From: Pseudomonadota bacterium | Lineage (GTDB): Bacteria > Pseudomonadota > Alphaproteobacteria > Rhizobiales > JACESI01 | Direction of reading: 5' to 3' | DNA: 40,719 nucleotides | Assembly: GCA_039181265.1 (NCBI GenBank) | Contig: JBCDCU010000003.1 | Coordinates: 1-40,719, forward strand | Shown: positions 1-40,719 of the stretch, in pieces | Layout: each line of letters opens with the position of its first letter | Numbering within the stretch: position 1 is the first letter of the stretch | Made by a program: the position numbers and the translations under genes | Notes under the pieces: generated by a model | Seen by the model: the letters and a program-made list of their open reading frames with translations, nothing else | What the model was told of the DNA's origin: nothing | Database searches by the model: none

Positions 1-1
1 A

Positions 2-1774
2 GCTGGTGAAATCGCCGTTATCTCCTATCGCGACTTCCGCGATCTCCTCGCTGAAGGACAGATTGCGCGCGGTGAAGTCTCAGACCACAGGATCATGGGC
101 GAGTTCTCGTTCCCGCGCGATGGAAAGACCCGCTTCGTGACTGAGCGGGTCGATGAGGATCTTCTGGAAATCCTCGACGCCGCCGGGGTCGATTATCAGG
201 GCGCGCCTGAAATGACGGCGCTCACTTCGATGCTTTCCTGGTTCTTACCAATGATGGTCTTTGTGGCGATCTGGTTCTTCCTCATTCGAAGGCTCGGCGA
301 GCGCCAGGGCATGGGCGGCATGATGAATATCGGCCGGTCCAAGGCGAAGGTCTATGTGGAAACCGAGACCGGCGTCACCTTTGATGATGTGGCAGGCGTC
401 GATCAGGCGAAGATGGAACTTGAAGAGGTCGTCTCGTTCTTGAAGGACAAGGAGAAATATGAACGCCTTGGCGCCCATGTCCCGAGAGGGATCCTGCTCG
501 TCGGCCCTCCTGGAACCGGAAAGACCTTGCTAGCGCGCGCCGTCGCCGGGCAGGCCGGTGTCGTCTTCTTTTCAATCTCCGGCTCGGAATTCGTCGAAAT
601 GTTTGTCGGGGTTGGGGCGGCAAGGGTGCGCGATCTTTTCGATCAGGCTCGAACGGCAGCCCCCTGCATCATTTTCATCGACGAACTCGACGCGCTCGGA
701 CGTGCGCGCTCGGCAATGGGTGGCTTCGGCGGGCATGATGAAAAAGAGCAGACGCTCAACCAATTGCTCGCTGAACTCGATGGCTTTGATCCAAGTGTCG
801 GGATCGTGCTTCTTGCGGCCACCAACCGGCCGGAAATCCTCGATCCGGCGTTGCTCAGGGCGGGGCGTTTCGACCGGCAGATCGTCGTCGACCGGCCCGA
901 CCGCAACGGCCGTGTCGCGATCCTCAAAGTCCATATGCGCAAGATTAAACAGGCCGAGGGTGTGAGCGCGGAAGAAATCGCGGGCCTGATACCGGGTTTT
1001 ACCGGTGCGGATATTGCCAATCTCGTGAATGAAGCCGCGATCATGGCCACGCGCCGCAACGCGGACCTTGTGACCATGGAGGATTTCACCCAAGCTGTTG
1101 AACGGATTGTGGCGGGGTCCGAACGGCCCGGACGGCTGCTCAACCCGGAAGAACGCAAGCGGGTCGCCTATCATGAAATGGGCCACGCTCTGGCGGCAGC
1201 GCAAACTCCGGGGTCTGACGCGGTCCATAAAGTCTCGATCATTCCGCGCTCCATTGGCGCGCTCGGCTATACGTTGCAGCGACCGACAGAAGACCGTTTT
1301 GTGATCACATTAGACGAACTCAAAAACCGCATGGTGGTGCTTCTCGCTGGCCGCGCAGCGGAAGAAATCACCTTTGGCGATATCTCGACCGGCGCGTCGG
1401 ATGATCTCACCAAGGTCACGGATATCGCCCGCCAGATCGTTATGCGGTTTGGCATGACGGACGAACTCGGCCAGGCGGTTCTGGAAGAACAGCGCGCAAG
1501 TTATCTCGGCGACAATGCGCTCGCCTTTTCCAAGAAGGATTATTCGGAAGCCACCGCGCGCGAGGTCGATCTTGCGGTGAGAGCGCTCATTGATGAAGCC
1601 TATCAAAAGGCGACTGATATTCTGACTGCGATCCGCCCTACACTGAATGAGGGTGCCCGGCTCTTACTTGAGAAGGAAACGATCACCCCGGACGACTTCC
1701 CTGCGCTTGAGACGGGCGTGGCGGAGGTGGATCAAGGTTCCACTCAGGTGTCTCCGGTTTTGAGCCAGTACTGA
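2..1774 (+). CDS. ftsH: ATP-dependent zinc metalloprotease FtsH (5'-truncated; accessory/FtsH2-like paralogue)
   Basis: Walker A GPPGTGKT, pore loop FVEMFVGVG, Walker [30 protein letters not shown] and Zn motif HEMGH are present. The frame is open from base 2 ([21 protein letters not shown], typical FtsH periplasmic region), so the true start lies upstream of the window. Confidence 0.96.
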
Positions 1775-1905
1775 TCCGCGGGCGCCTACGCGTAGCGCGT
1801 TGGAACGACCGCCCAATTCTCGCCCATTCGCCCAAGCTTTGGGCAGACCCGGATCTCTCCAAACGGCTAACTTCAAAAACACCACCGAAACCAACCCGAT
1901 CAGCC

Positions 1906-1933
1906 TTGACAGGCCGATGCCCCATCGCATTGT
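1906..1933 (+). promoter_or_regulatory. Putative sigma70-type promoter of the ABC operon
   Basis: TTGACA at 1906-1911, a 16-nt spacer containing the CGATG-ccc-CATCG inverted repeat, then CATTGT. A GAGAGG RBS precedes ATG 1968. Confidence 0.4.
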
Positions 1934-1967
1934 GTAAGGGATATCAATTAGGTCTCCGGAGAGGTTC

Positions 1968-3002
1968 ATGCTGAAGACGATCGCTGCCAAGACAGCTCTT
2001 GCCCTAACCCTGACACTAACGGGAGCCGCGACGGGCTTTGTCGCCACCGCGCAGGCGGAAACGAAAGTGCCGTTCGCGCTTGACTGGAAATTCGAAGGGC
2101 CGAGCGCGCCGTATTTCGTTGCAATCGACAAGGGCTATTTCAAAGAAGCTGGGCTTTCTGTTGATGTAACAGCGGGCAAGGGCTCGCTGGACGCGATCCC
2201 GAAAGTGGCAACCGGTGCTTTTCCGGTGGGCTTCGCCGACATCAATTCGCTTGTGAAATTCCTCGACCAGAATCCGGGCGCGCCGGTAACCGCCGTGATG
2301 ATGGTCTACGACAAGCCGCCGTTCGCCATCGTTGGCCGCAAATCCCTCGGCGTTTCCGCACCGAAGGATCTTGAGGGCCGCACCCTTGGCGCACCGCCGC
2401 CCGATGGTGCCTGGGCCCAATTCAAGGCTTTTGCTGCTTCCAACAATCTCGACACCGCCAAGATCAAGGTTGAGCCAGTCGGCTTCCCGACCCGCGAGCC
2501 GCTTCTCGCGGAAGGAAAAGTCGATGCCGTCACCGGCTTTTCGTTCTCGAGCTTTTTGAACCTTGTCCGGATCGGCGTTCCGGAAGATGACATTTCAACG
2601 ATCCTGATGGCGGATCACGGTTTGAAGCTGTACGGAAACGCAATCATCGTGAACACGGATTATGCGAAAGAAAATCCGGCGGTGATCACTGGTTTTCTTT
2701 CAGGGATCGCGAAGGGTTGGAAGGATGCGATTGCCGATCCGGAAGGAGCCGTGACGTCTCTCATCAAGCGTAACCCGGCGGCAGACGCAGCGCTCGAAAC
2801 CCGCCGTTTGCAGCTTGCGATCGATGCCAATGTCATGACCGATTACGTTAAGGAAAACGGAATGGGTGCTATCGATCCGGCCCGGTTTGCAGAGGCGCTT
2901 GAGCAGCTTAAAACCAATTTCGAGCTCCAGAACGAACCGGACGCAAGCCTTTACTTCGATGCGTCTTACCTGCCCGAAGACGGCAGCCTGAAGATCAACT
3001 GA
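1968..3002 (+). CDS. ABC transporter substrate-binding protein, NMT1/THI5 (SsuA-like) family
   Basis: Signal peptide ending AQA, then FALDWKFEGPSAPYFVAIDKGYF, KDLEGRTLG and LYGNAII. Followed by ATPase and permease genes. Confidence 0.9.
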   Translation: MLKTIAAKTALALTLTLTGAATGFVATAQAETKVPFALDWKFEGPSAPYFVAIDKGYFKEAGLSVDVTAGKGSLDAIPKVATGAFPVGFADINSLVKFLDQNPGAPVTAVMMVYDKPPFAIVGRKSLGVSAPKDLEGRTLGAPPPDGAWAQFKAFAASNNLDTAKIKVEPVGFPTREPLLAEGKVDAVTGFSFSSFLNLVRIGVPEDDISTILMADHGLKLYGNAIIVNTDYAKENPAVITGFLSGIAKGWKDAIADPEGAVTSLIKRNPAADAALETRRLQLAIDANVMTDYVKENGMGAIDPARFAEALEQLKTNFELQNEPDASLYFDASYLPEDGSLKIN

Positions 3003-3010
3003 TCCTTGTT

Positions 3011-3033
3011 CCTCCCCCGATAGTCGGGGGAGG
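3011..3033 (+). other. Intercistronic GC-rich stem-loop (mRNA stabiliser or partial terminator)
   Basis: CCTCCCCCGA-TAG-TCGGGGGAGG is a perfect 10-bp stem just after the binding-protein stop, with no U tract. Confidence 0.6.
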
Positions 3034-3073
3034 GCCATTCTTCCCCGCAAGCCTTCCTTCGAGAGAGCCGCCT

Positions 3074-3871
3074 TTGACGGCCTATCCTTTCCAGATCGAA
3101 CTTGAAAGCGTCACCCATGCCTATAAGTCGACAGGGGGACGGTTGCCCGTTTTGAATGATCTCTCGCTTCAAATGGAGCCCGGATCCTTCACGGCTATTG
3201 TCGGGCCGTCAGGCTGCGGAAAGTCGACGCTGACCCGTCTTGTCGCTGGCCTGATGATCCCGGATGAGGGTGTCGTGAAACTTCACGGCGAGCGGGTCGT
3301 CTCGCCGCGCTCAACCGTCGGCATGGCGTTCCAGAACCCGGTTCTTCTGGAATGGCGCACGATCCTCAACAATGTCCTTCTGCCGCTTGAAATCGTGCCG
3401 AATGATCTCAGCAAAAAGGAGCAGGAAGCGCGGGGCCGTGAGCTCCTCGCGATGGTTGGGCTGGAGGGCTTTGAAGATAAGAAACCGTCGGAACTCTCTG
3501 GAGGTATGCGCCAGCGCGCTTCGCTTTGCCGGGCGCTTGTTCACCGGCCTGAAGTCCTGATCCTTGATGAACCCTTCGGCGCGCTTGATGCCTTCACCCG
3601 CGAAGATCTCTGGCAGATCATGCATGATATCCGCATGCGCGAGAAGGTGACGACGCTCTTGATCACCCATGATCTGCGCGAATGCGTGTTTCTGGCAGAT
3701 GAGATCGTGGTGTTGTCGGGCCGTCCGGCAACGCGCCAGTTCAGTGCGCCGTCGCCGCTTCCGGAAGACAGAACGATTGAAGATCTCTACGCGCCGGAGC
3801 CGACGCAGCTTCTTGCCGAGCTAAGGCGCCAGATCCAGATTGCGCAAGGCCGTAAGGCGGAAGACGCGTGA
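3074..3871 (+). CDS. ABC transporter ATP-binding protein (NitT/TauT family)
   Basis: GPSGCGKST, LSGGMRQR, LILDEPFGALD and ITHD motifs. Confidence 0.95.
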   Translation: MTAYPFQIELESVTHAYKSTGGRLPVLNDLSLQMEPGSFTAIVGPSGCGKSTLTRLVAGLMIPDEGVVKLHGERVVSPRSTVGMAFQNPVLLEWRTILNNVLLPLEIVPNDLSKKEQEARGRELLAMVGLEGFEDKKPSELSGGMRQRASLCRALVHRPEVLILDEPFGALDAFTREDLWQIMHDIRMREKVTTLLITHDLRECVFLADEIVVLSGRPATRQFSAPSPLPEDRTIEDLYAPEPTQLLAELRRQIQIAQGRKAEDA

Positions 3872-3886
3872 GGGAAAGGGGATGCA

Positions 3887-4657
3887 ATGAACCGTAACCT
3901 CGCGCGCCAGATCGGCATTCCGCTTGCTGCAATCGCTCTCTTCCTCGCCTTTTGGGAATGGCTCGTCTGGTTCAATGGCTGGCCGAATTTCAAAATGGCC
4001 TCACCGTCCGATATCGGCCCCGCCTTCTGGAAGTTCCGCTATCTGTTTCTCGAGTATGGCTGGCAGACATTGTGGCGCACGGTTGCCGGTCTGATGATCG
4101 CGATTTTTGTCGGTGTTCTTCTCGGCATGATGATGGGCTTTTCAAGGACCATCCGCGAGGGGCTCTATCCGCTTCTGGTTGGTTTCAACGCGATCCCGAA
4201 GGCGACGGTGGTGCCAGTGATTGCGCTCATCTTCGTTGGGCTTGACGATTTCAACACGGTTCTGATGGCGTTCATGATTTCGTTCTTCCCGATTGCGGTT
4301 TCGGTCTCAATCGGGTTGTCGACGCTTGAACCGGAATACAGCGATATCCTGCGCTCGCTCGGGGCAAGCCGTTGGACAATTTTCTGGAAGATTGCACTTC
4401 CCAAAACCCTGCCGGAATTCTTCGGAGCGCTGAAAGTCGCCGTCACGCTTGCCTTCATCGGGACCAATCTCGTCGAGATCATCCAACCACATGGAAGGGG
4501 CCTTGTCTTCCTGTTCGATAGCGGTAAGATCAGCGCCGATTATCCGCTGATGTTCGCCGTTCTGATTGCGCTCGCCGTCCTTGGCATCTTTCTCTTCTAC
4601 ATTGTCGTTCTTCTTGAAAAGATCTTCGCCGGTTGGGCCGAGCGGGCGGCGCAGTAA
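3887..4657 (+). CDS. ABC transporter permease (NitT/TauT family)
   Basis: Multiple hydrophobic helices, EAA-like loop DILRSLGASRWTIFWKIALP, and operon position. Confidence 0.93.
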   Translation: MNRNLARQIGIPLAAIALFLAFWEWLVWFNGWPNFKMASPSDIGPAFWKFRYLFLEYGWQTLWRTVAGLMIAIFVGVLLGMMMGFSRTIREGLYPLLVGFNAIPKATVVPVIALIFVGLDDFNTVLMAFMISFFPIAVSVSIGLSTLEPEYSDILRSLGASRWTIFWKIALPKTLPEFFGALKVAVTLAFIGTNLVEIIQPHGRGLVFLFDSGKISADYPLMFAVLIALAVLGIFLFYIVVLLEKIFAGWAERAAQ

Positions 4658-4667
4658 GAGTGCCCAC

Positions 4668-5564
4668 CTATCCAGTCATGCGCATGGCCAAGAACCCGTC
4701 CGCCTCCCGGACGCTGCTACAAATGCTTGAGAGCTTGCGCGGTTCCTCATAGGGCCACGGCCGGCCGCGATGCATGACGGCGCGCTGGTCCCACATCAAA
4801 ACATCGCCGACTTGCCATTGGTGTGAATAGGTAAAGCTAGGCTCGGTGCAAGAGGCGATGAGCTCCGATAAGAGCAATTCGCTTTCGGCCTCGTCATAGC
4901 CGTCAATCCGGAAGGCGTGGCTTGCAATGTATAGCGCTTCGCGTCCGTTCACCGGGTTTTTCCAGATGGCGTTCCAGTGCTGCTCCGGCCATTTGTGAAA
5001 CATCGGCAGGCGCGCAAGCTCTTCGGAGATCTGCTTTCGCGAATGGCTCAAATGGTGCCAGATGCCGCGGCCCCGGATCTTCGCTTTCATCTCCTCCGGC
5101 ATGGCAGCCCAGGCAGCGCGGGTCGAGGCAAGTTCTGTGGCGCCGCCCGATGACGGCACGATCCGGGCTGTCGCGACATTGACGAGCGCCGGCACTGGCA
5201 GAAACGTGCTGTCGATGTGCCAAAGGAAATTCGACTTGAGGTTGAGCGTGTGGAGATCGAAGGCATCGGTCACGCTGCCGTCTTCTTTGATATTGGAGAC
5301 TTCCGGAACTTTGAAAGCTTCGCCCGGTTTGCGCACATCAGCTTCGCGGTCTTCGATCGGGCCGAAGAAGGAATTGAGCCGGATATGATCGGCGTCGGTA
5401 AGGCCCTGGCCTTTAAAGAGGAGCGCAGAATGTTCCTCGAAAAGAGCGCGGATCGGCTGGAAGTCATTCGCGGTTCTTATTTTGGTGAGATCGACATCGT
5501 GGACCTCGACGCCGAAGCAATCGATGAGGGGTGTGGTTTTCAGGCTCTGATTGAGGTCAGTCAT
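4668..5564 (-). CDS. TauD/TfdA-family Fe(II)/2-oxoglutarate-dependent dioxygenase
   Basis: FGVEVHDVDL N-terminus, HxD in WHIDSTF, NPVNGREALY, and WQVGDVLMWDQRAVMHRG followed by Arg. Confidence 0.92.
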   Translation of the reverse strand: MTDLNQSLKTTPLIDCFGVEVHDVDLTKIRTANDFQPIRALFEEHSALLFKGQGLTDADHIRLNSFFGPIEDREADVRKPGEAFKVPEVSNIKEDGSVTDAFDLHTLNLKSNFLWHIDSTFLPVPALVNVATARIVPSSGGATELASTRAAWAAMPEEMKAKIRGRGIWHHLSHSRKQISEELARLPMFHKWPEQHWNAIWKNPVNGREALYIASHAFRIDGYDEAESELLLSELIASCTEPSFTYSHQWQVGDVLMWDQRAVMHRGRPWPYEEPRKLSSICSSVREADGFLAMRMTG

Positions 5565-5732
5565 GTCGGCCCCTCGGTTTTAAAGTTGCGCGAGTGATGT
5601 GACCGGGGAGTGTGTCACCAAATGCGGGATGGATAAATATCGAAAGCGATGAAGGCGGAGCTGGGCTGGGATGTTGCCCCCAAACCGCCGCGATGCGATA
5701 GATGGGAACCATTCCAATCTCCCGTCTCGCCT

Positions 5733-6173
5733 ATGTCATTCAGCCTCTCATATACGTTCCGAACCACCACCATCATCCTCGCCATGATCATTTTGGTGGC
5801 AGGGGCAAGAGCAGACGGAAGTCCACCGACCTGCGAAGACTGGCAGGGCGAGTGGCAGGAAACCAAGATCTTCTTCGGGCTCAGCAAGAGCAGCAGAGAA
5901 GCGATTTCACGCCGCGCGGTCGATGCCTTCGTGCAAGAGGAGATCGTCAAAGCTTTTCCCGATGGTTTCACGCTTGTTGAAACCACCGGCTACTGGAGGG
6001 GAGACGAGAGTTCAGAGACGTTTTATGAAAATGGCCTGATGCTCGTTCTGCTTCATCCGAAGACGATCGAAAGCGACGGCAAGATCGACGCTTTGGCGAC
6101 AGCCTTTCGCGAGCGGTTCGAGCAACAATCGGTTTTGATTGCGACGCAACCCAGCAGCGTCCGGAGCTGCTGA
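5733..6173 (+). CDS. DUF3574-family exported protein
   Basis: Hydrophobic signal-like N-terminus, then TKIFFGLS, AFPDGFTLVETTGYWRG and FRERFEQQSVL, a pattern typical of DUF3574. Start moved from 5649 to ATG 5733. Confidence 0.8.
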   Translation: MSFSLSYTFRTTTIILAMIILVAGARADGSPPTCEDWQGEWQETKIFFGLSKSSREAISRRAVDAFVQEEIVKAFPDGFTLVETTGYWRGDESSETFYENGLMLVLLHPKTIESDGKIDALATAFRERFEQQSVLIATQPSSVRSC

Positions 6174-6281
6174 CGGTCCCATTAGTCCAACCGCTTCCCA
6201 CAATCCTGGCACCTATAGGCTTGCCACGGATAAGAAACGCGGCACAGAATAGGGAGGGCTATTTTCGGGGGCGAGCGGCCA

Positions 6282-7535
6282 ATGAACCTGACAGAAGACG
6301 AAAAGGCGATCCTTTCCGGGACACTGGGCAACAATGGTGACCGAATGGCGATGGAACTCGTCGTCGAAACAGCCCGTATGCTTGGTGCGGAGCGGCTCGT
6401 TGAGATCCATTCAAGCCATATTGACGGCTGTCTGTATCACGGCGATTCCGGCACGCTTTATTGCGAGAGACTCGCCGAAAACGGTGCGCGGGTGAAGGTG
6501 CCAGCCACCACCAATGTCGGTGCGCTTAATCTCTTAAAACCTGATCAATGCCGCCTTCCGCCAAATGAGCGCAAAATGGCGTCCCGCCTGATGATGGCGC
6601 ATGTTCAGATGGGCTGCACGGCGAGCTGGACCTGTGCACCCTATCAGGCAGGCGCACGGCCGGCCCTTGGTGAGCAGGTGGCCTGGGGAGAGTCCAATGC
6701 AGTCGCCTTTGTGAACACGGTGCTTGGTGCAAGGACCAATCGCTATGGCGATTTTCTCGATATTGCCTGCGCGATCTCTGCCCGCGCGCCCTATGCCGGT
6801 CTCCACAAGCCGGAAAACCGTCATGCGAAGCTTGTTTTCGATGTGACGGGCCTATCTGAAACCCTGCGTCGGCAGAGCGCATTCTATCCGGTTCTCGGCG
6901 CAATCATCGGTCGTCATGCGGGCGAAACGGTCCCGGCGATTATGGGTATCCCGCCCGGCGTAACCGAAGACCAATTAAAAGCATTCTGTGCTGCAACCGC
7001 CTCAACCGGCGCGTTGGCTTTGACCCATATTGTCGGCGTCACACCTGAAGCGCCGGATCTTGAAACGGCACTCGGCGGAGCCGAGCCGGAAGAAATGGTC
7101 ACGATCACACGGGAGATGGTGATCGAGGAACGCAATCGTTTGAGCCTTGCCGATGCAGGGCCGATTGACAGCGTGGCGCTCGGAAGTCCGCATTTCAGCA
7201 CCGCGGAATGCCGGGACTTGCTCAACCTTGCGGATGGTCAGCCTTTCAGGGTTCCGGTCTATGTCTGCCTTGGTCGGCATACGCTGGATGAACTGGAGTC
7301 CGATGGCGACGACAAGGCGCTCAGAGATCTCGGTGTTGAATTCGTGGTCGATACCTGCGTGGTTGTGACCCCGATCCTTCCGGACGAGCCCGGTGTGATG
7401 ATGACGAATTCGGCCAAGTTCGCCCATTACGCGACCGGCAATACCGGGCATATGCCTGTCTTCGGCACGCTCTCAGATTGCGTCAAGAGTGCCCAGGCGG
7501 GTCACGTCGTCTGGGATCGGACAGTCTGGGCATGA
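6282..7535 (+). CDS. Aconitase X catalytic (large) subunit, DUF521; possible cis-3-hydroxy-L-proline dehydratase type
   Basis: MNLTEDEKAIL start, HIDGCLYHG, WTCAPY, WGESNAVAFVNTVLGARTNR, GVTPEA, LGSPH, DTC and MTNSAKFAHY. Confidence 0.92.
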   Translation: MNLTEDEKAILSGTLGNNGDRMAMELVVETARMLGAERLVEIHSSHIDGCLYHGDSGTLYCERLAENGARVKVPATTNVGALNLLKPDQCRLPPNERKMASRLMMAHVQMGCTASWTCAPYQAGARPALGEQVAWGESNAVAFVNTVLGARTNRYGDFLDIACAISARAPYAGLHKPENRHAKLVFDVTGLSETLRRQSAFYPVLGAIIGRHAGETVPAIMGIPPGVTEDQLKAFCAATASTGALALTHIVGVTPEAPDLETALGGAEPEEMVTITREMVIEERNRLSLADAGPIDSVALGSPHFSTAECRDLLNLADGQPFRVPVYVCLGRHTLDELESDGDDKALRDLGVEFVVDTCVVVTPILPDEPGVMMTNSAKFAHYATGNTGHMPVFGTLSDCVKSAQAGHVVWDRTVWA

Positions 7536-8380
7536 GCTTCCAATCGGACGTCCTGATCGAAGGCGAGGCGGAAGGAGAAGTCCTTTTCCTCGAGGCTCCG
7601 ATCAGTTTCTGGGGTGGGGTAGATCCTGAAACGTCGAAGATAACGCTGATTGGACATCCGCAATATGGCGAGACGATTGCCGGGAAAATGCTCGTGATCC
7701 CGGATCTCATCGGCTCAAGTAGCTCGTCGGCAGTGATGTTGGAGCTTCTTCATCGAAAAATGGCACCGAAAGCTCTTATCCTTGGTATGCGCGATGCGAT
7801 CCTGCCGGTCGGGGTCGTCGCTGCACGGCAAATGAACTGGTCGACGATCCCGGTGGTTGTTCTTCGCGATCCGCCGTTCAAGACGGGAGATATCATATCG
7901 ATTTCCCGCACTGGGCTTATCGAGAAAACTCTCGAAATCAGGCTGGCGGAAGACGATGATGCGGAAGCGGTCAGAGCCTGTGCGGAAGAAGCGTTCCAGC
8001 AATATGTCGACGCGATCGGCAAAAAGCCCGCCCCAATGGTCGCCGACTTCGATGCGTTCATCGATGCCGGCTGTGTCCATGTCGCGGCGGACGCTAATGG
8101 TGACGTGATCGGCTACATCATCTTCTTCCCGCTTGAGGGTGACATGTTTCTTGAAAATGTCGCGGTGAAGCGTTCCGCGGCGGGAAAGGGGGTCGGAAAA
8201 CGGCTCATTTCCCTATGCGAGAAAGAGGCGCGGCTCTCTGGCTGCGATGCGGTCAAACTCTATACGAATGAGAAGATGACCGGGAACATTTCGCTATATC
8301 CGCAATTGGGATATCGCGAGACAGACCGCCGGACAGAAGACGGTTTTAACCGCGTCTTCTTCGAGAAAGAGCTTCGGTAA
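7532..8380 (+). CDS. Aconitase X swivel (small) subunit DUF126 fused to a C-terminal GNAT acetyltransferase
   Basis: ATG 7532 overlaps the upstream TGA (ATGA). PISFWGGVDP and GSSSSS mark DUF126. From ~7937, IRLAEDDD, FLENVAV, GKGVGKRLI, LYTNEKMTGNISLYPQLGY mark a GNAT. Confidence 0.88.
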   Translation: MSFQSDVLIEGEAEGEVLFLEAPISFWGGVDPETSKITLIGHPQYGETIAGKMLVIPDLIGSSSSSAVMLELLHRKMAPKALILGMRDAILPVGVVAARQMNWSTIPVVVLRDPPFKTGDIISISRTGLIEKTLEIRLAEDDDAEAVRACAEEAFQQYVDAIGKKPAPMVADFDAFIDAGCVHVAADANGDVIGYIIFFPLEGDMFLENVAVKRSAAGKGVGKRLISLCEKEARLSGCDAVKLYTNEKMTGNISLYPQLGYRETDRRTEDGFNRVFFEKELR

Positions 8381-8446
8381 TTCCTGGCTGATAGCTCGGG
8401 AAAGAACATCGATATCTTGGCCCGCTACAGCACAGTTGCTGACGCT

Positions 8447-9346
8447 TTAGCAGGCTCTTCCATCATTCGTCTCAAAAGATTCGCATAATCCCTCGATCCA
8501 GTCTGCAAGGCGTTTTACGTTCGGCGCCAGCGTCCCATCTGCCCGGTAGATCAGACCGTATTCGGAGCCATCTGCATCGAAACCACAGGGAGCGATGAGC
8601 CGACCGGATGAAACATCGTCGAGGGCGATAACGCGAGGCGAAAGGCCGACACCAAGGCCCGCGCAAGCTGCCTCGACTACGAGGAAATGGTGATCCATTT
8701 CGCGCATTTCACGAGGGCGTGGTGCAGTTGGATTGGCGGAGAGCCAGTCATCCCATGCATCTGGGCGGGTTTTTGAAACGAGCGCAACATAGTCCTCCGC
8801 TGCGAAACGCTCGCGCATCGTCTCAACCATGACGGGACCGACGGTCTCCGGGAAAAGCCGATTAACAGCCCATTTGGCGTCCAAAGAAAAATCGAGTCGT
8901 CGGAGCGCAAGGAACCCGTGATCGCGCGCCGTGTCGATTGCTCCGCCACCCACCGAGAGATGGACCGCAATGTCGGGATTAACTGTTTCGAACTGGCTAA
9001 GGCGGGGGATCAGCCAACGCATGGCGACGGACCGTTCGCAGGAAAGAAGTATTGTGTTGCTGTCCTCTTGCGCGGTTTCTCGGATGGAAGAAATCGTGCG
9101 CTCAAGATCGTCAAAACTGCGGCGGCAGGCATCGCGTAGTGCTTCCCCGGCTGATGTGAGCCTGATGCCGCGTCCTGACCGCTCCAGCAGCGGCGTTCCC
9201 ACAGTCTTCGCAAGGCGCGAAGCGCGTCGGCTGACGGCGGCGTGAGTAAGGTTCAGTTCTTCTGCCGCAGAACGCACCGATCCCATGCGTGCCGTTACCT
9301 CAAAGGCGCGCAGATCATCGAGATAAGGAAGGTCGGATCGTTTCAT
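8447..9346 (-). CDS. LysR-family transcriptional regulator (GcvA-like)
   Basis: LDDLRAFEVTARMGSVRSAAEELNLTHAAVSR HTH and WLIPRL. The true start is likely ATG 9346 (MKRSDL), not 9637. Divergent from the DUF1537 operon. Confidence 0.93.
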   Translation of the reverse strand: MKRSDLPYLDDLRAFEVTARMGSVRSAAEELNLTHAAVSRRASRLAKTVGTPLLERSGRGIRLTSAGEALRDACRRSFDDLERTISSIRETAQEDSNTILLSCERSVAMRWLIPRLSQFETVNPDIAVHLSVGGGAIDTARDHGFLALRRLDFSLDAKWAVNRLFPETVGPVMVETMRERFAAEDYVALVSKTRPDAWDDWLSANPTAPRPREMREMDHHFLVVEAACAGLGVGLSPRVIALDDVSSGRLIAPCGFDADGSEYGLIYRADGTLAPNVKRLADWIEGLCESFETNDGRAC

Positions 9347-9375
9347 TGGTAATGAAATATCACCAGTACTGGTGA
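9347..9375. promoter_or_regulatory. LysR-type operator in divergent intergenic region
   Basis: TGGTAA-N7-TCACCA dyad (T-N11-A, 9350-9362) overlaps the perfect palindrome TCACCAGTACTGGTGA (9360-9375). Confidence 0.65.
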
Positions 9376-9421
9376 GAAACAATTGCTTGTTCGATGACGC
9401 TTCTACGCCGATTATCCTGCT

Positions 9422-10471
9422 ATGACGTCTCCTCCAAGCCCTTTTGTCGGTATCCTCGCCGATGATTTGACGAGCGCCGCAGATGGTGCGGCTCCCTTCG
9501 TGAGAAAGGGGCTTCAGGCGACGGTTTCCAGGCGGCATGTTCCGCAGTCTCGCGAAGCTGATGTTATCGCAGTCGATATGGCGACGCGCTCGATGAAGGA
9601 GAACGACGCTGCCGCCGGAGCAAGGGAAACCGCACAAAAATTGGCGGGCGCGCAGATAGTCTACAAGACAGTCGACTCAACCCTGCGTGGGCATGTCTTT
9701 GCCGAGATCAATGCGGTCATCGCGGGGAGCCAACGCAGAAGGCTGGTGTTTGCCCCGGCATTTCCCGAGGCAGGTCGGATCACACGCGATGGTTTTCAAT
9801 TCGTCGATGGCGTCCCGGTATCTGAAAGCCGCTACGGATCCGATCCGGTTCATCCGGCACGAACATCGAGGCTCTCCGACCTTGTGCCGCCTTCCGCACA
9901 AGACGCGCTCCAGATTAACGCGGAAACTCAGGATGAGTTGAATGCAAAGGTAGCCCGGATTCCCGATCCGCAAGAGGTCATCTGGGTTGGATCACCAGGC
10001 CTGGCCATTGCTTTGGCAGGACTGGTGGCCTCGACACCGGGTCGGTGCTCTGTGCCTAAGGTGAGCTCCGATATTCTGGTGGTTGTCGGCAGTATGAACG
10101 CTGTCAGCTCAGAACAGGCAAAGATGCTGGAAGACTAGACAGATGTCAGTGTTCTTCGCGTCCCCGCGGAACGTGCGGATCCCCGAGAAACACTTGCCGC
10201 GCTCACGGCTAAAGCCGTTTCGGCCCTGGAAACGGATCAATACGGAGCGATTATTGCGATGGGCGGTGATACGATGGACGCGATCCTCAATGCGATCGGT
10301 GTGAGAAGTTTCGATCTTACCGGAGAATTCGAGCCTGGATTTCCGGTTGGTCTTGCTGACTATAAAGGCGACCCGCTCGTCCTCGGTCTGAAAGCAGGCG
10401 GTTTCGGCTCCCCGGACAGTCTCCGACGGGCAGTCGATCATCTAACGCGTTCAAAGGAGTACGCTTCGTGA
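9422..10471 (+). pseudogene. Four-carbon acid sugar kinase (DUF1537/DtnK-like) interrupted by one in-frame TAG
   Basis: ILADDLTSAAD, YKTVDSTLRG and FAPAFP occur in the 5' part. After TAG at 10136-10138 the same frame stays open through GGDT and KAGGFG to TGA 10471, which overlaps the pdxA GTG. Confidence 0.85.
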
Positions 10472-11475
10472 CGCACGCTCCACTCGTCATCACCATGGGC
10501 GACCCGTCAGGGATCGGCCCGGAGATTATTGCCAAATCCTTTGCGGAAGGGCGTGCGCCGGGCTGTGTTGTGATAGGAAGCGCCTCTGTCATGCGCCAGG
10601 TAGTTGCGATGCTCGGCCTTGGATTGGAGGTCCGTGACATCCAATCGATAGAGGACGCGACATCGCCTGAAAACCAACGCGTTATTGAAGTCCTTCAGAC
10701 ATCAAAGAAAGGCGCAGAGTTTCCTGTCGGCGAAGTGTCTGCGGAAAGCGGGAAGGCCGCGTTCGACGCTATCGTCAAAGGGATCGAGCTTGCGAAATCC
10801 GGAAGAGCGTCTGGCGTCGTTACAGCCCCGATCCACAAAGAAGCCTTGGCTGCTGCGGGGATCGGCTTTCCGGGACACACCGAAATGCTCGCCGAATTTG
10901 GTGGTGCGCAAAGCGTTGCGATGATGCTTGCGAATGACGAGATCCGCACGGTGCTTGTCACGATCCATGTCAGTCTGCGCGACGCTATAGACCACGCCGA
11001 TTTTAAGGCTCAGATGTCGGCGATCCGCCTTGCGGACAAAGCCTGTCGCGATCTTGGTATTGATGCGCCCCGCGTGGCGGTCGCGGGCCTCAACCCCCAT
11101 GCGGGTGAGGGCGGTCTCTTCGGCCAGGAGGAAATTGAGATTATTACACCTGCCATTGAGGCCGCGCGCGCGGAAGGTATCGATGCGTCCGGCCCGTGGC
11201 CAGGCGACACGGTCTTCATGGCGGCACGAAGGGGGAAATTCGATGTCGTCGTAGCGCAATATCATGATCAGGGCCTCATTCCCGTGAAATATCTCGGCGT
11301 GGAAAAGGGCGTCAATGTCACCCTCGGTCTTCCCTTCGTGCGTACCTCACCGGATCATGGGACTGCGTTCGATATCGCCGGGAAGGGGATTTCCGATCCG
11401 GCAAGCCTGTCGACCGCGATTGATTACGCCCGCCGCTTGATCGCCAGACGGCACCAACCAGAGGAGGTTTTCTGA
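10468..11475 (+). CDS. pdxA: 4-hydroxythreonine-4-phosphate dehydrogenase family (PdxA2-type, likely tetronate-4-phosphate dehydrogenase)
   Basis: TMGDPSGIGPE, TAPIHK, PGHTE, GLNPHAGE, YHDQG and RTSPDHGTAFDIAG. Its position next to a DUF1537 kinase indicates the PdxA2 subgroup. Confidence 0.95.
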   Translation: MTHAPLVITMGDPSGIGPEIIAKSFAEGRAPGCVVIGSASVMRQVVAMLGLGLEVRDIQSIEDATSPENQRVIEVLQTSKKGAEFPVGEVSAESGKAAFDAIVKGIELAKSGRASGVVTAPIHKEALAAAGIGFPGHTEMLAEFGGAQSVAMMLANDEIRTVLVTIHVSLRDAIDHADFKAQMSAIRLADKACRDLGIDAPRVAVAGLNPHAGEGGLFGQEEIEIITPAIEAARAEGIDASGPWPGDTVFMAARRGKFDVVVAQYHDQGLIPVKYLGVEKGVNVTLGLPFVRTSPDHGTAFDIAGKGISDPASLSTAIDYARRLIARRHQPEEVF

Positions 11476-12533
11476 TGGGGCTTCGCTTCATCTTCATGCT
11501 CACCCGTGCCGATAAAACGGTGCCTGACGCGGCGAGCCATCTCGAAACGGCCCTGTCCCTCGGCGTGCGCCATATCGGTTTTAAGGATATCGGCCTGCCG
11601 GTTTCAGAATTGAAGGCATTGAATGAGGCGATCAAGGCAAAGGGCGCCACATCCTACCTCGAAGTTGTAAGCCGTGACCGGGAAAGCGAAGTGACATCCG
11701 CAAGGGCCGCCGTCGAGGTTGGCGTCGATATCCTCCTCGGCGGAACGGAAGTCGAGGATGTCCTGCCGATCATTAGAGGGACAGGGCTCGAATATTACCC
11801 ATTCCCCGGCCGGATCGTCGGTCATCCGAGCGTTCTCGAAGGATCCGTCGATGACATCGCTGAAAGCGCGCGCAGTCTTGCGGCCTACGAAGGCGTGACC
11901 GGGCTCGATCTTCTGGCTTACCGGTCACCGCTACCGGATATTCCGGCGATGATCAGCGCTGTCTGTGAAGCCGCAGGAAAACCAGTGATTGTCGCAGGCT
12001 CCATCGCTGAACCCGACCGCATTGCGGCGGTCCGAGATGCCGGAGCGGCTGGCTTTACCATCGGGACGGCTGCGCTCAACGGTGATTATCCGGCTGATAG
12101 TGAGGATCTTGAAACGCAGCTCTCTGCGATTGTGCGCGATGTGGCCGACCTCAACGGGCATCTGTCGCCCTTTGGCAAGAAGAGCCTTGATCGCGCGTTT
12201 GCAGCCTTTGACGACACCTGGTCGCCGCGCGTTGCCGGTCAGATCAATGCAATGCAGATTAAGCTCGCCAAATTTGAGGGAGCTTTCACCTGGCATTTTC
12301 ACGAGCGCGAGGATGAACTCTTTCTCGTTCATCGCGGACGGCTTTTGATGAAGTTTCGCGACCGCGAAGAGGTGGTGGAAGAGGGCGAGTTCATCGTCGT
12401 GCCGCATGGCGTCGAACATTGCCCTGTGGCTCTGACGGAGACCTGCGAGGTTGTGTTGTTGGAACCAGCAACGACCGTCAACACGGGAACAGCCGAGGAC
12501 GATCGCAAAGTCTTGGATCTCGCATCTGTTTGA
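11475..12533 (+). CDS. Uncharacterised phosphate-binding TIM-barrel-like domain fused to a C-terminal cupin domain
   Basis: Alternating beta/alpha N-domain (GFKDIG, YLEVVS, GLDLLAY, IVAGSI, FTIGTA). From ~12177 a cupin (WSPRVAG, WHFHEREDELF, GEFIVVPHGVEHCP). Translationally coupled to pdxA (TGATG). Confidence 0.75.
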   Translation: MGLRFIFMLTRADKTVPDAASHLETALSLGVRHIGFKDIGLPVSELKALNEAIKAKGATSYLEVVSRDRESEVTSARAAVEVGVDILLGGTEVEDVLPIIRGTGLEYYPFPGRIVGHPSVLEGSVDDIAESARSLAAYEGVTGLDLLAYRSPLPDIPAMISAVCEAAGKPVIVAGSIAEPDRIAAVRDAGAAGFTIGTAALNGDYPADSEDLETQLSAIVRDVADLNGHLSPFGKKSLDRAFAAFDDTWSPRVAGQINAMQIKLAKFEGAFTWHFHEREDELFLVHRGRLLMKFRDREEVVEEGEFIVVPHGVEHCPVALTETCEVVLLEPATTVNTGTAEDDRKVLDLASV

Positions 12534-12541
12534 ATCAGAAC

Positions 12542-12566
12542 GCGGCGGTGCTCTTAACACCGCCGC
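12542..12566. terminator. Hairpin between convergent genes
   Basis: GCGGCGGTG-ctcttaa-CACCGCCGC, a 9-bp perfect stem. Confidence 0.6.
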
Positions 12567-12595
12567 TCATTAAATAGTCCAGGGTTCGTCGGTTA

Positions 12596-13252
12596 TCAGC
12601 TTCCCGGTGTGTTCCGTACGAAGGGATTGCCGCGCTCGGCAGTCGCCGTAAACGTCATGCCTGAAATCTTCCAGCCGTCTTCGGTGCGAACGAATTCGTG
12701 CACATAGGTACCCCAGACTTCCCAAAGCGCGTTGCCGCCGTTTTCTTCAAGCGCGCCGCGCTCCATGCGGTTCCAGGCATAGCCGTGCGAGAGCATCGTG
12801 GCTGAATTGGCTCCGGTGAATGTCACGCGGTGATTGCCACGCAGGTGGAACGATGTCTTCTCAGCCGTCAGGTTCGACGACCAGCCGAGGATCAGCGCAT
12901 CGGCCGGGATCTTTGCAGGTTCGCCACCAACAAGGGAAGTAAAGTCAACATCGATGGTTTCGGTGAACAAAGAGCGGGAAAGGTCCCAGTCTTTTGCGTC
13001 AACGGCTGCATCAAGCGCATCGGCAATCCGTACCATTTCCGCGTGATCGACGAGGGTCTCTGCTGTGATGGGCGCGCCTGCCAGGTTGGCGGCTTTTGCT
13101 GCATGGGCAGTTGCATCGAGGGCGACGACGAGGCCTGCGACAGCAAGGCCCATCATTGCGATTGAAAGGGCAGACGAAATCCCTGTCACGATTGCAGTTG
13201 AGATACCTGCGGGGATCGAAGTGGCAGTCTTTGTTTCAAAAAAGCGTGTCAT
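12596..13252 (-). CDS. NTF2/SnoaL-like fold protein with N-terminal hydrophobic/signal segment
   Basis: DAAVDAKDWDLSRSLFTETIDVDF, SFHLRGNHRVT and GTYVHEFVRTEDGWKISGM. A GGAGA RBS precedes ATG 13252. Confidence 0.85.
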   Translation of the reverse strand: MTRFFETKTATSIPAGISTAIVTGISSALSIAMMGLAVAGLVVALDATAHAAKAANLAGAPITAETLVDHAEMVRIADALDAAVDAKDWDLSRSLFTETIDVDFTSLVGGEPAKIPADALILGWSSNLTAEKTSFHLRGNHRVTFTGANSATMLSHGYAWNRMERGALEENGGNALWEVWGTYVHEFVRTEDGWKISGMTFTATAERGNPFVRNTPGS

Positions 13253-13255
13253 TGT

Positions 13256-13397
13256 GTGTCTCTCCATCCGGTGTGTTCGTTGAAGGGAATGTGACACGAG
13301 TAATGAATAAATAAAAATTCTGAATAAAGATTATTTTGATGCTTTTTAGGTATTAATTGTTTCAACGATCTCGATCATGTTGGTGACGAGCGTTCCG
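13256..13397 (+). repeat. Direct repeat copy A (lysR 3' end plus downstream intergenic)
   Basis: 13352-13397 is identical over 46 bp to 15471-15516. 13256-13351 is colinear with and clearly similar to 15376-15470. Confidence 0.92.
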
Positions 13398-13576
13398 CTC
13401 GCTGGACGCGTTAGGCTGATCTTTCATCCAATTCGCTGCGGTCAATAAAGACCTGAAAACAGGAAGGAATCCGTAGGTGGAAAAGATCTGATGGACCGCC
13501 CAATCGTCATTTTCGTTTCATCAATTCATAAGCATCGGCATCGCTGTTTTTCGACTGACTTAAGGCTGAATTTTGA

Positions 13577-13592
13577 TTAATGCCTTGGTAAC
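13577..13592 (+). promoter_or_regulatory. CtrA-box-like motif upstream of the chemoreceptor
   Basis: TTAA-tgccttg-GTAAC has one mismatch to TTAA-N7-TTAAC. CtrA controls chemotaxis genes in alphaproteobacteria. Confidence 0.5.
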
Positions 13593-13644
13593 GCTGTTAT
13601 GAGAATTGTATGTATTAATACATTGTCTTACGAAAGGAAATGCG

Positions 13645-15354
13645 ATGGCAAACCCTGATGTCGGGCGCTTCAAGGGCATTGGTGCCCGCCTCACGCTAGC
13701 TTTCGCCATTGTGCTCGTCTTAATGAGCACGCTTACAGTCTTCTCGGTTTACAAAATAAACGATGTACGAGAGAGGCTGATCCAGATTAACGAGGTGAAC
13801 AGCCGCTTGCAGCGCTTCGCGATCAATTATCGTGGGAGTGTTCATGACCGCGCCATTGCCATTCGCGATGTCGTCTTGACCGATGATCCGACTATTCGTC
13901 AGGAGACTTTAAATCAGATCAAAGAGCTTGCTGCGTCTTACGCAGAAAACGAACGCGCAATGGCCGATCTTGTGAGTCGGGTCGGGCTTACGGCGGGAGA
14001 GGAAGCCACGTTGGGTGACATTGATGCAGTGCAAAGCCGCACCAATCCGTTGGTTTCTGAGATCATAGCCTTAACCGGCAATGGCGAAAATGAGAAGGCG
14101 AAAGCCCTTTTGATGAACGAGGTCAGTGAATTGTTTTCTGATTGGCTCGCGTCAATCAACCGCTTTATCGACAGCAAAGAGAGGTCGAACCAACAGATTG
14201 GAGCAACCGTTTCAGCTTCCGTTCAAAACTACTCGCTGACTGCCTATACGGCACTTGCTATCGCGGGACTGCTCACCCTTGTTGCTGGCGTCATCGTTGG
14301 GCGTTCGATTACGCGGCCGATCGGACAGCTTGTTAGTGTGATGGGGCAATTGGCATCCGGAAATCTCAAAACCGAGGTCGACGGGGCAGATCGCCAAGAT
14401 GAGATCGGTTCCATGGCAAGAGCCGTCGAAGTCTTCAAAACGAATATGATTGAGACAGAACGTTTGCGCACAGCCCAAGATGACGAGCAACAGGCGCGGG
14501 CCGATCGCCAGGAACGGATTGAAAAAGCAATCGCTGAGTTTGAACAAACAAGCGAGACCGTTCTGTCTTCGGTGTTGGGTGCCGCCCAGGGAATGAAAGG
14601 ATCAGCAAGCTCGCTTGCCTCTTCATCAGAAAAGGCAATGGCACAGGCAGAAACAGTATCCCGTGCGTCCGAGGAGGCAAGCCAGAATGTGCAAACGGTT
14701 GCAGGTGCTGCCGAGGAGCTTTCCGCATCCGTGAACGAAATCTCCGGCCAGGTTGCACGGTCTGCTGAAATGTCCCGAAACGCGACAACGAAAGCGCAGG
14801 CGACGCAAGCGACAGTGCAGGCGCTTGCTGAACGTGCGCAACAAATCGGCCAAGTCGTGAAACTGATCAGTGATATCGCTGAACAGACCAACCTGCTTGC
14901 TCTCAATGCGACGATCGAAGCAGCGCGGGCGGGTGAGGCTGGAAAGGGCTTTGCGGTCGTTGCATCCGAGGTCAAACAACTCGCTGAACAAACAGCAAAA
15001 GCAACGGGCCAGATCAGCGAAGAGATATCCGCTGTGCAGGAAGCAACCGGAGCGTCCGTATCCTCAATCGAAGAAATTGCTAGTGAAATCAATCAGCTCG
15101 ACGAAATTGCCGCAACGATTGCTGCTGCGGTCAACCAGCAGGGATCCGCGAGTGACGAAATTGCGCGCAACGTTCAACAGGCGGCTCAGGGAACCGGCGA
15201 GGTTACCTCGGGGCTGGTCCATGTTCGGGAAGTGTCGAAGGCAAACAGTGAGTCATCAGCCGAAGCACTCAACGCTTCCGAAGCGATGAACAGACAGGTC
15301 GACGAGATTAAGGGATCGATTGCATCCTTCCTGAACAAAATTCGCGCAGCTTAA
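13645..15354 (+). CDS. Methyl-accepting chemotaxis protein (four-helix-bundle sensor, HAMP, MCP signalling domain)
   Basis: Two TM helices, HAMP (ITRPI...DEIGSMARA) and [34 protein letters not shown]. An AAAGGA RBS precedes ATG 13645. Confidence 0.96.
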
Positions 15355-15375
15355 GCGCCTATGACCCGAAACAGC

Positions 15376-15516
15376 GTGTCCTTCCATCCGGTGTTTTCGC
15401 TGGGTGGAAGGCGAACGGAATGAAGATCACCGGGAATTCAGGATGCCGATTGGGTTAATGCATTTCAGGCATTAATTGTTTCAACGATCTCGATCATGTT
15501 GGTGACGAGCGTTCCG
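15376..15516 (+). repeat. Direct repeat copy B (overlaps the intact lysR 3' end)
   Basis: Partner of 13256-13397, offset 2119-2120 bp. Confidence 0.92.
15380..15411. terminator. Hairpin between convergent MCP and lysR genes
   Basis: CCTTCCATCCGGTG-TTTT-CGCTGGGTGGAAGG forms a 14-bp stem with three G-U pairs. Confidence 0.55.
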
Positions 15517-16352
15517 GGCGGCTTTCCTGCAATGAAGAGAAACTCGATTGGAACGGAAAGCCCTTTCACCTTGCGGAACTGGACCCGGTTTGGCGGTCGT
15601 TCAATATTGGCTGAATTCACGAAGGCACAGCCGACACCAGCGGAAACAAGGCTCAGCATGGTCGTCTCATTGTTCGCTTCCTGGGCGACAAACGGGGCGA
15701 GGCCGAGATCGGAAAGCGCCTTTGAGAGTTTATCGTAATACGCAGGTGCGACGGCGCGGGGAAAGGCGACGATCGGGAGCCCGTCTATGTCTTCAAGGTC
15801 GAGCGGGCCGTCATGATCAAAGACGAGATCGGTGGAAGCGGCAAGAACAACGTCGTCAATGCGCAGGGGAAAAACGGTGAGAGCATCGTCGGAGAGATTG
15901 TCCTGCCTGTAGACAAAGCCCGCATCGATCTCACCGGCAAGAAGCGCGTTGATCTGATCCACCGAGCTCATCGGCTGAATGTCGAGCTGAACATTCGGAT
16001 AGCGGCGGGCATAAAGGTTCATTGTGATCGGCAAATGCCCGGACCAGGCGGCACTCTCAAGAAGCCCGATCCTGAGGCGCCCAGCGGATCCGCGTGCGAT
16101 GTTGCGGGCTTCATCCGCTGCAGCCTCGGCCTCTTCGAGAATAGTCCGCGCTTTTTTCGCGAAAGCCTGTCCGGCATCGCTCAAGACAACACGGCGTCCG
16201 TCTCGGATCAAAAGATCGACGCCAAGCTCGGCCTCAAGATCGCGGATTTGCCGCGAGACCGCTGGTTGTGCGATCCGAAGGCGCTCGGCGGCATGGCTGA
16301 TCCCGCCATGATCGGCGACGGCGACGAAATAGCGAAGGTGGCGGAGCTCCAT
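15465..16352 (-). CDS. LysR-family transcriptional regulator (HcaR/BenM-like)
   Basis: MELRHLRYFVAVA...AAERLRIAQPAVSRQIRDLEAELGV HTH and LSLVSAGVG. Start taken as ATG 16352. Confidence 0.95.
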   Translation of the reverse strand: MELRHLRYFVAVADHGGISHAAERLRIAQPAVSRQIRDLEAELGVDLLIRDGRRVVLSDAGQAFAKKARTILEEAEAAADEARNIARGSAGRLRIGLLESAAWSGHLPITMNLYARRYPNVQLDIQPMSSVDQINALLAGEIDAGFVYRQDNLSDDALTVFPLRIDDVVLAASTDLVFDHDGPLDLEDIDGLPIVAFPRAVAPAYYDKLSKALSDLGLAPFVAQEANNETTMLSLVSAGVGCAFVNSANIERPPNRVQFRKVKGLSVPIEFLFIAGKPPGTLVTNMIEIVETINA

Positions 16353-16358
16353 TATTAA

Positions 16359-16373
16359 ATGCCTCAAAGGTAT
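16359..16373. promoter_or_regulatory. LysR box
   Basis: ATGCC-tcaaa-GGTAT (T-N11-A) resembles ATAC-N7-GTAT and lies in the divergent lysR/EamA spacer. Confidence 0.6.
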
Positions 16374-16453
16374 AGGTCTGAGTGCTTAATAGCATTGGAA
16401 GGTATTGAATACGACGGCTATGTTGAAACGATCTTAATCGAGAAGAGGCCGCG

Positions 16454-17383
16454 ATGAACACCAGAACACCTTTTGCTTCCATTGCGGGTCCGGCACTTGG
16501 CGCGCTCACTGTGCTTTGCTGGTCTGCCTATAATGTCGCCGCAAAGCAGGGGATCGATGAAGGGCTTGCGCCGGAGGTCCTATCGTTTCTGCGCTTTTCT
16601 GTGCCGGGATTGATCGCGGTTCCAACGTTGGCGGTCTTTCTCATGAAGAGACGGTGGTCACCGGTCCCGCTTCACCGCCTCGCTGTACTGACCTTTCTTG
16701 GCGGCCCGGTTTTCGGCGTCATGGCGGTTTCCGGTTATTCTTATGCACCACTCTCGCACGGGCTCTTGTTTGCCCCCGTCGCAGTGTTTTTGAGCGCGGC
16801 CTTCTTCGGGCGGCTTCTTCTTGGCGAGGCGGTGACGCGTCCCCGCATATTCGGGGCGCTCACCATGTTTTCCGGTCTTGCTGTCCTTGTCGGCTTTGAG
16901 ACATCCGACCTTTCTGAAGAGTGGTTGCGCGGCACGCTCTTTTTCGGTCTCGCGGGCGCAATGTGGGGCGCCTATACGGTGCTTTTGAAGCACTGGCAGA
17001 TCCCGTTCCTGTCGGGCGCGCTTGCGGTTTCTGCGGGCTCGTCTTTCGCCTCGCTCATTGTGCTTGGACCGGTCGTTTATGGCGCTATAGCAGTGACGCC
17101 CGTCGAGAGCATCCTCTTCCAGGCGGTGATGCAGGGGCTTGTCGGCGGTGTTTTGAGTGTTATCGCGCTGATTGGTGCTTTGCGGGCCCTGTCGGCCCAG
17201 ACAGCAGCCCTTCTTCCGACCTTCTCGCCGGCAGTCGCACTCCTTATCGCGGCCCTCTTCGGGGCCGCTTGGCCAACACCAGCTGAACTTATCGGCATGG
17301 TGGTGATCGCGCTGGGATTTATGGTTGCTTCGGGTTTCAGGGCGCGATGGATCACAAGAGGTGCGTGGGCGAGGGCTGCTTAG
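16454..17383 (+). CDS. DMT/EamA-family transporter
   Basis: About 10 TM helices in two repeats, with LSFLRF, LLLGE and WGAYTVL motifs. Divergent from lysR. Confidence 0.88.
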   Translation: MNTRTPFASIAGPALGALTVLCWSAYNVAAKQGIDEGLAPEVLSFLRFSVPGLIAVPTLAVFLMKRRWSPVPLHRLAVLTFLGGPVFGVMAVSGYSYAPLSHGLLFAPVAVFLSAAFFGRLLLGEAVTRPRIFGALTMFSGLAVLVGFETSDLSEEWLRGTLFFGLAGAMWGAYTVLLKHWQIPFLSGALAVSAGSSFASLIVLGPVVYGAIAVTPVESILFQAVMQGLVGGVLSVIALIGALRALSAQTAALLPTFSPAVALLIAALFGAAWPTPAELIGMVVIALGFMVASGFRARWITRGAWARAA

Positions 17384-17422
17384 CGTCAAACCGAGATTGG
17401 TAACCAGGAAAGAACTGCGCAT

Positions 17423-17923
17423 TTGCGAGCAGTTTGGCGAGATGCAAGGATAGAATTATTTCAAAACATTCAATTAGGTATAATCAACGTGCGCGAGATT
17501 TTGGAACGAATACTGCCTCCTTTGGTTGGGTCGATCATGCTCCTTATCATAGGCGTATTTTTCTTTATCTTGTTGGATTCTCGCTACCTGTTTCACCACT
17601 ACCGGCTATTCTACGCTGAACATGAGTGCTACACGCGGGAAGGTCTCTTTTTGAACAATGGCATCCATTGCGAGTTCGACCATCAAGCAAGTGTTCAGCG
17701 ATCGATTTTCGAAGGGAGAGCATTCGGTGCGAATGTTGGCTCGATCTTTGAGGCCAACCGCTTTGCCAAGGCGACCTGCCTGGACCACTGTCAAAGCCGC
17801 GAAAACTGCTCAGAGTTTGTCGTCTCGGCACCGCGGGAGTTTTTTAATAGCAGCCTCATGGTATCGGAACGGGGATCGTGGGCGTGTGTTCTTATTGAGC
17901 TATGGGAACCCAAAACACACTAG
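17423..17923 (+). CDS. Hypothetical membrane-anchored Cys-rich protein (PAN/apple-like motif)
   Basis: One TM helix and CLDHCQSRENCSEF...CVL. The ORF fills the intergenic gap and has an AT-richer 5' part. The start may be GTG 17489. Confidence 0.6.
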   Translation: MRAVWRDARIELFQNIQLGIINVREILERILPPLVGSIMLLIIGVFFFILLDSRYLFHHYRLFYAEHECYTREGLFLNNGIHCEFDHQASVQRSIFEGRAFGANVGSIFEANRFAKATCLDHCQSRENCSEFVVSAPREFFNSSLMVSERGSWACVLIELWEPKTH

Positions 17924-18030
17924 AAATGTTTCGTGTGTGGCTCAACGCTCAGTGCATTGAGTCGCTTCAAACTCATAAGGGGCAATGTTTGTGTCATGCA
18001 ATGATTGCCGAGTGACATTGGGATGACGTC

Positions 18031-18525
18031 GTGGCTGCAACGAACAAGGCGGACCTGCTTCAGATCACCCGCAAGGAATTCGACAAGCTCGCGAAGCTGA
18101 TCGACGCGCTTGATGAAGACCTCGCTATGGCAAAGCAGGAAGACGACACGTCAATCAAAGACGTGATCGCCCACCGCGCCCATTGGATCGATCTCTTTCT
18201 TTGCTGGTATCACGACGGGCAGGCGGGAAAGACGGTCCACTTTCCGGCTGAAGGCTATAAGTGGAACGATCTTAAGCGCTACAACGCTGACTTGAGGGAA
18301 AAGCAGGCCGGGATCGGCTGGGTGGATGCCGTCACGATGCTCCGGGACCGTAACGCAAAGCTGGAAGCGTTCATTGAAAGTCTCTCCGAAGAGGCGCTTT
18401 ATGGCGGCCCGATGAAAGGAGCGTACAACAAATGGACGCCCGGCCGATGGGCTGAAGCGGCTGGACCAAGCCATTTTCGCTCTGCGTCGAAATTCATTCG
18501 CGCGGTCCTCAGAAAGCCACGGTAA
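18031..18525 (+). CDS. ClbS/DfsB-family (DUF1706, DinB-like four-helix bundle) protein
   Basis: ATNKADLL, SIKDVIAHRAHW, FPAEGYKWN and WAEAAGPSHF. Confidence 0.85.
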   Translation: MAATNKADLLQITRKEFDKLAKLIDALDEDLAMAKQEDDTSIKDVIAHRAHWIDLFLCWYHDGQAGKTVHFPAEGYKWNDLKRYNADLREKQAGIGWVDAVTMLRDRNAKLEAFIESLSEEALYGGPMKGAYNKWTPGRWAEAAGPSHFRSASKFIRAVLRKPR

Positions 18526-18684
18526 CGGGCTTTGCGATGATGGTGTGATGTCGAAGCGGTTCACTTCCTTCGAGGGCTCATTTACCTATGTTGCCGGAGA
18601 GGCGATCTCCCCCGGATTCGCTACTGGAAGCAGTCGAAAAACGACGTAGACGGCTAGTGTTGAACTATAAAACGGAGATGTTTC

Positions 18685-19152
18685 TTGCCGTGTTTTTTTC
18701 GTGTGCATTTGACAACACAAGAGATAATCGCGGCTCCAAAATATGCCCATGGTCGCTATTTGGCTGATGCAAAAATTGACCTCATCGGAGGAGCGGAAGC
18801 TTATGAACTCCGAACCTGCGATTTTTTCTTAGAGCGATGGGGTCTGTCCTGGTTCGGTCACTTTGAGGCAGTCGGCCGGTGGCCAAAGGGGGATAACTCA
18901 CCTGAAACAGGTGCGGCTTATCTGTGCTTGCACAATCTCACAATCCTTCGGGACGATTATCCGCCGCACGGGCAGCCATTTGAAGTTGGAGATCGTTTTG
19001 AGATGAGCAAGAACGGCAAATCCATCGGAGCATGCGTCATAACGCTGTTGCCGAATTATCGTGATTCTGTGCAATTGGACGCTCCGCACGACCCTCCAAG
19101 AATGGGGCTTTCCACGACACCTTGGGTCGAAGTTCCGCGCCCGTCTGAGTAA
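18685..19152 (+). CDS. Hypothetical protein
   Basis: GGAG RBS 7 nt before TTG. The C-terminal FEVGDRFEMSKNGKSIGACVI resembles an EF-Tu domain-III-like beta-barrel end. Confidence 0.55.
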   Translation: MPCFFRVHLTTQEIIAAPKYAHGRYLADAKIDLIGGAEAYELRTCDFFLERWGLSWFGHFEAVGRWPKGDNSPETGAAYLCLHNLTILRDDYPPHGQPFEVGDRFEMSKNGKSIGACVITLLPNYRDSVQLDAPHDPPRMGLSTTPWVEVPRPSE

Positions 19153-19323
19153 GGGGGCTGAGGTTTTCCGTCTCGCTATGGAGTTTGCAACTCCAAATAG
19201 ACGCCTCAATCCGCTTCTCCCCGCTTCAAATGACGCTCTTGATTGTTTATCCACCGTGGCTCTAAGGCAGGTGATATCGTTGACAAGTGTGAGCCGCTAT
19301 AAACAATAATCCAGTAAACTCAG

Positions 19324-19365
19324 AACGTAATTTCCCGTAAAAATAACGTAAATTCTGTTAAAAAA
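19324..19365 (+). promoter_or_regulatory. Helically phased direct repeats upstream of the YHS gene
   Basis: CGTAA, CGTAA, CGTAA and GTTAA at 19326, 19336, 19347 and 19357 (10-11 bp period), forming two imperfect 21-bp units. Confidence 0.5.
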
Positions 19366-19458
19366 TTCGATGCTTTCTCTTAAATCGATCTGAAGATCTC
19401 TCTGATAAATCCTACCTCGAAACCCACGCACAAAATCACTCAAAAAGGGAATCCAGGG

Positions 19459-20016
19459 ATGATCAAACACCTCAAGAAAGCAGCACTCGGCGTTTCCATG
19501 CTGGCGTTGACGGCAGCACCGTCGTTTGCCGGTGAGCAATATGTCGATCCAACCGGCTTTGCCGTGTCAGGTTATGATGTTGTTGCCTATTTCGACATGG
19601 AACAGGCTCCGGTTGGCGAAAAGCAGCCTGCTGCCGTTCCGGGCAAATCATCAATCAGCGCGGAATGGAACGGTGCTAAGTTCGCTTTCTCAAGCGTTGA
19701 GAACCGCGAGCGCTTCCTTGCCAATCCAGAAAAGTACGCGCCGCAATATGACGGTCACTGCGCATTCGGCGTCAAAATGGGCCTGAAGGTTCCGTCACAT
19801 CCGGACCTGTGGCGTATTGTCGATGGCAAGCTTTACCTCAACATCCGCCAGAAGGTCGTTGCACTTTGGGAAGAGGATGTACCAGGAAGCATTGTAGAGG
19901 CTGACACAAAGTGGAAAGAGCTTGAAGCAGCTCCTGCAAGCGACATGGCGGTTCCGGATTTCGAGATTGCAAACGCACCGATTAAAGAAGCTGCTGCCGT
20001 TTACGGCTCACATTAA
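19459..20016 (+). CDS. Exported YHS-domain (seleno)protein family member (Cys form)
   Basis: Signal peptide, AVSGYDVVAYF, FSSVENRERFLANPEKYAPQYDGHCAFG and WRIVDGKLYLN. Confidence 0.9.
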   Translation: MIKHLKKAALGVSMLALTAAPSFAGEQYVDPTGFAVSGYDVVAYFDMEQAPVGEKQPAAVPGKSSISAEWNGAKFAFSSVENRERFLANPEKYAPQYDGHCAFGVKMGLKVPSHPDLWRIVDGKLYLNIRQKVVALWEEDVPGSIVEADTKWKELEAAPASDMAVPDFEIANAPIKEAAAVYGSH

Positions 20017-20076
20017 TTGGAAAGAAGCGCCGCGCTTCATCGTGGACCGGCGCTGACAATTACCATTCATCGATTT

Positions 20077-20111
20077 GGCGGGCAGGGGGGCTCCTCTTGC
20101 CCGCCTTTTTT
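20077..20111 (+). terminator. Rho-independent terminator
   Basis: GGCGGGCAGGGG...CTCTTGCCCGCC followed by TTTTTT. Confidence 0.8.
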
Positions 20112-20215
20112 GGTCTCGCGCAAAGGCGTTCAGCGCAGTCTGGCAGCGACATACACACCCAAGCTTCGATTGCGTAGTATTCTGCGATAGTCTCCCCGCA
20201 AAGAATGAGGGATAG

Positions 20216-20635
20216 ATGCAGGCGCTTCGGATCGATCATGTCCATGTGGAAGTTGCAGACCGCGATGAGGCTGCTGACTGGTATCGCCAGACATTAGGTT
20301 TGAAGCGGCATGCGCCTCTTGCGAAATGGGCAGAGCACCCGATGGGGCCACTGATCCTGGAGGGTGGCGATGGTCACCCGGCGCTTGCGCTTTTTGCCCA
20401 CGAGGCAAGAGAGGTTTCACGGGATGCGACGATTGCGTTTCGGGTAACCGGCGACGATTTCCTGGCGTTCTTGGGAAAACTCGACGTTCTCGACCTCAAA
20501 GATGACAAGGGGAAAGAACTAACAAGAGCTGATATCGTCGACCATGACAGTGCCTGGTCGATCTATTTTGTCGATCCCGATCAGAACAGGCTCGAAGTGA
20601 CGACCTATGACTATGCCGTTGTGGCCAGCGCATGA
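20216..20635 (+). CDS. VOC/glyoxalase-family protein
   Basis: IDHVHVEVAD...WYRQTLGL, IAFRV and SIYFVDPDQNRLEVT. Confidence 0.9.
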   Translation: MQALRIDHVHVEVADRDEAADWYRQTLGLKRHAPLAKWAEHPMGPLILEGGDGHPALALFAHEAREVSRDATIAFRVTGDDFLAFLGKLDVLDLKDDKGKELTRADIVDHDSAWSIYFVDPDQNRLEVTTYDYAVVASA

Positions 20636-20666
20636 TTGAAGCTGGCGCGAAAAAAAGGCTCGTTTA

Positions 20667-21515
20667 ATGACTAAGCCTGACACGCTCACGCTTCTCGCCG
20701 GGCAGATTTCAGTCCCGAAGATGACCGCGCCGAAAGAACGGGATCTTCATCTTGAGGTGACAGCGGAGAAAGTTCGAGCTGCACTCCAACGAGCTGCGAC
20801 ACCGGTCGATATCGTGGTTCTGCCTGAACTCTCGAGCCTTGATTATTCGCGCGAGGCGTTTTCCCGGCTTGACCAACTTGCCGAACCGCTTGACGGGCCG
20901 TCATTTCGTGTCTGGCGGAAAATCGCTACGCAAGAAGGCGTCTTTGTTACCTACGGCTTCGCGCGAAAAAACGAAGGCGGGAACACGATTTGTACCGCCG
21001 TTGTGAACCCGGAAGGCAATCTCGTCGGGTATTACGATAAGCTCCATCTCGCGCAATATGGCGCGTCGATGGAAAAGGAGTACTTCCAACGCGGTGATCA
21101 TGTTTTCACGTTTGATGTCAAAGGCTTCCGGCTCGCGCCGATCATCTGTTACGACATCCGGATCCCGGAACTGACACGCACGCTGGTGATTGATCACAAG
21201 GTGGATCTGATCCTCCATTGCGGCGCTTATTACCGTGATGAGAGCTTTCCCTCCTGGCATGCCTTCGTAGTGACGCGTGCGCTCGAAAACCAGGTCTTTT
21301 TCCTGTCCTTAAATCGTGCGGGAGAAAATTTTGGAGCCTCGCTCTTCTGCCAACCCTGGCAGGATGACACGACCCCGATGACCCGTTTCGACGACACGAA
21401 TGAAGACTTTCGAACGCTTACATTGGACCGTCGCGTTCTTACAAGAGCGCGGTCTGACTATAGCTTTCTGGAAGACCGCCTGGATGACCATAGCATCGAT
21501 TTGATATCCGGTTGA
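20667..21515 (+). CDS. Carbon-nitrogen hydrolase (nitrilase superfamily)
   Basis: Glu-Lys-Cys triad motifs VLPEL, YDKLHL and ICYD, plus RALENQ. Confidence 0.92.
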   Translation: MTKPDTLTLLAGQISVPKMTAPKERDLHLEVTAEKVRAALQRAATPVDIVVLPELSSLDYSREAFSRLDQLAEPLDGPSFRVWRKIATQEGVFVTYGFARKNEGGNTICTAVVNPEGNLVGYYDKLHLAQYGASMEKEYFQRGDHVFTFDVKGFRLAPIICYDIRIPELTRTLVIDHKVDLILHCGAYYRDESFPSWHAFVVTRALENQVFFLSLNRAGENFGASLFCQPWQDDTTPMTRFDDTNEDFRTLTLDRRVLTRARSDYSFLEDRLDDHSIDLISG

Positions 21516-21593
21516 AATCGGCCGCTCTTATCCATTGACCTCGACAGACCTGTCGCCCAAATGCCTTTGAAACCCTGAGCGGACGGATCTTGC

Positions 21594-22169
21594 ATGGACC
21601 CCACAAGCTTTATCTTTGATATTCGTAAAGACGATATGCCGGAGGAGATGCGCATCCTACTTTCGGAATATCCGCGCGAAACATGGGAGACGCATCCGTG
21701 TTTTAAGGAAATGACGCGAGACTGGCTTGGCGCCCATCAGATGTTTCGCCGCCTGGCGGACCTCTTAAGGCAGGATGCGGAAGCCGTGCTCGACCGTCTG
21801 ATCGAGCCCGTGGAATATGCCCCACGCCTTTACCGTTTCGGCAATGCTCTGGTCGGCAGTCTTCGCGGTCACCATGCATGGGAGGATCATGAATATTTCC
21901 CGGAGCTTTCTGCCGCCGATCCGCGTTTCGTGCCCGCTATCGATGTTCTGGAAAAGGATCATGAGGCGCTGGATCAGGTTTTGAGCGCGTTTATCGAAGT
22001 CGGCGAGAACGCCGTTGAAATTGCGGGTAAGGATGACAAGAAAATGCGCGATCGCGTCGGCATACTTCATGGGATCACGGAGGCGATCGAAGCTTTGTTG
22101 GACCGTCATCTCGGCGACGAAGAAGAAATCGCCGTGCCGATCATCCTCCATTATCGCCTGCGGGGATAG
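21594..22169 (+). CDS. Hemerythrin/HHE-domain protein
   Basis: AHQMFR, GHHAWED..YFP, LEKDHE and RHLGDEEE. Confidence 0.87.
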   Translation: MDPTSFIFDIRKDDMPEEMRILLSEYPRETWETHPCFKEMTRDWLGAHQMFRRLADLLRQDAEAVLDRLIEPVEYAPRLYRFGNALVGSLRGHHAWEDHEYFPELSAADPRFVPAIDVLEKDHEALDQVLSAFIEVGENAVEIAGKDDKKMRDRVGILHGITEAIEALLDRHLGDEEEIAVPIILHYRLRG

Positions 22170-22175
22170 GGTCGC

Positions 22176-22772
22176 TTAGCCGCTGGTTTTAGAAGGCTCG
22201 AAGATAGCCCGGATCGCGGCTTCAAGACGCGGCTGCAGGAGTTCATCATTGGCGGGATCGAGTGCGTCCGGACCGATCAGATGACGCGCTACGTCGAACC
22301 CGGCGAGAACGCTTAAGATAAGTGCCGCGCGTATCTCCGCATCCTTGCCACCAAGCTGGGCTGCCAGTTCAGCAACCATCGGATTTCCCATTTCCTCTTT
22401 CACGATCTGCTGCGCGTCTTCAGATGAAGAGGACCGGATGGCAGCAAACATCGGATCGAATTTTGACGGATGCTTTTGTTTCGAAAGGGCGATCTTGGCG
22501 AGTTGCGCCGGAAGATCGTCCGCCTTCACATCGGCAAGCGGCTTAAGATCGATGCAATGCTCCATCACTTCACGAAAAAGCTCAGCCTTGCTTCCGAAAT
22601 AACGGTTGATGAGGGCGACATTGCAGCCTGCTTTTTGAGCGATATCGCGCGTCCCGGCGCCGTCAAAGCCGTGGATTGAAAAAACGAGGCGCGCGGCCTC
22701 AAGGATCGCGGCACGGGTTGCGCCGGCATCGCGTGCGCGTGTTTGGCTCTCTTTTTGATTTTGGTTCGTCAC
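22176..22772 (-). CDS. TetR-family transcriptional regulator
   Basis: TRAAILEAARLVF...GTRDIAQKAGCNVALINRYFGSKAELF. The likely start is GTG 22772. Confidence 0.93.
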   Translation of the reverse strand: MTNQNQKESQTRARDAGATRAAILEAARLVFSIHGFDGAGTRDIAQKAGCNVALINRYFGSKAELFREVMEHCIDLKPLADVKADDLPAQLAKIALSKQKHPSKFDPMFAAIRSSSSEDAQQIVKEEMGNPMVAELAAQLGGKDAEIRAALILSVLAGFDVARHLIGPDALDPANDELLQPRLEAAIRAIFEPSKTSG

Positions 22773-22776
22773 GTAT

Positions 22777-22825
22777 GTAAACACTTGTTGACTTGCTTTG
22801 GGTGCCCAAGTAAGCAAGTGATTAC
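22777..22825. promoter_or_regulatory. Two palindromic TetR operators
   Basis: GTAAACACTTGTTGAC (22777-22792) and GTAAGCAAGTGATTAC (22810-22825), consensus GTAAnCAnnTGnTtAC, in the divergent spacer. Confidence 0.7.
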
Positions 22826-22912
22826 TTCTCTGAGCGTTGCGATGATAAAGCACGGAATTCTCGTTTTCAGAAGAGATGGTCCTTGAATTTCCTGGTGATG
22901 AGGGGCGCTCCC

Positions 22913-23476
22913 GTGGGTGAGACAATTGAGATTATCGATCATAGCGAGTGGGTCGAACATCTGTTTGAGCCTTACCGGCAAGTGATCGGTCCGGATTTTC
23001 CGGCCTATCGGGGCCATGTTTATCGAACAATCACCTATGCCATGCACTTTCTGAACGGCGCGGAAGAGCATCGCAAAATGGTTGAGACGGTCTTTGTCTA
23101 TCATGACATCGGATTGTGGACGGCCAAAGATCTTGCTTATCTCGAACCGTCTGAAGATCTAGCTCTCACCGACAACCGGGAACTGCGTTTCGGGCTTGAT
23201 CCGGAAACTCTGCGCGCTGCGATCCACTGGCATCACAAGGTCACGCCGTATAAGGGGCCGAACGCAGATCTCGTCAATGCGGTTCGCAAGGGGGACTGGA
23301 TTGACGCTTCGCAGGGCATGGTGCGCCATGGTCTGTCGAAGGCTCAGATTGCCGCGGTGACGGCGGCGATCGATGATCACGGGTTTCCGCAGGTTCTCCA
23401 ACGCCTTGCAAAAGATATCCGCGGCTCGACGCTCTTCGGTAATTTGCGGGTTTTGCGGCGTGTCTTCAAATGGTGA
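22913..23476 (+). CDS. HD-motif putative phosphohydrolase
   Basis: YRGHVYR, YHDIGLW, WHHK and RKGDWID give an H...HD...HH...D metal set. The likely start is GTG 22913. Confidence 0.78.
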   Translation: MGETIEIIDHSEWVEHLFEPYRQVIGPDFPAYRGHVYRTITYAMHFLNGAEEHRKMVETVFVYHDIGLWTAKDLAYLEPSEDLALTDNRELRFGLDPETLRAAIHWHHKVTPYKGPNADLVNAVRKGDWIDASQGMVRHGLSKAQIAAVTAAIDDHGFPQVLQRLAKDIRGSTLFGNLRVLRRVFKW

Positions 23477-23515
23477 GGGGCGGGGAATTCATAAGCCACG
23501 TATGATGGCCGCTCA

Positions 23516-23542
23516 GCCGGGACCGCCGAAGCGGTCTCCGGT
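23516..23542. terminator. Hairpin between convergent genes
   Basis: GCCGGGACCGC-CGAA-GCGGTCTCCGGT. Confidence 0.5.
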
Positions 23543-23568
23543 ATAGTCTTGTAAAACACGCTATGAAC

Positions 23569-25128
23569 TTATCGACAAGCGGTTCTGCCTATGCATTGAC
23601 CAGTTTCCTCCAGGTAAACAGTGGAATGGCCAGGACTCCCTTTCGGCATCTTGACACCCTTCGCAATCATGAATTTGACACTGTGTCCGCCATACAAACC
23701 TGCGGGGAAACGGGAAATGTCCTTTTCGATCAGATAGAACCCGTCTCTTGTAAGCGTGATCGCTCCTTCTTTGATAAGCTGCAATAAACCAGCTTGTTGC
23801 GGGAGCACGTCATAGGACGACGCAGGTTTCGGAGAGATGACCTGCTCATGGTCGATTTCAACGATCCCTCCAGGATAGAATCTCTGAAGTTCGGCTGCTG
23901 TTCTCCCTTTGCGCCCGGTATTCAGTTTCGTTAGCTTCCCGTCGTTCCAGCGAAAAAGACCGTTCCCCGATTGTATCGTAACGCCGCGATCGGTTCGCGC
24001 GCTCTTGCGACCTTTTGTGGTGCCGGATGGCAGCGAGACCTCATGCAAAGTGTATTCGCCAACAAACGTGTCTACTGAACGTCCCAACAATCCCGATAGG
24101 CGGGCTCGCGCTATGCGGGCTTTGGCAGTATCCCTCTCTGCGAAGTGTCCGACACAAGCACCAGGTTCGGTGAAGGTGATCTGACTTTTCCTGAGACCGA
24201 CAACACCGGCCCCGCCACCTTCTTTTGTTTTGCGGGGTTGAACAACGAAGTTGGTAATTCGATCAGTCGCGCCGCTGATCCGCCAGATGAGCGGGTCATG
24301 CGTCCTCGTGAATATGTAAAGGGGTTGGTCCCCGGGTTCGATATGCAGAGCTGCCGTGGTCGTGGTTGCGTTGAGACCTGCAACTGAAGCCGATGAGATT
24401 GCGGAGCCTTCATAGCCACCGAGAAACACAACCTTAGCGGCCGGGTCCGCTTTTGGGAGTGTACAGACGTTTCGTCTGTTGTTTCCAGGCCGCTGGTGTC
24501 GGTTTCGTTTTGCGAGGCGACGCACCTCTGGAGCTTCTTTTGCAATTCTATCGATCGCTTCAGAGACCTCTTTGGAATCGACCTTGTTGTCTCCATTCAA
24601 GTCGAACGCCATGAGATCTTCTACGCTGTTCGGCCCGTGCGACCGGACCTTTTTGCTCCGTTCATTTCCAAACGCGATCAGCTCTTTATAGGAAATCGCG
24701 CCGTCATTGTCTTTGTCACCCTTAAGAAATAGGAGTTGATATCGTGATCGCGTCTGGCTCGGCTCGCTTTTCTCGACAGAAGCGCGTTCTGAGGCCGTCA
24801 GAACACCATCGCCATCAAGGTCGAGATGCAGGTAGGCTTGAATAAGCTTTGTGCGTCTTTTAACCTGCTGAACAGCCTGAAAGGCCGCAACATCCTGGCG
24901 GGTGACAACGCCCGTTTCATTCATCTGATAAAGTTGGTTTATGACCCGTGTTAAATAGCTATCTGGGTTCTGGCTGATCAGATGGCGAACGTTTAACGAT
25001 ACGTCCGGCGCTACCAGCGTTTTTTCTTGCGAACCAGAATCTGCTGTGTTCTGGGCATGCGCCGCTGGGATCGTGGAAAGAACGGAGACAAGAACGGTCG
25101 AAAGAAGGCAGGACAGATTACGCCGCAT
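23569..25128 (-). CDS. Secreted EF-hand (DxDxDG) calcium-binding protein with uncharacterised C-terminal domain
   Basis: Signal peptide ending AHA, then DLDGDGVLTASE, DKDNDGAISYKE and DLNGDNKVDSKE. An AGGTGA RBS precedes ATG 25128. Confidence 0.82.
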   Translation of the reverse strand: MRRNLSCLLSTVLVSVLSTIPAAHAQNTADSGSQEKTLVAPDVSLNVRHLISQNPDSYLTRVINQLYQMNETGVVTRQDVAAFQAVQQVKRRTKLIQAYLHLDLDGDGVLTASERASVEKSEPSQTRSRYQLLFLKGDKDNDGAISYKELIAFGNERSKKVRSHGPNSVEDLMAFDLNGDNKVDSKEVSEAIDRIAKEAPEVRRLAKRNRHQRPGNNRRNVCTLPKADPAAKVVFLGGYEGSAISSASVAGLNATTTTAALHIEPGDQPLYIFTRTHDPLIWRISGATDRITNFVVQPRKTKEGGGAGVVGLRKSQITFTEPGACVGHFAERDTAKARIARARLSGLLGRSVDTFVGEYTLHEVSLPSGTTKGRKSARTDRGVTIQSGNGLFRWNDGKLTKLNTGRKGRTAAELQRFYPGGIVEIDHEQVISPKPASSYDVLPQQAGLLQLIKEGAITLTRDGFYLIEKDISRFPAGLYGGHSVKFMIAKGVKMPKGSPGHSTVYLEETGQCIGRTACR

Positions 25129-25378
25129 AAAATCACCTATCGGTTTGAACAAATAAAATATTCTGCGCCGACACTACGGGAATAGGTGTAAAAGGACGCT
25201 TCTATTGACTGACGAATATTGGTTTTCTTGTTAAGGGGATTGTTAACCAGGCGCTTAGGGGCGCCGACCCTTTTCCCGTTCAAGTGACCAGATCGTCAGA
25301 TATGCACATTTTTGACGGCTCCGGTTCCTTCGCACAGCCTTTGGTGTTCCGCGTCACTTTGCTATCATCCAAACTGCC

Positions 25379-26065
25379 ATGACATGGATCGCCATCTCAA
25401 TCAGAGCCACGCTTGCCGGCCTCTTGCTGCTCTTTCCGGGAGCGACGGCTACGTTTGCTCAAACCCCGCCCTTGGCGTCAGAAATCTCAGCCTATGAGGG
25501 GCTTTTTAAGGCGGCTCATAAAGGTGATCTTGAAGCGCTTCAACGCCTTTCGAAAGACAACGAAAATCTCGGTATCCGCGACGGAAGAGGGCGCACGCCA
25601 TTACATGTCGCAGCCCATGCCTCCCACGAAGAGGCGCTTGAAATCCTGGTAAAGGCTGGTGCCGATCCGAACGCATTCGACAACCAGGCCTACGACATCG
25701 TGACGATTGCGGCCGTTGCGAATGATCTGCAGGTGCTCAAGACGGCCCTTGAGGTCGGGGCGTCTCCGGGCAACATCACAAGCCCCTATGAGGGGACGGC
25801 GTTGATCGCGGCGGCCCATCTCGGTCACCATGAGGTGGTGAAGATCCTGATCGATGCCGGTGCCCCAATAGACCATATCAACAATCTCCATTGGACAGCG
25901 CTTATGGAAGCAGTGGTCCTCGGCGATGGCGGCCCGGATCATGTGACGTCGGCGCGCCATCTCATCGAAGCTGGCGCGGATAAGGCCATTGCGGATAGGG
26001 ATGGTGTTACGCCACTCGAACATGCGAGGCGGCGCGGCTATTCCAAGATGATAGAGCTCTTCTAA
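25379..26065 (+). CDS. Exported ankyrin-repeat protein
   Basis: GRTPLHVAA, GTALIAAA, WTALMEAV and GVTPLEHA repeats, with a signal peptide. Confidence 0.92.
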   Translation: MTWIAISIRATLAGLLLLFPGATATFAQTPPLASEISAYEGLFKAAHKGDLEALQRLSKDNENLGIRDGRGRTPLHVAAHASHEEALEILVKAGADPNAFDNQAYDIVTIAAVANDLQVLKTALEVGASPGNITSPYEGTALIAAAHLGHHEVVKILIDAGAPIDHINNLHWTALMEAVVLGDGGPDHVTSARHLIEAGADKAIADRDGVTPLEHARRRGYSKMIELF

Positions 26066-26387
26066 GGCAGGCGGATGCGCCGTTTGGTCCCGGTTTCTGT
26101 CATTCTCTCAAGACGCAAACTGTGAAACACTTATTATCCGAAAGGTCAGTAAGACCAAGTGATTGTACGAATATTCTGCCAAAATCGCCGGCCTTAAGAC
26201 CAATAGGTGGGTTGAAGTGCAACACGTTCAATGCACAAGGATTTGAGCACTCCAACACAACGGAAATGCGTTGAAAATCAATATCGGGGAAAATAGGTGA
26301 AAGTCACTCGGCGCGGATAAATCGTCTTGAACGATCGCGCCCCTACGAGAGACGAAACCTCCCGCAGCAAACAAGTTCGGATAAACG

Positions 26388-29180
26388 ATGAGCCTGTATG
26401 ACAACTATCTGACCGAAATCGACAATCGCAAGCAACAGGGCCTTAATCCCAAACCAATCGACGATGGCGCTTTGATCTCGGAATTGATCGGGATCATCAA
26501 GGATCCAGGGAATGAGCATCGAAAGGATGCCCTCCATTATCTGATCTACAATACCTTGCCGGGGACCACGAGCGCAGCAGGCGTTAAGGCGGAATTCCTC
26601 AAGGAGGTTATTCTCGGTAGCGTACCTGTCGCGGAAATCTCGACCCCGTTCGCCTTTGAGTTGTTGTCGCACATGAAAGGCGGGCCGTCGGTCAAGGTTC
26701 TCCTCGATCTGGCTCTAGGCGACGATCTGTCGATCGCTGAACAGGCCGCCAAAGTGCTGAAGACACAGGTCTTCCTCTATGACGCCGATACAGATCGCCT
26801 CAAAGAAGCGTTTGAGGCCGGAAATGCGGTCGCAAAAGACATTTTGGAGAGCTATTCGAAGGCTGAATTCTTCACGATGCTCCCAGACATTGAAGACGAG
26901 ATCGAAGTCGTCACCTATGTCGCTGCTGAAGGCGATATTTCGACCGACCTTCTGTCACCCGGTAACCAGGCGCATTCCCGGTCTGACCGGGAACTTCACG
27001 GCAAATGCATGATGTCGGAGAAGGCGCAAAAGGAAATCGAGGCGCTGAAACTCCAGCATCCGCAAAAACGGGTGATGCTGATTGCCGAAAAAGGAACAAT
27101 GGGCGTCGGATCTTCGCGCATGTCGGGCGTCAACAATGTTGCGCTTTGGACAGGCAAACAGGCGAGCCCTTACGTGCCGTTTGTTAATATTGCCCCTGTT
27201 GTCGCGGGTACGAACGGTATTTCACCGATCTTTCTCACGACCGTTGGTGTCACCGGCGGTATCGGTATCGACCTGAAGAACTGGGTCAAGAAAGTCGGAG
27301 ACGACGGAAAGCCGATCCTGAACAATGACGGTCACCCGGTTCTTGAGCAGAAATACTCGGTCGAAACCGGGACTGTCTTGAAAATCAACACCAAGACCAA
27401 AAAGCTCTTCAGCGAAGATGGGACCGAAGAGCACGCCGACCTCTCCGCATCGTTCACGCCGCAAAAGATCGAATTCATCAAAGCTGGCGGATCCTACTCA
27501 ATCGTTTTTGGCAAAAAGCTTCAGACGATTGCCTGCGAGATTTTGGGTGTCGAGCTGAATTCACCTTTCGCGCCGTCAAAGGAAATCTCCCATGAAGGGC
27601 AGGGCCTGACCGCAGTAGAGAAAATCTTTAACAAGAACGCGGTCGGCACAACGCCTGGGAAGGTCCTCCACGCCGGGTCCGATGTGCGGGCTAAAGTGAA
27701 TATTGTCGGGTCTCAGGACACGACAGGTCTCATGACCTCGCAGGAACTTGAGGCGATGGCCGCGACGGTTCTCTCCCCAACGGTCGATGGCGCTTACCAA
27801 TCGGGTTGCCATACGGCTTCGGTCTGGGATTTGAAGGCGCAAGCGAACACGCCGCGCCTCATGGCGTTCATGAACAAATTCGGCCTCATCACAGCGCGGG
27901 ATCCGAAAGGCGAATATCACTCCATGACCGATGTGATCCACAAGGTCCTGAACGATATCACGGTTGATGACTGGGCAATCATTATCGGCGGTGACAGCCA
28001 TACGCGCATGTCGAAAGGCGTGGCGTTCGGGGCCGATTCCGGCACGGTGGCCCTCGCGCTCGCAACAGGTGAGGCGACGATGCCAATCCCTGAATCGGTC
28101 AAAGTCACCTTCAAGGGCACGATGGAAGACCATATGGCTTTCCGGGACGTTGTTCACGCGACCCAGGCGCAAATGCTGGATCAGTTCGGCGACAACGTCT
28201 TCCAGGGCCGTGTGATTGAGGTCCATATCGGGACACTTCTGGCGGACCAGGCCTTCACCTTCACCGACTGGACCGCTGAAATGAAGGCAAAGGCGTCGAT
28301 CTGCATCTCAGAGGATGAGACGTTGATCAGCTCTCTCGAAATTGCCAAAGCGCGGATAAAGGTCATGATCGAAAAGGGCATGGATAACGAAAATCGCATG
28401 CTGCAGGGATTGATCGATATTGCGGAGAAGCGGATTGCGGAAATCAGGTCCGGCGAAAAACCAGCTCTGACGCCGGACGACAACGCGAAATATTTCGCAG
28501 AAGTCGTCGTCGATCTCGACAAGATCAACGAACCGATGATCGCGGATCCTGACGTGCATAATGCTGATGTTTCCAAGCGCTATACGCACGATACGATCAG
28601 GCCGATTTCCTACTACAACGCGGAAAAAGAGGTTGATCTCGGCTTTGTCGGGTCCTGCATGGTTCACAAGGGTGACATGAAGATCGTCGCTCAAATGCTG
28701 CGCAATCTCGAAAAAGAACACGGCGAAGTCGAGTTTAAGGCGCCTTTGGTCGTCGCGGCGCCGACATACAATATCATCGATGAATTGAAGGAAGAGGGCG
28801 ACTGGTCCGTTCTACAGAAATATTCCGGCTTTGAGTTTGACGACAACGCGCCAAAACAGGAAGCCAGAACGGAATATGAGAACACGCTTTACCTTGAAAG
28901 GCCCGGCTGTAACCTTTGCATGGGCAATCAGGAAAAGGCGGAGAATGGTGACACCGTCCTTGCGACCTCAACGCGCCTCTTCCAGGGACGTGTGGTAGCA
29001 GACGCCGTGGACAAAAAGGGTGAATCGCTGCTCGCATCGACCCCCGTCGTGGTTCTGGCGGCCATTCTTGGAAGAACGCCGACAATCGATGAATACAAAA
29101 CGGCGGTCGAGGGGATTAACCTTACAAAATTCTCGCCGCCCCAACAAACGCCGGTGGGCGCTCGGTCAGTGCATTACTGA
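26388..29180 (+). CDS. acnB: Bifunctional aconitate hydratase 2 / 2-methylisocitrate dehydratase (long form)
   Basis: N-terminal HEAT-like domain, STDLLSP, GVGSSRMSG, GSQDTTG, GGDSHTR, GSCM, PGCNLCMGNQ and STRLFQGR. Confidence 0.96.
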   Translation: MSLYDNYLTEIDNRKQQGLNPKPIDDGALISELIGIIKDPGNEHRKDALHYLIYNTLPGTTSAAGVKAEFLKEVILGSVPVAEISTPFAFELLSHMKGGPSVKVLLDLALGDDLSIAEQAAKVLKTQVFLYDADTDRLKEAFEAGNAVAKDILESYSKAEFFTMLPDIEDEIEVVTYVAAEGDISTDLLSPGNQAHSRSDRELHGKCMMSEKAQKEIEALKLQHPQKRVMLIAEKGTMGVGSSRMSGVNNVALWTGKQASPYVPFVNIAPVVAGTNGISPIFLTTVGVTGGIGIDLKNWVKKVGDDGKPILNNDGHPVLEQKYSVETGTVLKINTKTKKLFSEDGTEEHADLSASFTPQKIEFIKAGGSYSIVFGKKLQTIACEILGVELNSPFAPSKEISHEGQGLTAVEKIFNKNAVGTTPGKVLHAGSDVRAKVNIVGSQDTTGLMTSQELEAMAATVLSPTVDGAYQSGCHTASVWDLKAQANTPRLMAFMNKFGLITARDPKGEYHSMTDVIHKVLNDITVDDWAIIIGGDSHTRMSKGVAFGADSGTVALALATGEATMPIPESVKVTFKGTMEDHMAFRDVVHATQAQMLDQFGDNVFQGRVIEVHIGTLLADQAFTFTDWTAEMKAKASICISEDETLISSLEIAKARIKVMIEKGMDNENRMLQGLIDIAEKRIAEIRSGEKPALTPDDNAKYFAEVVVDLDKINEPMIADPDVHNADVSKRYTHDTIRPISYYNAEKEVDLGFVGSCMVHKGDMKIVAQMLRNLEKEHGEVEFKAPLVVAAPTYNIIDELKEEGDWSVLQKYSGFEFDDNAPKQEARTEYENTLYLERPGCNLCMGNQEKAENGDTVLATSTRLFQGRVVADAVDKKGESLLASTPVVVLAAILGRTPTIDEYKTAVEGINLTKFSPPQQTPVGARSVHY

Positions 29181-29235
29181 TCGCCCTTTATCTGAACGGA
29201 ACTCCGTCGAGCTGTTGATCGCCGGGTTTGGAATT

Positions 29236-29273
29236 AGGAGGCGCGGACACATGTCCGCGTCTCCTTTCTTTTT
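29236..29273 (+). terminator. Rho-independent terminator of acnB
   Basis: AGGAGGCGCGGAC-ACAT-GTCCGCGTCTCCT followed by TTCTTTTT. Confidence 0.85.
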
Positions 29274-29487
29274 GGGGCTGCTGGCGGGCGGTAGGCGGAC
29301 GAGTGACGTTGAAAATTGTTTCATCTGCCATGCTACGTGGGACGGCTGGATTATATGCGCACGGTAGGATCGACCGGAGGTTAAGGTAAACGGCAAGTCT
29401 CCGTTGTTCCCGCAGAGGATGGCGCCTTATTCTTCTCGCAGACTTTATTGATTTTCGGCGTTCTGCTCCGCAGCGAATAGGTTATTT

Positions 29488-29979
29488 ATGCCGCGTCCTC
29501 TTTGGAAATACTTTCTGAGTCCCTATGGCAGTATTGGCCGCGCAGAATGGTGGATGAGTTTCTTATTCCTGTCCGGCGCAAATCTTACTTTCAGTATCAT
29601 GTTCGGTGTTTGGCCAGGGAATTTGGACAAAGAAATTCATAGAGTCCTTGCCGGGAAGGAGGGCTTTGGCTGGCTTCTCGCATTTCTGTTTTTCATCATT
29701 CCGCTTTTTTGGATGCCTCTCGTCATTAACATCAAGCGTCTGCATGATCGCGGGAAATCGGGTTTTTGGCTGCTCCTTAGCCTCATCCCGATTATCGGGT
29801 GGATTTGGTTGGTTATTGAATGCGGTTTTCTAAAAGGGACTTTGTTTCCGAACAAATATGACGTTGTGAAGAAGGGAGGCGTTGACAAAAAGCTCGCCCG
29901 GCAGCTCTGCAAGCCGCTTTCGCCGGAAAAACGCCGCAGATTGGATGATTGGGCGAAGAGAATGGCTGGCCTCGATTGA
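29488..29979 (+). CDS. DUF805-family membrane protein
   Basis: GSIGRAEWW, IKRLHDRGKSGFWLLLSLIPIIG and GTLFPNKY. Confidence 0.9.
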   Translation: MPRPLWKYFLSPYGSIGRAEWWMSFLFLSGANLTFSIMFGVWPGNLDKEIHRVLAGKEGFGWLLAFLFFIIPLFWMPLVINIKRLHDRGKSGFWLLLSLIPIIGWIWLVIECGFLKGTLFPNKYDVVKKGGVDKKLARQLCKPLSPEKRRRLDDWAKRMAGLD

Positions 29980-30122
29980 GGAGGCGTTAGAAAGCTCGAT
30001 AGTCTTTTGGATAGTTGGGTTTATCGCAGCGGTTGCGAACGGTGGATAGAGACGCTGTGCTTCGCCGCCAAAACCGCTAAGCTTCGCCGGGTAGGGCACC
30101 CTCAATAACCCCCGGATCGACC

Positions 30123-30797
30123 ATGACCATCCTCGCCTTTACGCGACAAAAATGCCCAGAGCTTGCCGCTTTCCTCGAAGGCTGTTGCAGCGCGCCGCTC
30201 AGTTTCGAAGGCGATCATCCGAATTATCATTCAAGCCAGAACCATATTCACCTCTGGGGACTCGAATGGTGGGCCGACCGGCTGCCGTGGATTGATCTTC
30301 AATACCGCTTGGATTTTGTCGAAGAGATCGTAAGGCGCTGGCGGATCCGGCTGAAGGGGCTACCGCCCTATCGGGAGAAGGGTTATCGGCTTTATCTCTA
30401 TGAAGATCTTGCTCCGACGATTTCCGTCGTCGCCGAGACGCCTTACGGCTTTCCTTATCCGGGCGAGCCGACCTTCGTCGCGCAGCGACGCGATATCATG
30501 GCGCTTTATGTGGAGAGAAGCTGGCGCGCTAATTTCGAATTCGAGGAGTTTGCGGTCGGGCCGGACGCGCTTCTTGCCGCAATCGACAAGGCGGCGGGGT
30601 CAATTTCAAATCCGACGGCTAATGCCCTTGGCCTCAAAGTAGGCGCCTTGCGCATTCTGATCGAGCAGATGGGCCTTGACCGGGAAGTGAACCAGATCCG
30701 CAAGAAATACAAACGCCGCCCGGCGCAATTCCGCGAAGAAACCGACTTTCACAAATACCGGGTCCACGAACAGAAGATCGAACCCGGTTATGCGTGA
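30123..30797 (+). CDS. Hypothetical protein with possible C-terminal Fis-like HTH
   Basis: 224-aa ORF with host-like codon usage. LLAAIDKAAGSISNPTANALGLKVGALRILIEQMGL resembles HTH_8. Confidence 0.65.
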   Translation: MTILAFTRQKCPELAAFLEGCCSAPLSFEGDHPNYHSSQNHIHLWGLEWWADRLPWIDLQYRLDFVEEIVRRWRIRLKGLPPYREKGYRLYLYEDLAPTISVVAETPYGFPYPGEPTFVAQRRDIMALYVERSWRANFEFEEFAVGPDALLAAIDKAAGSISNPTANALGLKVGALRILIEQMGLDREVNQIRKKYKRRPAQFREETDFHKYRVHEQKIEPGYA

Positions 30798-30815
30798 AGG
30801 GGACGACGTCTTGAA

Positions 30816-31937
30816 CTAAGCTTGAAGTGCTTCCGCTACCCGCGGCAAATGCGTTTCAAAGGCCTCTTCGTCAAGATCAGGGCCTTGAAGTTGAAGGGGA
30901 GGCATTTTCTTGCGGCGCATGGGCTTTCCCGAGCGCATCTCATAGGCAAGGAGCGGCACGTCCAAGAGCGAAAGACAGCCACCGGTTCCGGAACTTGCAA
31001 GCGCTACATCGAAGTTGTCGGGAGCCCGCAATGCGTCTTCAAACACGTCCTTGCCCTGAAGAATGAGCCAGCACCTGAAATCAGCAAAATCATCGTCGGA
31101 TGATCCGTCGTTCAAGAGATAGGCAAGGGCCCACACATCCGATCGATAGGCACGGGCATTGAGGTTCTGAAGGTGGACGTCAAATGCCTTGATGGCGGTC
31201 GGTTTGAAACGGGCGAGGCGGTCTGTCATGTCATCGATCTGCTGCGCCGTTCCGTTTTCATCGGGACTGCCGACAACTTCCCAAAAGACTTCGTCATCCA
31301 TTGCCCGAGGATCGGGCTTTCCGCGGACGCGTTGCCGCTCTTCCGCTTCGATTTCCGCTCGCTCTGCGGCAAGACGGGAAAGCGCGCTATCGCTCGCGCC
31401 CGCACGAACAAATGTTGCGCGCGCGTCATCCATCATAGCGAGGAGGTCAGCCTTATAGCGGGGGATCGGTTCGATAAGGCCCTCATAAGAAGCGCGTTGA
31501 ACCGCTTCGCTTTCCAGCCAATTGGGATACATTTTGAAACCGCGTTTGCGTGAATCGATCCGGTGCCAGAAAGGTTTCTTCATGTGCGCGAGGTAATTGC
31601 GCCAAATCCGGATTACGCGGTGGCCTTGCCCTTCATCAATCAACCGGTCCATCGCTTTCACCATCCCGTCGTCGGGCGGGCTGAAAGCGATCTCGAATGT
31701 GTAAGTGTAGTAGTCTTCGATTTCCGCATAGAGTTCGCGGTCGAAGTAAGCCTCTTCGACCCGATCCATTGTCGGGCCGGCGTAATAGTCTGCAAGCGAT
31801 GTGCCCTTGACCTGTGTGATGCGCTGCTGATGAAGCAGTTCCACGAGATGCTCAAGAAGATGGTCAAACTCCTGAGAAAGGTTCTTGAAACGTGGGCGAA
31901 ACGTTTCCGTTTCCGTGATCATGACCTCATCATTCAT
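30816..31937 (-). CDS. DUF4240-domain protein with helical N-terminal extension
   Basis: C-terminal MDDEVFWEVV...DVWALAYLLNDGSSDDDFADFRCWLILQG. Confidence 0.82.
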   Translation of the reverse strand: MNDEVMITETETFRPRFKNLSQEFDHLLEHLVELLHQQRITQVKGTSLADYYAGPTMDRVEEAYFDRELYAEIEDYYTYTFEIAFSPPDDGMVKAMDRLIDEGQGHRVIRIWRNYLAHMKKPFWHRIDSRKRGFKMYPNWLESEAVQRASYEGLIEPIPRYKADLLAMMDDARATFVRAGASDSALSRLAAERAEIEAEERQRVRGKPDPRAMDDEVFWEVVGSPDENGTAQQIDDMTDRLARFKPTAIKAFDVHLQNLNARAYRSDVWALAYLLNDGSSDDDFADFRCWLILQGKDVFEDALRAPDNFDVALASSGTGGCLSLLDVPLLAYEMRSGKPMRRKKMPPLQLQGPDLDEEAFETHLPRVAEALQA

Positions 31938-32096
31938 CGTAGACCTGCCTAAAGTATCAAACCCCGGGTGCTTCGGGCTTCGCGATTGGGCCGAATATGT
32001 TCACAGAGTATAAGATAGGAGGGTTAACAGGTGATCAGAGTCGGTCGGGGGATTTTACAGATTTTGCCGCGCATACATTGCGGATATCTGGGATCC

Positions 32097-32915
32097 TCAG
32101 CCAATCGCGCGGCTCAGGATTTCCCGTTGCGCTTTCGTGTCGTGATCATCGCCTTCCAATGAGAAGAATGCCGCTTCAAGGCGCTTGTCGGCTTCCGGGG
32201 AGCTTAAGAAATCCCCGAGACTAGCGAGCGCCGTTTTGTCATCAAGCCAGACGGATCGGAAGAGATAACCCATTTCGTCGTAGTCATATTCCAAAGAGCG
32301 GCGCGCTTCCGCAAGATGGACTGCGGCCATCGGGTCTGGTGCCTTTTCCCAAAGCGTGATCACTCTTTCAGGTTTAAGACCCAAAATGATAAGGGCAACG
32401 GCCACATCGGCACCGTCGGTGTCGAGACTGAGGACATGCCCGATTGGTGCGAACGACACTTCGACGAGGGACAGACGCGCCAGAAAGTACGTTTCAGCAA
32501 AGCGTAGGAGTGTGGCGCGCTCCGTTTCCGGCCAGGAAGGCCAGTTGGCCAACGCGACTGTTCGAAAGGCATTCTCAATACCGAGATTGGAAGGGGAGTG
32601 GCCACACGCGATGGTTTCGAAAATGCGTGGCAAAAAGGTTTTCACCTCATTCATCCAGGCTTCCGTCACCGGCTGGCCCTGATCGCGCGCAACCTTCTCG
32701 CTGGACGCAGCCGATTCCTCCCAGGCCTGGAGAAGGCCGATATCAAGATCACGGACGGGAACGCTGAACTTTTCGCGTTGATAATCATGCGGCATGCACA
32801 TCTCGCACGAACAGACATGGAGCGGGATCCGCGGTGTGTAGTTGCCAAGGACCCGATAAGCCTCCTCAGTTAGGGGAGCGAGTTCCGGAAAGTGATACTC
32901 CTCAGTCATCCGCAA
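32097..32915 (-). CDS. Hypothetical protein (N-terminal CxCxxC, FLPR motif)
   Basis: 272-aa ORF with HVCSCEMCM and KTFLPRIFE. The start may be ATG 32909. Confidence 0.7.
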   Translation of the reverse strand: MRMTEEYHFPELAPLTEEAYRVLGNYTPRIPLHVCSCEMCMPHDYQREKFSVPVRDLDIGLLQAWEESAASSEKVARDQGQPVTEAWMNEVKTFLPRIFETIACGHSPSNLGIENAFRTVALANWPSWPETERATLLRFAETYFLARLSLVEVSFAPIGHVLSLDTDGADVAVALIILGLKPERVITLWEKAPDPMAAVHLAEARRSLEYDYDEMGYLFRSVWLDDKTALASLGDFLSSPEADKRLEAAFFSLEGDDHDTKAQREILSRAIG

Positions 32916-32984
32916 AGATTAGCAACCCCGCGACGGGTCGTCGATCAGACGCACGTCGGGCTCCGCGAACCGGACGATCTTGAA

Positions 32985-34289
32985 TCATTGCCCAAGTCCC
33001 AAAACGCCCGGCAACCACAAGATCAGTCCTGGTATCGCTAGAAGGAGCCCAAGGCGGACGATATCGGCACAGATGAACGGTAGCACGCCGCGTGAGACAT
33101 CGCTCAGGGAAATCCGTGGCGCGACGCCTTTGATCACGAAAAGGTTCATGCCAATCGGCGGCGTGATCAGTCCGATTTCAACGACCGACACCATGAGCAC
33201 GCCAAACCATATTGGATCATAACCAAGCCCGGTGACGAGAGCATGCGCCGGAACGACGGTGAGAAGAATGATCGACAGGGCATCCATGAAACATCCAAGC
33301 ACGATGTAAAAGGCGAGAAGCGCGAGGATGACAAGGGCAGGTGGGAGGTTTGACGCGGTGATCCAGTCAAGCAGCGTTTCAGTAAGTTTCGACTGCTCGA
33401 GAAAGAAATTGAAGAGAGCCGCCCCGATCAGGATCATGAAAATCATGCCTGTCATCGACGCGGTTTCGAGCATACCAGCCCGCAGGGTTTTCGCATTCAA
33501 ACGGCGCCTTGCAAAGGCGATCAAGAGAGCGCCACCGGCGCCGACGGCTGCTGCCTCTGTTGGCGAAAAGAAGCCTGCATAAATCCCGCCGATCACCACA
33601 AAAATCAGAAGAAGGGCATCCCACATGCCGGCAAGGGCTCGCATCCGCTCCGGCCACGCGACAAGCGGGGTTGGCGGGGCCGCATCCGGGTTGCGGGCGA
33701 CGATAATACGGATCGTCACAATATAGAGCCCCGCAGCAAGGAGCCCCGGGATTAGAGCACCGGCAAAGAGTGCGCCGATCGATTCTTCCGTCATCAAGGC
33801 GTAGATCACCAAAAGGATAGATGGCGGGATCAAAACACCCAGTGTGCCGCCGGCTGCGACCACTGCGCCCGCAAGTTTTCTGCGGTAATTGAGCCGCTCC
33901 ATCTCAGGAAGCGCGATCTTGCCCATTGTCGCGCAGGTCGCGAGCGACGATCCGCTGATCGCTCCAAAGACCGCACAGGCCCCGATCGTCGCGGAAGCTA
34001 GACCGCCGGGCCGGTGGCCGACAAACGCGACAAGGCCGCGGAAAAGGTTTTCCGAGAGGCCGGAATGGCCCGCAAAAACACCCATGAAAATGAAGAGCGG
34101 AACAACCGACAGGCCATAGGGAAAGATTGCCTCGAAGGGCAGGCTCGCAATGACGTAGCTTGCCGAAAACCAATCCCCGAGGAGGATCGCGCCGACAATG
34201 CCAACGCTCGCCATGGCGATTGCGACGGGGACCCGGCACATGGCAAGGATAAGCGCAATTCCAAAGCCTGCGAACCCGACCCAGGCCAT
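32985..34289 (-). CDS. dctM: TRAP transporter large permease
   Basis: VPLFIFMG, FGAISGSSLA, AAGGTLGVLIPPS, FSPTEAAAVG and EIGLITPPIGMNLFV. Start ATG 34289. Confidence 0.95.
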   Translation of the reverse strand: MAWVGFAGFGIALILAMCRVPVAIAMASVGIVGAILLGDWFSASYVIASLPFEAIFPYGLSVVPLFIFMGVFAGHSGLSENLFRGLVAFVGHRPGGLASATIGACAVFGAISGSSLATCATMGKIALPEMERLNYRRKLAGAVVAAGGTLGVLIPPSILLVIYALMTEESIGALFAGALIPGLLAAGLYIVTIRIIVARNPDAAPPTPLVAWPERMRALAGMWDALLLIFVVIGGIYAGFFSPTEAAAVGAGGALLIAFARRRLNAKTLRAGMLETASMTGMIFMILIGAALFNFFLEQSKLTETLLDWITASNLPPALVILALLAFYIVLGCFMDALSIILLTVVPAHALVTGLGYDPIWFGVLMVSVVEIGLITPPIGMNLFVIKGVAPRISLSDVSRGVLPFICADIVRLGLLLAIPGLILWLPGVLGLGQ

Positions 34290-34290
34290 A

Positions 34291-34809
34291 TCAGCGCTGA
34301 TCTTCCAATGCGAGCCGGGCAGCACGCACCAGGCACACAATGACGGAAAGACCAAGGCCGAGCACGAGGCTTGCCCAGAACCAGATCATCGGGATTGCAA
34401 GATCCTGAGAGACATCTCCATAACTTTGAATTTCGCGGGCGCGTCCGAAGCTGAGCCAGCACAAAAAGCCGGTAATGAGCGCGCACAAAAGGCTCGCTAT
34501 ACAATCAAGGATGCGGTTCGTGCGTGCACTTAACGACTGGGTCAAAAGGTCAACGCTCACATGCGCACCGACGGAAAAAGCGTAAGGGATCGACCAGGAG
34601 ACCGCTATCATGACACTGAGTTGGGTGAGATCGACAGAGCCGATAAAGGAGGCGCCGCCGATCCGCCTCCAGACAATATCGCCGACGACGACAGCAATCG
34701 CGACGATGAGGGCGAATATCCCGAGCATCGCCAGTATGGACGTTGCTTTCATCAATGCCCGGTCAAGACGGTGGATGGCGTGACCGGGCATAACGGCGGA
34801 CATGATCAT
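34291..34809 (-). CDS. dctQ: TRAP transporter small permease
   Basis: Four TM helices and AHVSVDLL. Lies between the binding-protein and large-permease genes. Confidence 0.9.
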   Translation of the reverse strand: MIMSAVMPGHAIHRLDRALMKATSILAMLGIFALIVAIAVVVGDIVWRRIGGASFIGSVDLTQLSVMIAVSWSIPYAFSVGAHVSVDLLTQSLSARTNRILDCIASLLCALITGFLCWLSFGRAREIQSYGDVSQDLAIPMIWFWASLVLGLGLSVIVCLVRAARLALEDQR

Positions 34810-34822
34810 CGGATGGTATCCG

Positions 34823-35863
34823 TCACGCGCTTTCGAGGCCTGCGACAAGTTCCTGCGCTCTCGCATAAAGCGCGCGCGGGTCTTTCACACCCTGCTTCGT
34901 CATGCCATCGAGGAAGGCGTCGATCATCGGTTGCATCTGATCGCGCCATTCAGAGCGTGTTGCAGTGTCGATCGTGATGATCTCATTGCCACGCTTCACG
35001 GCATCGTTCTTGCCGCGAGCATCCCAGGCATCCCACCAGTCGCCAAAGCGGGAGACCAGCGCATCGCCGGTCATACCGTCCAGAACATCGCGGATTTCCA
35101 TCGGAAGGGCGTCAAATTTACGCTGGTTCATAACAACGTGGAACCCGGCGACATAGGCGCGGGCATCGGTGTGATATTTCAGGAGTTCGTTTGCCCTGAT
35201 GGCGCCGACCAGGTCCCAGGTCGTGACAACACCGTTGAGACTGCCTTTTTGCAGGTTCTCATAAATCGCAGACGGCGGCATGCCGACCGGTGAAGCTCCG
35301 ACGGCTTCAAGCATCGCGGAGACAGCCGGACTTGGCGTGCGAAGGCGAAGACCGGCAAGATCTTCGAGCGCACGAACGGGCTTATCGACCGTATGGAAGA
35401 GCCCGCCATGGTGGGTGAAAAGCCCCAAGACCTTGAAGCCCTGATAATCCGTGCCGAGGGCACCATCCTTGTAAAGCTGCCAGAGGGCTTTCGAACCCGC
35501 ACTCGCATGTTCAACAAGGAACGGCATTTCAATAATCGCCGCCGACGGATAACGGTCCCGCGGGATGCCGTTGAGGCCAAGGGCAATGTCGATCACACCA
35601 GCGCGGACCTGATCGGCCTGGCGGTTGATTTTGCCGAAAGCGCTCGTTGCATCAAAGAGCTCGACGGCGACGGCTCCGTTCGTCCGTTTGGTGATCTCCT
35701 CAGCCCATGGCGCCATGAAATCGGCGGTAAAACCGTGGCGCGGCGGCAGGTAATTGCTGATTTTAAGGGTAACGTCGGCAGCGCGCACCGGTCCGGTAAG
35801 CGCCATCGCTGATGCGGCCGTGATCATCGCAAGTGCGTTACGGCGTGTGACTTGTGTCGTCAT
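34823..35863 (-). CDS. dctP: TRAP transporter substrate-binding protein (Tat signal)
   Basis: TRRNAL twin-arginine signal, LEDLAGLRLR, GASPVGMP and YENLQKG. Confidence 0.92.
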   Translation of the reverse strand: MTTQVTRRNALAMITAASAMALTGPVRAADVTLKISNYLPPRHGFTADFMAPWAEEITKRTNGAVAVELFDATSAFGKINRQADQVRAGVIDIALGLNGIPRDRYPSAAIIEMPFLVEHASAGSKALWQLYKDGALGTDYQGFKVLGLFTHHGGLFHTVDKPVRALEDLAGLRLRTPSPAVSAMLEAVGASPVGMPPSAIYENLQKGSLNGVVTTWDLVGAIRANELLKYHTDARAYVAGFHVVMNQRKFDALPMEIRDVLDGMTGDALVSRFGDWWDAWDARGKNDAVKRGNEIITIDTATRSEWRDQMQPMIDAFLDGMTKQGVKDPRALYARAQELVAGLESA

Positions 35864-35886
35864 GTGATCCTCCCCGATCTTTCTCT

Positions 35887-36537
35887 CTAGTCTGGCTTGG
35901 GTGCTGCCTTGGAAAAGGCTTCTTCGCTCATGCAGCGGTCGTAAATGTCACCGATGCGTTTGAAATCTTCTGTTTTCACGTTGAAGCGGCGGGCGTTGAG
36001 TACCTGCGGGACGAGGCAGATGTCCGCAAGCGTCGGTGCGCTTCCAAGGCAGAACTCGCCGCGCTCTGCCTGGGCTTCAAGCTGGCGTTCCAGAACGCTC
36101 AAACCTTCCCGGGCCCAATGGCTGTACCAGTCCTGACGCGCCTCGTCCGACAGTCCCATCTCTCCCGTCAGGCGCTTTAAAACGCGCGGCACGTTGAGCG
36201 GATGAATATCGCAGGCAATCGCAAGCGCCATGCTCCGCACAATGAGCGCAGTCTGCGGATCTTCGGGTATCAGGCGCGGGCCGGGATAGACCGTGTCGAG
36301 CCATTCGATGAGTGCAATCGATTGGGTATAGGCCACCGCGCCGAAATCGACCGCAGGCACGACCGGCGCGCCGGCAATGCGCAGATAGTCGGGCGTTAAA
36401 TGATCGCCGGTCCGCAAGTTCACGGGCTCGACCCGCGCGGGTGCTACTCCCTTGATGTTCATCGCAATCCGCAAGCGAAAAGACGATGAGGAAAAGGGAA
36501 AGTCGTAAAGAGTGGCCGCTTCGATCTTAAGGGACAT
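35887..36537 (-). CDS. maiA: Glutathione-dependent maleylpyruvate/maleylacetoacetate isomerase (GST zeta)
   Basis: SSSSFRLRIAM, QSIALIEWL, IACDIHPLN and TLADICLVPQV.NARRF. Confidence 0.92.
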   Translation of the reverse strand: MSLKIEAATLYDFPFSSSSFRLRIAMNIKGVAPARVEPVNLRTGDHLTPDYLRIAGAPVVPAVDFGAVAYTQSIALIEWLDTVYPGPRLIPEDPQTALIVRSMALAIACDIHPLNVPRVLKRLTGEMGLSDEARQDWYSHWAREGLSVLERQLEAQAERGEFCLGSAPTLADICLVPQVLNARRFNVKTEDFKRIGDIYDRCMSEEAFSKAAPKPD

Positions 36538-36550
36538 TTGAGCGCTCGCG

Positions 36551-37261
36551 TCAGGCGTGGGCAGGGCCGATGCGCACGCTGAGGGGAGAAAGACCCTCTA
36601 TAGCGCATTCGATAACATCACCGGCATCAACCGGCCCGACACCTGCGGGCGTGCCGGTGTAAATCAGATCGCCGCGCCGAAGGGCATAGTAGTTCGAAAG
36701 GTGAGAGATGATCTCGCTCACGGACCATATGAGATCAGCTGTGCTTGCATCCTGGCGGATCTCGCCGTTCACACTAAGGCTGATGCGACCGATTGGCGGT
36801 GATGACCCTTCCTGAAAAAGATGGAGTCGGCCGGTCGGGCAGCTATCTGAAACGTTCTTGCCAAGGTCCCACGGACGGCCTTTGTCGCGCGCCTCGAGTT
36901 GAAGATCGCGCCGTGTCATATCGAGCCCGACGGCATAGCCGCAAACGTGGTCGAGCGCGTCGTCTTGTGAAATCCGAAAGCCCGGCTTGCCGATTGCAGC
37001 GACGAGTTCTGCTTCGTGGTGATAGTTTTCCGTTTCGGGCGGGTAGGGGATTTCCAGCCCGTCCATTTGGTCTGCATTGCGCACGGTTTCCGGCCATTTT
37101 GTGAAGTAAAAGGGCGGATCGCGCTCGGGGTCTTTTCCCATCTCGCGGGCGTGGGCTTCATAATTGCGGCCGACACAAAACACACGCGCGACCGGAAAGC
37201 CGCGCCCATCGGCTGTCTGAAGAACCGAAGGTGCATCGGGCTGGAAAAGATTGATTGTCAT
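36551..37261 (-). CDS. nagK: Fumarylpyruvate hydrolase (FAH family)
   Basis: RVFCVGRNYEAHAREMG, HHEAEL, GLDMTRRDLQ and GDLIYTGTPAGVG. ATG 37261 overlaps the gtdA stop. Confidence 0.9.
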   Translation of the reverse strand: MTINLFQPDAPSVLQTADGRGFPVARVFCVGRNYEAHAREMGKDPERDPPFYFTKWPETVRNADQMDGLEIPYPPETENYHHEAELVAAIGKPGFRISQDDALDHVCGYAVGLDMTRRDLQLEARDKGRPWDLGKNVSDSCPTGRLHLFQEGSSPPIGRISLSVNGEIRQDASTADLIWSVSEIISHLSNYYALRRGDLIYTGTPAGVGPVDAGDVIECAIEGLSPLSVRIGPAHA

Positions 37262-38295
37262 GAGAGGCTTTCCTTCCAGAACCCGAGTTTTTCGTGACAG
37301 GCCTGATCCGAATAGGAGAAAAGGGTGAGGGGATCGGTGCCACTGTTTTGGATTTGCAGCGAACACCAGGACGGAACGGCGATCACATCCCTCGGCCCAA
37401 CGTCGAAGGACTTGCCGTCAACAATCAGCGATCCGGTTCCGGAGACACCGGCATAGACAGCACCAGCCGATTGCCTGCGAGGCTTTGTGGTCATCCCCGG
37501 CGGGACCAGGGTTGCGAAGGCCGAGATCGTCCGCATGACCGATCCGCCATTTGCCGGATTTGTGAACTCGAGGGACCAGCCACGATGCGGATCAACGGGA
37601 ACCTTGTTTGAGTAGTCGGCGAGTGATTTCGACCAGACCGCATGGGGAAAATGAAAGAGCGGCGTATCGGTTGCTTCACTGCTGCCCGTTACAGGTTTCA
37701 GGTTAGCCCCGTAAGCTGCACGGGTCCGTCCGGAGACGGCATCATTCGTCGCCGGAACATTTCCGTCTCGTTCAGCAAATCCAGCCGCAAAGCGTTGAAC
37801 GATTGGAATGTCGAGACCGTCGAGCCAGATGGTCGGAGCTGAAGCGCCGCCATGTTCATGCCAGCGCCAGGAGGGCGTCAGAATGAGGTCGAAGGGTGCC
37901 ATATTAACAGGCTCGCCATCGACAGATGTCCAGGCTTCCTCGGATTCCAGCACGAATCGCAACGCCGATTGAGTGTGGCGGTGAACCGGAGCCGTCTCAC
38001 CCGGAAGAACAAGCTGCAAACCGGCATAGAGCGCATCGGTGACCGTGTGGCTTCCCTGCGTGCCGGGGTTTTCAAGGATGAGAACCCGGCGCTCCGCCTG
38101 TTCGGCGGTGATCAGCTGACCAGCTTCTATGAGCTGGGGCTTTAGATCTGCATATTTCCAGGCGAACGGAACAGTCGAAGGTTGCGGGGTTTCTGTCACC
38201 AGGTTCGCCATCACGTCCCAAAGCGGTGAGACCGACGACGCCGCAAGGGCTTCGCGAAATGCATCATCCGCACGTTTTTCAGCGGTCGCAGACAC
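37258..38295 (-). CDS. gtdA: Gentisate 1,2-dioxygenase (bicupin)
   Basis: PLWDV, AERRVLILENPG, LYAGLQ, HRHTQSALRF, WHEH and WLDGLDIP. A GGAGGAG RBS precedes the GTG. Confidence 0.92.
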   Translation of the reverse strand: MSATAEKRADDAFREALAASSVSPLWDVMANLVTETPQPSTVPFAWKYADLKPQLIEAGQLITAEQAERRVLILENPGTQGSHTVTDALYAGLQLVLPGETAPVHRHTQSALRFVLESEEAWTSVDGEPVNMAPFDLILTPSWRWHEHGGASAPTIWLDGLDIPIVQRFAAGFAERDGNVPATNDAVSGRTRAAYGANLKPVTGSSEATDTPLFHFPHAVWSKSLADYSNKVPVDPHRGWSLEFTNPANGGSVMRTISAFATLVPPGMTTKPRRQSAGAVYAGVSGTGSLIVDGKSFDVGPRDVIAVPSWCSLQIQNSGTDPLTLFSYSDQACHEKLGFWKESLS

Positions 38296-38314
38296 GGTTT
38301 ATCTCCTCCAATAA

Positions 38315-38342
38315 ATTATGCAATGCGTAATAACTTACGCAT
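38315..38342. promoter_or_regulatory. IclR-type operator(s)
   Basis: ATTATGCA-A-TGCGTAAT (38315-38331) overlaps ATGCGTAA-taac-TTACGCAT (38323-38342) in the gtdA/iclR spacer. Confidence 0.7.
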
Positions 38343-38410
38343 AATGATATTGCAAGAGGGTGTGGACAAGAAATGTGTTGGACTGATAAGGGCAGGGAAA
38401 TGGAGCTTGA

Positions 38411-39208
38411 ATGACGGATATATCTGAGCCAAACGGGCGCTCCCGAAGAAGTGGCGTGCAATCGATAGAGATTGGCGGACTCCTTCTGGAGGCGCTGGTC
38501 GCAATCGGCCAACCTGCGACCCTCACGGATATTGCTCGCAGATCCGATATGCCGTCCGCCAAGGCACACCGGTATCTCACAAGCCTTTGCGAGATCGGCC
38601 TGACCGTTCAGCACAAGGACACAGGCTGCTACGGACTTGGCCCGCTTGCGCTCAGGATGGGGCTTTCCGCGATTGCTCAGCAGGATGTTATTGAGCTCGG
38701 TTTCGAGGTTCTGACGTCACTGTGCGATACGCTGAAAACTTCCGGGCATTTGTCTGTCTGGTCGGAAGCTGGACCTGTCGTGATCCGCAGCGCCCATGGT
38801 GGGCCGCCGGTGATTTCTCCCGTTGCTGTCGGCACCATTCTGCCGCTCCTGCGCTCAGCCTCCGGCCTTGTTTATCTTGCGTATATGTCGGAAGCATCGA
38901 CCACCCCGGTTGTAGACCGGCAGCACATTTCCGGAGATCCCGGCGCCAAAGAAATCGCGAAGCTCAAACGCGAGGTTGAACGTGACGGATATGCTCTTGC
39001 AAAAGGGCAATATATTCCAGGGCTTTGTGCAATTGCCCTTCCGATCAAGAACCATGATCAGTCTTTGGCGGGTGCCATCACGCTGGTCTCGACTGACGGC
39101 GCGCTCTTTACGGGAAAGAGCAGCGCCACCTTGACCACCTTGCAGGCGATGGATGCATTTCACCGCCAATGGTCGATTGAGACCGAGGCGGAAACTGCAT
39201 CGATTTGA
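38411..39208 (+). CDS. IclR-family transcriptional regulator
   Basis: GVQSIEIGGLLLEAL, LTDIARRSDMPSAKAHRYL, LPLLRSASG and GLCAIALPI. Confidence 0.93.
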   Translation: MTDISEPNGRSRRSGVQSIEIGGLLLEALVAIGQPATLTDIARRSDMPSAKAHRYLTSLCEIGLTVQHKDTGCYGLGPLALRMGLSAIAQQDVIELGFEVLTSLCDTLKTSGHLSVWSEAGPVVIRSAHGGPPVISPVAVGTILPLLRSASGLVYLAYMSEASTTPVVDRQHISGDPGAKEIAKLKREVERDGYALAKGQYIPGLCAIALPIKNHDQSLAGAITLVSTDGALFTGKSSATLTTLQAMDAFHRQWSIETEAETASI

Positions 39209-39344
39209 TCGGCTTTGGTTGGGGGGACAGAGTATCGCGCATTCCCCAATTGAAGCCGCTTGGCCACAGCGCGGCTCCTAAATCGCTTTCATCGAGAGAA
39301 GACCAGTCAACGCATCATAGGCCGCGATGCGAAGGCGATATCCG

Positions 39345-40397
39345 TCACCCTTCGATCCCGGGTATCACATGGTCAATCCCGGTGCCCCAGGTATCGGCGA
39401 GCGTATAGCCGAGCGGGTAGGGATCGGATGGATCGACACCGAGCTGCATCATTGCATAGATCCAGGCCCGGCCGGATACGCGCGGTATGATCGCCGGCTT
39501 AGGCCCAATCGTTGTTTCGGAAACAATGGACACCGCAAAGCGTGAATTGATCGTCGAACGCATGTCAAAGGAGGTACCCGGCTTGGCGTGTCCCCGCGCG
39601 TGCAGCGCCGCCAGGCGAGCAGCCGATCCCGTGCCGCAGGGAGAGCGGTCGATCCGTCCGGGTGGCATCACCGTTGCGTTGCGTAAGATATGATCGGATC
39701 CATCTTCCCGGTCAGTAAACATGACAAAGTCGATGGAGTTAAACTCGGGAATTTCGGGGTGTTCGACCGCGATCTGCTCCCGTGCTGCGCTTTTGATCCT
39801 GTTTCCAAGCGCAACCATGTCCTGGGCTACGTCAGGCCCAATCCGAAATCCGAGTTGGTCGACAGGCGGGAGCACGTAAAAGACACCGCCAAAGGCAATG
39901 TCGACGGTGAGCGTTCCGATCCCTTCCACTTCTATCGGTACATCGAGATGATCCGCATAGGCCGGGAAGAAATCGAGAGCGACCCGTTCGACCTTGCCGC
40001 CCCGACAGGTTGCGACCGCTTTCACAAGACCGGCGGCGGTGTCGAGAATAACGGTGGTTTCCGGTTCTTCCATCAGCAAAATGCCGGTTTCGAGAAGGAC
40101 CGTCGCGACGCACATAGCGTTGGAGCCTGACATTGCGTGAGATCCGTCGGCCTGCATCGGGATAAAGGCTGCATCGGCGTTCGGATTGCAAGGCGGCAAC
40201 AACAGATTGGTTGTCATCTGTGCGCAGCCACGAGGCTCCTGATTAACAAAGCGGCGGAGCGTGTCGTCAGCCTGAAGCGTTTTCAGCTTTTCAAGCATAG
40301 TGAGCCCCTGAACGTCGAGCACGCCGCCGGTGATGACCCTGCCGACTTCCCCTTCAGCATGGGCACCGATGAGCGTCACCATACGCGACCAGCGCAT
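39345..40397 (-). CDS. Proline racemase superfamily protein (Ser/Cys catalytic pair)
   Basis: HAEGEVGRVI, EPRG, MSGSN, VDIAFGG and DRSPCGTG. Confidence 0.92.
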   Translation of the reverse strand: MRWSRMVTLIGAHAEGEVGRVITGGVLDVQGLTMLEKLKTLQADDTLRRFVNQEPRGCAQMTTNLLLPPCNPNADAAFIPMQADGSHAMSGSNAMCVATVLLETGILLMEEPETTVILDTAAGLVKAVATCRGGKVERVALDFFPAYADHLDVPIEVEGIGTLTVDIAFGGVFYVLPPVDQLGFRIGPDVAQDMVALGNRIKSAAREQIAVEHPEIPEFNSIDFVMFTDREDGSDHILRNATVMPPGRIDRSPCGTGSAARLAALHARGHAKPGTSFDMRSTINSRFAVSIVSETTIGPKPAIIPRVSGRAWIYAMMQLGVDPSDPYPLGYTLADTWGTGIDHVIPGIEG

Positions 40398-40516
40398 GTC
40401 TCACTCCTCAAAGCTTGCAATCATTTCCGGTAAGAGGCCCTGGCGGATCCAGACGGACCGGAGCCACCAGGGTTCCCTGGATCTACCGAGGGAGCGGCAA
40501 ATCCAGCGTGATGGCG

Positions 40517-40717
40517 TTAGCCGTCGAACCACCAGCGGCTCGCCGACCGTCCACCATCCATCGCCCAGCTTGCTGCCAGCTGGCCGGTGTGCTTGACGTT
40601 CTTACGGCGCCCGAAGACGAAGTTCGGGAAATACGGAAGAACGGTTCCGCCATCGTCTCGCAGAAGCATGCCCATTTCGTGGTACATCTCGGCGCGCTTG
40701 GCATCGTCGAGTTCGCC
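40517..40717 (-). CDS. C-terminus of ABC peptide/nickel-type (family 5) substrate-binding protein, 5'-truncated
   Basis: Hand translation gives GELDDAKRAEMYHEMGMLLRDDGGTVLPYFPNFV...MDGGRSASRWWFDG*. It is missing from the ORF track. Confidence 0.8.
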   Translation of the reverse strand, partial: GELDDAKRAEMYHEMGMLLRDDGGTVLPYFPNFVFGRRKNVKHTGQLAASWAMDGGRSASRWWFDG

Positions 40718-40719
40718 CT

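Follow-up and report, generated by a model that had tools for sequence, protein, structure and literature searches.

A LysR-controlled bacterial operon joining an interrupted DUF1537 kinase gene, a PdxA-family dehydrogenase gene and an uncharacterised barrel-cupin fusion

Introduction

A module consisting of a DUF1537 kinase and PdxA2 reportedly serves the catabolism of D-threonate and D-erythronate (Zhang et al. 2016, PNAS, cited in PMC9997740). Hexulose-phosphate synthase (HPS) and 3-keto-L-gulonate-6-phosphate decarboxylase (KGPDC) are phosphate-binding barrels that work through enediolates, while HisA, PriA and TrpF are Amadori-type isomerases acting on amino-sugar phosphates. DUF1537 and PdxA2 proteins are also reported to feed 4-hydroxythreonine back into the making of vitamin B6 (Thiaville et al. 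2016, ACS Chem Biol, cited in PMC9997740), and PMC9997740 states that PdxA2 catalyses the PdxA reaction too.

We analysed a stretch of DNA of 40,719 nucleotides (the window), in which an initial annotation had proposed a new variant of four-carbon acid-sugar catabolism. The window holds a LysR-controlled operon in which genes for a short-form DUF1537 kinase, a PdxA-family dehydrogenase and a barrel-cupin fusion are translationally coupled. The earlier observation was partly confirmed and its interpretation as a whole partly supported. What was found is a real, widespread and uncharacterised enzyme family, still unassigned, and not a complete new pathway. Tentatively, at somewhat under an even chance, we favour the explanation that the barrel enolises the three-carbon keto-phosphate product of PdxA, by preference isomerising 3-amino-2-oxopropyl phosphate.

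Results

The operon is preceded by a regulatory gene and a control region:

8447..9346, minus strand: LysR-family regulator (GcvA-like), divergent from the operon, start codon at 9344-9346
9347..9389, no strand: operator, recognised by a palindrome and the recurrence of its layout in related loci

Both the divergent GcvA-like regulator and the clear operator had been described before and were recovered here. The LysR protein matches HTH_1 (65.4 bits) and LysR_substrate (68.6 bits) in Pfam and among NCBIfam models scores best with GcvA (160.6 bits, under the cut-off of 288); orthologues of 49-76% identity hold the same position in related loci. The operator is composed of the half-sites GGTAAT (9348-9353) and ATCACC (9359-9364) with 5 bases between them, a third half-site GGTGAG (9371-9376) and a conserved tail, AAAC-ATTGCTTG; a perfect 8+8 palindrome at 9360-9375 forms part of it. 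In related loci the pattern GGTGAT-N5-ATCACC with the third half-site abuts the LysR start codon, and the layout is kept also where pdxA, not the kinase, comes next.

The operon itself comprises the following features:

9422..10471, plus strand: short-form DUF1537 gene (four-carbon acid-sugar kinase family) with SBD_N and NBD_C, interrupted
10468..11475, plus strand: intact gene for a PdxA-family NAD-dependent dehydrogenase (decarboxylating), matching PF04166 and TIGR00557
11475..12179, plus strand: phosphate-binding (beta/alpha)8 barrel domain of an unnamed family, amino acids 1-235 of the fusion, from an AlphaFold2 model
12180..12533, plus strand: cupin domain of the fusion (Cupin_2), amino acids 236-352
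12542..12566, no strand: G+C-rich hairpin of 11 pairs (8 G-C), from a terminator-like scan

The GTGA and TGATG overlaps reported to couple the three genes are both present in the letters and ORF coordinates; the former is listed as 10468-11471 (the kinase frame ends at 10471 and pdxA starts at 10468), and the latter, at 11473-11477, shares one base between pdxA and the third gene. Judged from the sequence, the hairpin, which sits between the convergent fusion gene and SnoaL-like gene, likely marks the end of the operon, the scan being a consensus match only that gave 5 sites over the region scanned, where shuffling predicts 3.7. As had been noted, no transporter was found within the operon, the closest being an ABC system at 1968-4657 that adjoins a TauD gene.

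The assignment of the first gene to the DUF1537 family held, but the gene is not intact, since an in-frame TAG at 10136-10138, overlooked in the initial annotation, leaves a longest open piece of 238 amino acids and places the GGDT and KAGGFG nucleotide-domain motifs downstream of the stop. SBD_N matches the first piece (128.3 bits) and NBD_C the second (50.8 bits, both Pfam), and reading through gives about 349 amino acids as against 413-464 in solved DUF1537 proteins; the top NCBIfam match of the frame is the D-threonate kinase model (DtnK) at 115 bits, with a cut-off of 450. At the position of the TAG, 29 of 30 related loci have an uninterrupted frame, as does the sister genome, G001. A second assembly, a Logan contig of run X1, the probable source run, showed 0 differences from the window over 9949-10366, TAG included. 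We conclude that a nonsense codon disables the kinase in this genome and that the two genes after it, pdxA and the fusion gene, are undamaged.

Loss of the kinase is recurrent across loci. No kinase trace accompanies pdxA in 18 of 74 loci, kinase remnants occur in two (L039 and L061), in L064 the LysR, kinase and pdxA genes are all fragmented, and the kinase-plus-pdxA state must have changed at least 7 times to fit the strongly supported branches of the gene tree. We counted the pdxA-only loci, the remnants and the state changes as evidence that the kinase is dispensable. Across bacteria, the kinase and the cupin are both optional, and LysR, pdxA and barrel form the persistent core. The nonsense codon, repeated in the second assembly, and the broken L064 would also suit an operon that is merely decaying here, at a locus heading for loss with nothing functional left. 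We consider this very improbable, as the fusion protein shares 95% identity with its counterpart in the sister genome and the neighbouring pdxA is intact, L014 and L017, which the tree places nearest, retain pdxA and the fusion with no kinase, and the operon pdxA is the sole PdxA-family gene found in genome G000 and in G001 (95% complete, with just two PdxA-family matches, both halves of the operon pdxA), each of which carries pdxJ.

The PdxA-family identity of the second gene was borne out by PF04166 (362.8 bits) and TIGR00557 (389.9 bits, over the cut-off of 290.35). Against the D-threonate-4-phosphate dehydrogenase model NF002891 it scored 313.4, under the cut-off of 583, and the NCBIfam models do not separate amino from hydroxy substrate preference for this protein. 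A separate housekeeping pdxA was present in all five carrier genomes tested, and three of five genomes with a lone fusion gene have a single PdxA gene.

The third gene (11475-12533, plus strand) codes for 352 amino acids. Its description as a phosphate-binding TIM barrel applies to residues 1-235 but not to the whole protein, residues 270-329 of which match Cupin_2 (41.4 bits, cut-off 27.2); the GFKD, IVAGSI and FTIGTA motifs pointed out earlier were found in the translation and are invariant in 20 orthologues. The AlphaFold2 model of the barrel reached a pLDDT of 95.9, and the full-length model a middling 78.9, from which cooperation of barrel and cupin is not readable. The best VIA-align match of the barrel was hexulose-phosphate synthase 9lj9_A (Z 21.8, rmsd 2.3 over 203 residues, 18% identity), and the closest folds were HPS (also 3ajx, Z 18.9), PdxJ, KDPG aldolase, RPE and KGPDC (1kv8, Z 18.1), at Z 18-22, with many further barrels scoring within 3 Z units. 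In profile comparison with the PDB, the beta7-beta8 segment matched the phosphate loops of PriA/HisA, HPS (9lj9_B, E 6.3e-5), NanE and TrpA, and Pfam matches, all sub-threshold, run through the same loop (PF00977 at 19.8 with a cut-off of 23.6, a weak match seen in 13 of 54 family members). M8, T10, D13, T15, K37 (on beta2), E63 (on beta3), P109, R150, G175 and G197 are conserved family-wide. We counted the high-confidence model, the loop matches and the nearest folds as evidence for a phosphate-binding enzyme. That this gene is undescribed agrees with our searches: neither Pfam nor NCBIfam has a model for the barrel family, sequence comparison gives it no solved relative, and no description of it was found in full-text literature. 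For the cupin, the nearest solved chains were 3d82 (E 1.9e-23) and 2i45 (E 1.7e-9), with about 90 residues aligned and depositor names that give no function ('Cupin 2, conserved barrel domain protein' and 'Hypothetical protein'); a 122-residue cupin-like gene elsewhere in the same genome is 38% identical to it.

A decarboxylase had been one of the options named in the initial annotation. HPS and KGPDC among the top structures, together with the close coupling to, and fusion with, PdxA, would fit a KGPDC-like beta-keto-acid decarboxylase that turns 3-oxo-4-phosphobutanoate from PdxA-type oxidation into a triose-phosphate enediolate; the acidic D38 and E63 on beta2 and beta3, beside K37, could hold a metal, presumably as in the active site of the HPS/KGPDC group. 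We regard this as unlikely, since no OMPdecase Pfam match was obtained at E 0.01, the stand-alone barrels described below lie among glycerol-phosphate-type genes with no carboxylate evident, and the methylglyoxal synthase and dehydratase fusions would be left without explanation.

Gene neighbourhoods were counted over 80 proteobacterial fusion loci, with denominators of 78, 74 or 72 depending on the question. In 50 of 78 loci the gene immediately before the fusion gene is pdxA (49 counted by script, and L071, in which pdxA runs into the start of the fusion gene), kinase and pdxA occur together in 29/74, and in 22/72 the fusion gene has unrelated neighbours and none of LysR, kinase or pdxA. The link between barrel and PdxA is much more frequent than expected by chance. 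The proposed linkage to DUF1537 and pdxA consequently stands for pdxA and is weaker for the often lost kinase, and the rare co-occurrence that had been set as the refuting test was not what we saw for proteobacterial forms. Other architectures include barrels without a cupin, as in the LysR, kinase, pdxA and barrel order on plasmids of Rhizobium, Roseateles and Gemmobacter, and barrels with a separate cupin gene, as in Gluconobacter (a 226-residue barrel gene, then a 120-residue cupin gene). The barrel is also fused to PdxA, joined in frame in P0124, P0127 and P0256 (P0177, with N-terminal pieces of both only, may be an artefact), to a methylglyoxal synthase domain in P0125 (NF003559 at 145, above its cut-off of 84; TIGR00160 at 117, below its cut-off of 147) and to a Ser/Thr dehydratase in P0138 (426 bits, cut-off 331). 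The adjacency to pdxA, the PdxA-barrel fusions and the plasmid modules were counted in favour of a barrel acting on the PdxA product.

Beside actinobacterial stand-alone barrels, pdxA or DUF1537 was found in 0 of 80 loci, and therefore the barrel family is not dependent on PdxA. These barrels sit among glycerol-phosphate and amino-alcohol genes: a glycerol-1-phosphate dehydrogenase-like gene, a GlpD-like dehydrogenase, an FGGY kinase (xylulokinase-like, 366 bits, cut-off 380), a HAD-IIA phosphatase and DhaK/L, with genes like ethanolamine permease and class-III aminotransferase adjoining. The glycerol-phosphate-type neighbours and P0125 were counted for a three-carbon keto-phosphate. RidA, a BhcC-like aldolase and FAD amine oxidoreductases lie 3' of the barrel in Rhizobium, and a low-specificity threonine aldolase (411 bits, cut-off 312) does so in L050. 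We counted the ethanolamine-type and aminotransferase neighbours, P0138, these Rhizobium genes, the threonine aldolase and the PdxA reaction of PdxA2 for an amino substrate. At least one amino-type neighbour occurs in 16 of 80 loci, mostly of soil lineages, and none adjoins the operon in the window. Tetronate catabolism, the earlier label, is one possible reading: neighbours and fusion partners point at least equally to amino compounds (4-hydroxythreonine, amino alcohols).

The same neighbours bear on an aldolase that would join dihydroxyacetone phosphate, or its amino analogue, with a small aldehyde such as glycolaldehyde; the role of operon and actinobacterial cluster would in that case be to assimilate or cleave two-carbon compounds. 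Threonine aldolases nearby make or split 4-hydroxythreonine (glycine plus glycolaldehyde), the xylulokinase-like kinase and HAD-IIA phosphatase flank stand-alone barrels, a methylglyoxal synthase fusion exists, K37 is the single lysine conserved family-wide, and the fold lies near KDPG/KDPGal and deoxyribose-phosphate aldolases (Z 16-19). An aldolase nevertheless seems improbable to us: no Pfam or NCBIfam aldolase model matches the barrel, no aldehyde-producing step is encoded in the window's operon, and K37 on beta2 is off the usual class I site, class I aldolases of this fold usually carrying their lysine elsewhere.

Within the order, just 3 of the 41 genomes, the window's own included, matched the barrel part, and the fusion gene tree conflicts with taxonomy, a pattern that suggests an accessory trait spread by transfer. 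This patchy, transfer-prone distribution and the inducible LysR control argue against a housekeeping role. Both, with an operator conserved as in inducible catabolic operons, also weigh against damage control, in which the fusion would dispose of a phosphorylated side product that the cell itself makes in vitamin B6 or pentose-phosphate metabolism (such as 4-phosphoerythronate or an excess of amino-ketone phosphate), with PdxA as usual helper and the kinase as an occasional salvage add-on. Lone fusion genes, the single PdxA gene in some of their genomes, repeated kinase loss and the lack of a transporter speak for it, as does the slow oxidation of 4-phosphoerythronate at C-3 by PdxA described in PMC3010111. 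We hold damage control to be unlikely, and the initial inference from the missing transporter to be a possibility.

Discussion

The preferred explanation, enolisation of the PdxA product, would run as follows. The barrel would take over the three-carbon keto-phosphate that PdxA produces: 3-amino-2-oxopropyl phosphate from 4-phosphohydroxythreonine, probably the likeliest substrate judging only from gene neighbours and fusions, or alternatively dihydroxyacetone phosphate from 4-phosphothreonate or 4-phosphoerythronate. The glycine loops of beta7 and beta8 would grip the phosphate, and the conserved K37, E63, D13 and R150 could enolise the carbon adjoining the carbonyl. By preference the amino-ketone would be isomerised to the imine of glyceraldehyde 3-phosphate, whose hydrolysis would give triose phosphate and ammonia, an amino counterpart of triose-phosphate isomerase or of the Amadori reaction; the cupin may assist or complete this step. 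With an intact kinase, 4-hydroxythreonine or a tetronate would be converted to triose phosphate and CO2 (plus ammonia in the amino case), and without it the PdxA-barrel pair would be limited to substrates already phosphorylated within the cell. Against this explanation we counted the lone fusions and stand-alone barrels, the small share of loci with amino-type neighbours, DtnK as the top match of the kinase, and the nearest fold, HPS/KGPDC, which fits a decarboxylase or aldolase equally.

Like the D-threonate/D-erythronate module, the operon has adjacent, coupled DUF1537 kinase and PdxA-family genes with a local regulator. However, its kinase is short and broken, both genes score under the NCBIfam cut-offs of the characterised enzymes (115/450 and 313/583), and conservation is highest for the extra barrel-cupin gene, with the kinase optional. 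To our knowledge the published pathway requires no third enzyme. The two families are also those of 4-hydroxythreonine recycling, which the amino-compound neighbours fit, and in the window's genus the operon pdxA is the only one found. Recycling, however, ends with the PdxA product passing to PdxJ, whereas the operon adds a conserved enzyme, and many carriers hold a separate housekeeping pdxA. HPS and KGPDC are the best structural matches and share the phosphate site also by profile, but identity is just 14-18%, no Pfam or NCBIfam model matches, and what we take to be their signature is absent from the barrel, which has K37 and E63. HisA, PriA and TrpF gave the sole significant PDB sequence-profile matches (PriA, E 1e-10), limited to the phosphate-binding quarter, with PF00977 below its cut-off. 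The small cupins 3d82 and 2i45 resemble the C-terminal domain over about 90 residues; they stand alone, whereas here the cupin is fused to, or encoded beside, the barrel.

The operon and its barrel-cupin fusion gene

The operon comprises a divergent regulator gene and three further genes, whose identities and GTGA and TGATG overlaps are as the initial annotation described them; a stop codon in the kinase frame and a cupin domain in the third gene had been overlooked.

Features of the operon
8447-9346, minus strand: LysR-type regulator gene with HTH_1 and LysR_substrate domains; nearest model GcvA, 160.6 against a cut-off of 288
9422-10471, plus strand: DUF1537-family frame, interrupted by a TAG codon
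10468-11475, plus strand: PdxA-family gene, above the cut-offs of PF04166 and TIGR00557
11475-12533, plus strand: third gene, encoding a 352-aa barrel-cupin fusion
12542-12566: G+C-rich hairpin, 3' of the last operon gene

The regulator combines the two LysR domains with a divergent orientation and an inverted-repeat operator; its designation as GcvA-like holds as far as the closest model is concerned, but the cut-off of that model is not reached. The operator, which like the quoted protein motifs had been read correctly, is a palindrome at 9360-9375 that forms the right arm of a GGTGAT-N5-ATCACC repeat, accompanied by a third half-site, and its left arm in the window reads GGTAAT. This layout recurs in related loci, including those with pdxA as the first gene, and there too it directly adjoins the LysR start codon. 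No transporter gene lies inside the operon; the nearest belongs to an ABC system some 4 kb upstream, where a TauD gene adjoins it. That region (1968-5564) encodes an NMT1/THI5-like binding protein, an ABC ATPase and a permease, with the TauD-family dioxygenase adjoining on the other strand, and looks like a set for sulfonate- or taurine-type uptake and oxidation. At 6282-8380 there is an aconitase-X pair, in which the 417-aa large subunit AcnX precedes a small subunit whose swivel domain is joined to a GNAT acetyltransferase domain (listed at 300 aa, with 58 bases of overlap between the two listed frames); the top NCBIfam match of the pair, cis-3-hydroxy-L-proline dehydratase, stays under its cut-off.

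The DUF1537 kinase is broken in the window's lineage

An in-frame TAG at 10136-10138 splits the DUF1537 frame. The piece before the stop matches SBD_N over residues 10-172 (Pfam, 128.3 bits against a cut-off of 25), and the piece after it matches only profile positions 90-168 of the 168 in NBD_C (50.8 against 28.3); the GGDT and KAGGFG motifs, placed in the nucleotide domain by alignment to solved DUF1537 proteins, fall 3' of the stop. Compared with solved DUF1537 chains, about 55 residues are absent between the two kinase domains, a short form common to the orthologues. The frame is open at the stop site in 29 of the 30 related loci that match both pieces, giving kinases some 341-386 aa long when measured from the first aligned residue; in the remaining locus, L064, LysR, kinase and pdxA are all in pieces. 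Given the lengths in these 29 loci, a short kinase of about 350 aa is normal for this DUF1537 subfamily. In the sister genome of the same genus the kinase copy is intact, 80-88% identical, and carries isoleucine at the window's stop position. Since the sister genome and the other relatives are open at that place, the stop is a change of the window's own lineage.

An independently assembled Logan contig from sequencing run X1, which is probably the sample of the genome's origin, spans 9949-10366 with 0 differences and thus rules out an assembler slip; the re-check rests on X1, as two further runs (X2, X3) have no coverage there, and a rare variant may still lie behind the stop; contigs hide minority alleles. 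The first piece scored below the NCBIfam equivalogs for D-threonate kinase (115.1 against 450) and 3-oxo-tetronate kinase (66.4 against 350), scores lowered by a broken and short query, so that intact orthologues may have such activity. With its kinase dead, the operon in this genome has no means of importing an acid sugar from outside and phosphorylating it. A live alternative to the substrate reading proposed below is that the fusion would be a repair enzyme for an endogenous phospho-metabolite; the damage-control role suggested at the outset stays conjectural.

Elsewhere, the LysR-pdxA intergenic DNA of two Bradyrhizobium loci (L034 and L039) retains the first kinase codons, and in L039 also the last part, so these are internal deletions and not mere absence of the kinase. 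In a Bosea locus (L066, 543-2725) pdxA is absent and a 386-aa kinase frame extends as far as the fusion gene's start.

The operon pdxA may be the only PdxA gene of the genus

The second gene belongs to the PdxA family by both models (PF04166, 362.8 against 27; TIGR00557, 389.9 against 290.35) and scores below the cut-off of the D-threonate-4-phosphate dehydrogenase model (PdxA2, NF002891; 313.4 against 583). The window's genome is a marine metagenome bin, 70% complete and in 508 contigs; pdxA and the fusion gene are both intact there, and the operon gene (10468-11475) was the only PdxA-family gene found in it. The 95%-complete sister genome gave two PdxA matches, which are the halves of the operon pdxA at two contig ends (C192, L175 and C53, L173), and pdxJ is present in both genomes. 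Unless the assemblies lack a second copy, the LysR-controlled pdxA may therefore be the genus's only PdxA and may also serve its vitamin B6 synthesis; this status provides an indirect hint as to whether the substrate carries an amino or a hydroxy group at C-2. Five complete or near-complete operon carriers have 2-4 PdxA genes each, and three of five genomes with a lone fusion gene have one. A predicted complex of PdxA with the barrel scored 0.00 against a mark of 0.32, in a run whose controls did not fold, and speaks neither for nor against binding.

The third gene encodes a phosphate-binding-type barrel of a new subfamily fused to a cupin

Residues 270-329 of the fusion protein match Cupin_2 (PF07883, 41.4 against a gathering cut-off of 27.2); the nearest solved chains, 3d82 and 2i45, have molecule names that state no function. 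Both genomes encode, at other places, a stand-alone 122-aa cupin that is 36-38% identical to this domain (L002, at 8564-8875 of contig C36 in the window's genome; L010, at 24309-24617 of contig C26 in the sister genome). For residues 1-235 no Pfam or NCBIfam family was found, sub-threshold matches (His_biosynth, GGGP synthase, NanE, TrpA) arising through one segment only. The HisA/HisF family PF00977 scored 19.8 on the window's barrel against a gathering cut-off of 23.6 and matches 13 of 54 wider-family members weakly, with a best E of 4.3e-5; at E 0.001 the only Pfam matches among these 54 were His_biosynth (13), NMO (6), NanE (4) and two singletons, all weak. Likewise, the family profile matched solved chains solely in the beta7-beta8 segment that binds phosphate (PriA/HisA, E 1e-10, with NMO, HPS, TrpA and NanE in addition).

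An AlphaFold2 model of the barrel on the family alignment is a (beta/alpha)8 barrel of high confidence (pLDDT 95.9, pTM 0.92). Its eight strands, the predicted phosphate site on the beta7/beta8 loops and Z scores of 16-22 to many members are those of a ribulose-phosphate-binding barrel. The AlphaFold-Foldseek check proposed for residues 1-225 thus bears out a phosphate-binding-type barrel, but one that does not stand alone, being fused to the cupin. Since the full-length model is only middling (pLDDT 78.9, pTM 0.66), no reading was drawn from the domain arrangement. The best of 48,161 chains by VIA-align was 9lj9_A, a hexulose-phosphate synthase / isomerase (Z 21.8, rmsd 2.3 over 203 residues, 18% identity), about 2.6 Z above PdxJ, pyruvate kinase, KDPG aldolases, thiamin-phosphate synthase, ribulose-phosphate epimerase, KGPDC and OMP decarboxylase; Foldseek gave TrpA, pyruvate kinase, RPE and KDPG aldolase at E of about 1e-7 to 1e-8. 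A PdxJ-like pyridoxine-phosphate synthase (PdxJ, Z 19.2) was rejected, because both genomes have pdxJ and many barrels score alike. On the model, then, the fold class is clear and the subfamily new, and the reaction is not fixed by the fold.

Conserved throughout the family are M8, T10, D13, T15, G35, K37, G40, E63, V65, G89, P109, G112, P118, G123, G143, R150, A174, G175, T195 and G197, which amount to the phosphate loops together with a single lysine, a single arginine and two acidic residues. These residues bear on a further live alternative, that the barrel is a KGPDC-like decarboxylase. Structural similarity to 9lj9_A and KGPDC speaks for it; however, the HPS/KGPDC/OMP decarboxylase group has an acid-lysine-acid signature on beta3, whereas beta3 of the barrel reads YLEVVS with E63 as its only conserved charged residue, and no Pfam OMPdecase match was found on the window's barrel at E 0.01.

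The family is large, misnamed and probably mobile

The barrel family comprises 801 representatives at the 50% identity level, and 4961 proteins of the fused form scored E <= 0.001 among 8000 candidates scored in a protein collection search. The best 120 fused proteins (68-95% identical, 333-364 aa) are called only 'cupin domain-containing protein' or 'mannose-6-phosphate isomerase-like', and public records name the family 'cupin domain-containing protein', 'hypothetical protein' or '4-hydroxythreonine-4-phosphate dehydrogenase'. The last name is given to stand-alone barrels at L178 (6980-7708), L179 (6986-7684), L180 (5986-6666) and L182 (5986-6714); because these contain no PdxA domain we judge it wrong, and it seems borrowed from PdxA-barrel fusions or the adjacent gene. 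The plasmid barrels described below are recorded under this name or as 'hypothetical protein'. In the ESM Atlas, too, the names of the barrel clusters are all automatic and taken over from PdxA. The literature searched, which took in few subscription journals, describes neither the barrel nor the fusion, although the neighbourhood data of Zhang et al. 2016 and Thiaville et al. 2016 may list it; within this scope the enzyme is undescribed, as first proposed.

In a survey of 41 genomes of the order, the window's included, eight match the fusion at all, and the barrel part was found only in the window's genome, its sister and G036. A quick IQ-TREE gene tree of 79 rows, from which two of the 80 fused-form loci were dropped for an open frame under 300 aa, mixes families and even classes, with a Halopseudomonas row inside the Kiloniella group, a pattern that points to horizontal transfer. 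When L068 is compared with L047, L056, L058, L072 and L075, the nesting of the fusion gene of this Halopseudomonas bin, and the near identity of a Janthinobacterium copy to its Acetobacteraceae partner in the tree, suggest recent between-class transfer or bin contamination.

LysR, pdxA and the barrel-cupin gene form the stable core

Context was counted in the 80 fused-form genome loci by tblastn with the window's proteins; the third-position G+C gene caller is unreliable on low-G+C loci, and the LysR, kinase and pdxA counts do not depend on it.

Gene context of the fused form
Complete pdxA immediately upstream: 50 of the 78 loci with sufficient flanking sequence (49 called by script, and L071, where pdxA overlaps the fusion start)
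pdxA fragments alone upstream: 3 further loci
Kinase and pdxA: 29 of 74
pdxA, kinase trace absent: 18 of 74
pdxA, kinase reduced to remnants: 2 of 74 (L039, L061)
Similar LysR gene: 37 of 72
No LysR, kinase or pdxA: 22 of 72

Neighbours of the lone fusion genes are mutually unrelated in 19 of the 22 loci, those that the gene caller could handle. The three contexts alternate across the tree, in which branches with strong support require at least seven changes of the kinase-plus-pdxA state and at least five of the 'none' state, and the rows nearest to the window (L014, L017) have pdxA without the kinase. From these counts and the interleaved tree, LysR, pdxA and the barrel-cupin gene are the stable core, and the kinase was repeatedly lost. 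The link of the barrel to PdxA claimed at the outset is therefore supported, the more so as PdxA-barrel fusions exist among the family representatives (P0124; partial in P0127 and P0256), while that to the DUF1537 kinase is loose. P0177, with N-terminal pieces of PdxA and barrel only, may be an artefact.

Forms without a fused cupin occur on plasmids. In Rhizobium leguminosarum p3 and Rhizobium sp. SRDI969 the order is LysR, kinase (403 aa), pdxA and a 242-aa barrel, after which come a BhcC-like aldolase, RidA and an FAD amine oxidoreductase; Roseateles and Gemmobacter plasmids have LysR, kinase, pdxA and barrel (232 and 226 aa), and a Gluconobacter plasmid has LysR, pdxA, barrel (226 aa) and a separate 120-aa cupin. 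Other representatives join the barrel to a methylglyoxal synthase domain (P0125, above the cut-off of NF003559 with 145 against 84 and below that of TIGR00160 with 117 against 147; partial in P0191) or to a serine/threonine dehydratase (P0138; score 426 bits, cut-off 331). At least one amino-compound gene is present in 16 of the 80 fused-form loci, 15 of which also hold pdxA. Immediately 5' of pdxA and the fusion gene, and in their orientation, L074 and L077 (3470-7998) encode a BhcC-like aldolase, an FAD oxidoreductase and a protein of the iminosuccinate-reductase type (560 bits with the BhcD model, whose cut-off is 500).

Actinobacterial barrels stand among glycerol-phosphate-type genes

The named sources of the stand-alone barrels, which measure about 224 aa and share 35-55% identity with the window's domain, are Streptomyces, Arthrobacter and other Actinobacteria. 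None of 80 stand-alone-barrel metagenome loci had pdxA, DUF1537 or a similar LysR gene at E 1e-4.

Neighbours of stand-alone barrels (of 80 loci, many on short contigs; the caller found the barrel in 65)
GntR/UTRA regulator: 41
HAD-IIA phosphatase: 37
Glycerol-1-phosphate-dehydrogenase-like protein: 36
Xylulokinase-like FGGY kinase: 30
GlpD-like FAD dehydrogenase: 21
Amino-acid / ethanolamine-type permeases: 14, 8 and 7 (one attaining the cut-off of the ethanolamine permease model)
Class-III aminotransferase-like protein: 10
D-2-hydroxyacid dehydrogenase: 7
DhaK/DhaL: 4

A recurring cluster of actinobacterial type (within L091-L170, for example in L113 and L118 at about 6001-6672) runs through amino-acid/ethanolamine permease, FGGY kinase, glycerol-1-phosphate-dehydrogenase-like protein, HAD-IIA phosphatase, barrel and GntR regulator, and on to a GlpD-like dehydrogenase or a class-III aminotransferase. 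We know of no described pathway with this gene set.

A possible role in disposal of an amino-ketone phosphate

PdxA, the glycerol-phosphate-type dehydrogenases and methylglyoxal synthase are three independent kinds of partner, all of which make, use or bind a three-carbon 2-oxo-propyl phosphate. Zhang et al. are said to have found that PdxA2 yields dihydroxyacetone phosphate (DHAP) from 4-phosphothreonate. A DHAP-type aldolase, also live as an alternative, would fit both this product and the KDPG aldolases among the structural neighbours. DHAP requires no special enzyme, whereas the amino-ketone does, unless it is fed to PdxJ. Genes for amino compounds recur near the barrel, namely an ethanolamine-type permease, class-III aminotransferase-like lyases, RidA, BhcD and FAD amine oxidoreductases, joined by D- and L-type threonine aldolases and the dehydratase fusion; the tetronate link first proposed is loose. 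LtaE interconverts 4-hydroxythreonine with glycine and glycolaldehyde, and DUF1537 kinases beside pdxA2 are reported to recycle 4-hydroxythreonine (PMC9997740).

Because its partners handle 2-oxo-propyl phosphates, amino genes recur and the amino-ketone needs an enzyme, we favour, tentatively, 3-amino-2-oxopropyl phosphate as the substrate of the barrel; we infer that the barrel would enolise it, leading to triose phosphate and ammonia, with the cupin as a putative helper that may be fused, separate or absent. Barrels of this kind are not known for proton abstraction beside a carboxylate; for this reason, and because the actinobacterial context does not fit, the idea of an epimerase that works on 4-phosphoerythronate ahead of PdxA was rejected.

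A bolder and rather doubtful form of the amino-ketone proposal makes the barrel the missing disposal enzyme for 3-amino-2-oxopropyl phosphate, an amino analogue of triose-phosphate isomerase that would release glyceraldehyde 3-phosphate and ammonia and close two routes. Were it true, a threonine-type aldolase, a DUF1537 kinase, PdxA and the barrel would convert glycolaldehyde and glycine through 4-hydroxythreonine to triose phosphate, CO2 and ammonia, a previously unknown route, and glycerol-phosphate-type dehydrogenases with the barrel would close an amino-propanediol route in Actinobacteria.

Finding the barrel's reaction would correct many annotations, would show the fate, apart from vitamin B6 synthesis, of the reactive amino-ketone or keto-phosphate that PdxA makes, and might uncover how marine and soil Proteobacteria process 4-hydroxythreonine, tetronates or two-carbon units. 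New here is an enzyme family that lacks a Pfam or NCBIfam model and is linked to PdxA. The pathways of the DUF1537 and PdxA families have, to our knowledge, been thought complete with two enzymes; the barrel is the best-conserved member of a module built on these two families.

Follow-up and report, generated by a model that had tools for sequence, protein, structure and literature searches.

The chemoreceptor gene between lysR and snoaL in this alphaproteobacterial genome is best read as the product of a single insertion with long target duplication, followed by divergent fates of the two target copies that include gene conversion, a reading to which we give a probability of roughly 60%. By this mechanism, a 1,978-bp foreign segment, with a chemoreceptor gene and the upstream region belonging to it, would have entered the compact lysR-snoaL junction, a dedicated recombinase playing no part, and about 141 bp of the target would have been doubled, comprising 46 or more base pairs at the end of lysR together with the stop codon and, beyond that, the full intergenic region to the snoaL start. 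Duplication of the junction could thereby have kept both neighbours functional, the left copy preserving the snoaL control region and the right copy the 3′ end of lysR. In the right copy, a snoaL promoter that was no longer needed would have faced into the new gene in the antisense direction; this copy would then have shed its AT-rich tract, ribosome-binding site (RBS) and ATG, and become a perfect hairpin ending the chemoreceptor transcript, while the 46-bp lysR part would have stayed identical, or been remade so, through recent homologous recombination between the copies. Recombinase-free insertion of this type has already been described, and the locus is a fairly ordinary example of it, with the mosaic repeat as its twist.

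The window is the whole stretch of DNA analysed, 40,719 nucleotides, and belongs to a genome (G000) with a metagenome-style assembly of 508 contigs and 3.82 Mb that is ~70% complete. The comparison genomes are one of the same genus (G001, ~95% complete) and one of another family (G036). Directly observed are the anatomy of the locus, the empty sites in relatives, the missing mobility genes and the mosaic divergence of the repeat. The features, in window positions, are:

12596..13252, minus strand: snoaL, a SnoaL_4 domain protein of 218 aa (Pfam PF13577, E 9e-21), with 95% aa identity to its G001 ortholog
13256..13351, minus strand: left (native) intergenic copy, with 83/96 positions identical to the single junction of G001
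13352..13397, minus strand: left 46-bp repeat copy, orphan and non-coding, corresponding to lysR codons -17 to -3, 46/46 identical to the right copy
13398..15375, plus strand: insert of 1,978 bp that is not in G001, made up of 247 bp upstream of the MCP gene, that gene itself and 21 bp past its stop
13577..13592, plus strand: TTAA-N7-GTAAC site, which departs from TTAA-N7-TTAA by one mismatch and precedes the MCP ATG by 53 bp
13645..15354, plus strand: MCP, an intact methyl-accepting chemotaxis protein of 569 aa with 4HB_MCP_1 sensor, HAMP and MCPsignal domains
15376..15470, minus strand: right intergenic copy (IG_B), apparently decayed and remodelled, containing the lysR stop codon at 15465-15467
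15380..15411, plus strand: hairpin with a perfect 14-bp stem and a 4-nt loop, beginning 25 nt past the MCP stop
15465..16352, minus strand: lysR, an intact LysR-type regulator of 295 aa (Pfam HTH_1 and LysR_substrate), with 94% aa identity to G001
15471..15516, minus strand: right 46-bp repeat copy, inside the lysR coding sequence
16454..17383, plus strand: eamA-family transporter gene, divergent from lysR

The repeat first drew attention as a 46-bp identical direct repeat, and both sets of coordinates in the original prediction are verified: the copies at 13352-13397 and 15471-15516 agree at 46/46 positions and are spaced 2119 bp apart. The right copy was correctly described as the last codons of lysR (an ORF with LysR_substrate and HTH_1 domains) and the left as non-coding, with a stop at the equivalent position; the in-frame orphan ends ACC TAA, its diverged final codon and stop occupying 13346-13351, and lysR itself ends GCC TGA. 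The suggested search for further copies finds only these two in the whole 3.82-Mb assembly, both of them flanks of the insert, with up to 3 mismatches allowed (a reversed-pattern control gives 0), and blastn-short returns the same two and none further in G000. The exact part of the repeat was therefore right at 46 bp, but its extent was understated, as similarity spans ~141 bp (13256-13397 and 15376-15516). The duplication consists of the lysR 3′ end plus the intergenic junction, with the 46-mer as its conserved core, and the similarity runs leftward over all of the intergenic DNA as far as the start codon of snoaL. Here, 13256-13351 and 15376-15470 are identical at 61/95 aligned positions (64%, 1 gap), with a local-alignment z of 10.7 against 300 shuffles. 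The edges of the repeat are sharp, with z = 0.6-1.3 beyond 13397 and z = 0 left of the snoaL start. A longer original duplication was considered and rejected on the values beyond 13397, where the lysR protein frames also fall within the shuffle range, as was one reaching past the snoaL start.

In G001, lysR is followed directly by snoaL, and the single junction (C53:13107-13247) matches both repeat copies, 13256-13397 and 15376-15516 alike, over exactly 141 bp. Contig C53 aligns to 12598-13396 (91%) and to 15376-17383 (89%), the two alignments overlapping by the same 141 bp, and synteny is broken at 13396/15376. A metagenome search with SnoaL as the query, together with G036, extends this picture, with lysR immediately preceding snoaL in the G036 genome and at 8 metagenomic loci (L062, L063, L068, L071, L074, L079, L086 and L087). 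The junction is uninterrupted in 10 independent loci, which represent three or more families, none with an MCP gene there; an MCP gene lies near snoaL in 0/44 metagenomic snoaL loci, and the unit occupies 0/11 related lysR-snoaL loci. In the ancestral arrangement, snoaL sits downstream of lysR, and eamA<>lysR>snoaL forms a conserved module, eamA adjoining lysR also in G001, L062 and L068. The empty site that the original prediction proposed looking for in relatives is thus found in the same genus and beyond, and G001, G036 and the 8 metagenomic loci support its claim that the MCP gene entered an ancestral lysR-snoaL junction.

The opposite polarity, in which the MCP gene was ancestral between lysR and snoaL and was deleted in G001 and other lineages, is extremely improbable. 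Recombination between the repeats would yield exactly the junction of G001, and because it would recreate that junction, G001 alone gives no direction; the 10 uninterrupted loci, however, also share an intergenic architecture that is single-copy and conserved across them. The MCP gene has a below-average GC3 of 0.554 (6.5th percentile among 1865 ORFs) and no orthologue found in G001, and the duplication of the junction must anyway have come with its arrival. Insertion after the G000/G001 split cannot be told, with one same-genus genome, from insertion before the split followed by precise loss in G001.

Only the MCP gene and its own upstream region lie between the repeat copies, as the ORF and domain search bears out. 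PF12729, PF00672 and PF00015 are recognized in one intact ORF, each above its gathering cut-off, and the ORF lies 247 bp from the left 46-mer on its upstream side and ~116 bp from the right 46-mer on its downstream side. The insert has no homology to lysR or snoaL sequence, and no similar DNA was detected elsewhere in G000. The best matches of the protein reach 47% identity in G001, 49% in a G000 paralog and 59% among 5.8 billion proteins. A full-length plasmid match reaches ~42% at best, phages match only in a conserved signalling segment of roughly 100 bp, and genome contigs give best values of 58-70% in other gene contexts; the sensor domain has a match in 10/401 genomes of the order (best 46%). 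No near-identical MCP unit was found in other genomes, plasmids, phages or the 5.8e9 proteins, and no donor in genome contigs, plasmids, phages, the 5.8e9 proteins or the 401 genomes of the order. A paralogous source inside G000 was considered and rejected: the genome holds no second snoaL, lysR relatives are at most 31% identical, and nothing resembles the MCP upstream region or IG_B. As for the promoter described as CtrA-like, the one-mismatch TTAA-N7-TTAA motif is present, and sites of that motif class precede 6/15 MCP ORFs vs 139/2383 ORFs overall (Fisher p = 1.1e-4); sites of this type are ones we take to be linked to CtrA. Rfam families gave no match, and the sigma-70 promoter and terminator scan gave results at chance level.

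The absence of a recombinase gene, noted at the outset, holds for the insert and for the whole 40.7-kb contig, where none of the 41 ORFs encodes an integrase, transposase, recombinase or phage protein, and no terminal inverted repeats pair the insert ends. An integrative element would be expected to carry a cognate integrase in or beside it and to recur at the same or other att sites elsewhere, and neither is found. DNA transposons, IS elements and MITEs combine terminal inverted repeats with duplications of <15 bp, in contrast to the ~141 bp seen here, while the contig has no IntI-like gene for an integron cassette and the MCP gene has its own upstream region; the hairpin after the gene is not counted as an attC site because it derives from the resident intergenic region. 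The original analogy with attL and attR fails in that the 46-mer, rather than standing alone as an att core, is the stretch without divergence in a ~141-bp target duplication, the other 95 bp of which are 64% identical and apparently old. The notion of a discrete mobile cassette fares no better, the unit being single in the genome and absent from the other contexts, plasmids and phages searched, with the nearest MCP at 59%.

It is nevertheless conceivable that a 2.1-kb unit, or its remnant, integrated through an attP sharing the 46-bp core with the lysR 3′ end, using a recombinase encoded elsewhere, and we judge this improbable. As in att-flanked genomic islands and prophages, direct repeats contain a gene 3′ end, the target gene is left intact by an insertion at that end, and an identical core is bordered by dissimilar or diverged arms; an assembly ~70% complete also leaves room for a trans-acting integrase. 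Unlike such islands, the unit measures 2.1 kb, carries a single cargo gene, has no recombinase gene in the insert or among the 41 contig ORFs and shows no second occurrence, whether in the other genomes, plasmids and phages searched or at the 11 related loci. The 46-mer, present just twice in the genome, has no clear dyad on inspection by eye. The repeat is moreover a duplicated resident junction, with in-register similarity continuing for 95 bp past the core to the start of the next gene, snoaL, as target duplication predicts.

Insertion with long target duplication was reportedly described by Nobusato et al. in 2000 (Gene 259:99). The criteria set out by Furuta, Abe and Kobayashi include an insert of <20 kb without mobility genes, a duplication of >30 bp, alignment of both repeats to one empty-site target, and a repeat that is otherwise unique (Furuta et al., 2010; PMC2853133). 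At the present locus, the insert is 1,978 bp, with no mobility genes among the 41 contig ORFs, the duplication is ~141 bp (46 of them exact), both repeats align to the single empty-site sequence of G001 (C53), and 2/2 copies of the repeat in the ~70% complete assembly are the flanks. The likeness extends to direct repeats, tens to hundreds of bp long in the published class and often overlapping a gene 3′ end, around a short insert lacking integrase and transposase; the H. influenzae cases detailed in that work have 46-bp repeats that overlap a gene end, and repeats in other cases reach ~420 bp (PMC2853133). The published definition rests on inserts that carry restriction-modification systems, whose enzymes the authors suspected of playing a part by breaking DNA (PMC2853133). 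The only gene in our insert encodes an MCP, with no restriction or modification gene beside it, and we treat this last criterion as a property of the published screen rather than of the rearrangement type; because the cargo is a chemoreceptor, breakage made by the cargo is excluded here as the trigger. The repeats reported for the published examples are near-identical throughout, such as 44/46 and 417/423 (PMC2853133), unlike the mosaic of 46/46 beside 61/95 found here, which implies an old event after which the two halves went separate ways. Capture by end joining was also considered and dropped, as Ku (PF02735) is found in 0/2 genomes (G000 ~70% and G001 ~95% complete).

The mosaic emerges when the two copies are compared with the single junction of G001. 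The left intergenic copy retains a dyad near the old lysR stop, an AT-rich CAGAATTTTTAT-like tract, a GGAGAG RBS and the snoaL ATG, features common to 7 other lineages in the alignment. IG_B is without the AT-rich promoter-like tract, RBS and ATG of snoaL, which 8 other lineages conserve. Its identity is 61/95 to the left copy and 67/95 to G001, which is its nearest sequence in the alignment (69/101, other lineages ≤48/101). In this intergenic part, the copies share 2 changes relative to G001, with 8 private to the left and 23 to the right; 16 of those 23 are AT>GC, and the GC content of IG_B stands at 0.53, up from 0.34-0.38. In the 46-mer, both copies share 7 changes and 0 are private, a contrast with the intergenic part that is significant (Fisher p = 1.9e-6).

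Jukes-Cantor (JC) branch lengths for the intergenic part are 0.13 (left), 0.36 (right) and 0.02 (G001), and the median dS between G000 and G001 is 0.36 (31 genes). These values suggest an old duplication, dating from about the time when G000 and G001 parted, with the clock-based age an overestimate because some of the changes in the right copy (the hairpin and the lost promoter) are probably adaptive. Had the 46-mers diverged at the slowest observed rate, they would show 0 differences over 46 bp with a probability of 0.018, and at neutral rates with one of 3e-4 to 3e-6. Zero divergence of the 46-mers inside an old duplication therefore points to recent recombination between them, most simply by gene conversion. 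Gene conversion and concerted evolution occur between short direct repeats in bacterial genomes. As in concerted evolution, the copies are identical to one another and differ from the sister-species orthologue (7/46 shared, 0 private). Unlike its usual form, the tract here is 46 bp, ending at the limit of homology on one side and at functional divergence on the other.

The hairpin illustrates the fate of the right copy. It has a dG of -27.5 kcal/mol (z = -3.1), with 0/200 shuffles equally stable, and the minus strand of the region has z = 0.2; because of its G-U pairs, the structure is restricted to the MCP-sense strand. The hairpin is derived from the resident intergenic region, where 14/14 pairs form in the right copy vs 10/14 in the left copy and 11/14 in G001. 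From this comparison of sequences, selection appears to have acted on the right copy, reshaping former intergenic DNA into the 3′ hairpin of the MCP gene.

A different origin for IG_B, which we regard as unlikely, is that one-ended homologous recombination brought it in from a sister lineage, with the MCP gene already linked to this foreign, diverged copy. Crossover (Campbell-type or homology-facilitated illegitimate) would take place at the resident lysR 46-mer, freshly duplicating only 46 bp, for example through integration of a circularised fragment or integration bridging sister chromatids. A homology-facilitated, one-ended recombination route was reportedly described by de Vries and Wackernagel and by Prudhomme et al., in 2002 in each case. 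Precedents for one-ended anchoring and for duplicating inter-chromatid integration appear in two papers, which cover RecA-dependent routes for foreign DNA joined to a short homologous anchor to enter a chromosome, with the anchor left duplicated (PMC3784515; PMC5361080). Import would account directly for the mosaic, with a fresh 46-bp identity beside orthologue-like divergence, and IG_B is indeed ancestral at the 8 positions changed in the resident copy. Synonymous divergence from G001 is also raised in the insert-proximal halves of both neighbours (lysR 0.71 vs 0.24, p = 1e-4; snoaL 0.46 vs 0.14, p = 1e-3), yet these proximal values fall within the half-gene background of 0.10-0.85 (31 genes), and we do not claim a divergence island around the insert. 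A donor with 64% intergenic identity is unlikely to be 46/46 identical in adjoining coding DNA, where even G001 differs at 7/46, and IG_B is closest to the G001 and G000 versions and to no other lineage. Because IG_B lacks the promoter, RBS and ATG features kept by every sampled lineage, it must have been long redundant already in the supposed donor, and the origin of the duplication would merely be moved there. In all of these routes the incoming DNA must carry the anchor, unlike the situation here, where no such donor was found in the searches described above and the decayed IG_B argues for an old duplication.

Could the arrangement be an artefact, in which the 46-bp repeat was mis-threaded and the true state is an empty site plus MCP DNA from elsewhere or from another strain? 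We consider this very improbable. The assembly is of metagenome style in 508 contigs, the same sample also contains a relative resembling G001 at 3-5 times the depth, with loose ends at 12533 and 12598 that match G001, and the read-level data, Logan k=31 contigs from three runs of one study, break inside both 46-mers and cannot phase the repeat. The repeat nonetheless has two in-edges and two out-edges, so that the only other threading leaves the site empty and closes 2,119 bp into a circle without a replication gene. The MCP unitigs, at a depth of 8.0-8.9, fit the G000 flanks and not the relative at 28-53, and 46 bp is shorter than an ordinary read, which should allow single reads to thread the repeat. 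Moreover, the long and specific joint evolution of IG_B and the 3′ end of the MCP gene (the hairpin) is sensible only with physical linkage to lysR.

Excision and amplification of the 2119-bp unit are possible in principle, and direct repeats of this kind are described as permitting amplification (PMC2853133, via its ref. 84). The sign of recent recombination between the 46-mers makes this part of the original prediction reasonable in mechanistic terms. Depth is flat across the unit (MCP unitigs 8.0-8.9, flanks 7.3-14.2), and no 2,119-bp skip is listed in the k=31 contigs, whose breaks within both 46-mers would hide a circle as well as an empty site. Run X2 (word share 0.26) was considered as an empty-site variant and rejected, as it reflects low depth of the same organism. 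It is doubtful that the chemoreceptor gene forms a recombinase-free, scarlessly reversible cassette whose 46-mers are kept identical by repeated recombination. If it did, the MCP gene would drop out to restore lysR-snoaL, re-enter a conspecific empty site and be able to amplify, and insertions with long target duplication would generally make self-reversible units, of which this genome has at least two (C2, C3) and possibly a third (C70).

Read as an insertion with long target duplication, the locus offers a clean example, outside restriction-modification systems, of a poorly understood route of gene gain, in which the duplicated target junction leaves neither neighbour harmed and makes the event reversible without a scar. 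Its chemoreceptor cargo argues against the cargo's own nuclease driving such insertions. The locus may also display the long-term fate of such a scar, one half having probably been stripped of a now-harmful promoter and made into a hairpin for the new gene, while the other half, still identical to its partner, would record recombination that goes on between the repeats. In annotation, a stray gene-end fragment such as this should not be called an att site unless a recombinase or a second occurrence is present.

Further indels between G000 and G001 lie in the window (17384-18019, 18516-19330, and 4.2 kb extra in G001) without flanking duplication. The C3 46-mer and a C70 47-mer match at only 9/11 positions, estimated to be at chance level, and a motif shared between them was rejected. 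A second scar of the same kind in this genome is verified on contig C2, where a repeat of ~95 bp and ~92% identity occurs in copies 4,924 bp apart.

The chemoreceptor gene MCP is bracketed by a 46-mer that occurs identically at 13352-13397 and 15471-15516, 2119 bp apart, which confirms the observation on which the original prediction was built. The right copy is coding sequence at the 3′ end of lysR, while the left copy is non-coding and, as had been noted, retains a stop at the equivalent position when read in frame (ACC TAA versus GCC TGA in lysR). The 46-mers enclose 247 bp of non-coding DNA, a single intact MCP gene, and about 116 bp.

13256-13397 and 15376-15516: left (snoaL side) and right (lysR side) copies of the duplicated unit, about 141 bp, from sequence alignment
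13577-13592: TTAA-N7-TTAA-type site with one mismatch, upstream of MCP
13645-15354: MCP gene, intact, with 4HB_MCP_1, HAMP, and MCPsignal
15465-16352, minus strand: lysR, LysR-type regulator, containing the right 46-mer as coding sequence

The observation is also extended, as the 46 bp are the exact core of a repeat that is larger than was claimed. Similarity continues in register past the 46-mer, across the entire spacer between lysR and snoaL and up to the start codon of snoaL, with one 1-nt gap (z = 10.7 against 300 shuffles for the extension), and ends sharply on both sides (z = 0.6-1.3 past 13397; z = 0 left of the snoaL start). The genome search for further copies that had been proposed returned only the two flanks in the whole assembly of the source genome, G000 (3.82 Mb in 508 contigs, about 70% complete; up to 3 mismatches, with blastn-short concordant), while a reversed-pattern control of the 46-mer gave 0 matches in the same assembly.

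The direction of the event is given by relatives. One contig of G001, the sole same-genus genome compared, matches 12598-13396 (91%) and 15376-17383 (89%), and because these matches overlap by exactly 141 bp, snoaL directly follows lysR in G001, with a single junction copy. The same arrangement is found in G036, a genome of another family. A metagenome scan with SnoaL provided 45 loci, 44 of which gave a SnoaL match by tblastn; an upstream same-strand LysR orthologue (58-74% identical) is present in 9 of the 44, with lysR directly adjoining snoaL in eight (L062, L063, L068, L071, L074, L079, L086, and L087) and separated from it by a short-chain dehydrogenase gene in L066. Many other SnoaL loci have more than 1.2 kb of upstream sequence yet lack such a lysR, which makes the pairing frequent without being universal. 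No MCP homologue occurs in the fetched flanks of any of the 44 loci. The uninterrupted junctions in G001, G036, and the eight metagenomic loci indicate that the uninterrupted state is ancestral and that MCP arrived as a 1,978-bp insertion (13398-15375); the empty site that was to be sought in relatives is thus present, and the claim that MCP entered an ancestral lysR-snoaL junction stands.

Insertions with long target duplication, as described by Furuta, Abe and Kobayashi (2010; PMC2853133), are inserts of less than 20 kb with duplications of more than 30 bp, where both repeats align to a single sequence of a genome with the empty site, the repeat is unique in the genome, and no mobile-element genes are linked to the insert; their examples include 46-bp repeats overlapping a gene 3′ end and repeats of up to about 420 bp. 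The MCP locus has every structural feature of that description, while its cargo is a chemoreceptor instead of the restriction-modification genes that their screen required (PMC2853133). The insertion reading is supported, and the locus is a member of this described class, unusual in its cargo and age. Neither the insert nor the 40.7-kb contig with its 41 ORFs includes an integrase, transposase, phage, or plasmid gene, in line with the earlier remark that no recombinase is encoded, and the remaining genes of the contig are those of ordinary metabolism. No inverted repeat pairing the insert ends was found, and an Rfam search gave no match. Entry of MCP as an att-like or mobile cassette is not supported.

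A second such scar occurs in G000 on contig C2, where one large ORF (C2:5869-10278) is flanked by direct repeats about 95 bp long and about 92% identical (about 5493-5590 and 10417-10514, a spacing of 4,924 bp); their divergence is even, whereas the MCP repeat is mosaic. On contig C70, a 47-bp exact direct repeat (C70:7310-7356 and 8553-8599; L123:2811-2857 and 4054-4100) brackets a single pentapeptide-repeat gene (C70:7516-8427, plus strand). A convergent pyroglutamyl-peptidase gene has its 3′ end 43 bp away from the right copy, and the left copy is intergenic, a topology that is that of the MCP case. G001 homology begins exactly at the right copy, and since the other G001 flank matches neither G000 flank, C70 is a replacement boundary and not a clean empty site; a diverged extension is weak (20/40 in register; short local match on the left, z = 4.2). 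G000 also carries GC-rich interspersed intergenic repeats of REP/MITE type (exact matches of 35-100 bp on C43, C48, C120, C131, C174, and C389), which are unrelated to the 46-mer.

The mosaic becomes visible when G001 is used as a third sequence to polarise the differences between the copies. Intergenic identity is 61/95 between left and right, 83/96 between left and G001, and 67/95 between right and G001. Both G000 copies have 2 changes in common, while a further 8 are confined to the left and 23 to the right, 16 of these 23 being AT to GC (intergenic GC 0.34 left, 0.53 right, and 0.38 in G001). The two 46-mers, by contrast, have the same 7 differences from G001 (39/46 identical), 4 synonymous and 3 not by our own reading. 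Set against each other, 2 shared and 31 private intergenic changes versus 7 shared and 0 private in the 46-mer (Fisher p = 1.9e-6), the two parts of the repeat have different histories. In the intergenic part, Jukes-Cantor (JC) branches measure 0.13 (left), 0.36 (right), and 0.02 (G001). At synonymous sites, G000 and G001 differ by a median of 0.36 (range 0.16-0.70; 31 of 36 ORFs, those with an orthologue in the fetched G001 DNA). The right branch would therefore place the separation of the intergenic copies at about the age of the species split, or earlier, a clock age that is an upper estimate because some of the change on that branch is probably adaptive. The right copy retains the G001 state at all eight positions changed in the resident left copy, which rules it out as a recent copy of that sequence. 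It matches G001 at 69/101, the left copy at 63/101, and six other lineages at 48/101 or less, and by its sequence is not foreign in the wide sense.

Had the orphan 46-mer decayed over that time, the probability of 0 differences would be 0.018 at the slowest rate seen, that of the constrained left intergenic copy, and 3e-4 to 3e-6 at neutral rates. Selection on the sequence was rejected as the cause of identity, since the 46-mer is not conserved between species. Its identity would instead be explained by recent recombination between the copies, with gene conversion as the simplest form; the pattern would look no different after repeated unequal exchange, or after excision followed by re-entry. 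For the origin of the 46-bp part, the chief competing explanation is one-ended homologous anchoring or inter-chromatid integration, both reported as duplication routes in transformable bacteria (PMC3784515, PMC5361080). On recent recombination, identity suggests that the two copies interact, and in principle excision by homologous recombination over 46 identical bases would restore the exact ancestral junction, while unequal exchange would amplify the unit, though neither product was seen. To the described class, the mosaic repeat adds a modest but informative case. Behind such insertions Furuta et al. suspected double-strand breaks by carried restriction enzymes (PMC2853133); a chemoreceptor cargo argues for a more general process. 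End-joining capture was tested via Ku and rejected, Ku not being found in G000 or G001.

The intergenic copies have met different fates. The spacer layout is conserved in eight other lineages:

13340-13352 and 15455-15475: dyad overlapping the lysR stop codon, GATGCC-N5-GGCATC-like
AT-rich tract, CAGAATTTTTAT-like
Ribosome-binding site GGAGA, then the snoaL ATG

The left copy keeps the dyad, tract, ribosome-binding site, and ATG, and about 139 bp of native DNA thus still precede snoaL. In the right copy, GC-rich sequence replaces the AT-rich tract, and the ribosome-binding site and ATG are lost; a promoter region kept here would fire antisense into MCP, and its loss was plausibly selected. An ancestral imperfect hairpin (10-11/14 pairs) became 14/14 in the right copy, giving a stem-loop at 15380-15411 that starts 25 nt past the MCP stop (dG -27.5 kcal/mol, z = -3.1, 0/200 shuffles as stable); three pairs being G-U, it can form on the MCP-sense strand but not on the other. 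The stop-codon dyad is conserved across lineages (for example L062, L068, L074, and L006) and resembles the T-N11-A pattern of a LysR box, suggesting that LysR may control snoaL from a putative site partly inside its own last codons.

In reads, the sequence is present in one public study, as k=31 contigs; the 46-bp repeat exceeds k, so unitigs end 30 nt into each 46-mer and the joins are unphased. The only alternative threading, an empty site plus a 2.1-kb circle, is unlikely, since such a circle has no replication function and the co-evolution of the right copy with MCP is hard to square with a separate molecule. For the insertion, depth is flat (MCP unitigs 8.0 and 8.9; G000 flanks 7.3-14.2), so the k=31 unitigs point neither to amplification nor to a large subpopulation with an empty site. 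A G001-like relative, about 8% diverged, reaches depth 28-53; in sequencing run X1 (11500-17500 examined, runs X1-X3) it co-occurs with G000 at 3-5 times higher depth, and its loose ends match the snoaL-cupin junction of G001.

G001 lacks an orthologue of MCP (best match 47%), and G000 lacks a close paralogue (best 49%); each genome has at least 20 MCP genes, mostly pairing up. Among 5.8 billion proteins, its best full-length relative shows 59% identity, and the closest homologues with context, in Rhizobiaceae/Hyphomicrobiales assemblies, have no lysR or snoaL nearby and no non-coding similarity to the MCP locus. Identity of the sensor domain alone does not exceed 46% across 401 genomes of the order, and the plasmid and phage collections searched held nothing close. 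With a GC3 of 0.554, the gene ranks at the 6.5th percentile of 1865 ORFs, slightly lower than ten paralogous MCPs (0.564-0.622). The predicted CtrA-like promoter is reasonable as a motif, the one-mismatch TTAA-N7-TTAA-type site being a putative CtrA site. Such sites (up to 1 mismatch, 250 nt upstream) precede 6/15 MCP ORFs versus 139/2383 ORFs overall (p = 1.1e-4), and exact sites 2/15 versus 23/2383 genome-wide in G000, a hint that chemoreceptor genes may have a regulator in common.

Other G000/G001 indels in the window are without flanking duplication. G000-only segments at 17384-18019 and 18516-19330, neither with a flanking duplication, each hold one low-GC ORF with no Pfam match (17423-17923, GC 0.48; 18685-19152, GC3 0.49). 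The TRAP transporter genes dctPQM (32985-35863) are without counterpart at the corresponding syntenic position of G001, where the interval is only about 0.4 kb (C72:12171-12588). The snoaL-cupin gap is 64 bp in G000 (12534-12597) versus about 4.2 kb in G001 (C53:13906-18113; L059:7907-12114), where it encodes a 1008-aa protein without Pfam match and an OmpA-family protein. Across the window, synonymous divergence varies over 0.16-0.70 between genes and 0.10-0.85 between gene halves, which suggests a patchwork of recombination histories.
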